NCBI GenBank assembly: GCA_902581695.1
Contig: CACHOW010000002.1
Location: 277 to 64,276 of the forward strand
Length of the DNA stretch: 64,000 bases
Reading direction: 5' to 3'
DNA from: an uncultured Pelagibacteraceae bacterium
GTDB taxonomy: Bacteria > Pseudomonadota > Alphaproteobacteria > Pelagibacterales > Pelagibacteraceae
Positions 1-64,000 of this stretch are shown here, piece after piece. How positions within the stretch are numbered: the first letter of the stretch is position 1; each line of letters opens with the position of its first letter. The position numbers were made by a program, and so were the translations under genes. The notes beneath the pieces were generated by a model. That model did no database searches. It saw nothing but the letters and a program-made list of their open reading frames with translations, and had not been told where the DNA came from.

Positions 1-1
1 T

Positions 2-340
2 TTAAAGTCATTAGAAGAAAATGTAATTTATTTTCAATCTCCATCAGAAATAAAAGTTTTAGCTGAAGTAAAAAAAAATAAAATTAGAGTTGGGGGAATG
101 GTTAAAAATAACTCGATATCAGTCCAATCAGAAGAATTAAAATTTGTCATTACTGATTTCAAAAATGAAATAATGGTTAGTTATTCAGGGGTTGTTCCAA
201 ATCTTTTTGCTGAAGGCAAAGGTGTTGTTGCAGAAGGATACTTAAAAGACAAAAATTTTTTTTTAGCAACAAAAATTTTAGCTAAGCATGATGAAAATTA
301 TATGCCACCAGAAGTGAAGACTGCGATAGAAGGGAAATAG
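2..340 (+). CDS. ccmE: Cytochrome c maturation heme chaperone CcmE (5'-truncated by window edge)
   Basis: Frame open from base 2 ([14 protein letters not shown]...IRVGGMV); heme-binding [10 protein letters not shown] motif; precedes ccmF. Confidence 0.95.
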
Positions 341-343
341 ATT

Positions 344-2221
344 TTGGCGAGTTTAATTGGATCTTACTCATTATTTTTTGGATTAGGTTGTTCTTTGTTA
401 GTTGTGTTTTTTTCTTTAAAAGACTTAAAGAATTTAAATAATTTAGATAATAAAATTTTATCCCTTACATTTTTGCAATTTCTTTTAGTTGTTTTAAGTT
501 TTTTTGGACTGATTATTTCTTTTGTAAATTCAGATTTTAGTAATTTAACAGTATTTAATCATTCCCACACTACAAAACCATTATTCTATAAAATTTCTGG
601 TACATGGGGAAACCATGAGGGAAGTTTGTTACTTTGGTTGTTAGTATTAACTTTATTTATATTTTTATTTCTAATCAGATCTAAAAAAGAACCTAAGAAA
701 TATAGAATTTTAACTATATTGTTCCAACAAATTATAATTATTGGTTTTTTTATTTTTTTAATAAAAACTTCAAATCCTTTTGATTATATTTATCCAGTGC
801 CAAAGGAAGGTCTTGGATTAAATCCAATTTTACAAGATCCTGCTTTAGCATTTCATCCCCCAATTTTATATTTAGGTTATGTTGGAACTTCTATAATTTT
901 TTCTTCAGTTCTAGCAGCTTCAGTATCGAACTATATTACAAAAGAATGGGCAAAACATATAAAACAATGGGTTATAATATCTTGGATTTTTCTTTCTTTA
1001 GGAATTTTATTAGGTTCGATATGGGCATACTATGAATTAGGATGGGGAGGATTTTGGTTTTGGGATCCAGTTGAAAATATTTCTTTAATGCCTTGGTTAG
1101 CATTAACCACCCTTTTACATTGCATATTAGTTTTAGAAAAAAAATCAATATTAACTTCTTGGGTAATTATTTTGTCTATAGCAACATTTACTTTAAGTAT
1201 GAGTGGTACTTTTTTAGTTCGCTCAGGAATCTTAAATTCAGTGCATACATTTGCGAATGATCCAGAAAGAGGTTTATTTATTTTAATATTTTTATTTACT
1301 TTAATATTTCTATCTCTCTTTGTTTTTTTCTTTTTTCATAAGACAGATAAAAAAAATACAACATCCTTTTTTTTATTGAGTAAGGAAACTTCAATATTAG
1401 TTAATAATTGGTTTATGATGTACTTTCTTGCAGTTGTTTTGATTGGTACCATCTATCCAATATTCTTAGATGTTATATCATCTCAGAAAATATCAGTTGG
1501 CCCACCATTTTATCACAAATTAATTATTCCTTTTTTAATTCCATTTCTTTTAATGATGGCGATAGGTCCAAAATTAAATTGGATTAAATCAGAGTTACAA
1601 AATAAATTTTATCTGGCTTCATTTTTTGTAATCTCATTGTTTTTGTCTTTCATGATTATAAGAATGTTAGAAATTAGTATTCTTATAAATACTGTATTAT
1701 TTGCTTCAGCTTTTTACTTATTCTTTATTACATTGAGAGATTTTTTTATTAAAGGTTTTAAAAATTTAGCTCAAAATATAGCTCATTTTGGTTTTAGTTT
1801 ATTGATACTAAGTATTTTATTTAACAACTTTCTATCAACCGAAATAATAACTAATTTAAAAGTTGGTGAAACTTATCAATCTAATAAATTAACAATAAAC
1901 TTTGAAAAAATAGAGAAAAAGAAAATGCAAAACTTTGAAGCGATTATAGGAAAATTTAACATAAAGAATGAAAGTGATTATATTGAGATATTAAAACCTG
2001 AATTAAGAATCTATAATCAACCTAATATAGTGACAAGTGAGGCAGACATTAAGACAAATTTGTTTTCGGATAAATTCATGACAATGAATTTAGTTCAAAA
2101 CCAGGAATATTTTAATATTAGATATCAGAAAAAACCTTTTATGATTTGGATTTGGTTTTCGGTATTAATAATTAGTTTTGGTGGATTATTTAGTTTACTT
2201 AAAAAAAGATATGAGAGTTAA
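344..2221 (+). CDS. ccmF: Cytochrome c-type heme lyase CcmF
   Basis: WGGFWFWDPVEN (WWD domain), WGNHEGS, conserved His in FHPP, LLHC, SVHTF, IAHFG; many TM helices; TTG start. Confidence 0.96.
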   Translation: MASLIGSYSLFFGLGCSLLVVFFSLKDLKNLNNLDNKILSLTFLQFLLVVLSFFGLIISFVNSDFSNLTVFNHSHTTKPLFYKISGTWGNHEGSLLLWLLVLTLFIFLFLIRSKKEPKKYRILTILFQQIIIIGFFIFLIKTSNPFDYIYPVPKEGLGLNPILQDPALAFHPPILYLGYVGTSIIFSSVLAASVSNYITKEWAKHIKQWVIISWIFLSLGILLGSIWAYYELGWGGFWFWDPVENISLMPWLALTTLLHCILVLEKKSILTSWVIILSIATFTLSMSGTFLVRSGILNSVHTFANDPERGLFILIFLFTLIFLSLFVFFFFHKTDKKNTTSFFLLSKETSILVNNWFMMYFLAVVLIGTIYPIFLDVISSQKISVGPPFYHKLIIPFLIPFLLMMAIGPKLNWIKSELQNKFYLASFFVISLFLSFMIIRMLEISILINTVLFASAFYLFFITLRDFFIKGFKNLAQNIAHFGFSLLILSILFNNFLSTEIITNLKVGETYQSNKLTINFEKIEKKKMQNFEAIIGKFNIKNESDYIEILKPELRIYNQPNIVTSEADIKTNLFSDKFMTMNLVQNQEYFNIRYQKKPFMIWIWFSVLIISFGGLFSLLKKRYES

Positions 2222-2729
2222 GATTTTATTACCTATATTTGTTATTTTTTTCTTAGTTATTTTCCTCATTTTTTATAAAGGTTTAAATCATACAAATATT
2301 TATACCCCAAAAATTATATCAAATGAAAATATTCCACTATTTAAAACAATTGAATTTCAATCAGATAATGAAATAACTTCGAAGGAAGTTTTTTCTGGTA
2401 ACGATTATTATTTATTGAATATTTGGGCTTCATGGTGCATTCCTTGTAGAGATGAACATAATTTTTTAATGAAATTAAAAAAGAACGAGAAAATAGAAAT
2501 AATTGGTCTTAATTATAAAGATAAAGAAAAAAATGCAAAAAAATTTTTAAATGAATTAGGTGATCCTTACAAAAAGATTTTGTCAGACTCAGATGGAACT
2601 ATTTCTATCGAATGGGGAGCGTATGGAGTACCAGAATCATTTTTAATTCATAAAAATAAAGTCATAAAAAAAATTATTGGACCTTTAAATGATAGTTCCT
2701 TCAAAGAAATTGAAAGATTAGTAAAATGA
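2211..2729 (+). CDS. ccmG: Thiol:disulfide oxidoreductase CcmG/DsbE
   Basis: N-terminal TM anchor, WASWCIPCRDEH thioredoxin motif, GAYGVPESF; ATG at 2211 preferred to the 2178 ORF start. Confidence 0.92.
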   Translation: MRVKILLPIFVIFFLVIFLIFYKGLNHTNIYTPKIISNENIPLFKTIEFQSDNEITSKEVFSGNDYYLLNIWASWCIPCRDEHNFLMKLKKNEKIEIIGLNYKDKEKNAKKFLNELGDPYKKILSDSDGTISIEWGAYGVPESFLIHKNKVIKKIIGPLNDSSFKEIERLVK

Positions 2730-3091
2730 AAATTATTAATTTACTAATTATAATTATAATTTTATTTAATTTTAACTTATCCAATGCAAAAGATATAAAT
2801 TCGAGTAGCAAAATTACAAAAAACTTACGTTGCTTAGTTTGCCAAGGACAATCTGTGCATGATTCCGACTCCGAGTTTGCTATCAGCTTAAAACTGGTTG
2901 TTGAAAAAAAAATTGATGAGGGCATGTCTGAAAAAGAAATTTATGAATTTCTTCAGATTAAATATGGAGATTGGATACTATATGACCCAGAATTAAACCA
3001 AAAAACCTTTATTTTATGGTTTTTACCATTATTGTTATTTTTAATTGGAGGTGCAATAATATTCAAGAATTTGAAAATAAAAAAAAATTAA
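2726..3091 (+). CDS. ccmH: Cytochrome c biogenesis protein CcmH (CycL)
   Basis: LRCLVCQGQS motif, YGDWILYDP, C-terminal TM; ccm operon context. Confidence 0.93.
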   Translation: MKIINLLIIIIILFNFNLSNAKDINSSSKITKNLRCLVCQGQSVHDSDSEFAISLKLVVEKKIDEGMSEKEIYEFLQIKYGDWILYDPELNQKTFILWFLPLLLFLIGGAIIFKNLKIKKN

Positions 3092-3104
3092 GCATATTAT
3101 TCGA

Positions 3105-3620
3105 ATGAAAATTTTAAAAAGTTTATTTTGTACATTATTACTCTTACTGCCCTTGACTGCAAAATCAGAGGAAATTAAGTTAGATGATAAAACAACTGAA
3201 TTGAATGTTTACACTGGAATGTTTGATTTTAGTGATAATGGAAAAAGATCTACTTTAGTTGGAATTCAGCATCAAAATGAAGAGTTAAAAAGGAAAACTT
3301 TTTTAGGAAATTTATCTCCGATAACGGGAGCAATGATTACAGCAGATAATGCCTCTTATTTTTATACAGGAGTTCAAGCTGAGTACTCTATTGGATTTTT
3401 AAATTTGACGCCAAGTTTTGCACCTGGTTACTATAATCAAGGTGATGGAAAAGATCTTGGTCATTCACTTGAATTTAAAAGTGAGGTACAACTATCTTTA
3501 GATTTACCAAAAAAAAATAGTCAATTAGGTTTTTCATATAATCACATTTCAAATGCAAGTTTGGGAGATAAAAATCCTGGAGCTAATAGTTATTCATTTA
3601 ATTTCCTTCAACAATTTTAA
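3105..3620 (+). CDS. Acyloxyacyl hydrolase / lipid A 3-O-deacylase (PagL-like) outer-membrane beta-barrel
   Basis: Signal peptide, alternating beta-strand pattern, EFKSE and HISNASLG..NPG motifs, terminal Phe. Confidence 0.8.
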   Translation: MKILKSLFCTLLLLLPLTAKSEEIKLDDKTTELNVYTGMFDFSDNGKRSTLVGIQHQNEELKRKTFLGNLSPITGAMITADNASYFYTGVQAEYSIGFLNLTPSFAPGYYNQGDGKDLGHSLEFKSEVQLSLDLPKKNSQLGFSYNHISNASLGDKNPGANSYSFNFLQQF

Positions 3621-3632
3621 CCTAAGTAAATC

Positions 3633-4784
3633 ATGAATTTAAAAGACTGTCATAATTTTAAAGATTTTAGAAAATTAGCAAAAAAAAAATTACCCTCTCC
3701 GATTTTTCATTATATAGATGGTGCTGCTGATGATGAGATTACATATGCAAGAAATACAAGTTCATTTGATGATGTTGATTTGGTTCCAAATGTTTTAAGA
3801 GGAGTTGAGGATGTTGACTTATCAACTACAATATTTGGAAAGAAACTTGACTTACCTTTTTATCTTGCTCCTACAGCGCTCCAAAGACTTTTCCATTATG
3901 ATGGTGAAAGAGCAGTAGGAAAAGCGGCACAAAAATTTAATACTATGTTTGGAGTTTCTGCATTAGCAACAGTTAGCGTAGAAGAGATATCATCTTTAGT
4001 AGATACTCCAAAAATGTTTCAATTTTACTTTCATAAAGACAGAGGTTTAAATGACTCTTGTTTAGAAAGAGCTAAAGCAGCAAAATTTGATGTAATGGCT
4101 TTGACAGTCGATACTATTACAGGGGGAAATCGCGAGAGAGATTTAAGAACAGGATTTACATCTCCACCAAAATTAACTTTATCAAGTTTGTTTAGTTTTG
4201 CTACTAAGCCGATGTGGGGAATTAATTATTTAACTAAAGCTAAATTTGAATTACCTCATCTCCAAGATTTTGTTAAAGAAGGCACTAGCACAAACTCTTC
4301 AATTGGAAACTATTTTTCCACAATGTTAGATCAATCTATGAACTGGAAAGATGCAGAAAAGCTTTGTTCACAATGGGGAGGTCACTTTGCATTAAAAGGT
4401 GTAATGAGTGTTGAGGACGCTAAAAGAGCAGTTGATATTGGGTGTACTGGTATAATGGTTTCAAATCATGGAGGAAGACAACTTGATGGATCTAGATCTC
4501 CATTTGATCAACTTGCTGAAATTGTTGACGCTGTTGGTGATAAACTTGATGTAATATGTGAGGGAGGTATTCATAGAGGAACTCATATGCTTAAAGCATT
4601 ATCATTAGGTGCTAAAGCATGCTCAGGCGGAAGACTTTATCTTTATGCATTAGCTGCTGCTGGTCAGCCAGGTGTTGAAAGAGCTTTAGCACAATATAAA
4701 GCTGAATTGCAGAGGGATATGAAGTTGATGGGCTGCACAAAAGTAAGTGATTTAAATAGAAGTAACTTGAGATTTAGAAGATAG
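3633..4784 (+). CDS. FMN-dependent alpha-hydroxy-acid oxidase/dehydrogenase (LldD/glycolate oxidase family), paralog 1
   Basis: FHYIDG, LTVD, NRERD, LKG, SNHGGRQLD catalytic motif. Confidence 0.92.
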   Translation: MNLKDCHNFKDFRKLAKKKLPSPIFHYIDGAADDEITYARNTSSFDDVDLVPNVLRGVEDVDLSTTIFGKKLDLPFYLAPTALQRLFHYDGERAVGKAAQKFNTMFGVSALATVSVEEISSLVDTPKMFQFYFHKDRGLNDSCLERAKAAKFDVMALTVDTITGGNRERDLRTGFTSPPKLTLSSLFSFATKPMWGINYLTKAKFELPHLQDFVKEGTSTNSSIGNYFSTMLDQSMNWKDAEKLCSQWGGHFALKGVMSVEDAKRAVDIGCTGIMVSNHGGRQLDGSRSPFDQLAEIVDAVGDKLDVICEGGIHRGTHMLKALSLGAKACSGGRLYLYALAAAGQPGVERALAQYKAELQRDMKLMGCTKVSDLNRSNLRFRR

Positions 4785-5941
4785 TGAGTTTAAAAAATTG
4801 TCACAATTTTGAAGACTTTAGAAAATTAGCAAAAAAAAAACTACCATCACCAATTTTTCATTACATAGATGGAGGTGCAGATGATGAGTCAACTTTAAGA
4901 AGAAATACAGATGCATTTAGTGAATGTGATTTAGTCCCAAATATTCTTGCTAGTGTTGGTAAGCCAGATTTATCGACCACGTTGTTTGGCCGAAAAATAG
5001 ATATGCCTATTTTTCTTTCACCAGCAGCAATGCAAAGACTTTATCATCCAGAGGGAGACAGGGCATCAGCTAAAGCAGCTGAAAAGTTTGGTACTTTTTA
5101 TAGCATGTCTTCGATGGGCAACAATTCTATTGAGGAAATATCAAATATTTCAAGTGGTCCAAAATTATTTCAACTTTATGTTCATAAAGATCGTTCAATT
5201 TCTGATGATTTAATTGAAAGATCTAGAAGATCTGGTTTTGATGCAATGTGCTTAACAGTAGACACCTTGGTTGCAGGTAATAGAGAAAAAGATCACAGAA
5301 CAGGTTTCACCACTCCACCCAAACTTACTTTTCAAAGTCTAATGAGTTTTGCAATGCGTCCCGGCTGGGTCTTTAATTATTTAACTGGAAAAAAATTTGA
5401 ACTTTCAAATGTAAAAAAAAAAACAGATAAAGGAACTAGTATTGCGAAATCAGTTATCGAATATATTAATGAACAATATGATCCAGCAATGGGCTGGAAG
5501 GATGCCGAATATTGTGCAAAAAAGTGGGATGGTCCATTTGCTTTAAAAGGAGTAATGAGTGTTGAGGATGCCAAAAGAGCTATTGATATAGGGTGCACAG
5601 CAATAATGATATCAAATCATGGTGGTCGTCAATTAGATGGTTCTCGATCTCCCTTTGATCAAATAAAAACTATTTCGGATGCAGTAGGAGATAAACTTGA
5701 AATTATTTTAGATGGAGGAGTTAGAAGGGGAAGTCATGTATTGAAAGCAATAGCAGCAGGGGCAAAGGCATGTAGTTTTGGTAAAATGTTTTTGTTCTCT
5801 TTAGCCGCAGGTGGCCAAAAAGGTGTTGAGCATCTTCTTCAAAATATGCACGATGAAATAAATAGAAATATGGTATTGATGGGGTGTAAAAATTTAAAAG
5901 AGTTGAATAGTTCGAAATTAATTTATAGAAATAGATTTTAA
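4784..5941 (+). CDS. FMN-dependent alpha-hydroxy-acid oxidase/dehydrogenase, paralog 2
   Basis: Same motifs (SNHGGRQLD, DGGVRRG); GTG start overlaps the paralog 1 stop (TAGTG). Confidence 0.92.
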   Translation: MSLKNCHNFEDFRKLAKKKLPSPIFHYIDGGADDESTLRRNTDAFSECDLVPNILASVGKPDLSTTLFGRKIDMPIFLSPAAMQRLYHPEGDRASAKAAEKFGTFYSMSSMGNNSIEEISNISSGPKLFQLYVHKDRSISDDLIERSRRSGFDAMCLTVDTLVAGNREKDHRTGFTTPPKLTFQSLMSFAMRPGWVFNYLTGKKFELSNVKKKTDKGTSIAKSVIEYINEQYDPAMGWKDAEYCAKKWDGPFALKGVMSVEDAKRAIDIGCTAIMISNHGGRQLDGSRSPFDQIKTISDAVGDKLEIILDGGVRRGSHVLKAIAAGAKACSFGKMFLFSLAAGGQKGVEHLLQNMHDEINRNMVLMGCKNLKELNSSKLIYRNRF

Positions 5942-5959
5942 AATTAAAGGAATATTATC

Positions 5960-7126
5960 ATGAAGCTAGCAAAGAATTTAAATAATTTAGGCACAGAATC
6001 AGCTTTTTCTGTTTTAGCTGAAGCAAAGGCATTAGAGGCTAAAGGAAATCCAATGATACATTTGGGGCTAGGTCAGCCAGATTTTAAAACACCCAAACAC
6101 GTTGTTGAAGCTGCAAAAAAAGCTTTAGATGATGGACATCATGGTTATGTTTTATCTAATGGAATTTTAGAATGTAGACAATCCGTTACGAGATGGATTA
6201 AAAAAAGATATAACGCTGAAGTAGATGCTGAAAGAATTTTAATTATGCCAGGTGGCAAACCCACTATGAGTTATGCAATTCAATGTTTTGGGGAGCCAGG
6301 TGCAGAAATTATTCATCCAACTCCTGCTTTTCCAATTTATGAGTCAATGATTAATTATACAGGTTCAACTTCTGTACCTTATGACTTGACAGAGGACAAA
6401 GATTTAAAATTTAATCCAGAAAAAATATTGTCACTAATTACCGATAAAACAAGATTATTAATATTAATAAATCCAAATAATCCTACAGGAAGTTTTGTAG
6501 AAAAATCACAAATAGATGTTTTAGCTGAAGGACTGAAAAAACACCCACACGTAACTATTTTGAGTGATGAAATTTATAGTAGACAAATTTTCGACAATAA
6601 AGAAATGCCATCTTTTTTTAATTACCCAGAATTGAAAGAAAGATTAATTGTATTGGAAGGATGGAGCAAAGCATATTCAATGACTGGATGGAGATTAGGC
6701 TGGAGTTTTTGGCCTAAAGAATTAGTTCCACATGTAAATAAACTTTTAATAAATAGTGTATCTTGTGTAAATGCAGCTGCGCAATTTGCTGGTATTGCTG
6801 CTTTAGATGGTCCAGATGACTCAATTCATGAAATGATGGAAAAATTTACTGCTAGAAGAAATTTAATTCATCAAGGTTTGAATGATTTACCAGGAGTAGA
6901 ATGTAGTCTTCCTGGAGGAGCTTTCTATGCATTTCCAAAGGTTAGTGGAACAGGAATGAGCGGAAGTGAATTTTGTAAAAAAGCAATGCATGAAGCTGGT
7001 GTAGCAATAGTCCCTGGAACAGCTTTTGGTAAAACTTGCAACGATTATGTTAGATTTAGTTTCGCGGCCTCTAGAGATAATATTTCTCAAGCTTTAGAAA
7101 ACATAAAGAAAATGCTAACTAAATAA
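5960..7126 (+). CDS. PLP-dependent class I/II aminotransferase (AspAT-like)
   Basis: GQPDF, NPNNPTG, SDEIY, WSKAYSMTGWRLG (PLP Lys), GAFY, VRFSFA. Confidence 0.92.
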   Translation: MKLAKNLNNLGTESAFSVLAEAKALEAKGNPMIHLGLGQPDFKTPKHVVEAAKKALDDGHHGYVLSNGILECRQSVTRWIKKRYNAEVDAERILIMPGGKPTMSYAIQCFGEPGAEIIHPTPAFPIYESMINYTGSTSVPYDLTEDKDLKFNPEKILSLITDKTRLLILINPNNPTGSFVEKSQIDVLAEGLKKHPHVTILSDEIYSRQIFDNKEMPSFFNYPELKERLIVLEGWSKAYSMTGWRLGWSFWPKELVPHVNKLLINSVSCVNAAAQFAGIAALDGPDDSIHEMMEKFTARRNLIHQGLNDLPGVECSLPGGAFYAFPKVSGTGMSGSEFCKKAMHEAGVAIVPGTAFGKTCNDYVRFSFAASRDNISQALENIKKMLTK

Positions 7127-7165
7127 GCTGTATTTTTCCTTTAATCTTTATTAGTATTCTCACAA

Positions 7166-8539
7166 ATGAATAATCAAGTTCAAGCAAAATTAAAAAAAAT
7201 CTTCAATGGAAGATTTTCGACTTCGGAGTCTACAAGAGCTAATTATGCTAGAGGTGAGGACACCTATGATCCTGTTTTATCTAAAGCAGTTGTTTTTCCT
7301 GAAACAAATGAAGAAGTTTCAAAAATATTAAGTTTATGTAATGAGCATAAAATCCCAGTGGTTCCTTTTGGTACAGGAACATCCTTAGAAGGAAATGTTG
7401 TAGGAAATGACAAAGGAATTACTATTTCTTTAGAAAAAATGAATAAAATTTTAAGTGTTAATGCAGAAGATTTTGACTGTAGAGTTCAAGCTTGTGTTAC
7501 TAAAGAACAATTAAACGAATATTTAAGAGAAGATGGAGTTTTTTTCCCAATTGATCCTGGAGCGAATGCTGCAATCGGGGGTATGGCATCTACTTCGGCT
7601 TCAGGAACTATGGCAGTAAAATACGGTACGATGAAAACGGCAATTACTGGCCTTACAGTTGTTCTGCCTAGTGGAGAAATTGTAAAAACTGGTAGCAGAA
7701 CTAAAAAAACTTCAGCAGGTTATAATTTAACCAATCTTTTCATCGGCTCTGAAGGCACTTTAGGTATAATTACAGAAATTCAGTTAAGATTATCTCCTAT
7801 CCCAGAAAGTATTATGAGTGCTGTATGCCATTTTCCATCTTTAGAAAGTGCAGTGCAAACTGCTCAGCAAGTAATTCAATATGGTGTGCCTATAGCAAGA
7901 ATTGAGATGCTAAATAAAGAGCAAATGGAGATTAGTATAAACTACTCTAAACTAAAAGATATTGAAGCGGTGCCTACATTATTTTTCGAATTTCATGGTT
8001 CAGAAGCATCAAATCAAGAAAATATAAAAATAGTTGAAGAAATTTCAAAAGACAATAATGGAAGTTCTTTTAAATGGGCAAAAGATTTAGAGGAAAGAAA
8101 TAAACTTTGGAAAGCAAGATGGGATGTTTATTATTCTGTTAAAGCTTTAATCAATAATGGCAGAGTTTATTCAACTGATGTATGCCTTCCTATTTCAAAT
8201 ATAACCGAATGTGTAAATTTTGCTGAGGAGGAGACAAAGAAACTTGGTCTAAGAGCTCCTATGGTAGGGCATTTAGGAGACGGAAACTTTCATGTAATTT
8301 TACCTTATGATCCTAAAGAAGAAGGAATTTATAATAAGATAAGAGACTTTAGTGACTTATTAATTAAAAAAACTCTAGAGCTAAATGGAACAATAACAGG
8401 AGAACATGGAGTCGGATTGCATAAAAAAGCTTATCTTCTTCAAGAGCATGGTGATTGTATTCCATTGATGAAGACTATCAAAAAGAGTATTGATCAAAAT
8501 AATATAATGAATCCTGGCAAAATATTTGATTTGAATTAA
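7166..8539 (+). CDS. FAD-linked D-2-hydroxy-acid dehydrogenase (D-lactate dehydrogenase/GlcD family)
   Basis: PFGTGTSLEG FAD loop, GSEGTLGII, GHLGDGNFH, GEHGVG, NPGK. Confidence 0.9.
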   Translation: MNNQVQAKLKKIFNGRFSTSESTRANYARGEDTYDPVLSKAVVFPETNEEVSKILSLCNEHKIPVVPFGTGTSLEGNVVGNDKGITISLEKMNKILSVNAEDFDCRVQACVTKEQLNEYLREDGVFFPIDPGANAAIGGMASTSASGTMAVKYGTMKTAITGLTVVLPSGEIVKTGSRTKKTSAGYNLTNLFIGSEGTLGIITEIQLRLSPIPESIMSAVCHFPSLESAVQTAQQVIQYGVPIARIEMLNKEQMEISINYSKLKDIEAVPTLFFEFHGSEASNQENIKIVEEISKDNNGSSFKWAKDLEERNKLWKARWDVYYSVKALINNGRVYSTDVCLPISNITECVNFAEEETKKLGLRAPMVGHLGDGNFHVILPYDPKEEGIYNKIRDFSDLLIKKTLELNGTITGEHGVGLHKKAYLLQEHGDCIPLMKTIKKSIDQNNIMNPGKIFDLN

Positions 8540-8548
8540 TCAATAAAA

Positions 8549-9502
8549 ATGAAAAAAATTTTAATTACCAGGAAATTAATTAAAGATAGCGAGGATAAAG
8601 CTTCAAAAACTTTCGAAGCAAAATTTAACTCAAATGATGAATTATATTCACAATCAAAAGTAATAGAAATGAGTCAAGGTTGTGATGGGATTCTTTCATC
8701 TTTGACAGAGAAATTGGATAAAGATACTATTGATAAATTACCGGATACAGTTAAGATTATTTCAAATTTTGCTGTTGGATTTGGAAATATTGATTTAGAC
8801 GCTGCTAAAAAGAGAGGGATTGTGGTTACAAATACTCCTGAGGTTTTGTCAGATGCAACTGCAGAGATTGGTGTCCTTTTGATATTAGGAGCATGTAGAA
8901 GAGCCGCTGAGGGAATTAATTCTGCTAGAGAAGGTGGATGGAAATGGTCAGCAGATTATCTAATTGGAAAACAATTAACAGGAACAAGATTAGGCGTTTT
9001 GGGAATGGGAAGGATTGGACAAAAAATTGCTAAAATAGCTAAATCATTAGGCATGGTAATTCATTATCACAACCGATCAAAATTAAATCCTGAAAAAGAA
9101 AATGGTGCAACCTATCATGATAGTGTGAAAAGTCTTTTTTCAGTTTCAGATGTTTTGTCTATCTGTTGTCCAGCAACAAAAGAAACAGAAAATATGATCA
9201 ATAAAGAGACGGTTGAATACTTCCCTAAAGGGGCAGTCATAACTAATGTTGCTAGAGGAGATATAGTTGATGATGAGGCTTTGATTGATGCTTTGAACAG
9301 AAGAAAAATTTATGCTGTAGGCTTAGATGTTTACAAAAATGAACCAAACTTAAACCCAGGTTATTTAAAAATAAAATCTGCTTTTATTTTACCTCATCTT
9401 GGAAGTGCAACAAAAGATACTCGAATAGCAATGGCAAATTTAGCAATTGATAATATCGATGAGTTTTTCAAGTCTGGAAATTGTAAGAATAAAGTCAATT
9501 AA
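8549..9502 (+). CDS. NAD(P)-dependent D-2-hydroxy-acid dehydrogenase (glyoxylate/hydroxypyruvate reductase-like)
   Basis: GMGRIG Rossmann motif, NVARG, LDVY..EP, PHLGSAT. Confidence 0.92.
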   Translation: MKKILITRKLIKDSEDKASKTFEAKFNSNDELYSQSKVIEMSQGCDGILSSLTEKLDKDTIDKLPDTVKIISNFAVGFGNIDLDAAKKRGIVVTNTPEVLSDATAEIGVLLILGACRRAAEGINSAREGGWKWSADYLIGKQLTGTRLGVLGMGRIGQKIAKIAKSLGMVIHYHNRSKLNPEKENGATYHDSVKSLFSVSDVLSICCPATKETENMINKETVEYFPKGAVITNVARGDIVDDEALIDALNRRKIYAVGLDVYKNEPNLNPGYLKIKSAFILPHLGSATKDTRIAMANLAIDNIDEFFKSGNCKNKVN

Positions 9503-9619
9503 TTCTACTCAGGATTGTATAAAATTAAACTTCTGCGACATCTACACCTTTTTTTAGAAAGACTCTAATCTAAATCTATGTTTAAATTATTCAGTTAATT
9601 AACTACTAGAGGAGAAATA

Positions 9620-10777
9620 ATGACGAAAGAAAATAAATCATTGAAGATTAAAACATCTTCAAGACGTAAGTTCTTTAAAACTGCTGCTAAAGCAGGAGCT
9701 GTTGCTGCTGCTACTGTTGCAATGCCAAACATTGCAAGAGCAGACGGTCATGTAACTTTAAAGATGCAAGCAGCTTGGCCTTCAGGCGCTAATATCTTTT
9801 TTGAAATGGCTGGAGACTACTGTAACATGGTAAAAGAAATGTCTGGAGGTTCACTTAAAATTGATCTTCAACCAGTAGGTTCAGTTGTAAAAACTTCAGA
9901 AATAGGAGCTGCTGTTAGTGATGGTAACCTAGATATGGGTCACTGGGTGACAGCATATTGGTATGGTAAAAATCCTGCTGCTTCACTTTTTGGAACTGGT
10001 CCTTCATACGGAATGTCATCTCAAGAAGTTATGGGATGGATGGAGTATGGTGGAGGAAGAAAATTATATGATGAAGCAGTTGCTTCAGTTGGATTCGATT
10101 ATATTGGATTCTTTCATATGCCTATGCCAGCACAACCTTTTGGTTGGTTCAAAAAGAACGTAACAAAAGTATCTGATGTTAAAGGAATGAAGTATAGAAC
10201 TGTTGGTCTAGCGACTAACGTTTTAACTGCTATGGGAATGGTCGTAAGACAATTACCTGGTGGTGAAATTCAACCAGCAATGAAAACTGGTTTGATTGAT
10301 GCTGCTGAATTTAACAACCCAACATCAGACTCACAGTTTGGAATGCAAGATGTATCTAAACATTACCACTTAGGTAGTTTCCACCAGTCTCAAGAAATGT
10401 TTGAGATACCGGTGAACAAGAAAAGATACAATAGCCTTTCACCTGCTCATCAAGCTATCTTGAAAAATGCTGCTTATGCTGCAAACTCAGATAACTACTT
10501 CAAAGCTTTGGTTAGATATTCTGCTGACTTAGCTAAGTTAATGAATGAGCATAAGGTTAATGTTTACCAAACATCTGATGCTATTTTAGCTGAACAGTTA
10601 AAAGGTTGGGATAAAATAGTAAGTGAATTTTCTGGAAAAGATCCTTTCTTTAAGAAAATTATCGCTTCTCAGAAAGCATACGCTAAGAGAACTATGAAGT
10701 ATCTGTTGATGAATCAACCGAACTACAAATTAGCTTATGAAAATGAGTTTGGTCCAATCGGAAAAGTTAAAATTTAA
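9620..10777 (+). CDS. TRAP transporter solute-binding protein (TakP/keto-acid-lactate type) with Tat signal
   Basis: SRRKFFK twin-arginine signal; GGAG RBS; KYRTVG carboxylate-binding Arg; GGEI, AAEFNNP; followed by DctQ/DctM. Confidence 0.92.
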   Translation: MTKENKSLKIKTSSRRKFFKTAAKAGAVAAATVAMPNIARADGHVTLKMQAAWPSGANIFFEMAGDYCNMVKEMSGGSLKIDLQPVGSVVKTSEIGAAVSDGNLDMGHWVTAYWYGKNPAASLFGTGPSYGMSSQEVMGWMEYGGGRKLYDEAVASVGFDYIGFFHMPMPAQPFGWFKKNVTKVSDVKGMKYRTVGLATNVLTAMGMVVRQLPGGEIQPAMKTGLIDAAEFNNPTSDSQFGMQDVSKHYHLGSFHQSQEMFEIPVNKKRYNSLSPAHQAILKNAAYAANSDNYFKALVRYSADLAKLMNEHKVNVYQTSDAILAEQLKGWDKIVSEFSGKDPFFKKIIASQKAYAKRTMKYLLMNQPNYKLAYENEFGPIGKVKI

Positions 10778-10799
10778 TTAACTTTAAAAAAATTAAATT

Positions 10800-10829
10800 A
10801 AAGGGGGTTTAAAAACCCCCTTTTTTTTT
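10800..10829 (+). terminator. Intrinsic terminator/stabilising hairpin after dctP
   Basis: AAAGGGGGTT-TAAA-AACCCCCTTT followed by a T-run. Confidence 0.85.
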
Positions 10830-10858
10830 ACCAAAATTTACTATAATTATAAATTAAA

Positions 10859-11443
10859 ATGGAATCTTACATAAAATTTGCTGATACACTTAGCACTTCA
10901 ATGGGCAAAGCTTTTTCTTGGTGTATTGTTATTTTAATGGGAGGAACAGTTTATGAAGTGGTTATGGCTTATGCTTTCAATAAGCCAACGTTATGGAATT
11001 TTGATTTTAGTATGCAGATGTATGGGGCGATCTTAATGATGTCTGGTGCATATTGTCTTGCAACAGAAGCTCATGTTAGAGGAGATGTAATTTATAGACT
11101 ATTTAGTCAAAGAACCCAAGCATGGATAGATTTAATTCTTTATTTTATATTCTTTTTTCCTGGTGTAATAGCTTTAGCTTTTTATGGTTATGAGTATGCA
11201 GCTCAAGCTTGGAAGATTAAAGAGACTAGTTGGAGTAGTCCTGCGCAAATTCAAATTTATATGGTGAAATCCATGATACCTGCAGCTGGTATTATGTTAA
11301 TAATTCAGGGAGTAAGCGAGGTGTTCAGATCTATAATTTGTATTAAAACAGGTATTTGGCCTTCACGAATGGTTGTTGCTGAAGAAACAGATAAAATTTT
11401 AATGAGAACCTCTCAGGAGGAAGATAAAAATAATGTTATTTAG
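10859..11443 (+). CDS. TRAP small permease DctQ
   Basis: 4 TM helices, HVRGD motif, lies between SBP and DctM. Confidence 0.9.
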   Translation: MESYIKFADTLSTSMGKAFSWCIVILMGGTVYEVVMAYAFNKPTLWNFDFSMQMYGAILMMSGAYCLATEAHVRGDVIYRLFSQRTQAWIDLILYFIFFFPGVIALAFYGYEYAAQAWKIKETSWSSPAQIQIYMVKSMIPAAGIMLIIQGVSEVFRSIICIKTGIWPSRMVVAEETDKILMRTSQEEDKNNVI

Positions 11444-12794
11444 TCTTACTAATCCAGAAGTAGCAATTTTAATGATGGGAGTATTCCTGTTCGCAGTTTT
11501 GCTTGGTTTCCCTATAGCATTTACGTTAATGGCTATGGGAATAGGTTTTGGATATTATGCTTATTATGATCCAGTTTTAATGGATCATCTTTTTGATAAT
11601 AGAATATTTTCTCTATTTGTAAAAAATACTTATACAGTTATGGATAACAACGTACTGACCGCAGTACCGCTCTTTTTATTTATGGGATATTTAGTTGAAA
11701 GAGCAGGAATTGTAGCAAAATTATTTTTTGCAATAAGACTAGCTGCACATAGATTGCCAGCATCAATGGCTGTAGCAGCTCTTATTACGTGTACTTTATT
11801 TTCTACAGCAACAGGTATTATTGGGGCAGTCGTAACTTTAATGGGATTATTAGCTTGGCCAGCAATGGTTAAGGCAGGATATGACAAAAAATTTGCATCA
11901 GGAATAATTTGTAGTGGTGGTTGTTTAGGAATTTTAATTCCACCTAGTATTATGTTAATTGTTTATTCTGTAATTGCGCAATTATCACCATTAAGATTGT
12001 TTGCTGCAGCAATTTTTCCAGGGTTAATGTTAGCTGGTCTGTATATTGCATATGCGGTCACCAGAGCATGGCTTAATCCTTCAATAGCTCCAAGACCACC
12101 TGCTGAAGATATTCCACCAAGAGCAGAAATTTTAAAAGAGGTATTAGTCTCTTTTGTTCCTTTATTTGGTTTAATAATGTTAGTTCTTGGAACAATTTTA
12201 GCAGGAATTGCTACTCCAGCCGAAGCAGCAGCCGCAGGAGCTTTTGGTGCATTAATTTTATCTTGGTTTTATAAAACTCTCAAATGGCAAAATTTCAAAG
12301 AATCAGTTTTCTTGACTGCAAAAACAACTGCAATGATTATGTGGTTATTTATTGGATCTTGGACTTTTTCATCAGTATTCTCTTATTTAGGGGGACATGA
12401 GGTATTTGAACATTTCTTTACATCAATAAATATAACTACATGGCAATTTTTAGTAATTACTCAAATAATTATTTTTTTACTTGGTTGGCCTTTAGAATGG
12501 ACAGAGATTTTAATTATATTTGTTCCAATATTTTTACCATTACTGGAAATATTTAATGTGAATCCTTATTTTTTTGCAATGTTAATTGCTCTAAATTTAC
12601 AGACATCCTTTCTAACCCCACCAATGGCAATGTCTGCATACTATCTTAAAGGAGTTCAAAAAACTAATGTTGAATTGCTTGAAATATTTAAAGGGATCAT
12701 GCCATTTTTAGGTATAGTTATTTTTGGAATGTTTTTGATGTATATGTTCCCTGGAATTGCATTATGGCTACCAGATGTATTGTTTGCAGACTAA
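11433..12794 (+). CDS. TRAP large permease DctM
   Basis: AVPLFLFMG, GILIPPS, ATPAEAA, QTSFLTPP. Confidence 0.94.
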   Translation: MLFSLTNPEVAILMMGVFLFAVLLGFPIAFTLMAMGIGFGYYAYYDPVLMDHLFDNRIFSLFVKNTYTVMDNNVLTAVPLFLFMGYLVERAGIVAKLFFAIRLAAHRLPASMAVAALITCTLFSTATGIIGAVVTLMGLLAWPAMVKAGYDKKFASGIICSGGCLGILIPPSIMLIVYSVIAQLSPLRLFAAAIFPGLMLAGLYIAYAVTRAWLNPSIAPRPPAEDIPPRAEILKEVLVSFVPLFGLIMLVLGTILAGIATPAEAAAAGAFGALILSWFYKTLKWQNFKESVFLTAKTTAMIMWLFIGSWTFSSVFSYLGGHEVFEHFFTSINITTWQFLVITQIIIFLLGWPLEWTEILIIFVPIFLPLLEIFNVNPYFFAMLIALNLQTSFLTPPMAMSAYYLKGVQKTNVELLEIFKGIMPFLGIVIFGMFLMYMFPGIALWLPDVLFAD

Positions 12795-12800
12795 TAAAAA

Positions 12801-14126
12801 ATGATTGATATATTTTCGTTAAGTGTTGAAGAGATGGCTTCAAAGATTAAAGATGGCCAGTTAACTTCAGTTGAAGTTTGTGAAAAATATATTGAAAGAA
12901 TAAAAAAATTTGAAAAAGATATTAAGGCATGGGCTCACTTTGATAAAAAAGTTTTGTTAGAAAAAGCAGCTGACGCAGATGAACATAGAAAATCAGGTAA
13001 ACCTGTGGGCTCTTTACATGGAGTTCCGATAGCTTTAAAAGATATAATTGGAACTGTCGATATGCCAACAGAATGTGGCACACCTATAAGAAAAGGTAAA
13101 TCTTATTCTCAAAATGCTGAGATAGTTGAGCTGTTACATTCTGCTGGGGCTATTGTGATGGGTAAAACTGCTACATCAGAATTAGCTTATCTTGGACCAC
13201 CAAAAACAACTAATCCTCATGATTACACTAGAACTCCGGGGGGTTCTTCAAGTGGATCTGCAGCATCTATTGCATCTCTAATGGCCCCACTTTCAATTGG
13301 ATCGCAAACAGGTGGATCAGTTATTAGACCAGCTTCTTATTGTGGTATTGTTGGATATAAACCAACTTATGGACTTATCTCAAGAAATGGTGTCTTAAGG
13401 ACCTCGAATGCATTAGATCATATAGGTTTATTTGGCAGAACTGTTGAAGACGTAGCTTTGTTGGCCAAAGTTTTAATTAAAAAAGATCACCATGATCCTG
13501 CAACCATTTATTACTCAGCAGAAAATATTTTAGAGGAAACAAAAAAAGGTCCAGCGTATGAACCTAAGTTTATTTTTTATAAATCAGATTATTGGAATAT
13601 AATTGATAAAAAATCTAGAGAGTCCTTTGAATATTTTATTAAGTCATTTAAAAATATTGAGGTATTTGATACTCCATCATATTTTAAAGATATTCATAAA
13701 TATCACCAAATTATTCATGAAACAGATTTGGCTAATAATTTTGCAATGTATTACAAAAAGTATAAAGCAAAATTATCAAAATATATGCAAACTGCTATAG
13801 CTAAAGGCAATAAGCACTCAGCAAAAGAATATGCTGAGGCAATTGATTTTAAAAAAAGAAGTTATGAGTCTTACCAAGAGGTCTTCGAGGATTACCATGG
13901 TGTATTATCCCCTTCTAGTCCTGGTGTAGCACCTAAAGGCTTGAAGAGTACTGGAACGGCAGAATTCAATAAAGTTTGGTCTTATCTAGGAACACCTTGT
14001 ATTTCTCTTCCATTGCTTGAAGGTGAAAATAAATTACCACTAGGAGTTCAGCTAATAGGAGATCGCTATGATGATCATAGATTTTTAGGGGTTGCTAATT
14101 GGTTGGAAAAGGAATGTAATAATTAA
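12801..14126 (+). CDS. Amidase-signature family amidase
   Basis: GVPIALKD (Lys), TPGGSSSGS, GSQTGGSVIRPA (Ser-cisSer-Lys triad). Confidence 0.92.
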   Translation: MIDIFSLSVEEMASKIKDGQLTSVEVCEKYIERIKKFEKDIKAWAHFDKKVLLEKAADADEHRKSGKPVGSLHGVPIALKDIIGTVDMPTECGTPIRKGKSYSQNAEIVELLHSAGAIVMGKTATSELAYLGPPKTTNPHDYTRTPGGSSSGSAASIASLMAPLSIGSQTGGSVIRPASYCGIVGYKPTYGLISRNGVLRTSNALDHIGLFGRTVEDVALLAKVLIKKDHHDPATIYYSAENILEETKKGPAYEPKFIFYKSDYWNIIDKKSRESFEYFIKSFKNIEVFDTPSYFKDIHKYHQIIHETDLANNFAMYYKKYKAKLSKYMQTAIAKGNKHSAKEYAEAIDFKKRSYESYQEVFEDYHGVLSPSSPGVAPKGLKSTGTAEFNKVWSYLGTPCISLPLLEGENKLPLGVQLIGDRYDDHRFLGVANWLEKECNN

Positions 14127-14127
14127 A

Positions 14128-14304
14128 ATGCAAAAGTTTACAACATTTTTAGGTTCTTTGCTTGCGATTGCCTTCTTAGTTGGTCTTGCATTTACATTAA
14201 CAAGATCATCCATGATAGGTTTTTTTGATGTATTACCAGTTTATATTTTGATGGGTATTGCAATCTTTATGATGGTTTATGAAGCCTTCTTTGATAAAAA
14301 ATAG
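14128..14304 (+). CDS. Small 2-TM membrane protein (58 aa), unknown function
   Basis: ATG 1 nt after the amidase stop; two hydrophobic segments; fills the gap before the DMT gene. Confidence 0.7.
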   Translation: MQKFTTFLGSLLAIAFLVGLAFTLTRSSMIGFFDVLPVYILMGIAIFMMVYEAFFDKK

Positions 14305-14323
14305 ATAATTTAAAAATAAATCA

Positions 14324-15229
14324 TTGAGCACTAAAACTAAAAATCTTTTTGCGTTATCACTTTTAATTATTCAACCTATTTTTATGGCATCAAATCTAGT
14401 TGTAGCACGAGGTGGTGTTGAGTATGTTCCACCAATTTCTTTAGCATTTTGGAGATGGGCATTAGTTTTTTTGATCCTCTTACCTTTTACTTATATGTCA
14501 TTGAAAAAAAATTATAAAATTATGAAAAAGGAATATAAAAAACTCTTTTTCTTAGGGGCAACAGGGTGTGGTGTTTGCGGTGCTTTTCCTTTTTTAGCAG
14601 GTCAAACTACTACTGTTACTAATATGGGAATTATATATACATCATCACCGATATTTATAATTTTGATTTCTGGTATTTTTTTCAATGAAAAAATCAATAT
14701 TACAAAAGTTATTGGTCTCATATCTTGTTTAATTGGAGTCTTTGCAATTATAATTAAAGGCGATCTTTATTTATTAATAAATCTTAATTTTACTATTGGC
14801 GACCTTTGGATGTTAGCTGCTGCTATCGGATGGGCATTATATTCAATTTATTTATTTTATTGGAAAACAAAACTTGAGATTTTTCAAAGATTTACATTAA
14901 TTTCGTTTTTTGGAGCTGTTAGTTTGTTACCTTTTTATATTGGTGAAGAAATTTTTTTTGAAAAAACTGTTTTTACCGAAGAATTTTTTACGTGGGTTAT
15001 TTTTGCTGCTATTTCTCCAGGAATAATTGCATTTACTCTTTATACAATAGCTCAAAAAAAACTTGGCGCATCTTTGACTGGATTTACTTTATATATTTTT
15101 ACAATTTACGGTGCAATTTATGGTTATTTTTTATTTGGGGAAAAGTTAGAAAACTATCATTTGATTGGAACAGTTTTAGTGTTTATTGGTGTGTACTTAG
15201 CAAAGAAAAAAAATGTTCAAAAAATTTAG
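14324..15229 (+). CDS. DMT/EamA family transporter
   Basis: Two EamA repeats, ~10 TM helices, LAFWRW, GDLWML..AIGWALY, FLFGEKL. Confidence 0.9.
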   Translation: MSTKTKNLFALSLLIIQPIFMASNLVVARGGVEYVPPISLAFWRWALVFLILLPFTYMSLKKNYKIMKKEYKKLFFLGATGCGVCGAFPFLAGQTTTVTNMGIIYTSSPIFIILISGIFFNEKINITKVIGLISCLIGVFAIIIKGDLYLLINLNFTIGDLWMLAAAIGWALYSIYLFYWKTKLEIFQRFTLISFFGAVSLLPFYIGEEIFFEKTVFTEEFFTWVIFAAISPGIIAFTLYTIAQKKLGASLTGFTLYIFTIYGAIYGYFLFGEKLENYHLIGTVLVFIGVYLAKKKNVQKI

Positions 15230-16031
15230 GAAGAATTTATTGCAATTAGTTTTAACCCTCCTGTTTTTGTATTTTTTTGTTCTGGTATTTTTATATTTTT
15301 ATCAGCGAAATTTGCTTTATCATCCAAATGAAAATAATTATTCAGGAGATGAAATTTCAGTAGATATTAAAAGAGTTAAAATAAGAACTTCAGATAATAT
15401 TGAATTACTTGGATGGTATCATGAAAAAAATCTTAAGGATTATAAAACTGTTGTTTATTTTCATGGTAATGCCGGATCTTTAGAAAATAGAATTCATAAA
15501 CTTAATCATTTTCAAGATATGAATATTAATTTTTTAATTATAGCTTGGCGAGGTTTTAGCGGTAACAATGGAAAACCTACAGAACAAGGTCTTTATGAAG
15601 ATGGTAAAAGTGCGATTAATTGGTTAGCCAAAAAAGGAGTAGATGAAAAAAATCTGGTCTTATATGGAGAGTCTTTAGGGACTGGTGTAGCCACACATTT
15701 AGCTCAAAATAAGAATTATGCGGGTATAATTTTAGAAACGCCGTTTACTTCTATGGTAGATGCCGCCAAAACATTCTATCCTTACATTCCAGTTAATTTA
15801 TTACTTAAAGATAAATTTGAAAATTATAAAAAAATTAAGAATATAAATTCACCAATTATAGTAATGCATGGAGAAATAGATCAGATAGTTCCGTTCTCAA
15901 TGGGAAAAAAAATTTATGAGATAGCAAATGAACCTAAATATTCATACTTTACTAAATATGACAATCATATGATGGAATATGATGAAAAGTTAGTTTTAGC
16001 TCTTAAATCATTTCTCAAAAGTTTAAATTAA
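15213..16031 (+). CDS. Membrane-anchored alpha/beta hydrolase (Bem46/ABHD13-like)
   Basis: N-terminal TM, YFHGNAG, YGESLG nucleophile elbow, HGEIDQIVP, late His. Confidence 0.88.
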   Translation: MFKKFRKNLLQLVLTLLFLYFFVLVFLYFYQRNLLYHPNENNYSGDEISVDIKRVKIRTSDNIELLGWYHEKNLKDYKTVVYFHGNAGSLENRIHKLNHFQDMNINFLIIAWRGFSGNNGKPTEQGLYEDGKSAINWLAKKGVDEKNLVLYGESLGTGVATHLAQNKNYAGIILETPFTSMVDAAKTFYPYIPVNLLLKDKFENYKKIKNINSPIIVMHGEIDQIVPFSMGKKIYEIANEPKYSYFTKYDNHMMEYDEKLVLALKSFLKSLN

Positions 16032-16080
16032 GCCATATTCTAACCAAATAAAACACAATATTGAACTCTAATTTTTTAAT

Positions 16081-16644
16081 GTGAGTAAAATATTTTTATT
16101 AATCATTTTTCTTTTTTCTTTAAATAAAATTGCTATTGCAAAAGACGATGAGTTTTTACCTGATAATCTCTTTCATATAGATCATATGAATTCTCATAAT
16201 AAAAATTTTGCTTTATATTTTAAAGGCAGAGAAAATTCAATTTTAGCAAGGGGTGAAAATGAAAATTACATTAATGATTATCCAAAAGATCTCTATATTT
16301 ATGATTATCAAACCAAAACTTCATCTTCTTTAATATCTTATGACTGGTTTCCATCTCATGCAAAGTATTATCTTGAGGAATATGATTTTCCAGTATTTCC
16401 AGACGATTTTGCCTACTATCTTTTAAAAGACAATAAAACTTTAGTAATGATTAGTGCTGTAAAAAGCTTAAACGCTAATTTTAAATTTGATATCATAGAA
16501 AAAAAATTAGAACTTTACCCAACTACTGGTAAATTTGATTTTATTATATCCTCTTTTGCAAAAAATTGTGGACATTTTGAATTTAGAGATAATTATAATT
16601 GTAGTTTCTACAAACCATTAATATCAAGTAATTTGATTAACTAG
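16081..16644 (+). CDS. Hypothetical exported protein
   Basis: 187-aa ORF, GTG start, signal peptide ending AIA; overlaps the convergent ftsY end by 8 bp. Confidence 0.7.
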   Translation: MSKIFLLIIFLFSLNKIAIAKDDEFLPDNLFHIDHMNSHNKNFALYFKGRENSILARGENENYINDYPKDLYIYDYQTKTSSSLISYDWFPSHAKYYLEEYDFPVFPDDFAYYLLKDNKTLVMISAVKSLNANFKFDIIEKKLELYPTTGKFDFIISSFAKNCGHFEFRDNYNCSFYKPLISSNLIN

Positions 16645-17554
16645 TTTCAATAAAAGCTTCAGCAAATTTTTCAGCCTCAAATATTTGTAAATCATCTTCT
16701 TTTTCACCTAAACCTAAAGCAATAATCGGTAGCTTGTATTTTTTTGCTAACGCTAAAAGAATTCCACCTTTTGCAGTTCCATCTAACTTTGTCATAATAA
16801 TGCCAGTGATTGGAATAATCTTATTAAATTCCTCTACTTGATTGATTATATTTTGGCCAGAGGTTGCATCTAAAACCAAAATGACATCATGAGGTGCACC
16901 AGGGTCTATCTTTTTTGTTACATTGGCGATCTTTTTATATTCTTCCATTAAATTTTTTTTATTTTGAAGTCTTCCAGCTGTATCAATTAAAATCTGGTTA
17001 AATCCATTATTGATAGCTTCTTCAATGGCTTTATACGCAACTGAAGCAGGATCAGATCCTTGAGAAGATTTTGTTATTTGAACGTTTATTTTATTAGCCC
17101 AATTTTCTAATTGTTCAATTGCTGCTGCTCGAAAAGTATCTGAAGCTGCAAACATAACTTTATTACCATTATTTTTTAAAATTTTACCAATTTTACCAAT
17201 GCTTGTTGTTTTACCAACACCATTTACACCAGAAATTAAAGTTGCATTAAGTTTTTCTTTTTTCATAAAAAAAGAATTATTCTCCAACGGCTTCATTAAT
17301 GAAATAATATATTCTTTTAAAATAAGATTTATTTCTTCCGTTAAATCTTTATTGGGATCAACTTTTTTCTTTGAAATTATTCCTTTAATTTCAGAAGCAG
17401 CTTCAATACCAACATCAGACTGTACTAAAAACTCTTCAATTTTATTTAAATTTTCATCATCAATTTCTTTTTTTATAATAATTTCTTTAAGGCCCGATGA
17501 AAATGCAGAAGCACTTTTTTGAAAACCTTTTTTAAACTTATCAAATATTCCCAT
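16637..17554 (-). CDS. ftsY: SRP receptor FtsY (NG domain only)
   Basis: GVNGVGKTT, DTFRAAA, DTAGR, TKLDGTAKGG. Confidence 0.97.
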   Translation of the reverse strand: MGIFDKFKKGFQKSASAFSSGLKEIIIKKEIDDENLNKIEEFLVQSDVGIEAASEIKGIISKKKVDPNKDLTEEINLILKEYIISLMKPLENNSFFMKKEKLNATLISGVNGVGKTTSIGKIGKILKNNGNKVMFAASDTFRAAAIEQLENWANKINVQITKSSQGSDPASVAYKAIEEAINNGFNQILIDTAGRLQNKKNLMEEYKKIANVTKKIDPGAPHDVILVLDATSGQNIINQVEEFNKIIPITGIIMTKLDGTAKGGILLALAKKYKLPIIALGLGEKEDDLQIFEAEKFAEAFIETS

Positions 17555-18378
17555 TATAATTTTATTAAGATTTCTTTTATATCTGAAACAGGACCTTTCA
17601 TGTGAATAGAATTTTTTTGATCTATAAAAATTGACAATTTTCCAGTTTTAAATTCTATATCTGTATTATTGTTAGTAAGACCATTTATTTTACCAGCAAA
17701 TGCCGTTGCACATGCTGCAGTTCCACATGCTTTAGTTAGTCCAGCACCTCTTTCCCAGACTTTAATTTTAATTAAATTTTCATTAATAACTTGAGCAATT
17801 GTAACGTTACATTTTTCTGGAAATATTTTATGATTTTCAATTTTGGGACCAATTTTTGCAATATCAAAGTCCTCCATTTTATTTACAAAAAAAATAATAT
17901 GAGGGTTTCCAACATTGATAGCAGTACCACCTGAATGTTCGATATTGTTTAAATCATTAATTTTAATATTTAAATTTTTGGTATTCAATTCGTCAGAAAG
18001 AGGAATTTCACTCCAATTAATTTTTGCATTTCCAATTTCGGTTGTAACTAAATTATTTCCTAATATTTCAGATTTTAAATTTCCAGATAGAGTTTTTAAG
18101 ATTATTGTTTTATTATCTTTTTCTTTTGAAATCAAATCAGCAACACACCTTGTACCATTGCCACACGCTCCAGACTCACCCCCATCAGAATTGAAAAACT
18201 TTAAATGAGCATCTGCGGTATTATCTTTTTCAATTAATATTAATTGATCACAACCAATAAAATTTCTATCACAAATTTTAATAATTTGTTCTTTTGATAA
18301 TTCAGTAACTTCTTGTCTATTGTCGATGATTACAAAATCATTACCCAATCCATCCATTTTAAAAGCTTTAATGTCCAT
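17554..18378 (-). CDS. dapF: Diaminopimelate epimerase
   Basis: GLGNDF, ACGNGTRC, NVGNPH, ERGAGLTKACGT. Confidence 0.97.
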   Translation of the reverse strand: MDIKAFKMDGLGNDFVIIDNRQEVTELSKEQIIKICDRNFIGCDQLILIEKDNTADAHLKFFNSDGGESGACGNGTRCVADLISKEKDNKTIILKTLSGNLKSEILGNNLVTTEIGNAKINWSEIPLSDELNTKNLNIKINDLNNIEHSGGTAINVGNPHIIFFVNKMEDFDIAKIGPKIENHKIFPEKCNVTIAQVINENLIKIKVWERGAGLTKACGTAACATAFAGKINGLTNNNTDIEFKTGKLSIFIDQKNSIHMKGPVSDIKEILIKL

Positions 18379-18400
18379 ATATAGTTATTTAACTTATTTA

Positions 18401-18428
18401 TTGACTTTTTGAACCTCTATTATAGTTT
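18401..18428 (+). promoter_or_regulatory. Putative sigma70 promoter for the ffh leader
   Basis: TTGACT (18401-18406), 16 nt spacer, TAGTTT (18423-18428), immediately before the structured leader. Confidence 0.5.
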
Positions 18429-18430
18429 GT

Positions 18431-18526
18431 GGCAGTTTCCGCAAAAACATTAAATTTGCGGTGTCTTTGGAAACAAAGAGATCGACACTAGTCAGCGAGG
18501 GTTCGCCCACTAGTGCGTTTACTGCT
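18431..18526 (+). ncRNA. Structured ffh 5' leader RNA (ffh motif described in Pelagibacter/Alphaproteobacteria)
   Basis: GC-rich stretch in AT-rich DNA with hairpins CCGCAAA..TTTGCGG, TCTTTG-GAAA-CAAAGA, CACTAGT..GGG-TTCG-CCC-ACTAGTG and a closing GCAGT/ACTGC stem; directly upstream of ffh. Confidence 0.8.
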
Positions 18527-18539
18527 GTGTGTAATAAAT

Positions 18540-19898
18540 ATGTTTGAAAATTTGACAAATAAATTCGAAGAAATTTTTTCTTCTTTAAAAAAAGCACCTT
18601 CTCTTGATGAAAAACAAGTTGATGAGGGTCTGCGAAGTATCAGGCAGGCCTTGTTAGAAGCTGATGTTTCATTAGATGTAGCTAAAGAATTTATAGAGAA
18701 TGTAAAACCAAAAGCTTTAGGACAAGAAATAATTAGATCAACATCACCAGGGGAAATGGTGGTTAAAATTGTTTATGATGAATTAGTTAATTTACTTGGA
18801 GAAAAAAATAATGATGTTAACTTAAATTCAGTACCACCCGTGCCTATGATGTTGGTTGGATTACAAGGGTCTGGTAAAACAACTACAACGGCCAAGTTAG
18901 CAAGATATCTTGAAAATACTAAAAAGAAAAAAGTTATGATGGTGAGCTTAGATATCTACAGGCCAGCTGCACAAGAGCAATTAAAATTCTTAGGTGAACA
19001 AAACAATATTTTAACTCTCCCTATTATTGAAGGACAACAACCAGTCGATATTTGTCAAAGAGCTATTAGTGCCGCTAACTTAAATGGTGCTGATATCATA
19101 TTATTTGATACCGCAGGTAGGACACAGATAGATTTACAAATGATGAGTGAAATTAAACAAATTGAAAATATTATTAGTCCTGCTGAGACATTTTTGGTTG
19201 CAGACTCTCTTACAGGACAAGTGGCAGCATCTGTTGCAAAAGAATTTAAAAACACAGTAAATCTTTCAGGAATAATTTTAACAAGAGCTGATGGTGATGC
19301 TAGGGGTGGAGCAGCTGTAAGTATGAAATTTGTTTCTCAAGTTCCAATTAAATTTCTTGGTGTTGGTGAGAAAATTGAAAATCTTGAGGCATTTCATCCA
19401 GATAGAATTGCTAATAGAATTTTGGGAATGGGAGATATTGTTTCTCTCGTAGAAAAAGCAGCCCAAGACTTGGGTGAAGAAAATATAAAAAAAGCTGAAG
19501 AAAATTTAAAAAAAGGGCAATTTTCAATGGAGGATTATTTAACTCAATTACGACAAATGAAAAAGATGGGTGGAATAGAGGGAGTGATGTCTTTTATGCC
19601 AGGTGTCTCTAAAGTTAAATCACAAATGGATGCTGCTGGGATAGATGAGAGTGTTATAACAAAAAATGAAGCTATAATTTTGTCTATGACAAAAAAAGAG
19701 AGAGAGAACCCAAAAATAATTGATGGTTCAAGAAAAAAAAGAATTGCTAATGGTTCTGGTACTGACCCAGCCACTATCAATAAATTGCTAAAGCAATTTA
19801 AAATGATGTCTGAAATGATGAAAAAGATGTCTAAAGGAAATCTGAAAGGTATGTCTGACAAAGGAATACCACCAGAATTATTTAATCAATTAAAATAA
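18540..19898 (+). CDS. ffh: Signal recognition particle protein Ffh
   Basis: MFENL start (ATG 18540), GLQGSGKTT, DTAGR, RILGMGD, Met-rich M domain with RIANGSG. Confidence 0.98.
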   Translation: MFENLTNKFEEIFSSLKKAPSLDEKQVDEGLRSIRQALLEADVSLDVAKEFIENVKPKALGQEIIRSTSPGEMVVKIVYDELVNLLGEKNNDVNLNSVPPVPMMLVGLQGSGKTTTTAKLARYLENTKKKKVMMVSLDIYRPAAQEQLKFLGEQNNILTLPIIEGQQPVDICQRAISAANLNGADIILFDTAGRTQIDLQMMSEIKQIENIISPAETFLVADSLTGQVAASVAKEFKNTVNLSGIILTRADGDARGGAAVSMKFVSQVPIKFLGVGEKIENLEAFHPDRIANRILGMGDIVSLVEKAAQDLGEENIKKAEENLKKGQFSMEDYLTQLRQMKKMGGIEGVMSFMPGVSKVKSQMDAAGIDESVITKNEAIILSMTKKERENPKIIDGSRKKRIANGSGTDPATINKLLKQFKMMSEMMKKMSKGNLKGMSDKGIPPELFNQLK

Positions 19899-19912
19899 AA
19901 AAAGGAGAGTAA

Positions 19913-20395
19913 ATGTTAAAGTTAAGGTTATCACGAGGTGGAACAAAAAAAAGACCTGTTTACAAATTAGTTGTAGCAGATAGTCGATTTGCAAGGGATG
20001 GAAGGTTTATTGAAAAAGTAGGTTTTTTCAATCCATTACTTCCTAAAGAGAAGAAAGAAAGAATTGGACTCGAGGCTGAAAGAATTAAATACTGGTTAGG
20101 TCAAGGTGCACAACCAACAACAAGGGTAGCAAGAATTTTAGGTGAAAATGAATTAATGCCTATGCCTGCTAATGGAAACAATCCTCAAAAAGCAGTTCCA
20201 AAAAAAGATAGAAAAAAAGAAGGATCTGAAGAAGCTCCTAAAGCAGAAGCAGCACCAGCAGCTGAAGCTAAAAAAGAAGAAGCTCCTAAAGCAGAAGCTA
20301 AAAAAGAAGAAGCTCCTAAAGCAGAAGCTAAAAAAGAAGAAGCTCCTAAAGCAGAAGCTAAAAAAGAAGAGGCTCCTAAAGAGGAAAAAAAATAA
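19913..20395 (+). CDS. rpsP: 30S ribosomal protein S16 with long Ala/Glu/Lys C-terminal tail
   Basis: MLKLRLSRGG.KKRPVY, RDGRFIEKVG, WLGQGAQPT; GGAG RBS. Confidence 0.97.
   Translation: MLKLRLSRGGTKKRPVYKLVVADSRFARDGRFIEKVGFFNPLLPKEKKERIGLEAERIKYWLGQGAQPTTRVARILGENELMPMPANGNNPQKAVPKKDRKKEGSEEAPKAEAAPAAEAKKEEAPKAEAKKEEAPKAEAKKEEAPKAEAKKEEAPKEEKK
20261..20380 (+). repeat. 4 x 30-bp in-frame tandem repeat encoding (AEAKKEEAPK)4
   Basis: GCWGAAGCTAAAAAAGAAGARGCTCCTAAA at 20261, 20291, 20321, 20351; copies 2 and 3 are identical. Confidence 0.97.
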
Positions 20396-20409
20396 TTTTA
20401 AGTTTATTT

Positions 20410-21096
20410 ATGTTTCAAGCTCAAGTGTTTACTCTTTATCCAGAAATTTTTCCTGGACCACTAGCCAAAGGTCTTTATGGAAAAGCTTTGTCTAATAAAT
20501 TGTGGAGCTTAAGTGTAATTAATATTAGAGATGCAGCAAGTGATAAACATAAAACTGTTGATGATACTCCTTACGGTGGTGGAACAGGAATGTTACTTAA
20601 ACCAGATGTATTAGCAAAATCCCTTGATCAAAAAGTTAAGAAAGGAGAAAGAGTTTTTTATCTTTCGCCAAAAGGAAAAAAATTTGATCAAAAACTTGCA
20701 CAAGATTTATCAAAAGAGAAATCAATATCCTTAATATGTGGACACTTTGAAGGGGTCGATGAAAGAATTCTAAATACGAGAAATATTGAAGAAATAAGTA
20801 TAGGAGATTATGTTTTGTCTGGAGGCGAAACCGCAGCACTAGTTGTACTTGATTCTATTTTAAGACTTTTACCAGGAGTTCTAGGAAATGAAAAATCCTC
20901 AATTGATGAAACCTTTGGAAATGGTCTTTTAGAGTATCCCCAATATACGAAACCTCAAATTTGGGAGAAAAAATCGGTCCCAGAGGTATTATTATCTGGA
21001 GATCATGCCAAAATTAAAGACTGGCGTTTATCTCAATCAGAGGCTATAACACGCGACCGAAGACCAGATTTGTGGCAAAAATATAAAAAAAATTAA
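20410..21096 (+). CDS. trmD: tRNA (guanine37-N1)-methyltransferase
   Basis: [50 protein letters not shown]. Confidence 0.97.
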
Positions 21097-21112
21097 TTTG
21101 TTAAACATTAAA

Positions 21113-21688
21113 ATGAAAACTATTGAAGAAATTAATCAGCATAATATTAAAAAAATTGTTTCAGAAAAAAAGATTCCTGATTTTTTTCCAGGGGATGTCG
21201 TTAAAGTTGGTGTAAGAATTACTGAAGGTAAAAAAGAAAGAATTCAATATTTTGAAGGCGTTTGCATTGCAAAAAAAAATAGAGATTTAAACTCATCATT
21301 TACTGTAAGAAAAATTTCTTTTGGAGAAGGTGTAGAAAGAACATTTCCATTATATGGTACAGTAATTGATACAATTAAGGTAATCCGTTCAGGAAAAGTT
21401 AGAAGAGCTAAACTTTATTATTTAAGAGATAGAACGGGCAAATCAGCAAGAATTGCAGAAAAAATTAGAAAAAAAATTGGTATTGACATTGATGTTAAAC
21501 CAGAAACAGTAAATGAAGAGAACCTAGCTCCAGTTTTTAAAGATACTGAAGTAGAGACAAAAACAGAGACTGCTCAAGCTTTAGAGCCTAAAAAAGATGT
21601 TTCTTCTAAAGAAGAAACTAAAATAGAGGATCCTAAGGTTGAAAATAAAGCAGAAAAAAAACTTGAAAATACTCCAGAAAAAAAATAA
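21113..21688 (+). CDS. rplS: 50S ribosomal protein L19 with acidic C-terminal extension
   Basis: [33 protein letters not shown]; ATG at 21113. Confidence 0.97.
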
Positions 21689-21699
21689 TTTTTTTTTCA

Positions 21700-23103
21700 A
21701 TGCCCAATACTCTTTACGATAAAATTTGGAATGATCACTTAGTAGATCAACAAGCTGATGGTACAGCTTTGTTATTTGTTGATAGACATTTGGTCCACGA
21801 GGTAACTAGCCCTCAAGCATTTGAAGGATTAAGAAATTCTAATAGGAAAGTTAGACATCCAAAATTAACTCTTGCAGTTGCAGATCATAACGTTCCCACA
21901 ACAGATAGATCAAAAGGTATATCGGATCAAGAGTCTAAAATTCAAGTTGACACATTAGATTCAAATTGCAAAGAGTTTGGTATTCAGTTGTTTGGAATGG
22001 ATGACAAAAGACAAGGTATAGTTCATATAATTGGTCCAGAGCAAGGTTTTACTCAACCAGGTACGGTAATTGTTTGTGGAGACAGTCATACAGCAACTCA
22101 TGGTGCATTTGGAGCTTTAGCTTTTGGAATTGGAACATCAGAGGTAGAACATGTTTTAGCAACACAAACATTAGTTCAAAAAAAAGCAAAAAATTTTAGA
22201 ATTAATGTAGATGGTAAACTTCCTTTAGGAGTTACTTCAAAAGATGTAATACTCCAAATAATTGGAAAAATAGGAACAGCTGGAGGAACAGGCTGTGTAA
22301 TAGAATATGCAGGGAATTTAATTAGATCTTTGAGTGTTGAGCAAAGAATGACAATATGCAATATGACAATCGAAGGTGGAGCTAGAGCAGGATTAATTGC
22401 ACCTGATGAAAAAATATTTGAATATTTAAAAGGTAAACCCATGTCTCCCAAAGGTAAGGATTGGGACAAAGCCCTACAATATTGGAAAAATTTAAAAACA
22501 GATAATGGTGCTAAATTTGACAAAGAAATAAATTTAAAAGCTGAAGAAATTTTACCGATGATTACTTGGGGAACATCTCCTCAAGATGTGATAACGATCG
22601 ATGGAAAAGTTCCAAATCCAAAAAATGAAAAAGATGAGGATAAAAAGAATTCGTTAGAGAGGTCTTTAAATTATATGGGGCTAGAACCAGATATGGCAGC
22701 AAAAGATATAAAAATAGATAAAGTTTTTATTGGAAGTTGTACTAATGGAAGAATAGAAGATTTAAGAGAAGCTGCAAAAATTTTGAAAGATAAAAAAATA
22801 GCCTCCCACATTCATGGAATGGTCGTCCCAGGATCAGGATTAGTAAAAGAACAAGCAGAGCAAGAGGGATTAGATAAAATTTTTGTTAATTCAGGTTTTG
22901 AATGGAGAGAACCAGGCTGTTCAATGTGTTTAGCCATGAATGCAGATAAATTAAAACCAGAAGAAAGATGTGCTTCTACTTCAAATAGAAATTTTGAAGG
23001 TAGACAAGGGAGAGGTGGTAGAACACATCTAGTAAGTCCTGGAATGGCAGCAGCGGCTGCTATCTCTGGAAACCTCGATGATGTGAGAAAGTATCAAAAT
23101 TAA
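21700..23103 (+). CDS. leuC: 3-isopropylmalate dehydratase large subunit
   Basis: [47 protein letters not shown]. Confidence 0.98.
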
Positions 23104-23104
23104 A

Positions 23105-23710
23105 ATGCAAAAATTTAATACACTTAAAAGTATTCCTGCTTATTTGCCGATAGTAAATATTGATACGGATATGATTATTCCAAAACAATTTTTAAAAACT
23201 ATTAAAAGAACTGGTCTTGGTAAAAACTTGTTTTTTGAAATGAGATATGATGACAATGGAAATAAAATTGATAATTTTATTTTAAACAAGCATCCTTTCA
23301 ATGACTCAAAAATTTTGATAGCGGGTAAGAATTTTGGGTGTGGTTCTTCAAGAGAACATGCTCCTTGGGCGCTATTAGACTTTGGGATTACTTGCGTTAT
23401 AAGTTCAAGCTTTGCTGATATTTTTTACAGCAACTGTTTTAAAAACGGAATTTTGCCAATTATTATTAATGAAGAAAAAATTAAAGAGTTATCAGAATAT
23501 GCAAATAGAAAAGAAGAAATTTTCATTAACCTTAATGATGAAAAGATTGTTTATGGAAATAGTGAGATTAAATTTAAGATAGATTCATTTAAGAAGAAAT
23601 GTCTATTAGAAGGACTAGATGATATAGCTTTATCTTTAAAAAAATCAGATAAGATTAAAACTTTTGAAAATGATTTGAGAGATAAAAAGCCTTGGATTTT
23701 TAATGATTAA
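23105..23710 (+). CDS. leuD: 3-isopropylmalate dehydratase small subunit
   Basis: [28 protein letters not shown]. Confidence 0.98.
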
Positions 23711-24809
23711 ATTAAAAAAAAGAAAAATATTACTATTGCCTGGTGATGGAATCGGTCCTGAGGTTATTGAAGAAGTACGAAAAACAATAAACTGGTTTAA
23801 CTCTAAAAAATCTCTAGATTTCGAAATTGATGAAGACCTTGCTGGGGGTTGTTCTTATGACAAACATGGAGCACCCATAACTGATGAAGTTTTTTATAAA
23901 GCATTAGAGAGTGCGGTCGTTATGCTTGGAGCAGTAGGTGGACCGAAATGGGATAACGTTGAATTTTCAAAAAAGCCAGAAAGAGCATTATTAAAGTTAA
24001 GAAAAGAATTAAAGTTATTTGCAAATCTAAGACCTGCAATTTGTTTTAAACAGTTAGTTGATGCTTCAACTTTAAAACCAGAGATTGTTTCAGGTTTAGA
24101 TATTATGATTGTAAGAGAACTTACAGGTGGAATATATTTTGGTGAACCTAGGGGGATTAAGCCTATAGAAAATGGTGAAAGAAAAGGAATTAATACTCAC
24201 ACTTATACTAGCAGTGAAATAATTAGAGTAGCCAAAATTGCTTTCGATTTAGCAAAAAAAAGATCTAATAAAGTTACATCCTGTGAAAAATCTAACGTGA
24301 TGGAGGCTGGACAACTTTGGAGAGAGGAAGTTCAAACTTTACACGATAAAGATTATAAAGATGTGGAGTTAAGTCATATGTTGGCAGATAATTGCTCTAT
24401 GCAACTTTTAAGAAATCCCAAACAATTTGATGTTATAGTAACTGATAATTTATTTGGAGATATGTTATCTGATCAAGCTTCAATGTTGACTGGTTCATTA
24501 GGTCTTTTGCCTTCAGCATCTTTAGGAGCAAAAAATAAAGAAGGTGAAATGAGGGCTATGTATGAGCCTATTCATGGCTCTGCTCCTGATATTGCAGGTA
24601 AGGGAATCGCAAACCCGATTGCATCCATATTGAGCTTTGCTATGGCCCTAAGATATTCTTTAGATTTAGACAAAGAGGCTGAGGCTCTTGAAAAAGCCGT
24701 ACAAGATGTACTAAATGATGGTTTAAGAACAAAGGATATTTTATCAGAAGGAATGAAAGAAGTTTCAACTTCAAAAATGGGTGATGCGATAATTTCAAAA
24801 TTGCAATAA
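23703..24809 (+). CDS. leuB: 3-isopropylmalate dehydrogenase
   Basis: [38 protein letters not shown]. Confidence 0.97.
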
Positions 24810-24829
24810 TCTACTAATTGTCCTAAACT
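24801..24829 (+). promoter_or_regulatory. Putative sigma70 promoter for the dmdC-dmdB-hydrolase-dmdA cluster
   Basis: TTGCAA (24801-24806), 17 nt spacer, TAAACT (24824-24829); ATG lies 7 nt after the -10. Confidence 0.55.
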
Positions 24830-24836
24830 ATTTTTT

Positions 24837-26600
24837 ATGCCAAGCTATACTGCACCTGTAGATGATATGATGTTTCTTTTTGAGAAACTTAGAGATAATA
24901 AAAATTATAATGAATTAGAAAAATATAAAGAAGTAAGTCCAGATTTAGTCAAAGATATTTTAGAAGAAGCAGCAAAAATAAATCAAAATTTAATTTTACC
25001 CCTTGCACAAGTAGGTGATGAGACTCCCGCTGTTTTAGAAAATGGAATAGTAAGAACACCCCCAGGATACAAAGAAGCATATAAAAAATATATTGAAGAT
25101 GGATGGACATCTTTATCATGTGATCCAAAGTATGGTGGTCAAGGCATGCCAAAAACTGTAAGTGCGTTTTTTGATGAAATGCTCTCCTCAGCAAGTTTAT
25201 CCTTTAAACTTTATAGTGAACTGAGTATTGGTGCATATAATTGCATTAATCATCATGCCTCTGATGAAATTAAAGATATGTATTTACCAAAAATTGTTGA
25301 GGGAAAGTGGAGTGGCACAATGTGTTTAACGGAACCAGTTTGTGGAACAGATTTAGGACTTTTAAAAACTAAAGCTGAAAAACAAAACGATGGAACATAT
25401 AAAATCAGTGGTCAGAAAATATTTATCACTTCTGGTGATCAAGATCTTACAGAAAATATAATTCATTTAGTAATTGCAAGAGCAACAGACTCTCCACCAG
25501 GGACCAAGGGTATAAGTTTATTTTTAGTGCCTAAATTTAAAGTTAACGAGGATGGAAGCGTTGGCCCAAGAAACGGAATATCAACTGGATCAATTGAAAG
25601 TAAAATGGGTATTAAAGGATCAGCTACGTGTGTTTTAAATTTTGATGAAGCGACTGGATATTTGATTGGTAAAAAAGATAAAGGTTTAAGTGCAATGTTT
25701 ACAATGATGAATCTTGAGAGAATTATTGTTGGTATTCAGGGACTTGGAATTTCTGAGATTGCTTATCAAAATTCTCTCGCATACGCCAAAGAGAGAAAGC
25801 AAGGTAAAACCAATAATTCAAAATCATCTAACGGTGCAGATTTTATAATTGAACATGCAGATATCAGAAGATCGTTATTAAATATGAAATCTATTATTGA
25901 AGGCGAGAGAGCATTATGTTTTTGGTTATCTCAACAAACAGAAGTTAGTTTAAATCATCCAGACGAAAAAGTTAGACAAGAAGCATCTGACTTTGTTTCA
26001 CTTATGACACCTGTCGTAAAATCCTTATTTTCAGACCTGGGTATGGAAATCACTAATGATGCAATGCAAATTCATGGAGGTTATGGTTATACAAAAGATC
26101 AAGGAATAGAACAATTATATCGTGACAATAGAATTACTCCAATTTATGAAGGCACTAATTCTGTACAAGCTGCAGATTTAGTATTTAGAAAATTATCTAA
26201 TAAAAATGGTAATATAATTAAAAAGTTTTTAGATTTAATTAAATCTGAGACTAATTCAAATAATGAAAAAATTAAGCCATTTACAGAAGAATTCAATCAT
26301 TACTTAGATATTCTTACAAAGTTTAGTGAATGGACTATTGAAAAAGCAAAGACAGACAAAAATGATGTAAGTGCAAGTGCAAATGATTATTTAAAGACGC
26401 TTGGCTATATATCGGTTGCTTACGCTTGGATAAAAGTTCTAGAGGTAAGTTTCAAAGATTATGAAGAAAATAAAAAATTTTATGATGATAAAATAAATAC
26501 TGCCAAATTTTATTTTGATAAGGTTTTACCTAGAGCTGAACTGCATTACAAATCTGCTATTTCTGGAAGCTCAAATATAATGAATTTTAAATTTAACTAA
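24837..26600 (+). CDS. dmdC: Acyl-CoA dehydrogenase, likely 3-methylmercaptopropionyl-CoA dehydrogenase
   Basis: TMCLTEP..GTDLG, GQKIFIT, QIHGGYGY, IYEGTN; long ~590-aa type; clustered with dmdB/dmdA. Confidence 0.85.
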   Translation: MPSYTAPVDDMMFLFEKLRDNKNYNELEKYKEVSPDLVKDILEEAAKINQNLILPLAQVGDETPAVLENGIVRTPPGYKEAYKKYIEDGWTSLSCDPKYGGQGMPKTVSAFFDEMLSSASLSFKLYSELSIGAYNCINHHASDEIKDMYLPKIVEGKWSGTMCLTEPVCGTDLGLLKTKAEKQNDGTYKISGQKIFITSGDQDLTENIIHLVIARATDSPPGTKGISLFLVPKFKVNEDGSVGPRNGISTGSIESKMGIKGSATCVLNFDEATGYLIGKKDKGLSAMFTMMNLERIIVGIQGLGISEIAYQNSLAYAKERKQGKTNNSKSSNGADFIIEHADIRRSLLNMKSIIEGERALCFWLSQQTEVSLNHPDEKVRQEASDFVSLMTPVVKSLFSDLGMEITNDAMQIHGGYGYTKDQGIEQLYRDNRITPIYEGTNSVQAADLVFRKLSNKNGNIIKKFLDLIKSETNSNNEKIKPFTEEFNHYLDILTKFSEWTIEKAKTDKNDVSASANDYLKTLGYISVAYAWIKVLEVSFKDYEENKKFYDDKINTAKFYFDKVLPRAELHYKSAISGSSNIMNFKFN

Positions 26601-26601
26601 A

Positions 26602-28218
26602 ATGAGTCATTACGATACCAATTTAGATAAAAATAAAGCAAATTATGTTCCATTGACACCTTTATCTTTTTTAGAGAGAGCAAAGGATGTTTATCCTAAC
26701 TATGAAGCAATAGTTTATGAAGATAGGAAATATACCTGGAGTGAAGTATTTAATAGAGCAAGTAAATTTGCAAGTGCATTAGAAAAAATTGGAATTTGTA
26801 AAGGAGATACTGTTTCATTTTTGGCATTTAACACACCAGAAATTTTTGAGGCCCATTATTCTGTTCCAATGACTGGTGCAGTACTAAATACAATTAATAT
26901 TAGATTAGACGCTAATACTATCTCATATATTTTAAAACATAGTGATGCAAAAGTTTTAGTCGTAGACAGACAACTTCATGCAGAAGTGAAAAAAGCCTTA
27001 AGCAAATTGGAAAAAAAAATTACAGTAATCGATATTCATGACAAGTTTGCAGATCAATCAAAACTAGAAAAAATTGGTGACCTTGAATATGAAAGTTTTT
27101 TAAACACAGGGGATGAAAATTATATTTGGAAAATGCCAGATGATGAATGGCAAGCTATATCTTTAAGCTACACTTCTGGGACAACAGGAAATCCAAAGGG
27201 TGTTGTCTATCATCATAGAGGTTCTTATTTAATGTCTACAGGAAGTGCTGTAGCCTGGAACATGCCAAATAGATTAAATTTTTTAACAGTAGTTCCAATG
27301 TTCCATTGTAATGGCTGGTGCTATCCTTGGACTGTTCCAATGTTAAATGGAAGAACTATTTGTTTAAGAAATATAGATATAAAGAAGATTTTTGAATTAA
27401 TTGATAAATATAATGTCACTCATTTCGGTGGTGCACCTATAGTTTTGAATATGATTACAGGTGCTCCAGAAAGCGATAGAAAAAAATTAAAACATAAGGT
27501 TCATGTTTTAACTGCAGGAGCTCCTCCACCAAGTATCATTTTCAAAAAAATGAAAGAACTGGGTTTTGAAGTTATGCATGTTTATGGTTTAACAGAAACC
27601 TATGGCCATGTAACCCAATGTGCTTGGAATGATGACTGGAATGAATTTGATGAGGATAAACAAAATGAGATTAAAGCAAGACAAGGTGTTAGATATCCCA
27701 ATCTAGAAGGAGCTACTATTATGGATCCTGAAACAATGAAAGAAGTTCCAAAAGATGGAAAAACTATTGGTGAAATAATGCTTAGAGGCAATGTTGTAAT
27801 GAAAGGTTATTTTAAAGATAAAGCCGCAACAGATAAAGCCATGGCTGGGGGATGGTTTCATTCAGGCGATTTAGCAGTAATCCATCCAGATGGATATGTA
27901 AAAATACAAGATAGATCAAAAGATATAATTATATCAGGTGGAGAAAATATATCTTCAATTGAAATAGAAAATACTTTATCGAAGCATCCGTCTGTTTCTA
28001 TAGCTGCTGTTGTTGCAAAACCTGATGAAAAATGGGGTGAAGTACCCTGTGCCTTTATAGAAATGGTTAAAGATAAGCCAACTAGTGAAAAAGATTTAAT
28101 AAATTTTTGTAAAGAAACTTTAGCAGGCTTTAAGGTACCAAAACAAGTTATTTTTTGTGAATTACCAAAAACATCAACTGGGAAAATTCAAAAGTTTGAA
28201 TTAAGAAAAAAATTTTAG
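26602..28218 (+). CDS. dmdB: Acyl-CoA synthetase, likely MMPA-CoA ligase
   Basis: YTSGTTGNPKG, PMFHCNGW, YGLTE, PKTSTGKIQK; adjacent to dmdC/dmdA. Confidence 0.87.
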   Translation: MSHYDTNLDKNKANYVPLTPLSFLERAKDVYPNYEAIVYEDRKYTWSEVFNRASKFASALEKIGICKGDTVSFLAFNTPEIFEAHYSVPMTGAVLNTINIRLDANTISYILKHSDAKVLVVDRQLHAEVKKALSKLEKKITVIDIHDKFADQSKLEKIGDLEYESFLNTGDENYIWKMPDDEWQAISLSYTSGTTGNPKGVVYHHRGSYLMSTGSAVAWNMPNRLNFLTVVPMFHCNGWCYPWTVPMLNGRTICLRNIDIKKIFELIDKYNVTHFGGAPIVLNMITGAPESDRKKLKHKVHVLTAGAPPPSIIFKKMKELGFEVMHVYGLTETYGHVTQCAWNDDWNEFDEDKQNEIKARQGVRYPNLEGATIMDPETMKEVPKDGKTIGEIMLRGNVVMKGYFKDKAATDKAMAGGWFHSGDLAVIHPDGYVKIQDRSKDIIISGGENISSIEIENTLSKHPSVSIAAVVAKPDEKWGEVPCAFIEMVKDKPTSEKDLINFCKETLAGFKVPKQVIFCELPKTSTGKIQKFELRKKF

Positions 28219-28226
28219 GTAATTAC

Positions 28227-29003
28227 TTGATATTCGATATAGAAAATAAAAGTGTTCATGCATCTGATGCTGGACAAGGCATAAATATTTCAAAAGATAC
28301 AATAGTATTTCTCCATGGAAGTGGTCTTTCCCACATCGTTTGGTCATTAGCAGAACAATTTTTTTCAAGTAAAAATTTTAATGTTCTTTCAATTGATTTA
28401 CCTGGTCATGGAAATTCGGAAGGCCCTTGTTTAGATAGCATTGAAAAAATTTCAGATTGGTTAGAAAAAGTTTTTGAAAAATTAAATTTAAATAATCTAA
28501 TAATTATTAGTCACTCACAAGGTTGTTTAGGGGCCTTAGAATATTCTCTTAAATATAAAGATAGGTTAAAAAAGTTGGTTTTTGTTGGAGGATCATACCG
28601 AATGCCAGTAAATGAAGATTTAATAGATTTAGCCTCAAATGGAGATTCTGAAGCAGTAAAATTAATGATGAAATGGGGTTATGAAGGTTCTAAAAAATTT
28701 ATTGGTGGCAATCCGATAGAGAGAATAATCAAATCTCCTAGAGACATAAGTGAAATCTTAGCAGTAGATCTCATTGCTTGTAATAACTATAAAAATGGCT
28801 CTGAAGCTGCGAAAGCAATCACTTGTCCAGTCATGTTAGTTCTTGGAGAATTAGATAAGATGGTTAATTTAGAATTTGGTAAAAAATTTGCAAACTTAGT
28901 TAAAAATTCCAAGACGCATATAATAGAGGGATGTGGACATATGATTATGATTGAAAAAGCATTTGAAATGAGAGAAAAGGTCTTAGAATTTTTAAAAAAA
29001 TGA
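28227..29003 (+). CDS. Alpha/beta-fold hydrolase within the dmd cluster
   Basis: FLHGSG, DLPGHG, SHSQG nucleophile, GELDKMV, CGHM; overlaps the dmdA start (ATGA). Confidence 0.88.
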
Positions 29004-30109
29004 AAAACTTTCCAATTGTAAAGTCTAGAAGATTAAGAAGCACTCCATATACTGATAGAATAGAGTCACATGGTGTGAGCAGTTATACAGTTTATAATCA
29101 TATGCTTTTACCTGCATCATTTAAATCTTTAGAGGCTGATTATGAACATTTGAAAAAATTTGTTCAGGTATGGGATGTTGCTGCAGAGAGACAAGTAGAA
29201 ATTTCAGGTAAAGACTCAGCAAAGTTAGTTCAATTGATGACTTGTAGAGATTTATCTAAATCGAAAATTGGAAAATGTTATTACGCACCATTAATTGATG
29301 GCGAAGGTTTACTAGTTAATGATCCAATCATAAATAAATTGGCTGAGGATAGATGGTGGCTATCAATCGCCGACTCAGATGTAATTTTTTTTGCAAAAGG
29401 ACTAGCAGCAGGAAATAAATTTGAAGTTGAAATTACAGAACCAAATGTAAATATTTTAGCTATACAAGGGCCTCGTTCTGATGACTTGATGGCAAAATTA
29501 TTTGGAGAAGAAATAAGAAACTTAAAATTTTTCAATTTTAATTACTATGAGTTTAAAGGTAATAAATATTTTATCGCTAGATCAGGCTGGTCAAAACAAA
29601 GTGGATTTGAGGTTTATGTAGAGGATAATTTAGCTGGGCAAGATTTATATGATTATCTTTTTGAAAATGGATCAGAATTCAATGTTAAAGCAGGATGTCC
29701 AAATTTAATTGAGAGAATTGAGTCTGCATTACTGTCTTATGGGAATGATTTTGATAATAGAGATAATCCCTTCGAAGCAAATTTCGATAAGTTTATAAAT
29801 TTAGATAGTGAAATTAATTTTTTAGGTAAAGAAAAGCTAAAAAAAATAAAACAAGACGGTATTTCTAGAAAATTAATGGGTGTCAGAATCGATCATAATA
29901 AAATTGATATGTATTGCGAAAAGACATTGCTTGATGATGATGATAATGTTGTAGGCTATGTCAGATCAGCAACATATTCCCCAACTTTTAAACAGGTTAT
30001 TGGCATTGCTATGATTAATAAACCTTATTGGGATGCTCAAACTCAATTTAAAATAGATATTAATGAAAAAATATTTGTAGGAACAATTTGCGATTTACCC
30101 TTCATTTAG
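29000..30109 (+). CDS. dmdA: DMSP demethylase (GcvT/aminomethyltransferase family)
   Basis: [60 protein letters not shown], typical of DmdA. Confidence 0.93.
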
Positions 30110-30129
30110 TATAAAAATAAAACGTTATC

Positions 30130-31137
30130 ATGAATATAGCAATTGTAGGAGCAACAGGAAATGTTGGCAGAAAAACTTTAGAGGTTCTTGAAAAAAAAGG
30201 ACTAAAAATTGATAATCTATATCTAGTCGCCTCATCAAAAAGTGTGGGGATAAAGATTAAATTTAAAGGGAAAGAATATGAAGTTTGTGATTTAGAAAAT
30301 TTTGATTTTTCGAAAGCGAAAATTATTTTCTTTGCAGCAGGTGGAAAAATTTCTGAAAAGTTTGCAGAGAAAGCCTCTAAGAGTTCATTTGTCATTGATA
30401 ATTCAAGCTTCTTTAGAATGAATCAAGATGTTCCATTAATTGTTCCTCAAGTAAATCCTGAGGATTTAAAGAATATTAAAAAAAATATTATAGCAAATCC
30501 TAACTGTTCTACTGCACAATTGGTAATTGCACTTAAACCTTTACATGATTTATTTGAAATCAAAAGAGTAGTTGTCTCTACTTATCAATCAGTTTCAGGA
30601 GGTGGTAAAGCACCCATGGATGAATTAATTGAACAAACTAAAATGGCATTAGGTGGAAAAAATATTGAATCCAAAAATTTTACAAAACAAATAGCATTTA
30701 ATGCTATTCCTCATATAGATACATTTTCAGACTCTGGTTATACAAAAGAAGAACTTAAAATGACAAATGAAACAAAAAAAATTCTTGGTGATAAAATAGA
30801 TTTAACAGCAACTTGTGTTAGATTACCTATATCAGTTAGTCATTCAGAGTCAGTAAATATTCAGTTTAAAAAATCTTTTTCCTTGGAAAAAGTTAAGCAA
30901 GCTCTCGATAATTTTGAAGGCTGTAAGGTAATTGATGAAAGAGTTGATGGAGGATATATAACTCCTTTAGAGGCAGAAGGTAAAGATGAAACATTTATTT
31001 CTAGAATTAGAGAAGACAAAACAATTGAAAATGGACTAAATTTATGGATTGTCTCAGATAATTTATTAAGAGGAGCGGCTTTAAACGCAGTAGAAATTGC
31101 AGAAACTTTGATTAAAAATAATTTTTATGGAAAATAA
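30130..31137 (+). CDS. asd: Aspartate-semialdehyde dehydrogenase
   Basis: GATGNVG, ANPNCST, STYQSVSG, DNLLRGAALN. Confidence 0.97.
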   Translation: MNIAIVGATGNVGRKTLEVLEKKGLKIDNLYLVASSKSVGIKIKFKGKEYEVCDLENFDFSKAKIIFFAAGGKISEKFAEKASKSSFVIDNSSFFRMNQDVPLIVPQVNPEDLKNIKKNIIANPNCSTAQLVIALKPLHDLFEIKRVVVSTYQSVSGGGKAPMDELIEQTKMALGGKNIESKNFTKQIAFNAIPHIDTFSDSGYTKEELKMTNETKKILGDKIDLTATCVRLPISVSHSESVNIQFKKSFSLEKVKQALDNFEGCKVIDERVDGGYITPLEAEGKDETFISRIREDKTIENGLNLWIVSDNLLRGAALNAVEIAETLIKNNFYGK

Positions 31138-31510
31138 GGAACCTCTATCACCCCATATACAAATTTATAGGTGGCATATTTCATCTTTAGTCTCCATCTC
31201 TCATAGAATAACTGGAATAATAAATATAATAGCGATTACCGCAATATGTTTTTGGGCCTCGCTACTTTTACTTGGAGAGAGTAAATATGAAACTATAGAT
31301 TTTTTTTTAAACTCTTTAGTGGGTAAATTTATTATTTTAGGTTTAACCTGGTCATTTTTATTTCAAATTTTAAGCGAGATCAGACATCTTATAATGGACC
31401 TTGGTTATGGTTTTGAGATTCAAACTTCAAAAATTACAGGTTTAATAGTTATTATCGGATCAATAATATTAACTATTATTTTTTATATTATAGGAAAAAA
31501 TTTTATTTAG
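31127..31510 (+). CDS. sdhC: Succinate dehydrogenase membrane subunit SdhC
   Basis: PLSPHIQIY, SISHRITG, IRHLIMD; first gene of sdhCDAB. Confidence 0.94.
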   Translation: MENKEPLSPHIQIYRWHISSLVSISHRITGIINIIAITAICFWASLLLLGESKYETIDFFLNSLVGKFIILGLTWSFLFQILSEIRHLIMDLGYGFEIQTSKITGLIVIIGSIILTIIFYIIGKNFI

Positions 31511-31834
31511 ATGATTATAGCTACCAAAAAATGGATTTTTTTAAAGTTTAGTGGAGCTATATTAGTTCCATTAATGATTTGGTTTATTTTGAACTTAATT
31601 GCAATTTATGATCAAGGATATAATGAGGTAATGATTTTTTTTACAAATTCATTGTCTAAATTTTTATTTAGTATTTTCATTATAAATGCATACTTTTTCT
31701 CAGCATTGAGTATAAGTGAGGTTTTTGAGGATTATATAAAAAACAATAAAATCAAAAATGTCGCAAATAGGCTATTATTCGCTTCAGCAGTAGCAATTCC
31801 AATAATTACAATTATATTAATAACTAATTTATGA
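31511..31834 (+). CDS. sdhD: Succinate dehydrogenase membrane anchor SdhD (no histidine)
   Basis: 3 TM helices, EVFEDY motif, position between sdhC and sdhA. Confidence 0.88.
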
Positions 31835-33606
31835 GTGCTTATAAAATAATAGATCATGAGTATGATGTTGTAGTGTTAGGAGCAGGTGGTTCAGGACTTA
31901 GAGCTGCTGTAGGCTTAAGTGAAGCTGGATTAAAAACTGCGTGTATTTCTAAAGTGTTTCCTACAAGAAGTCATACTTCTGCTGCCCAGGGTGGTATTTC
32001 CGCTTCTCTTGGCAACATGGGAGAAGATGATTGGCGTTGGCACATGTACGATACTGTTAAAGGAGCGGATTGGTTGGGTGATCAAGATAGTATTGAATAT
32101 CTGTGTAAGGAAGCACCAAAAGCAGTTATAGAATTAGAAAAATATGGAGTTCCTTTTAGTAGAACAGAGGATGGAAAAATTTATCAAAGACCATTTGGGG
32201 GTATGACAAAGAATTATGGTAATGGCATCGTGCAAAGAACATGCGCGGCTGCTGATAGAACGGGTCATGCAATTTTACATACTTTATATGGACAAGCTTT
32301 AAAACATAAAACAGAATTTTTTATAGAATATTTTGCACTTGATTTAATAATGAAAGATGGTGAGTGTAAGGGTTTAGTGGCATGGAATTTAAATGATGGA
32401 ACTATTCATAGATTTAGAGCTCACAGTGTAATAATTGCAACAGGAGGTTATGGTAAAGTTTATTACTCAGCAACCTCAGCTCATACTTGTACGGGGGATG
32501 GTAATGCAATGGTTTTAAGAGCTGGCTTGCCATTGCAAGATATGGAATTTGTTCAGTTTCATCCAACAGGAATATATGGTCATGGTACTTTAATTACAGA
32601 GGGTGCAAGAGGCGAAGGAGGTTACCTTACAAATTCTAAAGGGGAAAGATTTATGGAAAGATATGCTCCTAAAGCAAAAGACTTAGCATCAAGAGATGTT
32701 GTAAGCAGATCAATGTCAATTGAAATTAACGAAGGTAGAGGTGTTGGTAAAGATCAAGATCATGTTCATTTAAATTTAAGTCACTTAGATAAAGAAATTA
32801 TTGAAAGTAGACTTCCAGGTATAACTGATGCTGCAAGATTATTTGCAAATGTAGATGTTACTAAAGAGCCGATTCCAGTAGTTCCAACTGTTCACTACAA
32901 TATGGGAGGTATCCCTACTAATTATAAGGGCGAAGTCCTAACAGTAAATGGTTCAGAAAAAACTGTTCCTGGGTTGATGGCAATCGGTGAAGCTGCATGT
33001 GTATCAGTTCATGGTGCTAACAGATTAGGATCTAACTCTTTAATAGATTTAGTTGTTTTTGGAAGAGCTGCAGCAAAAAGAGCAGCAGAGCTTATTAAAC
33101 CAGGAACTCCTCATGAAGAAATTGGAGAATCAGAAACACAAAAATGTCTTGATAGATTTGATAAAATAAGAAATGCTGATGGAGATACTGGAACAGCAGA
33201 ACTAAGATTATCAATGCAAAAGACAATGCAATCAAAATGTGCAGTTTTTAGAACAGAAAAAACCCTTAAAGAGGGAGTTGAAGAAATAAAAAAAACTTAC
33301 GATGGGCTTGATTCTTTATCTGTTAAGGATAAATCATTAGTATTTAACACAGATTTGGTTGAAACTTTAGAATTTGATAATTTAATTAGACAAGCAGTTG
33401 CAACAGTAGACTCTGCTTACCATAGAAAAGAGAGTAGAGGAGCTCATGCAAGAGAAGATTTTCCAAAAAGAGATGACGAAAAATTTATGCAACATACTCT
33501 GGCTTGGTGTAATGGTAAAGAGACAAAAATAAGCTATAGAGAAGTTCATAAAACTACATTGACTAACGAAGTTCAGTATTTTCCTCCCCAGGAAAGAGTC
33601 TATTAA
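31831..33606 (+). CDS. sdhA: Succinate dehydrogenase flavoprotein
   Basis: [16 protein letters not shown] (FAD His), [22 protein letters not shown]. Confidence 0.98.
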
Positions 33607-34385
33607 TGGTACAAATAAATTTACCTGAAAACTCAAAAGTAAAAAAAGGTAATTATTTCAAAGACAAAACTGGCTCAAAAAATTTAAGAAAAGTAAACAT
33701 ATATAGATGGGATCCTTCCACTGAAGAAAATCCTAGAATTGATACTTATGAAGTTGATATGGATAATTGTCCTTCAAAAGTCCTGGATATATTAAATAAG
33801 ATTAAAAATGAGTTGGATCCAACAATAGCTTATAGAAGATCTTGTGCTCATGGTGTTTGCGGTTCTTGTGCAATGAATATGGGTGGTAAAAACGGTTTAG
33901 CATGCACTACTCCCCATGCTGATATTGATGGTGATATAGACATTTATCCTTTACCCCATTTGAAAGTAAAAAGAGATTTAATTGGAGATTTAGATGGATT
34001 GTATAAACAATACCAATCTATAGAACCGTGGTTAAAATCAAATTCTAAATCTGAGACAACCGAAATCATTCAATCAAAAGAAGACAGAAAAAAATTAGAT
34101 GGAGCTTATGAATGTATTATGTGCGCATGTTGCTCGACCTCATGTCCTAGTTATTGGTGGAATGGAGATAAGTATCTAGGTCCTGCAGTTCTATTACAAG
34201 CTTATAGGTGGATTGTAGATAGCAGGGATGAAGAAAGAGAAGCTAGATTAAAAAAGGTTGCAGATGAGTTAAAGCTATACAGATGTCATACTATTTTAAA
34301 TTGTACTAGTGCATGCCCAAAAGGTTTAAATCCTGCAAAAGCAATCGCAGAAATAAAAAAAATGCTAGCTACAGCTAGTCTTTAA
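33606..34385 (+). CDS. sdhB: Succinate dehydrogenase iron-sulfur subunit
   Basis: [33 protein letters not shown]. Confidence 0.98.
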
Positions 34386-35136
34386 ATAAGACTTTTTTTA
34401 GGTTATTCGCAGAAGAAAGCATTATTTTCAAAATTTCTTTTAAATCATTAATATCTTTTCTACTTTTTGCAGTATGAGTTGATAAACAAAAACACAATTC
34501 TTTATTAGAATTGAATATTGGCACAGAGACTCCTACCATCCCATCAAACCATTCTTCATCATCAAAAGCATAACCTTGGTTTTTAATTTTTTTAAGTTCT
34601 TTTTTGAATCGTAGAATATCTGTTATTGTATTTTTTGCGGTTTTAGGTGTTTTAATATTTTCAAATATTTGAATAACTTTTTCTTCTTCTATTGATGATA
34701 GGTACAATTTTCCTGAAGCTGATGCATGTAAAGGAAGATGATCTCCTGCTTCTAAATTTAATTGCATTGGCCAATTAAACTCTATTCTGTCAAAATAAAC
34801 AAGTTTAGTTCCAATAGGTATTGATAAACTAACTGTTTCTTCAATGTCATTTGTTAACTTTCTTAAGTATGATCTCCTTAAAGTGAAATTTGGCTCATAG
34901 GGTAAACTTTTGAGAATTAAATTTCTTATTTTTGGACCAGGAAGATATTTTTTGGAATTACTCGCTACCAAATATTTTTCTTCGCATAAAGTCTCAATAT
35001 GCCGATAAATTGTTGGTAAGGGTATCTTTAGCTTATGGCCAATTTTTTTTGCGGTAAAATTATCAGGGTCAACTATGATTTCCTCGAGTATATTTAATAT
35101 TCTTCTGGGAGATGTTCTGCTGCTATTATCTTTCAT
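34375..35136 (-). CDS. IclR family transcriptional regulator
   Basis: N-terminal HTH ([11 protein letters not shown]), [31 protein letters not shown]. Confidence 0.93.
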
Positions 35137-35163
35137 TTAAAATTAAATTTTTTATAAAAAAAT

Positions 35164-36657
35164 TTAAGATAAAACCGGAATTGTAAATTCTGGTCCTGCA
35201 TTATCTTCTACCCAAGTTACAGTTGCAGTTTTAAGTTTAGTATAAAATCTCACTCCTTCAGGCCCATGCATAGAATGATCTCCAAATAAAGATCGTTTCC
35301 ATCCACCAAAACTGTGATAGGCAACTGGCACTGGGATTGGTACATTTACTCCTATCATTCCAATTTTAGCATTTTCGGTAAAGTGTTTGGCAATATTTCC
35401 ACTTTTAGTAAAAACAGCTGCCCCATTTCCTAATTCATGATCATTTACTAAATTTAAGGCTTCTTCATAAGTTTCAGTTGTCATCATGCTTAAGACAGGT
35501 CCAAAGATTTCTTCTTTATAGATTTTCATTTCAGGTTTTACATCATCAAAAATTGTTGGTCCAACAAAATAACCATTTTCATAACCTTGTTTTTTGAAAT
35601 TTCTTCCATCACTCAATAATTTTGCACCTTCTTTCTCTCCAGTATTTATGTATCCTAAAACTTTTTCAAAATGTGCTTTATTATTTAAAGGACCAAAATC
35701 ACTTTTTTCATCCGTATAAGGCCCAACATTTAACTTAGCAGTTTCTTCTAATAGCTTCGTCTTTATTTTCTCTTTTGTTTTTTTACCCACACAAACTGCC
35801 ACAGAAATAGCCATACATCTTTCTCCAGCTGATCCGAAAGCTGATCCTATGATTGCATCAGTGGTTTTGTTCACATCTGCATCTGGCATTATAACCATGT
35901 GATTCTTTGCTCCCCCAAGTGCTTGTACCCTCTTGTTATTTTTTGTACCGGTATGATAAACATATTCTGCTATAGGAGTTGATCCAACAAAGCTAATAGC
36001 TTGAACATCTTTACTCTCTAGTAAAGTATCCACAGCTTCTTTATCTCCATTTACAACATTTAATACTCCAGGTGGCATACCTGCTTCAATAGCCAACTCC
36101 CCAAGTCTAATTGGACAGCTAGGATCTTTCTCTGACGGTTTTAAAACAAATGTGTTTCCACATGCAATAGCTACTGGATACATCCACATAGGAACCATCG
36201 CAGGAAAATTAAACGGAGTAATACCTGCACAAACTCCCAGTGGTTGCCTCATCGAGTAAGAGTCAACATTAGTTCCTACACTTGTAGAGTGATCTCCTTT
36301 AAGTGAGTCAGTTATACCTGTAGCATACTCAACAACTTCAATCCCTCTTTGAACGGAACCCTTTGCATCAGCAATAGTTTTTCCATGTTGTTCAGAAACC
36401 ATTACAGCCAAGTCTTCCATATTTTTTACTAACAAATCTTTATACTTTGCTAAAATTCTAGCTCTATTAATTGGTGTAGTTTTAGACCATTTTAAAAATG
36501 CTTTCTTAGAATTCTCTATAGCCATTTCAACAGTTGTTTTACTTGCTAACTCAACCTCTGCTATTTGTTCGCCAATTGCTGGATTAAAAATAGGACCTTT
36601 TCGAGATTTTTCATCTGTATAAGTTTTTCCATCTATAAAATGACTAACTTTTTTCAT
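35164..36657 (-). CDS. mmsA: CoA-acylating (methyl)malonate-semialdehyde dehydrogenase (MmsA/IolA/DddC family)
   Basis: GITPFNFPAMVPMW, LKPSEKDP, FVGSTP, ALGGAKNH, AGERCMA, GVNVPIPVP, FGGWKRSLFG; GGAG RBS. Confidence 0.93.
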   Translation of the reverse strand: MKKVSHFIDGKTYTDEKSRKGPIFNPAIGEQIAEVELASKTTVEMAIENSKKAFLKWSKTTPINRARILAKYKDLLVKNMEDLAVMVSEQHGKTIADAKGSVQRGIEVVEYATGITDSLKGDHSTSVGTNVDSYSMRQPLGVCAGITPFNFPAMVPMWMYPVAIACGNTFVLKPSEKDPSCPIRLGELAIEAGMPPGVLNVVNGDKEAVDTLLESKDVQAISFVGSTPIAEYVYHTGTKNNKRVQALGGAKNHMVIMPDADVNKTTDAIIGSAFGSAGERCMAISVAVCVGKKTKEKIKTKLLEETAKLNVGPYTDEKSDFGPLNNKAHFEKVLGYINTGEKEGAKLLSDGRNFKKQGYENGYFVGPTIFDDVKPEMKIYKEEIFGPVLSMMTTETYEEALNLVNDHELGNGAAVFTKSGNIAKHFTENAKIGMIGVNVPIPVPVAYHSFGGWKRSLFGDHSMHGPEGVRFYTKLKTATVTWVEDNAGPEFTIPVLS

Positions 36658-36817
36658 GTTGCTCCTTTTTATATTTAGTTAAAAGTTATACTAGCTTTTT
36701 TTTCAATGCAATATTTTATTCCTTAAATGAGAAAAATATTATCAATTAACGATTATATGCTGTTGACTCATCAATTTAGTTAAGCTTAGATTAACCCATT
36801 AAAAAGAAAGGGATAGC
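36658..36817. promoter_or_regulatory. Divergent promoter region between mmsA and Fe-ADH; candidate IclR operator
   Basis: 160-bp gap, long for this genome; + strand TTGACT(36763)-18-TAGATT; - strand TTGCAT-17-TAACTT (36683-36711); inverted repeat AATATTTT(36710-36717)/AAAATATT(36733-36740). Confidence 0.5.
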
Positions 36818-38005
36818 TTGATTAAAAGAGACAACGTTCGAGTTTGCGTGCCAAGATATATGCAGATTGGTAAAGGCAGCCTGAGTCAACTTCCAGAAAT
36901 TTTAAAAATTATTGGTTCTGTAAAATCTCCCTTAATTGTAACCGATAAGCTAATGGTAAAGTTTGGTTACGTTAAAAAGCTTCAGGAAATACTTTTAAAA
37001 GCAGGACTTAAATCTAGTGTTTTTGATGAGACTATACCAGATCCTACAGATACAGTTGTTTTAAACGGTATTGATATCTTAAAAAAAAATAAAAATGATG
37101 CTGTAATAGGCTTTGGTGGGGGAAGTCCAATCGATACTGCTAAAGCAATAGCTGTACTTTCCCAATATAGTAAAAATATTCAAGATTACAAACCACCATC
37201 TACATTTGATAAAAAAGGACTTCCAATTATTGCTATTCCAACTACTGCAGGGACTGGTTCTGAAGTAACTCATCATTCAGTAATTATTGATACCAAGAGC
37301 AATAATTTTGAGAAAATTTCTTGTAGAGGAGAAGGATTTGTTCCAATAGTTTCAATTGTTGATTATGAATTAACACTTTCTAAACCTAGAAGATTAACCA
37401 TAGATAGTGCTATTGATACATTAACACATGGTATTGAAGCTTATGTAAGTAAAAAAGCAACCATGTTTTCTGATAGAATGGCATTAGATACTATTAGACT
37501 TGTTCAAGAAAATATCTATGCAGTTGATAAAGATCCAAAAGATTTAAAAGCCAGGGAGGGTCTTATGTTGGCAGCAACATTGGGGGGATTAGCTTTTTCA
37601 AACGCTTCTATCTGTCTAGTGCATGGAATGAGCAGACCACTTGGTAGTAATTTTAAGGTCCCTCATGGATTAAGTAATGCAATGTTATTACCAACTATAA
37701 CTGAATTTTCAATTGATCATGCAAAAAGTAGATATGCAGATTGTAGTAGAGCTGGAAATTTTGCATCACCAACTGATGAAGATAATGTAGCCTGTGAAAA
37801 ATTAATTAAAGGACTTTATAAACTAAATAATGATTTTGATGTTCCATCTATGAGCACATTTGGAATTGATGAAAAAAATTTTGAGGGGGAGTTAGAAAAT
37901 ATGGCGACTGATGCAGAAGTTTCAGGGGCGCCAAACCTCAATCCAAGAGTGCCTACTGTAAATGAAATGGTTGATCTTTACGGAAAAGCATGGAGGGCGT
38001 TCTAA
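36818..38005 (+). CDS. Iron-containing (group III) alcohol dehydrogenase, DddB-like
   Basis: GGGSPID, PTTAGTGSE, metal ligands D-TLT-H, LVHGMS, VPHG; TTG start after GAAAGGGA. Confidence 0.92.
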   Translation: MIKRDNVRVCVPRYMQIGKGSLSQLPEILKIIGSVKSPLIVTDKLMVKFGYVKKLQEILLKAGLKSSVFDETIPDPTDTVVLNGIDILKKNKNDAVIGFGGGSPIDTAKAIAVLSQYSKNIQDYKPPSTFDKKGLPIIAIPTTAGTGSEVTHHSVIIDTKSNNFEKISCRGEGFVPIVSIVDYELTLSKPRRLTIDSAIDTLTHGIEAYVSKKATMFSDRMALDTIRLVQENIYAVDKDPKDLKAREGLMLAATLGGLAFSNASICLVHGMSRPLGSNFKVPHGLSNAMLLPTITEFSIDHAKSRYADCSRAGNFASPTDEDNVACEKLIKGLYKLNNDFDVPSMSTFGIDEKNFEGELENMATDAEVSGAPNLNPRVPTVNEMVDLYGKAWRAF

Positions 38006-38060
38006 AATGAGTTGGGAATGTTCTTTAAACTTTAAAACAACTCAAAACAGAGAGGGGAAT

Positions 38061-39125
38061 ATGAAAAAACTAATAAAAACATCTGTTAGCTTTTTTGCTG
38101 TATTTGCTTTAATGATAACTTTTTCATTACAACAAGTTACTGCAGCAGAAAAAATTAGATGGAAAGTACAATCTACTTTTAATACTGGTTGGCCTGCATT
38201 AGGAGATCCTGTTGCTCGTTTATCAGATACATTGGATAGAGCGACTGATGGTAGAATTAAACTAAAGGTTTATGAACCTGGTAAAATACTTCCGCCATTA
38301 GAAATCTCACCTTCAATTAGTAAAGGTGATTTGCCTGCAGCTTACAACTACATGGCATACGACCAAGGAAGAATACCAGCAGCAGTATTATTTGCAGCTG
38401 TACCATTCGGTATGGAACCATGGGAATATGCAGCTTGGTGGTTTGAAGGAGAAGGCGCTAAGTTAGCTAATGAAATATACAACAAACAAAATATTCAAGT
38501 TTTGTTGTGTAGCACGATTGGGCCTGAAACAGCAGGTTGGTATAGAAATCCTATTACAAGCCTAGCAGATCTTAAAGGTTTAAAAATTCGTTTCTCAGGT
38601 CTAGGAGGAATGGTTTTAAATGAAATAGGAGCTTCAGCTACTTTAATGGCTGGTGGTGAAATTTTTGCTGCTCTAGAAAAAGGAACTCTAGATGCAACTG
38701 AATATTCTATGCCTGCTATTGATGAGGTTTTAGGTTTTCATAAAATCACTAAGTTCAACCTATTTCCAGGTTGGCACCAAGTATCAACTTCAACTCATTT
38801 CATGATCAACTTAGATTTATGGAAAAAAATGGGTGCAGCTGACCAAGCTTTATTCGAAATGGCTTGTACAGCAGCAGCTATGAGAGCAATTACAACTGGT
38901 GAATTTTTACAAGGAAAACAGATTGGAACTTTTCCTTCTAAAGGTGTAACAGCTGCAAGATTGCCTGATAGTGTATTGAGAGAGCTACAAAAAGTAAGCG
39001 CTAGAGTAATGAAAGAAGAATCTGCTAAAGACGCTGACTTTGCTAAAGTGTGGGCTTCTCAACAAGCATTCATGAAAGAGTATGATGTTTGGCAAAAATG
39101 GGGTTATTTACCTCGAAACTTTTAG
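38061..39125 (+). CDS. TRAP solute-binding protein (keto-acid/lactate-type subfamily), Sec signal
   Basis: ATG 38061 after GAGGGG; signal peptide; GLKIRFSG Arg, GGEIF, DATEY, PGWHQ. Confidence 0.92.
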   Translation: MKKLIKTSVSFFAVFALMITFSLQQVTAAEKIRWKVQSTFNTGWPALGDPVARLSDTLDRATDGRIKLKVYEPGKILPPLEISPSISKGDLPAAYNYMAYDQGRIPAAVLFAAVPFGMEPWEYAAWWFEGEGAKLANEIYNKQNIQVLLCSTIGPETAGWYRNPITSLADLKGLKIRFSGLGGMVLNEIGASATLMAGGEIFAALEKGTLDATEYSMPAIDEVLGFHKITKFNLFPGWHQVSTSTHFMINLDLWKKMGAADQALFEMACTAAAMRAITTGEFLQGKQIGTFPSKGVTAARLPDSVLRELQKVSARVMKEESAKDADFAKVWASQQAFMKEYDVWQKWGYLPRNF

Positions 39126-39158
39126 TATTTAATACTTAAAAAGTTGATTATAATATCG

Positions 39159-39192
39159 AAAGCGGCCGGTTTCACCGGCTGCTTTTGTTTTT
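39159..39192 (+). terminator. Intrinsic terminator/stabilising hairpin after second dctP
   Basis: AAAGCGGCCGGT-TTC-ACCGGCTGCTTT followed by TGTTTTT. Confidence 0.87.
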
Positions 39193-39205
39193 AAGGAAAT
39201 AATTT

Positions 39206-39775
39206 ATGTCTAAAGATTTTACATCTGTTGAAGGTTCTCTTGATAAAAAGCTTCAGCTTAGACATACACCTATCACAAAAAAAATTGATAATTTCGTTTT
39301 ACAGATAGGAGAAATTTTTAATTGGTTATGGGTAATATTAATTGCAGTGATAATTCTAAATGTAGTCTTAAGATATGTATTCAAAAATGGAATGATTGAA
39401 TTGGAAGAATTACAATGGCACCTTTATTGCATTGGATGGTTAGTTGGTTTATCGTCTACATATATAGTTGACTCGCATGTAAGGGTTGATGTTTTAAGTG
39501 AGAGATTAAGTTATAGAAAAAAATTATGGTTCGAATTGTTTGGTATTTTGATTTTATTTTTACCATTCATAATCCTCGTTCTTTATTATGCTATTCCTTT
39601 TTTTGAATTATCGTGGGCTTCAAGTGAAAGATCGACGTCAGCTAATGGTTTACCAGCAAGATGGTTTGTAAAAGGTTTTTTAGTAATCAGTTTTTTCTTA
39701 CTATTAATTTCCGGCCTATCAAGAATTATAAGAATAATAGAAACACTTCGGTTTGGACTAGAGGATAAAAGATGA
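39206..39775 (+). CDS. TRAP small permease DctQ
   Basis: EELQWHLY, HVRVD, GLPARW; 4 TM helices. Confidence 0.92.
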   Translation: MSKDFTSVEGSLDKKLQLRHTPITKKIDNFVLQIGEIFNWLWVILIAVIILNVVLRYVFKNGMIELEELQWHLYCIGWLVGLSSTYIVDSHVRVDVLSERLSYRKKLWFELFGILILFLPFIILVLYYAIPFFELSWASSERSTSANGLPARWFVKGFLVISFFLLLISGLSRIIRIIETLRFGLEDKR

Positions 39776-41136
39776 TTTCATTAGTTACAGAATATTTTTT
39801 AGCAATTGCCTTATTTTTTAGTTTTATAACCTTAATATTTTATGGATTTCCCGTAGCATGGACTATGGGCGGTTTGGGAGTTTTATTTATATTTATCTCA
39901 ATGCTTTCTGATAACTTATTTGACACTTTTTATGGGGTGGATTTTGGGTTTGCATCTATGGTTGTTTACAGACTTTATGGAGTCATGGCAAACTGGGTTT
40001 TAGTTGCATTGCCAATGTTTATTTTTATGGGAATCATGATGGATAAGTCTGGCATTGCAGAGGATCTAATGACTGATCTATCTAAGTTATTTGGTAAAAC
40101 AAGAGGCGGACTTGCAATTTCAATTGTATTTATTGGAGTTTTACTTGCTGCCTCCACAGGAATTATTGGTGCTGCAGTAGTGTTGTTAACCATATTAGGT
40201 GTGCCTTTGATGTTAAAAAATAATTATAATCCAAACTTAGCTTGTGGAGTTGTTTGCGCAACTGGGACTTTAGGAATTTTGATACCACCAAGTATTATGT
40301 TAGTTATTATGGGTGACCAAGTGAGAATATCAGTAGGTGATTTATTTATGGGTGCTGTATTCCCTGGGCTATTACTTGGACTATTGTACACAATCTTTAT
40401 TGTTGTTTATGCTTATATGAACCCAAAAGCAGCACCATTACCAAAAGATGCAGAACCAGTAGACTTAAAAATAGTTTTAAGAGTTTTAAAATCTATCATA
40501 CCACCAGCTTTATTAATCTTTGCTGTTTTAGGAAGTATATTTATGGGAATTGCAACTCCAACAGAAGCGTCAGGAGTTGGAGCTTTAGGAGCATCTTTAT
40601 TAGCTATAGTTAGAGGAAGGTTGTCATTTTCAGATTTAAAAATTGTAATTAGAAAAACAACTCATACCACCGCATATATTTTTGCACTTTTTGTTGGTGC
40701 AACAATGTTTGCATTAATTTTAAGAGGTTTAGGTGGTGATGAATTAATAGAGGGAGCTCTTAAAGCATTACCTTTTGGAACCAGTGGAGTTGTAATTGTT
40801 GTTTTGTTTGTGGCGTTTTTGCTAGGGTTCTTTTTAGATTGGATTGAAATTACATTGATAATTTTACCATTTCTGGCTCCAGTAATGATGGACTTGGGAG
40901 TTGATATGGTTTGGTTTATCGTAATGTTTGCAGTGGTTTTACAAACTTCATTTATAACCCCACCAGTCGGTTTTGCTCTTTTTTATATGAAAGGTGTAGC
41001 TCCACAGGGTATTTCAATAATGAATATTTACAAAGGTATAATACCATTCGTAATTCTTCAAGTTATAGCTGTTGCTATTGTATTTAATTTTCCAGAAATA
41101 GTTACTTGGTTACCAAAAGTAGCTTACGGTCCATAA
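39772..41136 (+). CDS. TRAP large permease DctM
   Basis: ALPMFIFMG, GTLGILIPPS, ATPTEAS, QTSFITPP. Confidence 0.94.
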   Translation: MISLVTEYFLAIALFFSFITLIFYGFPVAWTMGGLGVLFIFISMLSDNLFDTFYGVDFGFASMVVYRLYGVMANWVLVALPMFIFMGIMMDKSGIAEDLMTDLSKLFGKTRGGLAISIVFIGVLLAASTGIIGAAVVLLTILGVPLMLKNNYNPNLACGVVCATGTLGILIPPSIMLVIMGDQVRISVGDLFMGAVFPGLLLGLLYTIFIVVYAYMNPKAAPLPKDAEPVDLKIVLRVLKSIIPPALLIFAVLGSIFMGIATPTEASGVGALGASLLAIVRGRLSFSDLKIVIRKTTHTTAYIFALFVGATMFALILRGLGGDELIEGALKALPFGTSGVVIVVLFVAFLLGFFLDWIEITLIILPFLAPVMMDLGVDMVWFIVMFAVVLQTSFITPPVGFALFYMKGVAPQGISIMNIYKGIIPFVILQVIAVAIVFNFPEIVTWLPKVAYGP

Positions 41137-41153
41137 AATAGAAATTAATAGAT

Positions 41154-41597
41154 ATGAAAAAAGTAAAATTAATTATCGTGACCATATTTGTATTAAGTTT
41201 ATCAAATCTTGTAAAAGCTGATTTGAATAATTCTTTAAAGAAATATCTAGATGGAAAAGATCTAGAAAAAGGATCTACACAAATATACCTCCTTAAAAGG
41301 TGTAGTGCAGTTTATGCCTATGCCTCTGGTATTGTTCTTAAATCAGATGCTGTTTCTTCAAAAAATTTTATAGAGATCTCTAATAATTTATTATTTAAGT
41401 CTGTAGAGTTAATGGTTATTGATGAAAATAAAAAACTTGAAGAAGCTCAGGCAGAGGCTGAAAAAAATAGGAAAGAGTTATTCAGTAATTACATAGCTGA
41501 TGGTAAAAAAAATTGGGAAAAAAACAAATCCCACTTTAAGGGGTCATATATATCTGAGGATATGGCTATCTGCTCCAAGTTGACTGAAGAAAATTAA
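41154..41597 (+). CDS. Hypothetical exported protein with two Cys
   Basis: 147 aa, signal peptide (VKA), RCSAVY and EDMAIC segments. Confidence 0.75.
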   Translation: MKKVKLIIVTIFVLSLSNLVKADLNNSLKKYLDGKDLEKGSTQIYLLKRCSAVYAYASGIVLKSDAVSSKNFIEISNNLLFKSVELMVIDENKKLEEAQAEAEKNRKELFSNYIADGKKNWEKNKSHFKGSYISEDMAICSKLTEEN

Positions 41598-41657
41598 AAT
41601 AAAAAACTAATTTTTTATTGAATAATTATGAGTTATCAATAAAAGATAAGCTCATTC

Positions 41658-42623
41658 ATGAAAAAAAAAATTTCTTTAATTGGCGCAGGACAAATAGGTG
41701 GAACGCTTGCACATTTAATAGGAACAAAAGAATTAGTAGATGAAGTAGTCTTGTTTGATGTAGCTAGCGGAATAGCTAAAGGTAAAGCTCTAGATATTGC
41801 ACAATCTTCATCGGTAGATGGTTTTAATGTAAGCTTTAAAGGCACCGATGATTATAAGGATATAAAAGACTCCAATGTAATTATTATTACAGCTGGAGTT
41901 CCAAGAAAACCTGGAATGAGTAGAGATGATCTGCTTGGTATTAATTTAAAAATTATTAAACAGGTTGCTGAAGGAATAAAACAAAATGCTCCAAACGCAT
42001 TTGTGATATGTATTACTAATCCTTTAGATGTTATGGTTATGGCTTTCCAAAAATTTTCTGGTCTACCCTCAAACAAAGTAGTTGGCATGGCTGGGATATT
42101 AGACAGTTCTAGATTTAAATTATTTTTATCATTAGAATTAAACGTTCCTGTAAAAGAAATAGATGCAATGGTCATGGGTGGTCATGGAGATACTATGGTT
42201 CCAATGCCAAGATTTACAAAAGTTTCAGGAAAACCCTTACTAGATTTAGTTAAAGAAGGAAAAATAACAAAAGAAAGATTAGAAGAAATAAATCAAAGAA
42301 CAAGAGATGGTGGTGCTGAAATTGTTAAGCACCTTGAAAAAGGTTCAGCATTTTATGCTCCTGCAGCGTCTGGTATTCAAATGGCTGAAGCATATCTAAA
42401 TGATGAAAAAAAATCATTACCTTGTGCTGTTCAATTGAATGGAGAATATGGAGTAAAAGATGTTTATGCAGGAGTTCCAGTTATAATTGGAAAAAATGGT
42501 GTTGAAAAAATAGAACAGATTGATTTAGACGAAAAAGAAAAAAAAGAATTTATACACTCCATAGAGGCAGTGAAAGCCCTCTGGGAAGCAGCATCTAAAA
42601 TAGACCCTGATCTTTCTAAATAA
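41658..42623 (+). CDS. mdh: Malate dehydrogenase (LDH-like)
   Basis: [33 protein letters not shown]. Confidence 0.97.
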
Positions 42624-42625
42624 TA

Positions 42626-43786
42626 ATGAATATACACGAGCATCAAGCTAAAAAAATATTAAAAAAATATGGAGTAGCTGTTCCAGAGGGAATTTTTGCA
42701 TTAACTGTTGATGATTTAATAGAAAAAGCAAAATCTTTAAAAACAAAAAAATATGTTTTAAAGGCACAAATACATGCAGGTGGAAGAGGCAAAGCAGGAG
42801 GAGTTAAAATTTTAGATAATTTGGAAGAATTAAAAATCGCTGCAAAGGAATTACTAGGTAAAATTCTTGTAACACACCAAACTGGCCCAGAGGGAAGAGA
42901 AGTTAAAAGATTATATGTTGAAGAGTCCTCTAATATTGTCAAAGAATTTTATTTATCATGCTTAATTGATAGATCTAGCTCAAAAATTGCATTTATATCT
43001 AGTGATCAAGGGGGCATGGATATAGAAGAAGTAGCAAAAAATGATCCACAAAAAATTGTAACAACCAAAGTCGAAATGAGTGATGAAATTTCTGAAACAG
43101 ATTGTGAAAAAATTATTAAGATCTTTAATTTAAATGATAATATTAAAAATCAAGCAATTTCCTTAATTAAATCAATTTATAAAATGTTTAAAAATACTGA
43201 TGCTAGCATGGTTGAAGTTAACCCTTTGATATTGACAAAAGACGAAAAAATTATCTGTCTTGATGCAAAAGTAAATTTTGATTCAAACGCTTTATTTAGA
43301 CATCCTGAAATTATAGAACTTAGAGACTTAAATGAAGAAGATCCAACTGAAATAGAAGCTAGCAAGCATGACCTTGCTTACATAAAGTTAGATGGAAGTA
43401 TTGGGTGTATGGTTAATGGAGCGGGCTTGGCTATGGCGACCATGGATATAATTAAATTGTATGGAAAAGAACCAGCCAATTTTTTAGATGTAGGAGGTGG
43501 CGCATCAAAGGAAAAAGTTTCAGCTGCTCTAAAGTTAATTCTTTCTGATAAGAATGTAAGAGGAATTCTTATAAATATTTTTGGTGGAATAATGAGATGT
43601 GATGTTCTTGCCCAAGGTGTTGTTGATGCTGCAAAAGAAATAAATATCAGTGTTCCTTTAGTAGTAAGACTTGCTGGAACAAATTTTAAACAAGGAAAAG
43701 AAATTTTAGATAATTCTGGTTTAAAAATAATTTCTGCAGAAAATTTAGATGATGCAGCAAAAAAGATTGTTGAAGCTATAGAGTAA
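42626..43786 (+). CDS. sucC: Succinyl-CoA synthetase beta subunit
   Basis: [42 protein letters not shown]. Confidence 0.98.
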
Positions 43787-43787
43787 T

Positions 43788-44663
43788 ATGTCAGTTTTAG
43801 TAAATAAGAATACCAAAGTTATCTGCCAAGGATTTACAGGTAAGCATGGAGAATTTCATTCTAAGCAAGCAATAGAGTATGGAACAAATTTAGTCGGTGG
43901 AGTAACACCCAAAAAAGGTGGTCAAATACATCTCGATAGACCTGTTTTCAATACAGTTGCTGAAGCAAAAGATAAGGTTGGTGCAGACGCAACAATGATT
44001 TATGTACCTGCGAAATTTGCAGCAGCAGCAATAATAGAAGCAATAGATGCATCAGTTGAATTGATAGTTTGTATTACAGAAGGTATTCCTGTTCAGGATA
44101 TGCTTAAGGTTAAGCAAAAGTTAAATGAATCAAAAAGTCGATTGATAGGACCTAATTGCCCGGGTATCATAACACCTGATGAGTGTAAAATTGGAATAAT
44201 GCCTGGAAGCATTCATAAAAGGGGAACCGTTGGAATTGTTTCACGATCTGGAACATTAACTTACGAAGCAGTAGCACAAACAACTGAAAATGGGTTAGGA
44301 CAATCAACATGTATTGGTATTGGAGGAGACCCAATAAATGGTACCAACTTTATTGATTGTTTAGATTTATTTTTAAATGATGAGGAGACTCAATCGATTT
44401 TAATGATCGGTGAAATTGGAGGAACAGCAGAAGAAGAAGCTGCAGAATTTTTGAAAAATCATAAAATTAAAAAACCAGTTGTAGGATTTGTTGCAGGAAT
44501 TACTGCCCCTCCAGGACGAAGAATGGGACATGCAGGTGCAATTATATCTGGAGGAAAGGGTGGAGCAATAGACAAAATAAAAAAAATGGAAGAATCAGGC
44601 ATAACAATTGCTAAATCTCCATCAATAATTGGAAAAACTTTATTTAATAAACTGAATAATTGA
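43788..44663 (+). CDS. sucD: Succinyl-CoA synthetase alpha subunit
   Basis: [27 protein letters not shown] (phospho-His). Confidence 0.98.
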
Positions 44664-44687
44664 AAAATTCGTATCTAGGTTTATATT
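44660..44687 (+). promoter_or_regulatory. Possible internal sigma70 promoter for sucA
   Basis: TTGAAA (44660-44665), 16 nt spacer, TATATT (44682-44687), 9 nt before the sucA ATG. Confidence 0.35.
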
Positions 44688-44696
44688 AAATAATAA

Positions 44697-47564
44697 ATGT
44701 CATCATCTAAAAATCTCGAATATGAAAAAACTGCATTTCTAAGTAAATCAAATAGTGCTTTTATTGAAGAAATGTATATGAAATTTGTGAATGACGATCC
44801 AACCCTGCCTGAAAGCTGGAAAAAGTATTTTAATGATATTGGTGAAGAATTTGATGTGATCGTTAATGAGATTAATGGGCCATCATGGAGCCCATCTAAA
44901 AAATTTTCTATAAATAAAAATCAAAAAAGTAATAACGGTCAACTAAACGAACTAGAATTAATGCAGTCGAATGCAAATTCAATAAAAGCTGTTGCAATGA
45001 TTAGGTCATATAGACAAAGGGGACATTTGATTGCTAAACTAGATCCCCTAGGACTACTTAAAGCAGAATATTTAGAAGAACTCCATCCTGATTCTTATGG
45101 TTTTAAAAAGGAAGATTATAAAAAAAAAATTTTCTTAGATGGTGTTATAAATAAAAAACATTCAAATATTTCTGAAATACTAAATTTTTTAAAAGAAAAA
45201 TATTGTGGCTCATTAGGCTATGAATATATGCATATTTCGAATCCAACTGAAAGAAAATGGTTTAGAGATAGAGTTGAAAAAACAGATGATTTTAAATTTA
45301 CTCAGAATGGAAAAGAGGCGATTCTAAATAAATTAATTCAAGCAGAGGGTTTTGAAAAATTTTTACATACCAAATATGTTGGCACTAAAAGATTTGGACT
45401 AGATGGAGGTGAAAGTTTAATTCCAGCACTTGAACAAATAATCAAAATAGGTGGTCAATCAAAAATAAAAGAAGTTAAAATTGGAATGTCCCATAGAGGT
45501 AGACTTAATGTATTAGCAAATGTTCTGCAAAAATCTTATAAAAGAATTTTTAACGAATTTGCAGGTGAGATTAGTTCAAAGTCAGAAGATGATACAGGAG
45601 ATGTTAAATACCATTTAGGAGCTTCGTCCAATAGGGAATTTGATGGAAACTCTGTTCATGTTAGTTTAACTGATAATCCATCACATTTAGAAGCAGTTAA
45701 TCCTGTTGTTCTTGGACAAACTAGAGCCAAACAATATTTTCATAAAGACAAAGAGAGAAAAAAAGTAATTCCAATCTTAATTCATGGAGATGCAGCTTTT
45801 GCTGGACAAGGAGTAGTGGCGGAATGTTTTGCAATGTCTGGTCTTCCTGGCCATAACACTGGAGGAACAATACATATTATTGTTAATAATCAAATAGGTT
45901 TTACGACAAGTCCTCGGTTTGCAAGATCCTCTCCATACCCATCTGATATCGCAAAAATGGTTGAAGCACCAATTATTCATGTAAATGGCGATGATCCAGA
46001 AGCAGTAGTTTATGCTGCAAGAGTAGCAACAGATTTTAGACTAAAGTTTAATAGAGATGTAGTGATAGATTTAATTTGTTATAGAAGATTTGGGCACAAT
46101 GAAGGAGATGAACCTTCATTTACCCAACCACTCATGTACAAAAAAATACGTTCACACCCTTCTCCTGTTAAAGTTTATGGTGAAAAATTGATTAATGATA
46201 AATCTATTTCAAATGATCAATTAAATAATTTAGTTAAAAAATTTAAAGCTCTTTTGGATGAACAATTTAAAAATGCCAAAAATTATAAGCCAAAAATAGA
46301 GTGGTTTGAAGGTACCTGGTCAAGATACAAACCTGAAAAAGGTAAAGATAAAAGAGGAGTTACTGGTTCTGACACAAAGAAACTTAAAGAGATTTCAGAT
46401 AAGATTAATACAATTCCTAAAGAAATAAATGTTCATAAAACTATTACAAAAATTATAGATAATAGAAAATTAATGGTAGCAAACGGCAAGGGTGTAGATT
46501 GGTCTACAGCAGAAGCACTCGCCTTTGGGTCTCTTTTAGAAGAGGGCTATCCTATAAGGTTAGTAGGTCAAGATTCAGGCAGAGGAACATTTAGCCAGAG
46601 ACATTCAGTTTTAAGAAATCAATTAGATAACTCTCGCTATATACCTTTAAATAATATTTCAAAAAAACAAAAAAATTTTGAGATAGTTGATAGTTTTTTA
46701 TCAGAACTAGCTGTTTTAGGGTTTGAGTATGGTTATAGTTTAGTTGAACCAAACACACTCACAATTTGGGAGGCTCAGTTTGGTGATTTTGCAAATGGTG
46801 CTCAAGTAGTAATTGATCAATTTATTGCTTCAGGTGAAAGAAAATGGTCGAGAGCCTCTGGTTTAGTTATGCTTTTACCTCATGGTTATGAAGGTCAAGG
46901 TCCTGAACATTCATCTGCAAGATTAGAAAGATTTTTACAACTTTGTTCAAATGATAATATGCAAGTAATGAACTGCACAACTCCTGCAAATTACTTTCAT
47001 GCCCTGAGAAGGCAGATGCATAGAGATTTTAGAAAGCCTTTAATAGTTATGACGCCCAAATCATTATTAAGACATAAACACTGTGTTTCTAATTTGGATG
47101 ATTTTGATAAAAAAAACTCATATCATAGAGTTTTATGGGATCATGCTATAGATCCAAAAGTTAAGGGTTTTATTAAATTAAAGAAGCCAAAAAAAATTAA
47201 AAAAGTAATTATTTGTTCTGGAAAGATTTATTTTGATCTGTTGGAGGAAAGAGAAAAACTGAGAAAGAATGATGTAGTCTTCTACAGAATTGAACAACTT
47301 TATCCTTTCCCTGCAAAAAGTCTTGCTAATGAACTCAAACCTTATGCTAAAAATGCTAATTTTTATTGGTGTCAAGAAGAACCTAAAAACATGGGTGCAT
47401 GGTTTTCTGTTAGAGACTATATCCAATGGACATTAGATAATATTAAGGCTAATAATAATAAAATTTCTTATATTGGAAGAAGTCCTGATGCATCACCTGC
47501 AACAGGGTATCTTAAGAGGCATATGTTACAACAACAAGAAATTCTAAAGAAAGTTTTTGAATAA
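44697..47564 (+). CDS. sucA: 2-oxoglutarate dehydrogenase E1
   Basis: [26 protein letters not shown] (ThDP), [14 protein letters not shown]. Confidence 0.98.
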
Positions 47565-47565
47565 A

Positions 47566-48837
47566 ATGAGTGAAAAAATTTTAGTTCCAGTTCTTGGTGA
47601 AAGTATTGTGGAAGCAACAGTTTCTAAATGGTTAAAAAATGAGGGTGATTTAGTTGAAGCAGATGAGCCTATTGTTGAATTAGAAACGGACAAGGTAAAT
47701 TTGGAAGTTCCTTCTCCTGCATCAGGTGTATTAGAAAAAATAAATTCTAAAGATGGATCTGTTGTTGAAGTAGGTGCTACATTAGGATCAGTATCTGTTA
47801 ATGGTGTAAGCTCAAAAAAAAAAGAGGTTGAAGAATCGAAATCAATCGAACCAAATGAAGAAGAAATCAAGATACAAACTTTAGATCCAAAAGTAGAAGA
47901 GGCTGAAACGCAATTTACAGAAGATGAAAACTTAGAGGAGCCCCTTATATTGACTAATCAAATTGAAGAGACGAAGAAAAACCAAACTTTATCTCCAGCT
48001 GTCAGAAAAATAGTAAGAGATAATAAAATTGATATTAAAACTGTAAAAGGTTCAGGAAAAGATGGGATGATTTTAAAGGGTGATTTAATTAATTTAATGG
48101 GTGTTAATCCACCTCCGTCTGAAAGAAAAATAAAGCATGGTCAAGAAGAGAGAATTAAAATGACCAGACTAAGACAAACTATTGCGAAAAGATTAAAACA
48201 AGCACAAGAAAATGCAGCGCTATTAACCACTTTCAATGAAGCAGATATGACAAGTATTATAGAGATGAGGAAAGAAAACCAAGAAGATTTTCAAAATCGT
48301 TATGGTATAAAGCTTGGATTTATGTCTTTTTTTGTCAAAGCTTGTGTTGTTGCTTTAAAAAACTTCCCCTCAGTAAATGCAGAAATAGAAGGTGATGAAA
48401 TTGTTTACAAAAACTATTATAATATAAGTTTTGCAGTAGGTACTGATAAAGGTCTTGTGGTTCCAGTTTTAAAAAATGCTGATGAATTATCATTTGCAGA
48501 TATAGAAAAAAATATTAAACAAATTTCAGAAAAAGCAAGGGACGGTAAATTAACAATAGAGGACCTACAAGGAGGAACCTTCACCATTAGTAATGGAGGA
48601 GTTTATGGTTCAATGTTGTCTACACCAATATTAAACTTACCTCAGTCTGGTGTATTAGGCATGCATAATATTGTCGATAGGCCAGCTGTAATTAATGGTG
48701 AAATAAAGATAAGACCAATTATGTATTTAGCCTTATCATATGATCACAGAATTATTGATGGTAAGGAGTCAGTATCATTTTTGAAAATGATTAAAGAAAA
48801 TTTGGAAGATCCAAGAAGATTATTTTTAGATATTTAA
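47566..48837 (+). CDS. sucB: Dihydrolipoyl succinyltransferase E2
   Basis: Lipoyl ETDKV, E3-binding [20 protein letters not shown]; ATG 47566. Confidence 0.97.
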
Positions 48838-50241
48838 ATGGAAGATAAATTTCAAGCAGTAGTTATTGGTGGGGGCCCTGGAGGCTACGTTTGTGCCATT
48901 AGACTTTCTCAATTAGGTCTCAAAACTGCATGTATAGAGTCCCGAGGTTCATTAGGAGGAACATGCTTGAACATAGGCTGTATTCCATCAAAAAGCTTAT
49001 TAAATTTGTCTGAAGAATTTCATAAAGCCAAAAATTTATCAAGCAAAGGTATTGAAATAGGGGAGATAAAATTGAATTTACCTAAAATGATGAAAAATAA
49101 AGATAAGGCAGTCACAGTTTTAACAAAGGGAGTAGAATTTTTATTAAAAAAAAACAAAGTGACGTATTTTAAAGGTATCGGAAGTTTCAAATCAAAAAAT
49201 GAAATTTTAATAAAGGAAAACCACAATAAAAAAGAGACAATAATAAAGGTGGATAAAACTATAATTGCAACAGGTTCGTTACCAATTTCTCTACCAGGAA
49301 CTGAATTCGATGAAAAAATTATTGTTTCTTCGACTGGTGCATTGAAATTTGATCAAGTACCAAAAAAGATGGTTGTGGTTGGAGGAGGATATATCGGTTT
49401 AGAGATGGGTTCAGTTTGGTCAAGGTTAGGAACTGAAGTTCATGTAATCGAGTTTTTAGATCATATCACACCAGGTATGGATAAAGAGATTTCAATTGAA
49501 TTTATGAAAATTTTGAAAAAACAAGGAATAAATTTTCATATGCAGCATAAAGTAGAACAAATCAAAAAAAATAATTCAGGAGCAATTGTTTCCACAAAAG
49601 ATAAAGGGGGAAATAAAAAAGATTTCAATACTGATATAGTTTTAGTTTCAGTAGGAAGAAAGCCAAATACAAGTGGTTTAAATTTAGAAAAAGTTGGTGT
49701 TAAACTAGATGAAAAAAAGAGAATTAAAACCGATAAATATTTTAAAACTAATCAAGATAATATTTATGCTATTGGAGATGTTATAGCAGGGCCAATGTTA
49801 GCGCACAAAGCAGAGGATGAAGGTATTGCTGTCGCAGAAAACATTGCTGGTCAGTCAGGTCATGTAAATTATGATACCATACCAGGTGTTATTTATACAA
49901 CTCCAGAAGTTGCTTCTATTGGAAAAACAGAGGAGCAATTAAAAGAATTAAATATTAAATATAAAATCGGTAAATTTTCATTTATGGCAAACTCCAGAGC
50001 AAAAGCTATAGATGATGCTGAGGGATTTGTAAAAATTTTAGCAGATGAGAAAACTGATAAAGTGTTAGGAGCTCACTTAATTGGTCCACACGCTGGAGAG
50101 TTAATAGCAGAAATAGGGGTTGCAATGGAATTTGGCGCTAGTTCAGAAGATATTGCTAGAACATGTCATGCCCATCCCACTTTCTCCGAGGCAGTAAAAG
50201 AAGCAGCATTATCTGTAGATAAAAGAGCAATACACTCTTAA
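48838..50241 (+). CDS. lpdA: Dihydrolipoamide dehydrogenase E3
   Basis: GGGPGG, GGTCLNIGCIPSK, HAHPTFSE. Confidence 0.97.
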   Translation: MEDKFQAVVIGGGPGGYVCAIRLSQLGLKTACIESRGSLGGTCLNIGCIPSKSLLNLSEEFHKAKNLSSKGIEIGEIKLNLPKMMKNKDKAVTVLTKGVEFLLKKNKVTYFKGIGSFKSKNEILIKENHNKKETIIKVDKTIIATGSLPISLPGTEFDEKIIVSSTGALKFDQVPKKMVVVGGGYIGLEMGSVWSRLGTEVHVIEFLDHITPGMDKEISIEFMKILKKQGINFHMQHKVEQIKKNNSGAIVSTKDKGGNKKDFNTDIVLVSVGRKPNTSGLNLEKVGVKLDEKKRIKTDKYFKTNQDNIYAIGDVIAGPMLAHKAEDEGIAVAENIAGQSGHVNYDTIPGVIYTTPEVASIGKTEEQLKELNIKYKIGKFSFMANSRAKAIDDAEGFVKILADEKTDKVLGAHLIGPHAGELIAEIGVAMEFGASSEDIARTCHAHPTFSEAVKEAALSVDKRAIHS

Positions 50242-50263
50242 AATATTTTCATATTATTAAAGT

Positions 50264-52219
50264 ATGAAATTTCCGATTCTATTACCTAACATTTTCAATC
50301 ATCCTTTTACATATGAAAGTGATTTAGATCTAAAAGTAGGCGATTATGTAGTAGTACCTTTTGGAAAATCCAAAATTACAGGAGTTGTTTGGGACGAATT
50401 TGAAAAAAAAAATAACAAAAATTTTGAAATTAAGACTGTTTTAAAAAAATTAAATGTAACTCCACTAAAAAAAACAACTATAAAATTTCTTAATTGGTTC
50501 GCTGAATATAATATAATTCCAAAGGGGATGGCTTTGAAATTGGTTCTATTAAGTAGTGATGCTATAGAAAAGTTTCAAAAAGAAGTTTTCAAGACTTTCA
50601 ATACTAATATTAGTGCAAGCACAATTAAACTTTCTGAGGAACAAAAAAGATCTTTAAAAAAAATGAATATTTCTAATGAAAAATTTAGAGTTCATGTACT
50701 TCAAGGTACAACAGGATCAGGCAAAACTGTTGTTTATTTTTCAGCTTTAAAAGAAATTATGAATAAAGATTTTCAAGGACTGATTTTACTACCTGAAATA
50801 GGTTTAACAAGTCAATTTGAAAAAAAGTTTTTAGAATTTTTTGGAATTACACCAGCAATCTGGCATTCTGGTATTTCAAAAAAAAGGAAAGAAATTATTT
50901 GGAGTGGGGTTGCGAATGGTGAAATTAAAGTTGTAATAGGAGCAAGATCATCCTTATTTTTACCATTTAAGAAATTAGGTTTAATTATTGTAGACGAAGA
51001 ACATGACCAATCATATAAGCAAGACGAAGGCGTCAGTTATAATGCAAGAGATATGGCAATCTCAAGAGCATCATTTGAAAATATTCCTATCAATTTGATA
51101 ACTGCTGTTCCATCAATTGAAACGTTTGAAAATATAAAAAAGGGTAAGTATAGTATTTCTAAATTAGAAAAACGTTATCAAAATGCATCTTTACCAAATT
51201 ATGAAATAATCAACCTCAATGAAACTAAATTAGAAAAACAGTCATGGCTTTCAAAAAAGATAATAGAAAAAGTAAATTTTCATCTTGATAAAGACGATCA
51301 GGTATTATTTTTTTTAAATCGGAGGGGATTTTCTCCGCATGTGCTTTGTAGCAAATGTTTCAATAGTTATTCATGTCCTAACTGTTCAATTAATTTAGTT
51401 TATCACAAAAATAAAAATAATTTGTTGTGTCACTATTGTGGTTTTAGAACAACTCTAAAAAGAAATTGTACAAAAGATGGGAATTGTGAAATTATTTTTA
51501 GTGGACCAGGAGTTGAAAGAATATCCGAGGAAGTAAAAAAAATATTTCCGTCAAAGAAAATAGAAATTTTTTCAAGTGATACTATGAATAAAAAAGATTC
51601 TGTTGTAAAGTTAGAAAAAATAATCAATAATCAGACTCAAATTTTAGTTGGTACACAATTAATTTCTAAAGGTTTTCACTTTCCAAACTTAAATTGTATT
51701 GTAGTAGTTGATATTGATCTTTCTTTAAATGGACACGATTTAAGGGGTGCTGAAAAAAACTTACAATTATATCATCAGCTTTCAGGAAGAGCAGGAAGAA
51801 CAGGCAAACCTGCAACAGTATATTTTCAGACTTTAAATAATAATCATAAAATGATTTTGGACCTAACAAATAGTAATCCCAATATCTTCCTAGATAAAGA
51901 GTTAGATATTAGAAAAAGAAATAAGCTTCCACCATTTCAAAGGTTTATTTCATTAATTTTAACTGGGGAAAATGAAGCTAAATTAGAGAAGGAGGCTTAC
52001 AAATTTAAAACTTTTATAGAAAACAAATTAGCTGGAAAAATTTTAGGACCAGTAAATGCACCAATATTTAGATTAAAAAAAAAATATAGAATTAGGTTGT
52101 TAATTAGAGGGGCAAAAACATTAAAATTACAAAATTCACTAGCAACGGCAATTCCAAATTACAAATTTCAACCAGGAATAAAACTATCAGTTGATGTTGA
52201 TCCAATAAACTTCAATTAA
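50264..52219 (+). CDS. priA: Primosomal protein N' (replication restart helicase)
   Basis: GTTGSGKT, DEEHD, FLNRRG, Cys-rich Zn region, QLSGRAGR, DVDP. Confidence 0.96.
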   Translation: MKFPILLPNIFNHPFTYESDLDLKVGDYVVVPFGKSKITGVVWDEFEKKNNKNFEIKTVLKKLNVTPLKKTTIKFLNWFAEYNIIPKGMALKLVLLSSDAIEKFQKEVFKTFNTNISASTIKLSEEQKRSLKKMNISNEKFRVHVLQGTTGSGKTVVYFSALKEIMNKDFQGLILLPEIGLTSQFEKKFLEFFGITPAIWHSGISKKRKEIIWSGVANGEIKVVIGARSSLFLPFKKLGLIIVDEEHDQSYKQDEGVSYNARDMAISRASFENIPINLITAVPSIETFENIKKGKYSISKLEKRYQNASLPNYEIINLNETKLEKQSWLSKKIIEKVNFHLDKDDQVLFFLNRRGFSPHVLCSKCFNSYSCPNCSINLVYHKNKNNLLCHYCGFRTTLKRNCTKDGNCEIIFSGPGVERISEEVKKIFPSKKIEIFSSDTMNKKDSVVKLEKIINNQTQILVGTQLISKGFHFPNLNCIVVVDIDLSLNGHDLRGAEKNLQLYHQLSGRAGRTGKPATVYFQTLNNNHKMILDLTNSNPNIFLDKELDIRKRNKLPPFQRFISLILTGENEAKLEKEAYKFKTFIENKLAGKILGPVNAPIFRLKKKYRIRLLIRGAKTLKLQNSLATAIPNYKFQPGIKLSVDVDPINFN

Positions 52220-52327
52220 TCCTCTAAAAGGCTGCATTTTAACAAATGTGCTACTTGAAGACATAATGGTCATATGTTAATTAAAGCGTGATTTTTAATT
52301 AATCTTCGACAATACATAGGAATCAAG

Positions 52328-52885
52328 TTGGGCAAAGACACAGAATTTTCAATTACTTCTGCTAAAAGGTATTCTCTTGCACTTTTTGAACTTGCAGCGG
52401 AAAATAGTTTATTAAGCCAAATAGAGAATCAATCTTTATCTATACTTAATTTAATAAATCAAAGTGATGATTTTTATAATTTAATAAAAGATCCAACTAT
52501 TAACCAAGAAGACTTATCAAAAGTAATAAATAAAATCATGGAAAAAAATGAATTTGATAAATTATTTAAAAATTTTCTAAATTTTTTAATTCAAAAAAGA
52601 CGTTTCTTCTTTATTAAGAATATTCTTGAAAGCTTTATTGAGACTTGTTCAATAAAAAGAGGTGAACTGAAAGCTGAATTAAAATCAGCAAAAAATTTAT
52701 CAACTGAAGAAATAACAAAAATAAAAGAGTTGTTAACTAAAAATTTTAGCTCAAAAATAAAATTAAACTATAAACACGATGAAAGTTTAATAGGAGGTTT
52801 AGTAGTGCAAGTCGGAAGTACTATGGTTGATACTTCAATTAAAAATAAATTACAACAAATCGAAAATAGAATGATAGAGGCATAA
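52328..52885 (+). CDS. atpH: ATP synthase F1 delta
   Basis: AKRYSLALF, D.SLIGGLVVQVGS.MVDTS; TTG start; precedes atpA. Confidence 0.95.
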   Translation: MGKDTEFSITSAKRYSLALFELAAENSLLSQIENQSLSILNLINQSDDFYNLIKDPTINQEDLSKVINKIMEKNEFDKLFKNFLNFLIQKRRFFFIKNILESFIETCSIKRGELKAELKSAKNLSTEEITKIKELLTKNFSSKIKLNYKHDESLIGGLVVQVGSTMVDTSIKNKLQQIENRMIEA

Positions 52886-54421
52886 ATGGAAATAAATCCG
52901 TCAGAAGTTACAAAGATATTAAAAGAACAAATTAAAAACTTTGGTGATAAAGCCGAAGTCACAGAAGTTGGACAAGTTTTGTCTGTAGGAGATGGTATTG
53001 CTAGAATCTACGGTCTAGATAATGTACAGGCTGGAGAAATGGTAGAGTTTGCAGATGGATCAAAAGGGATGGCACTTAATTTAGAGAGTGAAAATGTTGG
53101 TGTTGTAATTTTTGGTGATGATAGAAATATAAAAGAGGGTGATGTAGTAAAAAGAACTGGTAATATTGTCGACACTCCTGTTGGAAAAGAATTATTAGGA
53201 AGAGTAGTTGATGGCTTAGGCAATCCAATTGACGGCAAAGGACCATTAAGCAAAACTGTTAAAAAAACTAGAGTAGAAGTAAAAGCACCAGGAATTATTC
53301 CTCGACAATCAGTTAGTGAGCCAATGCAAACTGGATTGAAATCAATTGATAGTTTGGTTCCAATTGGAAGAGGTCAAAGAGAATTAATTATTGGTGATAG
53401 ACAAACTGGAAAAACTGCTGTTGCTGTAGATGCAATTATCAACCAAAAAAAAATAAATGAGTCTGGAGATGAAAAACAAAAATTATATTGCATATACGTT
53501 GCAGTAGGACAAAAAAGATCAACTGTTAGACAAATTCAAAAAACATTAGAAGAAGCAGGTGCAATGGAATATACAACTATTGTTGCAGCTACAGCATCTG
53601 ATTCCGCACCTTTACAATTTTTAGCACCATATACAGGATGTGCTATGGGTGAATACTTTAGAGATAATGGAATGCACGCATTAATTATTTATGATGATTT
53701 ATCTAAGCAAGCAGTCGCATATAGACAAATGTCACTTTTGTTAAGAAGACCTCCAGGGCGTGAAGCTTATCCAGGAGATGTATTCTACTTGCATAGCAGA
53801 TTACTTGAGAGAGCTGCAAAACTAAGTGATGAACATGGTGGTGGATCATTAACAGCACTTCCAATTATTGAAACTCAGGGTGGAGATGTATCTGCATTTA
53901 TTCCTACCAATGTAATTTCAATTACAGATGGCCAAATTTTCTTAGAAACTGAATTATTTAACCAAGGTATTAGGCCAGCAATTAACGTTGGCTTATCAGT
54001 ATCTAGAGTTGGATCATCAGCCCAAACTAAAGCAATGAAAAAAGTTTCTGGTTCGATGAAATTGGAATTAGCTCAATATAGGGAGATGGCAGCGTTTGCT
54101 CAATTTGGATCTGATTTAGATGCCTCTACTCAACAACTTTTAAATAGAGGCTCTAAATTAACTGAGCTCTTAAAACAAAAACAATATTCGCCAATGACTG
54201 TTGCAGAACAAGTGATATCTGTTTTCTGTGGTGTTAAAGGTTATCTTGATGATATTGAATTAAAAGATGTTGCTGATTTTGAGAGCAAGATTATCGAGAG
54301 ATGCAAAACAGATAAACCCGAAATAATAGAGGGAATTCAAAGCTCAGGTAAGCTTGATGATGATAAAGAGAAATTGCTTGTAGAGGTAATTACTCAATTG
54401 AAAGTAAATTTTAAATCATAA
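52886..54421 (+). CDS. atpA: ATP synthase F1 alpha
   Basis: [36 protein letters not shown]. Confidence 0.99.
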
Positions 54422-54427
54422 TTTTAT

Positions 54428-56720
<2,293 letters not shown>

Positions 56721-56721
<1 letters not shown>

Positions 56722-57113
56722 TGAGTGAAGAATTTAAAATTGAAATAGTTAACCCTGAAAAATCTTTCTTAGCTAGAGAGGATATTATAGAAGCTATTGT
56801 TCCTGCTTTCGAAGGAGAGATGGGTATCCTTAAAGATCATATCTCTATTATTTCTTTTTTAAAACCAGGCATTATTAGAATAATAACTAATTCAGATGAT
56901 GAAAGTTACTTTGTTGAAGATGGCATTGTTGAATTTAAAAATAATAATCTGTCAATACTAACAAGTTCGATTATTAATCTTTCAGAGATGGATAAATCTA
57001 AAAAAGAAGAGTTAATCAAAAAGTCTGAGGAAGAAGCAAAGGATTTAGAAATGAGTGATCAATCTAAATTTTTAGTGGATCAAAAAATTGAAGTTTTAAA
57101 ATCACTTAATTAA
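56721..57113 (+). CDS. atpC: ATP synthase F1 epsilon
   Basis: IVNPE, GEMGILKDH, LKPG; follows atpD. Confidence 0.93.
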
Positions 57114-57582
57114 TAATTTTTTTAATTTTATCTTTAAGTTCTTTATAAACATGAAGTTTGAAATCTACTGCTACTTCAGTAATCATGTCTAATTCTATCC
57201 ACCTCCACTCTAAAAATTCAGGTTTTTTTGTTTTAATATTTATATCATTGTCTTTACCCAAAAATCTCATGACAAACCATTTTTGTTTCTGACCTTTGTA
57301 TTTACCTTTCCATATAATGCCTAATAAGTGATTGGGAAGTTCGTAAGTTAAAGTTCCATCTATTTCTTGAATTAATTTTACATTCTTGATACTCGTTTCT
57401 TCTTCTAACTCTCTATATGCAGCAGTTAAAAAATCTTCTCCCTCATCAACACCTCCCTGAGGCATTTGCCAAAAATTTTTAGGATTATCAATTCTTTTTG
57501 CTACAAAAACTTTATTTTTATTATTTAATACAACTATACCCACTCCATTTCTTAGAGGTAAATTTTTAAATTTTTCGTCCAT
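57106..57582 (-). CDS. rppH: RNA pyrophosphohydrolase (Nudix)
   Basis: WQMPQGGVDEGE..AAYRELEEETS Nudix box, GQKQKWF, FK..VY. Confidence 0.94.
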   Translation of the reverse strand: MDEKFKNLPLRNGVGIVVLNNKNKVFVAKRIDNPKNFWQMPQGGVDEGEDFLTAAYRELEEETSIKNVKLIQEIDGTLTYELPNHLLGIIWKGKYKGQKQKWFVMRFLGKDNDINIKTKKPEFLEWRWIELDMITEVAVDFKLHVYKELKDKIKKIIN

Positions 57583-57583
57583 T

Positions 57584-58723
57584 TTAACCGTTGAGTAGTT
57601 TAATGGCGTAGTTTAATTGATTATCTGTTTCTGTTTTGATTCTAAATTCATTTGTCTCCTCTACTATTTCTATATCTGGAGATACACCAACTTCAGAGAT
57701 AGATTTTCCAGATGGAAGGTAATATTTGGCTATTGTTAATCTTATAGCGCCATCATTTTTTAATGGTATTATCGATTGTACAGATCCTTTTCCAAAACTA
57801 TTTTCACCTAGCAAAATAGCTCTTTTGTGATCCTTTAAGGCTCCTGCAACTATTTCAGAGGCTGAGGCTGATCCATAATTAATTAAAACAATTAATGATT
57901 TTCCATTGGTTAAGTCACCTTTTTTAGCAAACCATTTTCTATTCTCTGAGGTTTTTCTACTTTTTGTGGAAACTATTTCTCCGTTATCAAGGAAAAAATC
58001 AGAAATTCTTATTGCCTGGGAAAGCAGGCCACCAGGGTTGTTTCTCAAATCTAAAATATATGCTTTAACTTCTTTATTTTTTTCAAATTTTTTTATTTGT
58101 TTCTCAATTTGAATATCACTGTTTTCATTAAATGAGGTTAACCTGATATATCCTATATTTTTTTCTAACAGATCTGCTTTTACAGATTGAATTTGAATAA
58201 TTTCTCTAACAATGTTGAACTTAAGTGCTTTTTTTTCACCCCTTCTTCTTACCGTTAATTCAATTCCTGATCCAACTGGGCCTCTCATTAAATCTACAGC
58301 CTCACTTAAGGATTTTCCTTGGACTTGGATATTGTTAATTTTTACAATATAGTCTCCAGCTTTGATACCAGCTTTAGATGCCGGAGTATCATCAATGGGT
58401 GATATAACTTTTACCACTCCTGACTCCATACTTACTTCAATACCTAGCCCTCCAAACTTACCACTGGTCTCTGTTTGCATTTCATTAAATATTTCAGGAG
58501 ACATATAAGAAGAGTATGGATCTAAAGATTGAAGAAGTCCGTTTATTGCTGAGTCCATACTTTCGGATTGATCAATTTCATCTACATACTCTTTATTGAT
58601 CTTTTCAAGAACTTCACCAAATAAATCAATTTTTTGGTAAATATCACTTTCTGAAGAATTTACTGAAGGAAAAAAAACTAGGTTAATTAAAAATATTATT
58701 ATGAAAATTCTTTTTTTATTCAT
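57584..58723 (-). CDS. ctpA: Carboxyl-terminal processing protease, S41A family
   Basis: Signal peptide (ATG 58723), LDPYS, GLG PDZ, DLRNNPGG, SASASE (Ser), FGKGSVQ (Lys). Confidence 0.93.
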   Translation of the reverse strand: MNKKRIFIIIFLINLVFFPSVNSSESDIYQKIDLFGEVLEKINKEYVDEIDQSESMDSAINGLLQSLDPYSSYMSPEIFNEMQTETSGKFGGLGIEVSMESGVVKVISPIDDTPASKAGIKAGDYIVKINNIQVQGKSLSEAVDLMRGPVGSGIELTVRRRGEKKALKFNIVREIIQIQSVKADLLEKNIGYIRLTSFNENSDIQIEKQIKKFEKNKEVKAYILDLRNNPGGLLSQAIRISDFFLDNGEIVSTKSRKTSENRKWFAKKGDLTNGKSLIVLINYGSASASEIVAGALKDHKRAILLGENSFGKGSVQSIIPLKNDGAIRLTIAKYYLPSGKSISEVGVSPDIEIVEETNEFRIKTETDNQLNYAIKLLNG

Positions 58724-59070
58724 ATTATTAATTTCTCTTTTGGTATTAATTCTGACCACATCTTTTCCAATTCATAGAATTTTCTTTTTTCTGGATGAAA
58801 AATATGAATAACCAGATCAATACCATCAACTAATTTCCATTCATTACTGTCTTTACCTTCAATTTTAGAGTCTTTAATTCCATTATCTTTTAATTTATCT
58901 AAAACTTGCTCAGATAAAGATTGAATATGTCTTGAAGACGTACCACTTGCAATTATCATAAAATCAGCCATTGAGCTTTTATCTTTTAGGTCAATACTGA
59001 CTATGTCTAATGCTTTATTTATATCTAAGGTATTAATGATAATTTTTTTTAAATCTGATATTTTGTCCAT
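58720..59070 (-). CDS. rsfS: Ribosome silencing factor
   Basis: KALDI, IASGTSSRH, WKLVD, HIF..EKR.FYELEKMW. Confidence 0.95.
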   Translation of the reverse strand: MDKISDLKKIIINTLDINKALDIVSIDLKDKSSMADFMIIASGTSSRHIQSLSEQVLDKLKDNGIKDSKIEGKDSNEWKLVDGIDLVIHIFHPEKRKFYELEKMWSELIPKEKLII

Positions 59071-59087
59071 TAATTGTTTCAACCTTA

Positions 59088-59606
59088 TCAAATTTTTCTC
59101 AATTGAGAAGATGAAATATTGACTTTATCAAATTCAATAAATTTCAGATTTTTGTTATTTAACCTTTTAAATGTTATTGAATTTAAAGATTTTTTTTTGT
59201 ACCCGTGACGGTCAAAAACTAAAATATTACATTTTTGTGAAATTGATTTCCATTTATGCCATTTATGAAAATTAACTAGATTGTCAGCACCCATTAAAAA
59301 ATAGATTTCATTCTTTTTATTTTTAGTAAGGTAATTAATCAAATTTATAGTTTTATTTGATTTAATTTTATTTTCATAAAATCTTACTGATATAAAGTTG
59401 TTTCTTCCTATTATCTTTTTGCAATAATTTATTCTCTTTAAAAGTTTTGTTGTACTTTTTTTTTTTAAAGGATTTTTATTTGTAATAGCCCAAACTATTT
59501 GTTCAAGATTTAATCTTTTTTTTGCTTCTTTCGAGATTGCTAAATGTCCTTTGTGAGCAGGGTCAAAAGAACCACCTAGAATTCCAATTTTTTTTTTTAA
59601 ATTCAA
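59088..59606 (-). CDS. nadD: Nicotinate-nucleotide adenylyltransferase
   Basis: GGSFDPAHKGH, MGADN, ISSSQLR. Confidence 0.93.
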   Translation of the reverse strand: MNLKKKIGILGGSFDPAHKGHLAISKEAKKRLNLEQIVWAITNKNPLKKKSTTKLLKRINYCKKIIGRNNFISVRFYENKIKSNKTINLINYLTKNKKNEIYFLMGADNLVNFHKWHKWKSISQKCNILVFDRHGYKKKSLNSITFKRLNNKNLKFIEFDKVNISSSQLRKI

Positions 59607-59607
59607 T

Positions 59608-60858
59608 TTATTTCCTTACTTTTCCTTTACTAGAAACTTGATATTTGTAAGAGACTAACTGATTTAAACCCACTGGGCCACGTGGCGGAAGAGTGTTTGT
59701 TGAGATTCCTACCTCTCCTCCAAAACCAAATTCTCCTCCATCTGCAAATTGTGTTGAAGTATTGTGCATTGCTATAGAACTTTTTACCTCTTTTAGAAAT
59801 TTTTTTGCTGCTTTATTATTTTGAGTTATTATAGAGTCAGTATGCATAGTCCCGTATCTATTTATATGATTTATGGCTTCGTCTAAGTTTTTAACTGATT
59901 TAACTGAAACAGTTGATGATAAGTGCTCCTTCGACCAATCCTTGTTGGTAGCTTTTTGAACTTTCCCTTTGTAAAATTTTTTAATCTTATTGTCTCCAAT
60001 AATTTTACATCCATTATTTTCCAAATTTTTTAAAATTGAATTTCCTAACTTTTTAATTATCTTTTCATGCAGAAGAATCGTTTCAGTTGCTCCACAGATG
60101 GCAGTATTTCTCAATTTTGCGTTATGGATTACTTTTTGAGCAATTTTAGGATTTGCATCTTTGTCAACATATGAGTGACAAATACCTTCCAAATGTCCAA
60201 TTGTTGGAATATTTGAGAGACTTTGAATTTTTTTTACCAAACTTTTCCCTCCTCTTGGAATCATCACATCAATAAATTTTCTCATTTTAGTTAATAAAAA
60301 ATCAACAACTCTTCTCTCTTTAATATTTATAAATTGAACAAAATTCTCATCAACTTTATTTTTTTTAAGAGCTTTTCTAAAAAAATTTGAAAGTATTTTA
60401 TTTGAATAAAAAGCCTCAGAGCCACCCTTTAAGATAACTGAATTTCCAGATTTAAAACACAATGCAGCAACATCAGCTGTTACATTTGGTCTACTTTCAT
60501 ATATTACGCTTATAACCCCAATTGGGATCGTTACTTTAGAAATTTTTAAACCACTAGGTCTTTTCCAGCTTTCCAAAACAAAATTAGTTGGATCTTTTAA
60601 TTTTACAATATTATTTATTGAATGAGTAATATTTAGAATTTTTTCATTATTTAAAATTAACCTTTTAATTAAATTATCATTTATTTTTTTTCTGTATGCA
60701 TTTTTAACGTCTTTTAAATTTTCTTTAAGAATTAATTTTTTATTTTTGTTAATTAAATTACTATAATCTTTTAAAACTTTATTTTTTTTTGAAGTATCAA
60801 TTTGACTTAAAAAAGCTTTTTTTGATTTTTTTCCAATATTTAGTAATAAATTTCTCAT
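59608..60858 (-). CDS. proA: Gamma-glutamyl phosphate reductase
   Basis: IYESRPNVT, LKGGSEA, PRGG, CGATET, FADGGEFGFGGEVGIST, RGPVGL. Confidence 0.96.
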   Translation of the reverse strand: MRNLLLNIGKKSKKAFLSQIDTSKKNKVLKDYSNLINKNKKLILKENLKDVKNAYRKKINDNLIKRLILNNEKILNITHSINNIVKLKDPTNFVLESWKRPSGLKISKVTIPIGVISVIYESRPNVTADVAALCFKSGNSVILKGGSEAFYSNKILSNFFRKALKKNKVDENFVQFINIKERRVVDFLLTKMRKFIDVMIPRGGKSLVKKIQSLSNIPTIGHLEGICHSYVDKDANPKIAQKVIHNAKLRNTAICGATETILLHEKIIKKLGNSILKNLENNGCKIIGDNKIKKFYKGKVQKATNKDWSKEHLSSTVSVKSVKNLDEAINHINRYGTMHTDSIITQNNKAAKKFLKEVKSSIAMHNTSTQFADGGEFGFGGEVGISTNTLPPRGPVGLNQLVSYKYQVSSKGKVRK

Positions 60859-61964
60859 TATAATTCTACCATATCATCTTTATGAACCACTTCAGATTTT
60901 GACACGTATCCAAGTATTTTTTGAATTTCGTTTGAATGACAACCCATAATTTTATTAATTTCCTCTGATGAAAAAGAGCTAAGAGCTCTAGCAAATTCAT
61001 TTCCTTTATTATCTAAAATCTTAATATGATCTCCTTTGTCAAATTTTCCCACAACTTTTTTTATGCCTGCAGCTAATAAACTTTTACCTTTTTTAATAGC
61101 TTTTTTGGCACCATCATCAATTAGAACCTCTCCCTTTGAGGAAATAGAACTTATTATCCATCTTTTCCTAGCTTGTAATTTTGAAATTTTAGGAATGAAC
61201 CAAGTACAATTTCTCTTTTCCTGTATTTGACTAATTGGGTTTAAGTATAAACCATTAGCAATAATCATATTACAACCAGATAAGTTACAAATTTTAGCTG
61301 CTTCGATTTTGGTATTCATTCCACCACTTCCAAGTTCAGTCATACCTTGAGTATTAATATCAATGATATCTTTATTTAAATCATCAACTTGTTTTATCAA
61401 TTTTGCATCCTTAAATATTTTAGGGTTTTTTGTATAAAGTCCATCAACATCAGATAACAAAATTAATGTGTCCGCGTTTGTAATTTGTGCAACCCTTGAT
61501 GCAAGTCTATCATTGTCTCCATATTTAATCTCTGATGTTGCAATAGTGTCATTTTCATTAACTATTGGTATATAATTGAGCTTAAATAAATTTTCAAAAG
61601 TTCGTTTTGCATTGATAGACCTTTTTCTCTCTTCAGTGTCATCCAAAGTTATTAAAATTTGAGAAATGTTTAATTTATACTTAGAAAATATTTGTGAAAA
61701 AAGATTCATTAATTGTATTTGACCTATAGATGCTACAGCTTGACTTTTATCAAGTTTAAGATTTTTTTTATTATAGTTCATTTTTTTGCATCCCAAAGCG
61801 ATAGCGCCTGAGCTTACAATTATTATTTTCTTATTTTTAGATCTTAATTTTTTTACGTCTTTCGCAAAACTAGATAGCCATTTTTTTCTAATATTTCTGT
61901 TTTTATCAACTAACAAGGAAGAGCCAATCTTTAGTACAATTATTTTAGAGTTTTTAAGAAGCAT
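60858..61964 (-). CDS. proB: Glutamate 5-kinase with PUA domain
   Basis: KIGSS, VSSGA, NEND, GDNDRL, GSGGM.TK, VVHKDD. Confidence 0.97.
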   Translation of the reverse strand: MLLKNSKIIVLKIGSSLLVDKNRNIRKKWLSSFAKDVKKLRSKNKKIIIVSSGAIALGCKKMNYNKKNLKLDKSQAVASIGQIQLMNLFSQIFSKYKLNISQILITLDDTEERKRSINAKRTFENLFKLNYIPIVNENDTIATSEIKYGDNDRLASRVAQITNADTLILLSDVDGLYTKNPKIFKDAKLIKQVDDLNKDIIDINTQGMTELGSGGMNTKIEAAKICNLSGCNMIIANGLYLNPISQIQEKRNCTWFIPKISKLQARKRWIISSISSKGEVLIDDGAKKAIKKGKSLLAAGIKKVVGKFDKGDHIKILDNKGNEFARALSSFSSEEINKIMGCHSNEIQKILGYVSKSEVVHKDDMVEL

Positions 61965-62937
61965 AAGATATTAATTTTGCCTTAACTTGTGAAATAGAAC
62001 TTTTTTTAAGAGTTGATAATAGGATAACTTCAGATGATGTAATTTTTGAAAATTCTTTTATGATTTTTTTGATATCATTTTTATCAACCAAGTCTGTTTT
62101 GTTTAAAACCACCAACTCTTTTTTTTTTGAAAGTTTTGAGCTATATTTTTTTAACTCATTTTTAACTTGTTTGTAGTTTTTTTTAAGGTCTTTATTTGTT
62201 ATATCAATCATATGCAAAAGTGATTTACATCTTTCTATGTGTTTTAAAAATTGTATCCCAAGGCCAGTTCCTTTATGAGCACCCTCTACCAAACCTGGAA
62301 TATCTGCAATAGTTACCTCTTTATCGTCATAATTAGCCACACCAAGATTCGGATTTAAGGTTGTAAATTGATAGTTTGCGATCTTGGGATTTGCGTTTGT
62401 TACTGCAGCTAATAGGCTTGATTTACCCGCGTTAGGTAAACCGATTATTCCAATGTCAGCAATTGTTTTTAATTGTAGATAAATAATAAACTCTTCACCA
62501 ACACTGCCTTTTGTAAATTTTCTTGGTGCTCTATTGGTAGAACTTTTAAATCTAGTATTTCCGAGACCTCCTTTACCACCATTAGCAGCAACAAATTTCT
62601 CTCCAACTTTTACAAAATCATAAATTAAAGTTTTGTTATCCTCTTCAAAAACTTGCGTACCTAGAGGTACTTTTAGCACTAAATCATCTCCACTCTTACC
62701 CGTACGATTCTGACCTGAGCCATTCACACCTCTTTTTGCTTTATGATGTTGTTGATATCTAAAATCGATCAAAGTATTAAGATTTTGTTCAGCTTTTAAT
62801 ATTACTGAACCACCATTACCACCATCGCCACCATCAGGTCCACCATATTCAATAAATTTTTCCCTTCTAAAACTTGGAGAACCATCTCCACCGTTTCCAG
62901 CTTTGATATAAATTTTTACTTGATCTAAGAATTTCAT
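61954..62937 (-). CDS. obgE: GTPase ObgE/CgtA
   Basis: Gly-rich Obg domain, GLPNAGKS, FTTL.P, DIPG, NKTD. Confidence 0.98.
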   Translation of the reverse strand: MKFLDQVKIYIKAGNGGDGSPSFRREKFIEYGGPDGGDGGNGGSVILKAEQNLNTLIDFRYQQHHKAKRGVNGSGQNRTGKSGDDLVLKVPLGTQVFEEDNKTLIYDFVKVGEKFVAANGGKGGLGNTRFKSSTNRAPRKFTKGSVGEEFIIYLQLKTIADIGIIGLPNAGKSSLLAAVTNANPKIANYQFTTLNPNLGVANYDDKEVTIADIPGLVEGAHKGTGLGIQFLKHIERCKSLLHMIDITNKDLKKNYKQVKNELKKYSSKLSKKKELVVLNKTDLVDKNDIKKIIKEFSKITSSEVILLSTLKKSSISQVKAKLISYAS

Positions 62938-62964
62938 AATACAACGCTAGTTTAAGTTGTACTA

Positions 62965-63219
62965 TTAATTGGGTTTTACTGAAACAAAAGTTCGATCTGA
63001 TTTAGTCTTTCTAAAAACGACTTTCCCTTTTACTACTGAAAAAATTGAATGATCTTTGCCCATGCCAACATTTTCCCCAGGAAATATTTTAGTGCCTCTT
63101 TGTCTAACAATAATATTACCAGGTATCACAGTTTCACCACCATATTTTTTAACACCAAGTCTTCTACCGGCACTATCACGTCCGTTTCTAGATGATCCAC
63201 CTGCTTTTTTTGTTGCCAT
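62965..63219 (-). CDS. rpmA: 50S ribosomal protein L27
   Basis: [28 protein letters not shown]. Confidence 0.98.
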
Positions 63220-63232
63220 AAACTATTCCTAA

Positions 63233-63631
63233 TTATTTATTTACTTCTTTCTTAGGCACTTCTTTTTTTGAAGGCTTCGAAATTTTCTCAGCTTCAGATA
63301 AAACTTTACCATCTTTTGAAAAAATTTTGTTTATTCTTATCATAGAATATTCTTGTCTGTGACCATTTTTTCTTCTTGAATTTTGTCTTCTTCTTTTTTT
63401 GAATATTAAAATTGTTCTATTTTTACTATTTTTGATTAAATTTGCCTCCACTCTAGCCCCTTGAACGGTCGGTGTTCCAACTTCAATCATTTTGTTATCA
63501 CCATAAGCTAAAATTTCTTTAAATTCAATTTTAGTATCTGCTTTAGAATCTGGTAATTTTTCTACTTTAATGATTTCACCAGATTTTACTTTATACTGTT
63601 TTCCACCTGTTTGTATTACTGCGTATGACAT
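63233..63631 (-). CDS. rplU: 50S ribosomal protein L21 with Lys/Glu-rich tail
   Basis: YAVIQTGGKQYKV, FKKRRRQNSRRKNGHRQ; ATG 63631. Confidence 0.97.
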   Translation of the reverse strand: MSYAVIQTGGKQYKVKSGEIIKVEKLPDSKADTKIEFKEILAYGDNKMIEVGTPTVQGARVEANLIKNSKNRTILIFKKRRRQNSRRKNGHRQEYSMIRINKIFSKDGKVLSEAEKISKPSKKEVPKKEVNK

Positions 63632-63656
63632 AATGTTTGAATTATTTTGTAATCGC

Positions 63657-63684
63657 AATATAGTCCGAGGAAGGCTTAAGTCAA
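63657..63684 (-). promoter_or_regulatory. Putative sigma70 promoter of rplU-rpmA
   Basis: Minus strand TTGACT, 16 nt spacer, TATATT, followed by GCG. Confidence 0.65.
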
Positions 63685-63694
63685 GGTCTATAAG

Positions 63695-64000
63695 TCAAAA
63701 ATTATCCTTTAAATCTCTCAACTTTGAAAAGGTTTGTAAATCATCTGCTTTAAGAAATATATTGCACTGTAATTCTTCATCTAAGTTAGAAGGGATAGTT
63801 GGTAATCCATTTCTAAGTTTTTCTTTAATTTTAGTGATTTTGTTTTTAAGCTGTAGGTTATTAGTATCATAGCTTGCACAAAAATTTGAATTTTGAAGTG
63901 TATATTCATGTCCACAGTAAATTTCAGTATCCTTCGGAAGTGATTTAATTTTTTTTAATGAGTTAAACATTTGTTCATATGTTCCTTCAAAAATTCTACC
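63695..64000 (-). CDS. gloB: Hydroxyacylglutathione hydrolase (glyoxalase II), C-terminal part; 5' end outside window
   Basis: GRIFEGTYEQM..SL, YCGHEYT..N..F, PTIPS.L..E...N.FL, LRDLKDNF. Confidence 0.93.
   Translation of the reverse strand, partial: GRIFEGTYEQMFNSLKKIKSLPKDTEIYCGHEYTLQNSNFCASYDTNNLQLKNKITKIKEKLRNGLPTIPSNLDEELQCNIFLKADDLQTFSKLRDLKDNF

Follow-up and report, generated by a model that had tools for sequence, protein, structure and literature searches.

Does the complex II of Pelagibacter (SAR11) still carry heme b in its membrane anchor? The window analysed here, a stretch of 64,000 nucleotides from an uncultured Pelagibacteraceae bacterium (contig CACHOW010000002.1 of assembly GCA_902581695.1), raises this question because a sequence-only reading had claimed that both heme ligands are gone from an otherwise ordinary succinate dehydrogenase, and that the enzyme is naturally heme-less. 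Pelagibacter is the ocean's most abundant heterotroph, and the role of the complex II heme b has been debated for decades. To our knowledge, heme-free complex II has so far been found only in yeast, in a few protists and in engineered E. coli or laboratory mutants, and the literature that we searched yielded no report of a heme-less SAR11 enzyme and no SAR11 biochemical data. The comparisons presented here suggest that the window's enzyme is a working succinate:ubiquinone oxidoreductase, naturally heme-free, derived from a type C enzyme and analogous to yeast complex II. We put the probability of this reading at roughly 0.78.

Open reading frames and Pfam matches define an intact sdhCDAB operon at 31127-34385 (Table 1). 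It has the four-subunit make-up of a type C enzyme with a flavoprotein, an iron-sulfur protein and two anchors, both of which match PF01127 (99.7 bits for SdhC and 29.1 bits for SdhD). Both anchors also exceed the curated equivalog cut-offs of their families, SdhC with 122.9 bits for TIGR02970 (cut-off 52.3) and SdhD with 47.9 bits for TIGR02968 (cut-off 41.8). In a phmmer search of PDB chains, SdhC matches other SdhC chains at an E-value of 1e-12. The single SdhD sequence found no relative among the PDB chains with phmmer; a family profile built for SdhD reached chain D of 1NEK at 1e-10 in a gap-free alignment, and it did not reach yeast Sdh4 at an E-value of 0.01. The genes of the operon are tightly packed, and start and stop codons overlap, as seen where the start of sdhA meets the stop of sdhD. 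SdhB, as read from its sequence, contains the cluster cysteine motifs and the quinone-site motifs SYWWN and CHT. One sdhCD pair was found in the window's genome, an assembly that is 68% complete and in which a second anchor pair is formally possible; complete genomes of the genus have a single sdhD match each. The same window carries CcmF at 344-2221.

Table 1. Coordinates of the sdhCDAB genes and of the heme-pocket and quinone-site positions in the window.
Feature	Position	Strand	Description
sdhC	31127..31510	+	Large membrane-anchor subunit, 127 aa; canonical heme ligand gone
SdhC His17, codon CAT	31175..31177	+	E. coli Pro21 column; adjoins quinone-site Trp16
SdhC Ser23-Ile24-Ser25-His26-Arg27	31193..31207	+	Quinone-site/propionate motif; E. 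coli Ser27, Ile28, His30, Arg31; retained
SdhC Gln80, codon CAA	31364..31366	+	Column of E. coli SdhC His84 heme ligand
SdhC Glu84, codon GAG	31376..31378	+	Invariant Gly88 column, a helix turn beneath the ligand
sdhD	31511..31834	+	Small membrane-anchor subunit, 107 aa; no His, no Cys
SdhD Leu11-Lys12	31541..31546	+	Columns of heme-pocket Val19 and propionate ligand Arg20 of E. coli
SdhD Phe63, codon TTC	31697..31699	+	Column of E. coli SdhD His71 heme ligand
SdhD Ser67, codon AGT	31709..31711	+	Column of E. coli Gly75
SdhD Asp74-Tyr75	31730..31735	+	Quinone-binding pair; E. coli Asp82-Tyr83; retained
sdhA	31831..33606	+	Flavoprotein, 591 aa; PF00890 430 bits, PF02910 156.9 bits
sdhB	33606..34385	+	Iron-sulfur subunit, 259 aa; PF13085 and PF13534

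Type C enzymes have one axial histidine in each anchor (SdhC His84 and SdhD His71 in E. coli), and the window's enzyme has neither. In SdhC, the lost ligand falls within the motif FLFQILSEIRH. Here, the phmmer alignments to the pig and chicken SdhC chains place Gln80 opposite the ligand histidine and Glu84 opposite the next glycine, and a MAFFT alignment matches the same two residues to E. coli His84 and Gly88. In SdhD, the placement of Phe63 and Ser67 comes from MAFFT and is supported by the family-profile alignment to 1NEK chain D. The first helix of SdhD has Leu-Lys at the location of the Gln-Arg pair of other Alphaproteobacteria; the roles of the corresponding E. coli residues, Val19 in the heme pocket and Arg20 as a propionate ligand, are described in PMC3290573. 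Together with these two columns, those of Ala23 and Val87 are altered among the further pocket positions. All three changes that the sequence-only reading had described are thus found again by alignment: the substitution of the SdhC ligand and its packing glycine by Gln80 and Glu84, the Phe63 of a histidine-free SdhD and the Leu-Lys pair of its first helix.

A list of ten heme-contact positions (PMC3290573) allowed us to examine the distribution of the substitutions over 55 columns that are conserved in heme-type sequences. Seven of the ten contact positions are changed in the genus, compared with 7 of the 45 others (one-sided Fisher p = 0.0013), and the three unaltered contacts, His30, Arg31 and His91 in E. 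coli numbering, also serve the quinone site. The substitutions cluster at the published heme-contact positions and spare the quinone site. The proximal quinone-site set of type C enzymes is complete, with SdhC Ser27 and Arg31, SdhD Asp82 and Tyr83, and SdhB Trp164 and His207 (E. coli numbering) all present. SdhC Ser23, Ile24 and Arg27 are kept in 51/51 genomes of the genus and His26 in 50/51, and the Asp74-Tyr75 pair of SdhD is invariant in every aligned sequence. The retention of quinone-site residues claimed earlier is therefore borne out across the 51 genomes for SdhC and SdhD, and by the two motifs for SdhB.

The alignment across Pelagibacterales and other Alphaproteobacteria that had been suggested as a check gave a clear partition. 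By MAFFT column counts, both ligand histidines are replaced in all 51 genomes (sampled species) of the window's genus, but neither has been lost in any of the 70 other alphaproteobacterial families examined. Chance can be dismissed as the origin of such a pattern, and with the replacement being genus-wide, Pelagibacter probably runs a heme-free complex II. The SdhC ligand column is Gln in 51/51 genomes, written both as CAA and as CAG, and the SdhD ligand column is Phe in 49 and Tyr in two, the species with Tyr being basal. The glycine columns follow suit. The SdhC Gly88 column is occupied by Gly in 83/83 heme-type sequences and by Glu in 51/51 of the genus as well as in its sister genus g5, and the SdhD Gly75 column by Gly in 81 of 82 heme-type sequences and by Ser, Thr or Asn in the genus.

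Elsewhere in SAR11, both subunits of genera g2, g3, g4 and g7 have retained His and Gly, and the related genera that keep the ligands include the IMCC9063 group. The sister position of g5 is supported by an SH-aLRT value of 86 in a tree of SdhA fragments, and its anchors are intermediate: SdhD has Phe and Thr, SdhC has Glu, and the SdhC histidine is still there. This intermediate state indicates that the loss was stepwise. SdhD would have been remodelled first, together with the SdhC Gly to Glu replacement, and g5 would retain that state; the SdhC histidine, by then useless, would have given way to Gln along the branch leading to the window's genus. A second family within the order has altered the SdhC histidine alone, to Tyr or Asn. 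This change is independent of that in Pelagibacter and parallels the one-histidine change of yeast Sdh4.

Could the anchor simply be decaying under AT-biased mutation and genome streamlining, leaving an enzyme that is impaired or being lost? Almost every replacement consists of single G/C to A/T changes (CAT to TAT to TTT, GGN to GAR, GGT to AGT, AGA to AAA), and within the class, TIGR02968 gives its lowest scores to this genus. However, the replacements are invariant over 51 species despite synonymous turnover: Gln80, Glu84 and His17 are the same in every genome, although both synonymous codons are used. Pairwise dN/dS, at 0.1-0.3, is low (about 0.1 for sdhC and 0.13-0.32 for sdhD). Such invariance combined with low dN/dS means that the new residues are maintained by purifying selection. 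In addition, the quinone-site and Fe-S motifs are intact in an operon whose start and stop codons still overlap. Metatranscriptome contigs cover sdhA and sdhB well and sdhC and sdhD in part, at 31349-31556 and 31651-31801 (runs X1 and X2), the gaps being uninformative. Contigs of this kind attest to presence in RNA libraries, short of proof of transcription, and they are a weak hint against decay, which we consider very improbable.

Yeast complex II was found to be heme-free by cryo-EM and spectroscopy, and its Sdh4 has undergone His to Tyr and Gly to Glu replacements (PMC12508127, PMC13066397). The resulting Tyr108 and Glu112 replace the heme in its cross-linking and salt-bridge role (PMC13066397). 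The Pelagibacter enzyme resembles S. cerevisiae Sdh1-4 in its type C descent, its SdhC/SdhD fold family, its retained quinone site and, as predicted, the direct passage of electrons from 3Fe-4S to ubiquinone. In both enzymes an axial histidine has become aromatic (SdhD Phe63 and yeast Sdh4 Tyr108), and the glycine one turn below a former ligand has become Glu, which is located in SdhC here (Glu84, 51/51) but in the pseudo-symmetric other subunit, Sdh4 (Glu112), in yeast. Yeast has lost only the histidine of Sdh4 (SdhD) and keeps that of Sdh3 hydrogen-bonded to the Tyr, whereas the window's enzyme has lost both. Unlike its yeast counterpart, the latter is bacterial, operon-encoded and fixed in a free-living genus. 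The absence of heme has been demonstrated in yeast, whereas in Pelagibacter it is deduced from sequence.

E. coli SdhCDAB (1NEK) has the same operon order, TIGR02970 and TIGR02968 membership and quinone-site residues, and aligns nearly without gaps (offset 4 in SdhC and 8 in SdhD), but it has His84 and His71 ligating heme b556. A heme-free laboratory variant of the E. coli enzyme retains activity but has lower stability (PMC3290573), and according to work cited in the same paper it sustains growth on succinate. In contrast to this engineered mutant, the ligand-free state in Pelagibacter is natural and is accompanied by extra substitutions in the pocket. The complex II of Tetrahymena thermophila and Perkinsus marinus, as cited in PMC13066397 and PMC12508127, likewise lacks membrane heme b, as the Pelagibacter enzyme probably does, but these protist forms are highly divergent, multi-subunit, supercomplexed and eukaryotic. 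The type D fumarate reductase of E. coli, FrdABCD, also has two three-helix anchors without heme ligands. Unlike FrdC and FrdD, however, the window's anchors match PF01127 best, and PF02313 is hit by SdhC only, with 23.2 bits (cut-off 25). Their closest relatives are the heme-type SdhC and SdhD of SAR11, to which they are orthologous. Acquisition of a type D enzyme is thereby ruled out, and the heme-free state appears to have arisen in place.

Starting from a one-heme (type C) alphaproteobacterial ancestor, the four-helix bundle of SdhC and SdhD would no longer bind heme b, and electrons would travel from FAD via 2Fe-2S, 4Fe-4S and 3Fe-4S directly to ubiquinone. The site receiving them would be unchanged, consisting of Trp and His of SdhB, Ser23 and Arg27 of SdhC, and Asp74 and Tyr75 of SdhD. 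Bulkier or polar side chains would shut the old heme pocket, with Gln80, Ser83, Glu84 and Ala36 on the SdhC side and Phe63, Ser64, Ser67, Leu11, Lys12 and Ser15 (Gly15 in the window) on the SdhD side. These pocket residues may take over the role of the His-Fe-His cross-link and of the propionate salt bridges. The genus has ferrochelatase and the cytochrome b of the bc1 complex, so its cells make heme and use it outside complex II.

By a rough estimate of our own, the side chains at the changed positions have together gained far less bulk than a heme occupies, which looks too little to fill the cavity, so that the helices must repack or lipid must enter. The pocket may not be simply closed but may have another functional occupant, for example the tail of a phospholipid, a second quinone or another molecule, as has been proposed for E. 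coli fumarate reductase, in which unassigned density is found where the heme would be (PMC10238741). In yeast, a phospholipid shifts deeper and partly replaces the heme contacts (PMC13066397). The invariant polar cluster of SdhC Gln80, Ser83 and Glu84 with SdhD Ser64, Ser67 and Ser69 is unusual in a membrane core and would suit such an occupant, but an inter-helix hydrogen-bond zipper explains it equally well. Moreover, there is no Cys or His able to hold a metal centre. We regard another occupant as unlikely.

Loss of the ligands alone is no proof that heme is absent, because E. coli mutants with a single ligand replaced can retain heme, as the title of Maklashina 2001 cited in PMC13066397 states. 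Heme b could thus still be bound non-canonically: five-coordinate, through another ligand (SdhC His87, His26, His17 or a Met) or by hydrophobic contacts only. The histidines of SdhC are confined to positions 10, 17, 26 and 87, His10 and His17 being additional to the two listed by the sequence-only reading. SdhC has kept His26 and His87 and gained His17, and its Arg27 and His87, both retained in the alignment, are equivalent to residues that bind the heme propionates in E. coli (PMC3290573). However, His26 and His87, which had been named as possible alternative ligands, correspond to E. coli His30 and His91, which are universal. In heme-containing enzymes these reside at the heme propionates and the quinone site, away from the iron (PMC3290573), and so they are not candidates for new axial ligands. 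His17, in the Pro21 column, lies by the quinone site and not in the core of the bundle. Neither packing glycine is left, a charged Glu standing in place of one of them, and the Val19, Arg20, Ala23 and Val87 columns are altered as well, whereas in yeast one His to Tyr replacement with one Gly to Glu replacement suffices to exclude heme (PMC13066397). A non-canonical heme is quite unlikely. A naturally heme-less enzyme, as first suggested from the window, is in better agreement with the comparative tests, in which ligands and glycines are lost, the new state is fixed and selected, and yeast provides a precedent.

If Pelagibacter complex II is indeed heme-free, the sea's commonest heterotrophic cells run the TCA cycle and respiration without complex II heme. 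The loss may have had an adaptive cause, for instance the saving of iron or heme. The iron-sparing motive is tempered by the fact that the heme holds only one of the ten iron atoms of complex II and that related SAR11 genera keep the ligands, and the consequences for the iron and heme quotas of cells in iron-poor oceans would be modest. The heme-keeping relatives, the intermediate genus and the second lineage would constitute a natural experiment on whether the heme is there for stability, for the suppression of reactive oxygen species or for electron buffering. Pairs of heme-plus and heme-minus sister enzymes, for example from the cultured IMCC9063 group and from Pelagibacter, would make the function of the heme directly testable.

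More tentatively, the heme b site may have been dismantled at least twice in SAR11, with the buried Glu84 taking the part of a propionate in the network of charges and protons around the quinone site, perhaps assisted by His17. On this view, the new residues would be more than filler, and adaptation would have reworked the quinone site in an enzyme that costs less iron and heme. Positions 17 and 80 are unlikely to have undergone a reciprocal "ligand swap", as position 17 is at the membrane surface by the quinone site. The residue at position 17 is His in 51/51 genomes of the genus, and every other member of the Pelagibacterales sampled has Gln there.

The membrane anchor SdhC of the window contains histidines only at positions 10, 17, 26 and 87, and SdhD contains none at all. 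In a phmmer search against PDB chains, the SdhC segment FQILSEIRH pairs with YHTWNGIRH of the pig protein and with its chicken counterparts, which places Gln80 on the heme ligand histidine and Glu84 on the next glycine. A MAFFT alignment with the E. coli SdhC and SdhD reference sequences (MG1655) gave the same SdhC register and put SdhD Phe63 on His71 and Ser67 on Gly75. The SdhD register was confirmed with a profile of 39 SdhD sequences, which aligned to 1NEK chain D without gaps. The sequence-only reading, which held that both axial heme b ligands are lost and the quinone site is kept, is borne out: its residue numbering is right, as is the codon that it gives for 31364, and the quinone-site residues are retained.

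For each anchor we then scored the ligand column and the glycine column in SdhC/SdhD alignments covering 90 Pelagibacterales genomes and 70 other alphaproteobacterial families, one genome per family. The latter were drawn from 124 genomes with a match, namely the 30 that scored best and the 40 that scored lowest; an unpublished genome, G152, is counted only in this 70-family tally and no claim depends on it. The claimed loss held up, as both histidines are replaced throughout the window's genus (51/51 genomes) and kept in 70/70 families.

Residues at the ligand/glycine columns of SdhC and SdhD
Group	Sample	SdhC	SdhD
Other Alphaproteobacteria	70 families	His/Gly (70/70)	His (70/70)/Gly (69/70)
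g1 (window's genus)	51 genomes	Gln/Glu (51/51)	Phe (49) or Tyr (2)/Ser, Thr or Asn
g2, g3, g4 (same family)	9 genomes	His/Gly	His/Gly
g5 (same family; locus L107)	1 genome	His/Glu	Phe/Thr
g7 (second family)	4 genomes	His/Gly	His/Gly
g6 (second family)	21 genomes	Tyr/Cys	His/Gly
g8 (second family)	4 genomes	Tyr/Ser	His/Gly
g9 (second family)	1 genome	Asn/Asp	His/Gly

Candidatus Pelagibacter sp. IMCC9063 was found in the g4 protein cluster. Among the 120 closest metagenomic proteins for each anchor, Gln and Glu are present in all 115 readable SdhC sequences, and Phe occupies the SdhD ligand column in 120/120. A few metagenomic SdhC and SdhD relatives (P0001, P0031 and P0153) are 186-202 aa long vs the usual 107-127, and may come from short contigs with wrongly called starts or with fusions.

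Orthology between the window's anchors and the heme-type ones of its sister genera means that the site was lost in place. A quick tree search on a short SdhA fragment (the first ~200 residues) separates the two Pelagibacterales families (SH-aLRT 100 and 94), joins g5 to the window's genus as its sister (SH-aLRT 86), and puts the two species with SdhD Tyr together as the basal branch of that genus. The single g5 genome sampled is intermediate, with the SdhD ligand and glycine replaced by Phe and Thr, the SdhC histidine kept and the SdhC glycine changed to Glu; the g5 SdhD cluster counts 372 members from metagenomes. These states are most simply explained by two successive rounds of change. The first, in the shared ancestor of g5 and the window's genus, would have altered SdhD (His to Tyr/Phe, Gly to Ser/Thr, Gln-Arg to x-Lys, Ala to Ser) and brought two substitutions into SdhC, Glu at the glycine column and Ala in place of another glycine. 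The second, on the branch leading to the window's genus, would have given SdhC its His17 and replaced His by Gln, Asn by Ser and Trp by Met in that subunit. Nearly all replacements are single G/C to A/T changes (CAT-TAT-TTT, GGN-GAR, GGT-AGT, AGA-AAA), which fits the AT-biased mutation of SAR11.

In g6, g8 and g9 (loci L011, L013 and L109-L123), the SdhC ligand alone is altered and the SdhD histidine is kept; furthermore, where E. coli has the pocket residue Val19, SdhD of g6 and g8 gains a histidine. Because the second family altered the opposite subunit, the event is separate from that in the window's genus, and we read it from the alignments as an independent erosion of the heme site that resembles yeast in mirror image.

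Decay of the anchor genes is contradicted by the selection data. Gln80 (31 CAA, 20 CAG), Glu84 (35 GAA, 16 GAG) and His17 (24 CAT, 27 CAC) are invariant in the window's genus, and pairwise dN/dS is ~0.1 for sdhC and 0.13-0.32 for sdhD. Low dN/dS and invariance across synonymous codons show that both genes are under purifying selection and that the replacement residues themselves are constrained. The genus-specific His17 (31175-31177) adjoins the quinone-site Trp16. Its position is Gln in every other Pelagibacterales sampled, its gain maps to the same branch as the change of His80 to Gln, and the use of both codons indicates that it is selected.

In E. coli, the distal heme propionate is held by SdhC His91, SdhB His207 and SdhD Arg20, and the proximal one by SdhD Gln78 and SdhC Arg31, while SdhC His30, Thr37, Phe38, Val85 and Val87 and SdhD Val19 and Ala23 belong to the heme pocket (PMC3290573). 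With conservation set at 70% or more of the heme-type sequences, 55 columns qualify, and 10 of them are on this contact list. The window's genus has changed 7 of these 10 vs 7 of the 45 others (one-sided Fisher p = 0.0013), a value that is only descriptive since the genus amounts to about one evolutionary event and the change at the Thr37 column, counted among the seven, is shared by heme-type SAR11. The unchanged His30, Arg31 and His91 are retained because they also belong to the quinone-site network. This answers the earlier caveat that SdhC His26 and His87 could serve as alternative ligands. Heme binding through alternative ligation is improbable. A functional non-heme occupant of the former pocket is also unlikely, if marginally less so. 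The most likely reading, to which we assign a probability of about 0.78, is that the window's SdhCDAB is a natural, functional, heme-free succinate:quinone reductase.

Two recent cryo-EM studies establish that yeast complex II contains no heme; Sdh4 Tyr108 replaces the ligand histidine and hydrogen-bonds to the retained Sdh3 His156, with a phospholipid and additional hydrophobic residues occupying the core (PMC13066397, PMC12508127). Tetrahymena and Perkinsus are cited in both as further cases without membrane heme, and an E. coli variant that is active without heme is cited in PMC3290573. The window enzyme carries the same kinds of substitution as yeast; unlike yeast, it lacks both ligands and has its Glu in SdhC. 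It is most likely a bacterial member of the kind documented in yeast, and the SdhC Tyr opposite SdhD His in the second family mirrors the yeast arrangement. No report of a heme-free SAR11 complex II was found in the literature searched. Iron sparing is a plausible, quantitatively small, candidate rationale. Both ferrochelatase and bc1 cytochrome b are encoded by the window's genome and by four complete genomes from its genus; together with CcmF, they indicate that complex II alone is affected and that heme has not been lost more generally. Ferrochelatase is a single ORF of 344-357 aa in the complete genomes. The assembly that contains the window splits it between two adjacent overlapping frames (G000 contig C14:15472-16423, outside the window), a frameshift or assembly error.

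The four genes form a compact operon with expected family matches for 4/4 products and no convincing promoter or terminator seen inside it. Both anchors score above the curated equivalog cut-offs (SdhC, TIGR02970, 122.9 bits vs 52.3; SdhD, TIGR02968, 47.9 bits vs 41.8), and theirs is the single sdhCD pair detected in the genome (0.81 Mb assembly, 68% complete). An identity as FrdC/FrdD was rejected by family search.

Coordinates of the operon and other genes in the window
Feature	Position	Remark
CcmF	344-2221	
Aspartate-semialdehyde dehydrogenase gene	30130-31137	stop overlaps sdhC start
sdhC	31127-31510	start overlaps preceding gene end by 11 nt
sdhD	31511-31834	begins directly after sdhC stop codon
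sdhA	31831-33606	start/stop codons overlap at sdhD/sdhA junction
sdhB	33606-34385	start/stop codons overlap at sdhA/sdhB junction
2-Oxoglutarate dehydrogenase E1	44697-47564	955-aa ORF, downstream of operon

The neighborhood is ordinary SAR11 central metabolism, including genes for a glycine-cleavage T protein, acyl-CoA dehydrogenase, IclR regulator and aldehyde dehydrogenase encoded on the opposite strand. Further downstream (41658-47564) is a cluster of TCA-cycle genes, in which the three ORFs preceding 2-oxoglutarate dehydrogenase E1 look like mdh, sucC and sucD by size and position.

Follow-up and report, generated by a model that had tools for sequence, protein, structure and literature searches.

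The window (the whole stretch of 64,000 nucleotides analysed here, from an uncultured Pelagibacteraceae bacterium) carries a conserved mobile cassette of six genes bounded by sdhB and mdh: iclR and mmsA on the minus strand, Fe-ADH and dctPQM on the plus strand. The cassette is read as an accessory, horizontally mobile set of genes for the catabolism of a free, short 3-hydroxy-monocarboxylic acid, with 3-hydroxypropionate (3-HP) as the most probable one; this reading is preferred with modest confidence. Ligand and enzyme substrates are predicted from protein families, trees and gene context. An earlier note on this DNA had proposed a self-contained module for import and two-step oxidation of a 3-hydroxy acid, with 3-HP as best candidate and 3-hydroxyisobutyrate (3-HIB) as main alternative. 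The gene identities and the conserved cassette support the first claim; the relation to DddB and DddC and the exchange of contexts described below support the second.

Gene content and location

Table 1. Features of the cassette and its surroundings. Positions are those of the window. Activities and regulatory roles are predicted.
Feature	Position	Strand	Evidence or remark
dmdA	29000-30109		NF009133, 552 bits, cut-off 410
sdhB	33606-34385		upstream of cassette
iclR, likely repressor of both divergent units	34375-35136	-	IclR_C, 1.6e-30
mmsA, cassette type, CoA-acylating (methyl)malonate-semialdehyde dehydrogenase	35164-36657	-	TIGR01722
intergenic region mmsA/Fe-ADH	36658-36817		160 bp
conserved palindromic operator	36723-36749		phylogenetic footprint
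promoter-like site for Fe-ADH-dctP	36763-36792	+	TTGACT-18-TAGATT, adjoins operator
Fe-ADH, DddB-related clade, likely 3-hydroxy-acid dehydrogenase	36818-38005	+	PF00465, PF25137
dctP, TRAP solute-binding protein, TakP-like subfamily	38061-39125	+	PF03480; signal peptide
strong GC-rich hairpin and T-run, dctP/dctQ gap	39157-39187	+	14 pairs
dctQ, small TRAP membrane subunit	39206-39775	+	PF04290, 6.7e-17
dctM, large TRAP membrane subunit	39772-41136	+	TIGR00786; PF06808
small secreted-protein ORF	41154-41597	+	signal peptide; sdhB-mdh slot
mdh	41658-42623		downstream, after small secreted-protein ORF

The two units diverge from a spacer of exactly 160 bp. The gene positions, the divergent order around this spacer and the sdhB-mdh flanks had all been given in the earlier note and agree with the ORF positions. 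The dctP start chosen there also stands: the ORF opens at 37962, and the signal peptide (MKKLIKTSVSFF...VTA/AEK) begins at 38061. dmdA is genuine by NF009133 and lies 4.3 kb from the cassette (about 4 kb had been stated); dmdA, dmdB and dmdC are found 4-10 kb upstream. The hairpin between dctP and dctQ has 8 G-C among its pairs, in a genome of 32% GC.

The small secreted protein has no Pfam or NCBIfam match. Its ORF goes with the cassette in this genus, but adjoins native mmsA in another genome (G028:C20), and was found in none of the non-SAR11 cassettes examined. It belongs to the sdhB-mdh slot and is a candidate member only of the cassette.

Distribution and mobility

The cassette is rare within SAR11: a survey of presence and absence, of the kind proposed in the earlier note, found it in 11 of 400 sampled Pelagibacteraceae genomes. 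Four further SAR11 genomes have the same gene set in the same slot, and about 20 loci in other orders and classes carry this set, always with the same operator motif. Given this recurrence and the constant motif, the grouping of the genes is not due to chance. Hosts beyond SAR11 are Hyphomicrobiales, Rhodobacteraceae, Pelagibius and gammaproteobacterial MAGs (binding protein 68-84% identical, DctM 71-77% identical in other orders and classes); cultured carriers are HIMB4, HIMB1709, Uisw_130 and Uisw_116. The GC content of the cassette (0.32-0.34) equals that of its flanks, so that no compositional trace of recent transfer is seen.

The sdhB-mdh slot differs in cassette-free SAR11, where it holds a native mmsA; where the cassette is present, the native mmsA is replaced. 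This replacement shows streamlined genomes swapping alleles at a fixed slot. No further pathway genes conserved next to the cassette were found; in Roseovarius and Pelagibius the surroundings are aconitase, ABC transporters and redoxins, with no related genes.

The two enzymes

The whole MmsA protein matches TIGR01722 at 662.8 bits (cut-off 448.5) and solved MMSDHs, 4zz7 among them, at 615-621 bits. It shares 58-60% identity with bona fide MMSDHs, and its alignment retains the catalytic cysteine motif (GSAGERCMA, with ERC); the arginine before the catalytic cysteine is presumably carboxylate-binding, as in the B. subtilis enzyme. MmsA is clearly of the CoA-acylating, decarboxylating (methyl)malonate-semialdehyde dehydrogenase type in its predicted activity. 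Since it is, its substrate should be a 3-oxo acid semialdehyde, and the alcohol from which this is made a 3-hydroxy acid. Characterised enzymes of this type use malonate semialdehyde as well as methylmalonate semialdehyde. In the MmsA tree, the window protein clusters with cassette MmsA of other taxa (support 99), apart from native SAR11 MmsA. It is the only MMSDH in cassette-bearing SAR11.

Fe-ADH has the expected N-terminal (PF00465, 157 bits) and C-terminal (PF25137, 141 bits) domains, and its metal ligands D/H/H/H (IDTLTH, LVHG, VPHG) align with D196, H200, H263 and H277 of FucO (1rrm). The protein falls below every NCBIfam cut-off (best model at most 271 bits; best PDB chain 221 bits). 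The matches listed in the homologue search are metagenome sequences 96-100% identical to it, and the sole name among them is 'alcohol dehydrogenase class IV'.

DddB was identified by context in Marinomonas fungiae, where dddD-dddT lies opposite dddB-dddC-dddR; the window Fe-ADH matches it at 401 bits and about 49% identity. A phylogeny against DddB, as the earlier note had suggested, was built with FastTree from the best 150 representatives out of 1.84 billion proteins. The cassette Fe-ADHs form a separate clade (support 99-100; 100 for the cassette clade), 47-51% identical to the DddB group and thus not members of it. With moderate support (84), this clade appears as the nearest neighbour of the group that holds DddB. 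Fe-ADH also lies next to a DddC-type MMSDH gene, mmsA, divergent and 160 bp away. Tree, identity and context support the earlier view that both enzymes are relatives of DddB and DddC. Many uncharacterised Fe-ADH clusters are 40-48% identical to the window protein; three nearby ones (P0125, P0126, P0127) lie on short contigs or among unrelated neighbours. An arginine at the position of FucO His267 (HGMSRPxG) is invariant in all 22 type A and all 85 DddB-group sequences. It was dropped as a signature: the same arginine is present in 73 of the 150 best global representatives, some of them as low as 34% in identity, and is common but not diagnostic.

No DddD or DddT homologue was found in SAR11 or type A loci, and no linkage to a DMSP lyase (DddD/DddX) and BCCT was seen. 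A literature search found no in vitro assay of the conversion of 3-HP to malonate semialdehyde by DddB (PMC9327192, PMC8163506); recombinant DddB and DddC homologues were assayed on acryloyl-CoA only, and were inactive (PMC8163506).

The TRAP transporter

The transporter is of the DctP type, with PF03480 and a signal peptide, PF04290 and PF06808; DctM reaches 287 bits against TIGR00786 (cut-off 268). The binding protein aligns without gaps to TakP (2hzk, 183 bits). The arginine of KIRFSG is R177 of the 354-aa precursor and aligns to TakP Arg177, a carboxylate ligand (PMC1839085); its assignment as the carboxylate-binding arginine in the earlier note thus holds. R177 is invariant in 43 homologues; together with Y100, E156, E214 and Q240, it is kept without exception among the orthologues (type A binding proteins). 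The site is not of the TakP keto-acid type: TakP has cation ligands Q156/E214/E240 and a hydrophobic pocket of V97, Y99, T153, P243 and V245 (PMC1839085), whereas the window protein has E156/E214/Q240 and Y, A, I, T and T. An AlphaFold model from a 16-row alignment is too poor to build on, with a mean pLDDT of 64 and the binding-site segments below 50. With the other TRAP binding protein of the window, the protein shares only 26% identity.

RNA-library contigs lie over dctP in four seawater metatranscriptomes. Their summed depth is in the thousands for dctP and in the tens or less for Fe-ADH and dctQM (X3, X4, X10), and in the tens to hundreds for dctQM in X1; contig depth cannot rank genes, the runs were selected by content and sparse cover is not evidence of silence, so the sole use of these data is that dctP stands in RNA libraries. 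An RNA joint from 35568 to 41884, with 22-letter sides, was taken as spurious.

Operator and regulator

All cassettes have in common the palindrome TTAAATGAGAAA-N5-TTATCATTTAA; in the window it reads TTAAATGAGAAA-N5-TTATCAATTAA (27 bp). It is the sole invariant block among five SAR11 intergenic regions, and every type A cassette, GC-rich genomes included, has it ahead of Fe-ADH or dctP. In a scan of 2.68 Mb of fetched loci, the 26 strict matches were all at that place in the cassette, and no match was found in ddd loci. The operator is conserved and exclusive to the cassette. It is predicted to be that of IclR, lying in the regulator's own divergent promoter region and conserved across classes. 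The adjoining promoter-like site is a consensus match only, from a consensus scan; TTGAC beside the operator is kept in other taxa.

IclR has the C-terminal effector domain (IclR_C, 106 bits). Pfam matches of the N-terminal winged HTH are slightly under the cut-off (22.1 against 25), and the PcaR/PcaU model aligns over its full length, residues 12-250 being covered. IclR is 47-53% identical to its counterparts in the same cassette elsewhere, and is likely a repressor of both divergent units.

Nature of the substrate

The preferred reading is as follows. The periplasmic TakP-like protein would bind the acid, Arg177 and Tyr100 holding its carboxylate and the E156/E214/Q240 cation site probably bridging carboxylate and hydroxyl. 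Import would proceed through DctQM, driven by an ion gradient. The DddB-related Fe-ADH would oxidise the acid to malonate semialdehyde, and the cassette MmsA would convert this to acetyl-CoA, CO2 and NADH, feeding the TCA and glyoxylate cycles. IclR would bind the palindrome between the divergent promoters and leave it once either the acid or the semialdehyde is present.

The best evidence that the TRAP may import free 3-HP is a swap of contexts in gammaproteobacteria. At least 12 loci have dctPQM directly before dddB-dddC-iclR; their dddB-dddC pairs are 76-78% identical to DddD-linked pairs, and both kinds intermix in the Fe-ADH tree. As dddBC occurs behind dctPQM or with DddD, the TRAP appears to stand in for DMSP import plus DddD, which yields 3-HP. 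The earlier statement that ddd clusters typically have LysR regulators and BCCT transporters in place of IclR and TRAP is contradicted by these loci and by the iclR gene lying between dddC and dddR in many dddD clusters (PMC10746254). The binding-site core is common to type A and dddBC-linked TRAPs and unlike the hydrophobic keto-acid pocket of TakP. In two cassettes (L067, L088), a GMC oxidoreductase takes the place of Fe-ADH; in Cereibacter sphaeroides, genetic work has shown the oxidative route of 3-HP to run through GMC plus DddC (PMC12632250).

Solved relatives of the binding protein tell against 3-HP, as all bind 2-oxo or 2-hydroxy acids and none a 3-hydroxy acid; the ligands of the best ones are pyruvate, other keto acids or lactate. 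The TRAP could then be a TakP-type importer of 2-oxo or 2-hydroxy acids (pyruvate, lactate, 2-oxobutyrate) that is a mere neighbour of Fe-ADH and MmsA, as the retained carboxylate Arg and Tyr and three-residue cation site, and six loci with the TRAP and no nearby Fe-ADH or MmsA, would allow. This is decidedly improbable given the changed pocket, the low identity to TakP, the linkage, seen in most of about 40 loci across classes, to MMSDH and/or to one of Fe-ADH and GMC, and the operator shared upstream of Fe-ADH-dctP or of dctP alone. The least probable reading is another hydroxylated acid whose aldehyde is processed by an MMSDH-like enzyme: glycerate via tartronate semialdehyde, or a sulfonate or phosphonate analogue. 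Some cassettes have a divergent MMSDH-like ALDH near the TIGR01722 cut-off, Fe-ADH is under all curated cut-offs, and phosphonoacetaldehyde dehydrogenase lies convergent to the TRAP in three loci. The phosphonate genes are confined to these three, on the opposite strand; the window ALDH is far over the cut-off, and no conserved further pathway genes adjoin the cassette. A further point against 3-HP is that in a few loci the genes next to this binding protein are unrelated ones, DMGDH-like or for phosphonoacetaldehyde dehydrogenase.

With 3-HIB, or a broader range of short 3-hydroxy acids, the mechanism would be the same and lead through methylmalonate semialdehyde and propionyl-CoA to the methylcitrate cycle. 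This is unlikely, although TIGR01722 is named after methylmalonate semialdehyde, the cassette MmsA, as sole MMSDH, must also serve whatever native MmsA served, and HIBADH over cut-off is missing in two of three SAR11 genomes tested (G087, G008). PrpB is over cut-off in five of five SAR11 genomes tested, so that propionyl-CoA from 3-HIB could be used. No methylmalonyl-CoA mutase was found, and the carboxyltransferases are AccA/AccD-like only; with PrpB present, the propionyl-CoA route cannot tell 3-HP from 3-HIB and was dropped as a discriminator. What speaks against 3-HIB is that DddB is the nearest Fe-ADH relative with a context-defined role, the alcohol in its clusters being 3-HP, and that the TRAP and DddD-DddT contexts are interchangeable. 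Moreover, a canonical 3-HIB dehydrogenase (TIGR01692 over cut-off) is already encoded in G203 and G204, the two hosts tested outside SAR11, and in G041, one of the two SAR11 genomes with the cassette that were tested, so that a second one is less needed. It is improbable that the cassette belongs to SAR11's own DMSP catabolism, from internal DMSP through acrylate or 3-HP to acetyl-CoA, with a meaningful proximity of dmdABC. The earlier note had taken the nearness of dmdA as a clue to the role of the cassette. This does not hold: the slot contains native mmsA in cassette-free SAR11, which makes the nearness a property of the slot, and no dmd genes were found beside cassettes of other taxa in the loci examined. 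The co-occurrence with dddK that the note had proposed to examine fails as well. Of three complete genomes with the cassette, one (G041) has DddK, and in the other two (G087, G058) it was not found; a cassette-free genome (G008) has it as well. No tie to intracellular DMSP cleavage was found in these four. A periplasmic binding protein also implies an external substrate.

Implications of a possible 3-HP uptake

The type A binding protein may be a high-affinity TRAP receptor dedicated to free 3-HP, the first of its kind, with 3-HP as a traded public metabolite, a claim made tentatively; no description of a 3-HP TRAP transporter was found in the literature. If true, 3-HP from DddD-type DMSP degraders, acrylate or uracil breakdown would be public, and one mobile cassette would serve to scavenge it in many roseobacters, in Hyphomicrobiales, in sponge-associated gammaproteobacteria and in a minority of SAR11. 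The cassette would move as a whole, IclR operator included; among SAR11, it would have overwritten the native mmsA allele at the polymorphic sdhB-mdh slot. With 3-HP as ligand, SAR11, the most abundant bacteria of the ocean, would have one more defined and testable substrate, and the cassette would provide marker genes with which to follow acrylate and the carbon skeleton of cleaved DMSP. IclR and the conserved operator are a potential 3-HP biosensor. The SAR11 binding-protein survey covered the 18 binding proteins of strain HTCC1062 (PMC11485210). As the cassette is accessory and its binding protein distant from the other TRAP binding protein of the window, it is probably outside that survey. 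The cassette marks a gap in SAR11 transporter knowledge, and its dctP is the part covered in RNA libraries.

Comparison with known systems

Native SAR11 mmsA shares slot and enzyme family with cassette mmsA and is likewise the single MMSDH copy of its genome. It is 57-62% identical, in a separate clade (support 100), has the opposite orientation and, unlike cassette mmsA, has no adjacent regulator, dehydrogenase or transporter. TakP (TakPQM, Cereibacter sphaeroides, PDB 2hzk/2hzl) is of the same length class as the window DctP and shares the Arg177 and Tyr100 carboxylate ligands and a three-residue acidic/amide cation site (PMC1839085); identity is only about 38%, the cation ligands are permuted, and smaller or more polar residues stand where TakP has its hydrophobic pocket.

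GMC (DddA/Gmor) plus DddC, in Halomonas and Cereibacter sphaeroides, has the same two-step chemistry to acetyl-CoA and CO2; its dehydrogenase superfamily differs, and a linked TRAP is not described in PMC12632250. Marinomonas-type clusters (dddD, dddT, dddB, dddC, dddR) have adjacent Fe-ADH and TIGR01722 MMSDH genes and often iclR, as in the window. They differ by the presence of DddD, DddT and LysR, all three absent from the cassette, by co-linear instead of divergent gene order, and by the lack of any match to the cassette operator; Fe-ADH is 49%, MmsA 52-56% and IclR 30-36% identical. The dctPQM-dddB-dddC-iclR units (Neptuniibacter, second copy of Marinomonas fungiae, Motiliproteus, Colwellia), of which no description was found in the papers searched, combine TRAP, Fe-ADH, MMSDH and IclR like the window and share its binding-site core (F40, L47, Y100, D101, Q102, I153, E156, R177, E214, Q240, T243). 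Their binding protein is 50-57% and their DctM 62-64% identical to those of the window; they are co-linear and, unlike the window, have an Fe-ADH inside the DddB clade proper. By this comparison, the cassette is classed as a new form of the dddBC route for 3-HP, one that is coupled to a TRAP.

Gene content of the cassette

The six-gene layout described in the earlier note was borne out, with the same genes at the same places and a 160-bp intergenic region shared by the two divergent units. The cassette is preceded by sdhB and followed by a gene encoding a 147-aa secreted protein and by mdh. The dmdA gene reported near it, 4.3 kb upstream, is a true dmdA by its NF009133 score (552 bits). The source genome of the window is a Pelagibacteraceae assembly that is 68% complete.

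Features of the cassette and other elements of the window
Feature	Position	Strand	Characteristics
Second TRAP	9620-12794		Binding protein 26% identical to that of the cassette
Gene between dmdB and dmdA	28227-29003		Alpha/beta hydrolase (Abhydrolase_1, 4e-23), not crotonase
iclR	34375-35136	-	Earlier call confirmed
mmsA	35164-36657	-	TIGR01722, 663 bits (cut-off 448)
mmsA/Fe-ADH intergenic region			Exactly 160 bp
Putative operator	36723-36749		One base off the strict pattern
Fe-ADH	36818-38005	+
dctP	from 38061	+	Signal peptide from this start, inside a longer ORF
Hairpin, dctP/dctQ gap	39157-39187		14 pairs, GC-rich, with a T-run
dctQ, dctM			Last two genes of the unit
147-aa protein	41154-41597		Signal peptide; no family match

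The 147-aa protein is, in the genus of the window, confined to cassette-bearing genomes; in genus g17, it is also found after a native mmsA (G028:C20:1635-2045). The hairpin between dctP and dctQ is strong and lies in a genome of 32% GC; it may stabilize the binding-protein mRNA or attenuate transcription. The alpha/beta hydrolase gene is kept between dmdB and dmdA in all SAR11 loci compared. The second TRAP may correspond, from gene order relative to dmdA, to SAR11_0266 of HTCC1062, whose expression failed (PMC11485210).

Conservation inside and outside SAR11

The cassette is a conserved unit rather than a chance neighbourhood. All six genes occupy the same sdhB/mdh slot in 4 SAR11 genomes belonging to two genera. 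When a genome collection was scanned with this binding protein, orthologues (68-84% identity) came up beyond SAR11, in Methyloligellaceae, other Hyphomicrobiales, Pelagibius, several Rhodobacteraceae, Arenicella, Cellvibrionaceae and further gammaproteobacterial MAGs. The loci of these orthologues are referred to as type A; 26 non-SAR11 ones were long enough to be judged. An orthologous Fe-ADH (57-64% identical) immediately precedes dctP, or is encoded in its vicinity, in 18 of these 26 loci and is replaced by a GMC oxidoreductase in 2 others (L067 and L088). IclR (47-53%) is encoded by 23/26, orthologous MmsA (58-68%) by 11/26 and a divergent MMSDH-like ALDH by 4/26. A more distant form, type B (order dctPQM, Fe-ADH, mmsA, iclR; binding protein 50-57% identical to that of the window), is found in Neptuniibacter, Marinomonas fungiae, Motiliproteus, Colwellia, Neptunomonas and Marinobacterium.

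Related binding proteins also occur in other contexts. Three loci of Arenicellales/Poriferihabitaceae MAGs (L065:5421-11141, L066, L070) carry a gene encoding an 819-aa DAO + GCV_T protein (dimethylglycine-dehydrogenase-like) directly upstream of dctPQM; their binding protein (72-76% identical) has the identical predicted pocket, and IclR, operator, Fe-ADH and MmsA are all absent nearby. Loci L075, L076 and L091 (~7000-14000) carry iclR, operator and dctPQM without Fe-ADH; genes for a phosphonoacetaldehyde dehydrogenase (TIGR03250, 788 bits) and a phosphodiesterase-family protein lie convergently downstream.

Putative operator

In an alignment of the regions between the divergent units from five SAR11 loci, CTTAAATGAGAAAA..TTATCA is the sole invariant block amid diverging flanks. 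The same palindrome, TTAAATGAGAAA-N5-TTATCATTTAA, usually abutted by TTGACA, precedes Fe-ADH in all type A loci, or dctP where Fe-ADH is lacking; it forms an AT island in GC-rich type A genomes. The strict pattern matched 26 times in 2.68 Mb of fetched loci, always at the expected place, and never in type B or ddd loci. This palindrome is expected to be the IclR operator. Its conservation shows that the site travels with the regulator and the structural genes.

Replacement at the sdhB-mdh slot

Almost every Pelagibacteraceae genome sampled has one MMSDH, 57-62% identical to that of the window. In the cassette-less genome G008, its gene stands precisely in the sdhB-mdh slot and has the same direction as both flanking genes; the complete cassette-bearing genomes have only an MmsA copy of cassette type. 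In the MmsA tree, cassette MmsAs of SAR11 group with type A MmsAs of other taxa (support 99) and are separate from both the native SAR11 clade (100) and the DddCs of gammaproteobacteria (100). The tree and the single-copy data thus indicate replacement at one slot, so the cassette displaced the native mmsA or vice versa. The position near dmdA is therefore inherited from the slot, and the proximity pointed out in the earlier note is no property of the cassette. A polymorphic slot fits two further loci. The MAG G028 has both mmsA alleles on separate contigs. In L175, from a distant Pelagibacterales MAG, the same slot (3480-10217) contains genes for a Na/Ca exchanger, an MmsA of native type, an AFG1-like ATPase and a DddB of the gammaproteobacterial kind, which is 70% identical to that of Marinomonas.

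The slot of L175 lacks a TRAP, and L172 has the same arrangement; a DddB-family gene seems to have joined mmsA in this slot a second time, independently. The native mmsA (L098:8823-10316 in G008) lies a few genes downstream of dmdCBA in most Pelagibacteraceae. The breakdown of MTA-CoA could plausibly yield malonate semialdehyde, so native mmsA may be tied to DMSP demethylation, although this is speculation.

Distribution and relation to DMSP cleavage

The binding-protein orthologue was found in 11/400 sampled genomes of the family (g1, 7/136; g5, 2/137; g17, 2/12) and in 8/173 high-quality genomes, that of the window counted; the Fe-ADH orthologue was found in 5/200. Binding proteins of at least 92% identity occur in ~45 Pelagibacterales records, including cultured HIMB4, HIMB1709, Uisw_130 and Uisw_116, and near-identical Fe-ADH sequences number thousands in metagenomes. 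RNA-library contigs at least 90% alike cover dctP in four seawater metatranscriptomes, each from a different study; contig depth cannot rank genes, and this indicates presence in RNA libraries only. The dctP-dctQ hairpin would fit a stabilized binding-protein transcript.

The check for co-occurrence with dddK suggested in the earlier note showed no tie. DddK, identified from a 247-bit match with 5tfz, the solved enzyme of Pelagibacter, is encoded by cassette-bearing G041 and by cassette-less G008; no DddK was found in G087 or G058, both of them complete and cassette-bearing. The cassette thus resembles a system for scavenging an external acid more than a part of the DMSP pathway of the cell itself. 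In G041 (C1:319321-320461), a Pelagibacter genome, dddK adjoins a gene for a beta-hydroxyacid dehydrogenase (HIBADH-like, sub-threshold).

Binding protein

An ungapped alignment is obtained with TakP, the alpha-keto-acid TRAP binding protein of Cereibacter sphaeroides (~38% identity), and a start at 38061 makes residue numbers match. In the ORF from this start, the mature protein would span residues ~29-354. The TakP carboxylate ligands R177 and Y100 (PMC1839085) are kept. The TakP cation ligands Q156, E214 and E240 correspond to E156, E214 and Q240, and its hydrophobic pocket V97, Y99, T153, P243 and V245 (PMC1839085) to Y, A, I, T and T. Each of the 21 mapped positions shows little or no variation among type A proteins, whether from SAR11 or from taxa as distant as gammaproteobacteria, and the core of the site is common to types A and B. 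The predicted pocket is identical in the orthologues of Roseovarius, Leisingera and Pelagibius. This conservation points to a single ligand class for both types, different from the keto acids of TakP. The AlphaFold model (pLDDT 64) was too poor to add information.

Relationship of the Fe-ADH to DddB

A genuine ddd cluster was recognised by context in M. fungiae: genes for DddD (837-aa double CoA-transferase) and the BCCT transporter DddT are divergent from those for Fe-ADH (DddB), ALDH (DddC) and the LysR regulator DddR. The Fe-ADH of the window matches this DddB with 401 bits (49% identity), the best PDB chain with 221 bits and NCBIfam models with at most 271 bits, every one below cut-off. 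A DddB scan returned 80 loci, and 85 DddB-group rows were compared. dddD adjoins the gene in 46/85. In 12 loci, what is essentially this dddB-dddC pair (DddB 76-78% identical to that of Marinomonas) lies after dctPQM and before an IclR gene; an IclR gene is also found in many dddD clusters, as is reported for SAR92 (PMC10746254). These loci contradict the earlier view that ddd clusters typically use LysR and BCCT rather than IclR and TRAP.

DddD-linked and TRAP-linked rows are intermixed at short distances in the Fe-ADH tree, and the Fe-ADH of the window belongs to its own, all-TRAP-linked clade (99). The phylogenetic comparison with DddB advised earlier was extended with 55 representatives taken from the best-matching global clusters (50% identity). 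In this tree, the type A clade (100) neighbours the DddB-containing group (support 84), both within a large radiation of uncharacterised Fe-ADHs. Judging from these relationships, the enzyme is not strictly a DddB, which is its closest relative with an assigned role. In-vitro enzymology of DddB was not found in the literature searched; a reported test on acryloyl-CoA was negative (PMC8163506). An Amphritea MAG has, besides a regular dddB, another gene for a DddB-like Fe-ADH next to dddD (L105:1702-2871); its product is divergent, with 58% identity to DddB.

Substrate and comparison with known systems

Two substrates were weighed, 3-hydroxypropionate (3-HP) and 3-hydroxyisobutyrate (3-HIB). DddD converts imported DMSP to 3-HP or 3-HP-CoA (PMC10746254, PMC9327192). 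The conversion of 3-HP by way of malonate semialdehyde to acetyl-CoA is attributed to DddB and DddC. In otherwise equivalent operons, the TRAP takes the place of DddT and DddD; on the simplest reading, it would thus bring the same intermediate, free 3-HP, from outside. From comparative genomics, 3-HP has a slightly better than even chance of being the substrate. Use of 3-HIB, or of a broad range of 3-hydroxy acids, is unlikely: the kinship with DddB and the TRAP/DddD swap favour 3-HP, and a canonical 3-HIB dehydrogenase (HIBADH) above cut-off is already encoded by Pelagibius, Roseovarius aestuarii and G041. Arguing for 3-HIB or dual use, the cassette MmsA is the only MMSDH copy of cassette-bearing genomes, and MMSDHs in general accept both semialdehydes. 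The absence of methylmalonyl-CoA mutase and propionyl-CoA carboxylase and the presence of PrpB in SAR11 have no bearing on this choice.

The replacement of Fe-ADH by GMC in L067 and L088 is consistent with 3-HP, as GMC with DddC is the genetically demonstrated oxidative 3-HP route in C. sphaeroides (PMC12632250). The cassette would thus be a variant of the dddBC-type route of 3-HP oxidation, coupled to a TRAP and probably controlled by IclR; it is mobile among marine Proteobacteria and an accessory trait of SAR11.
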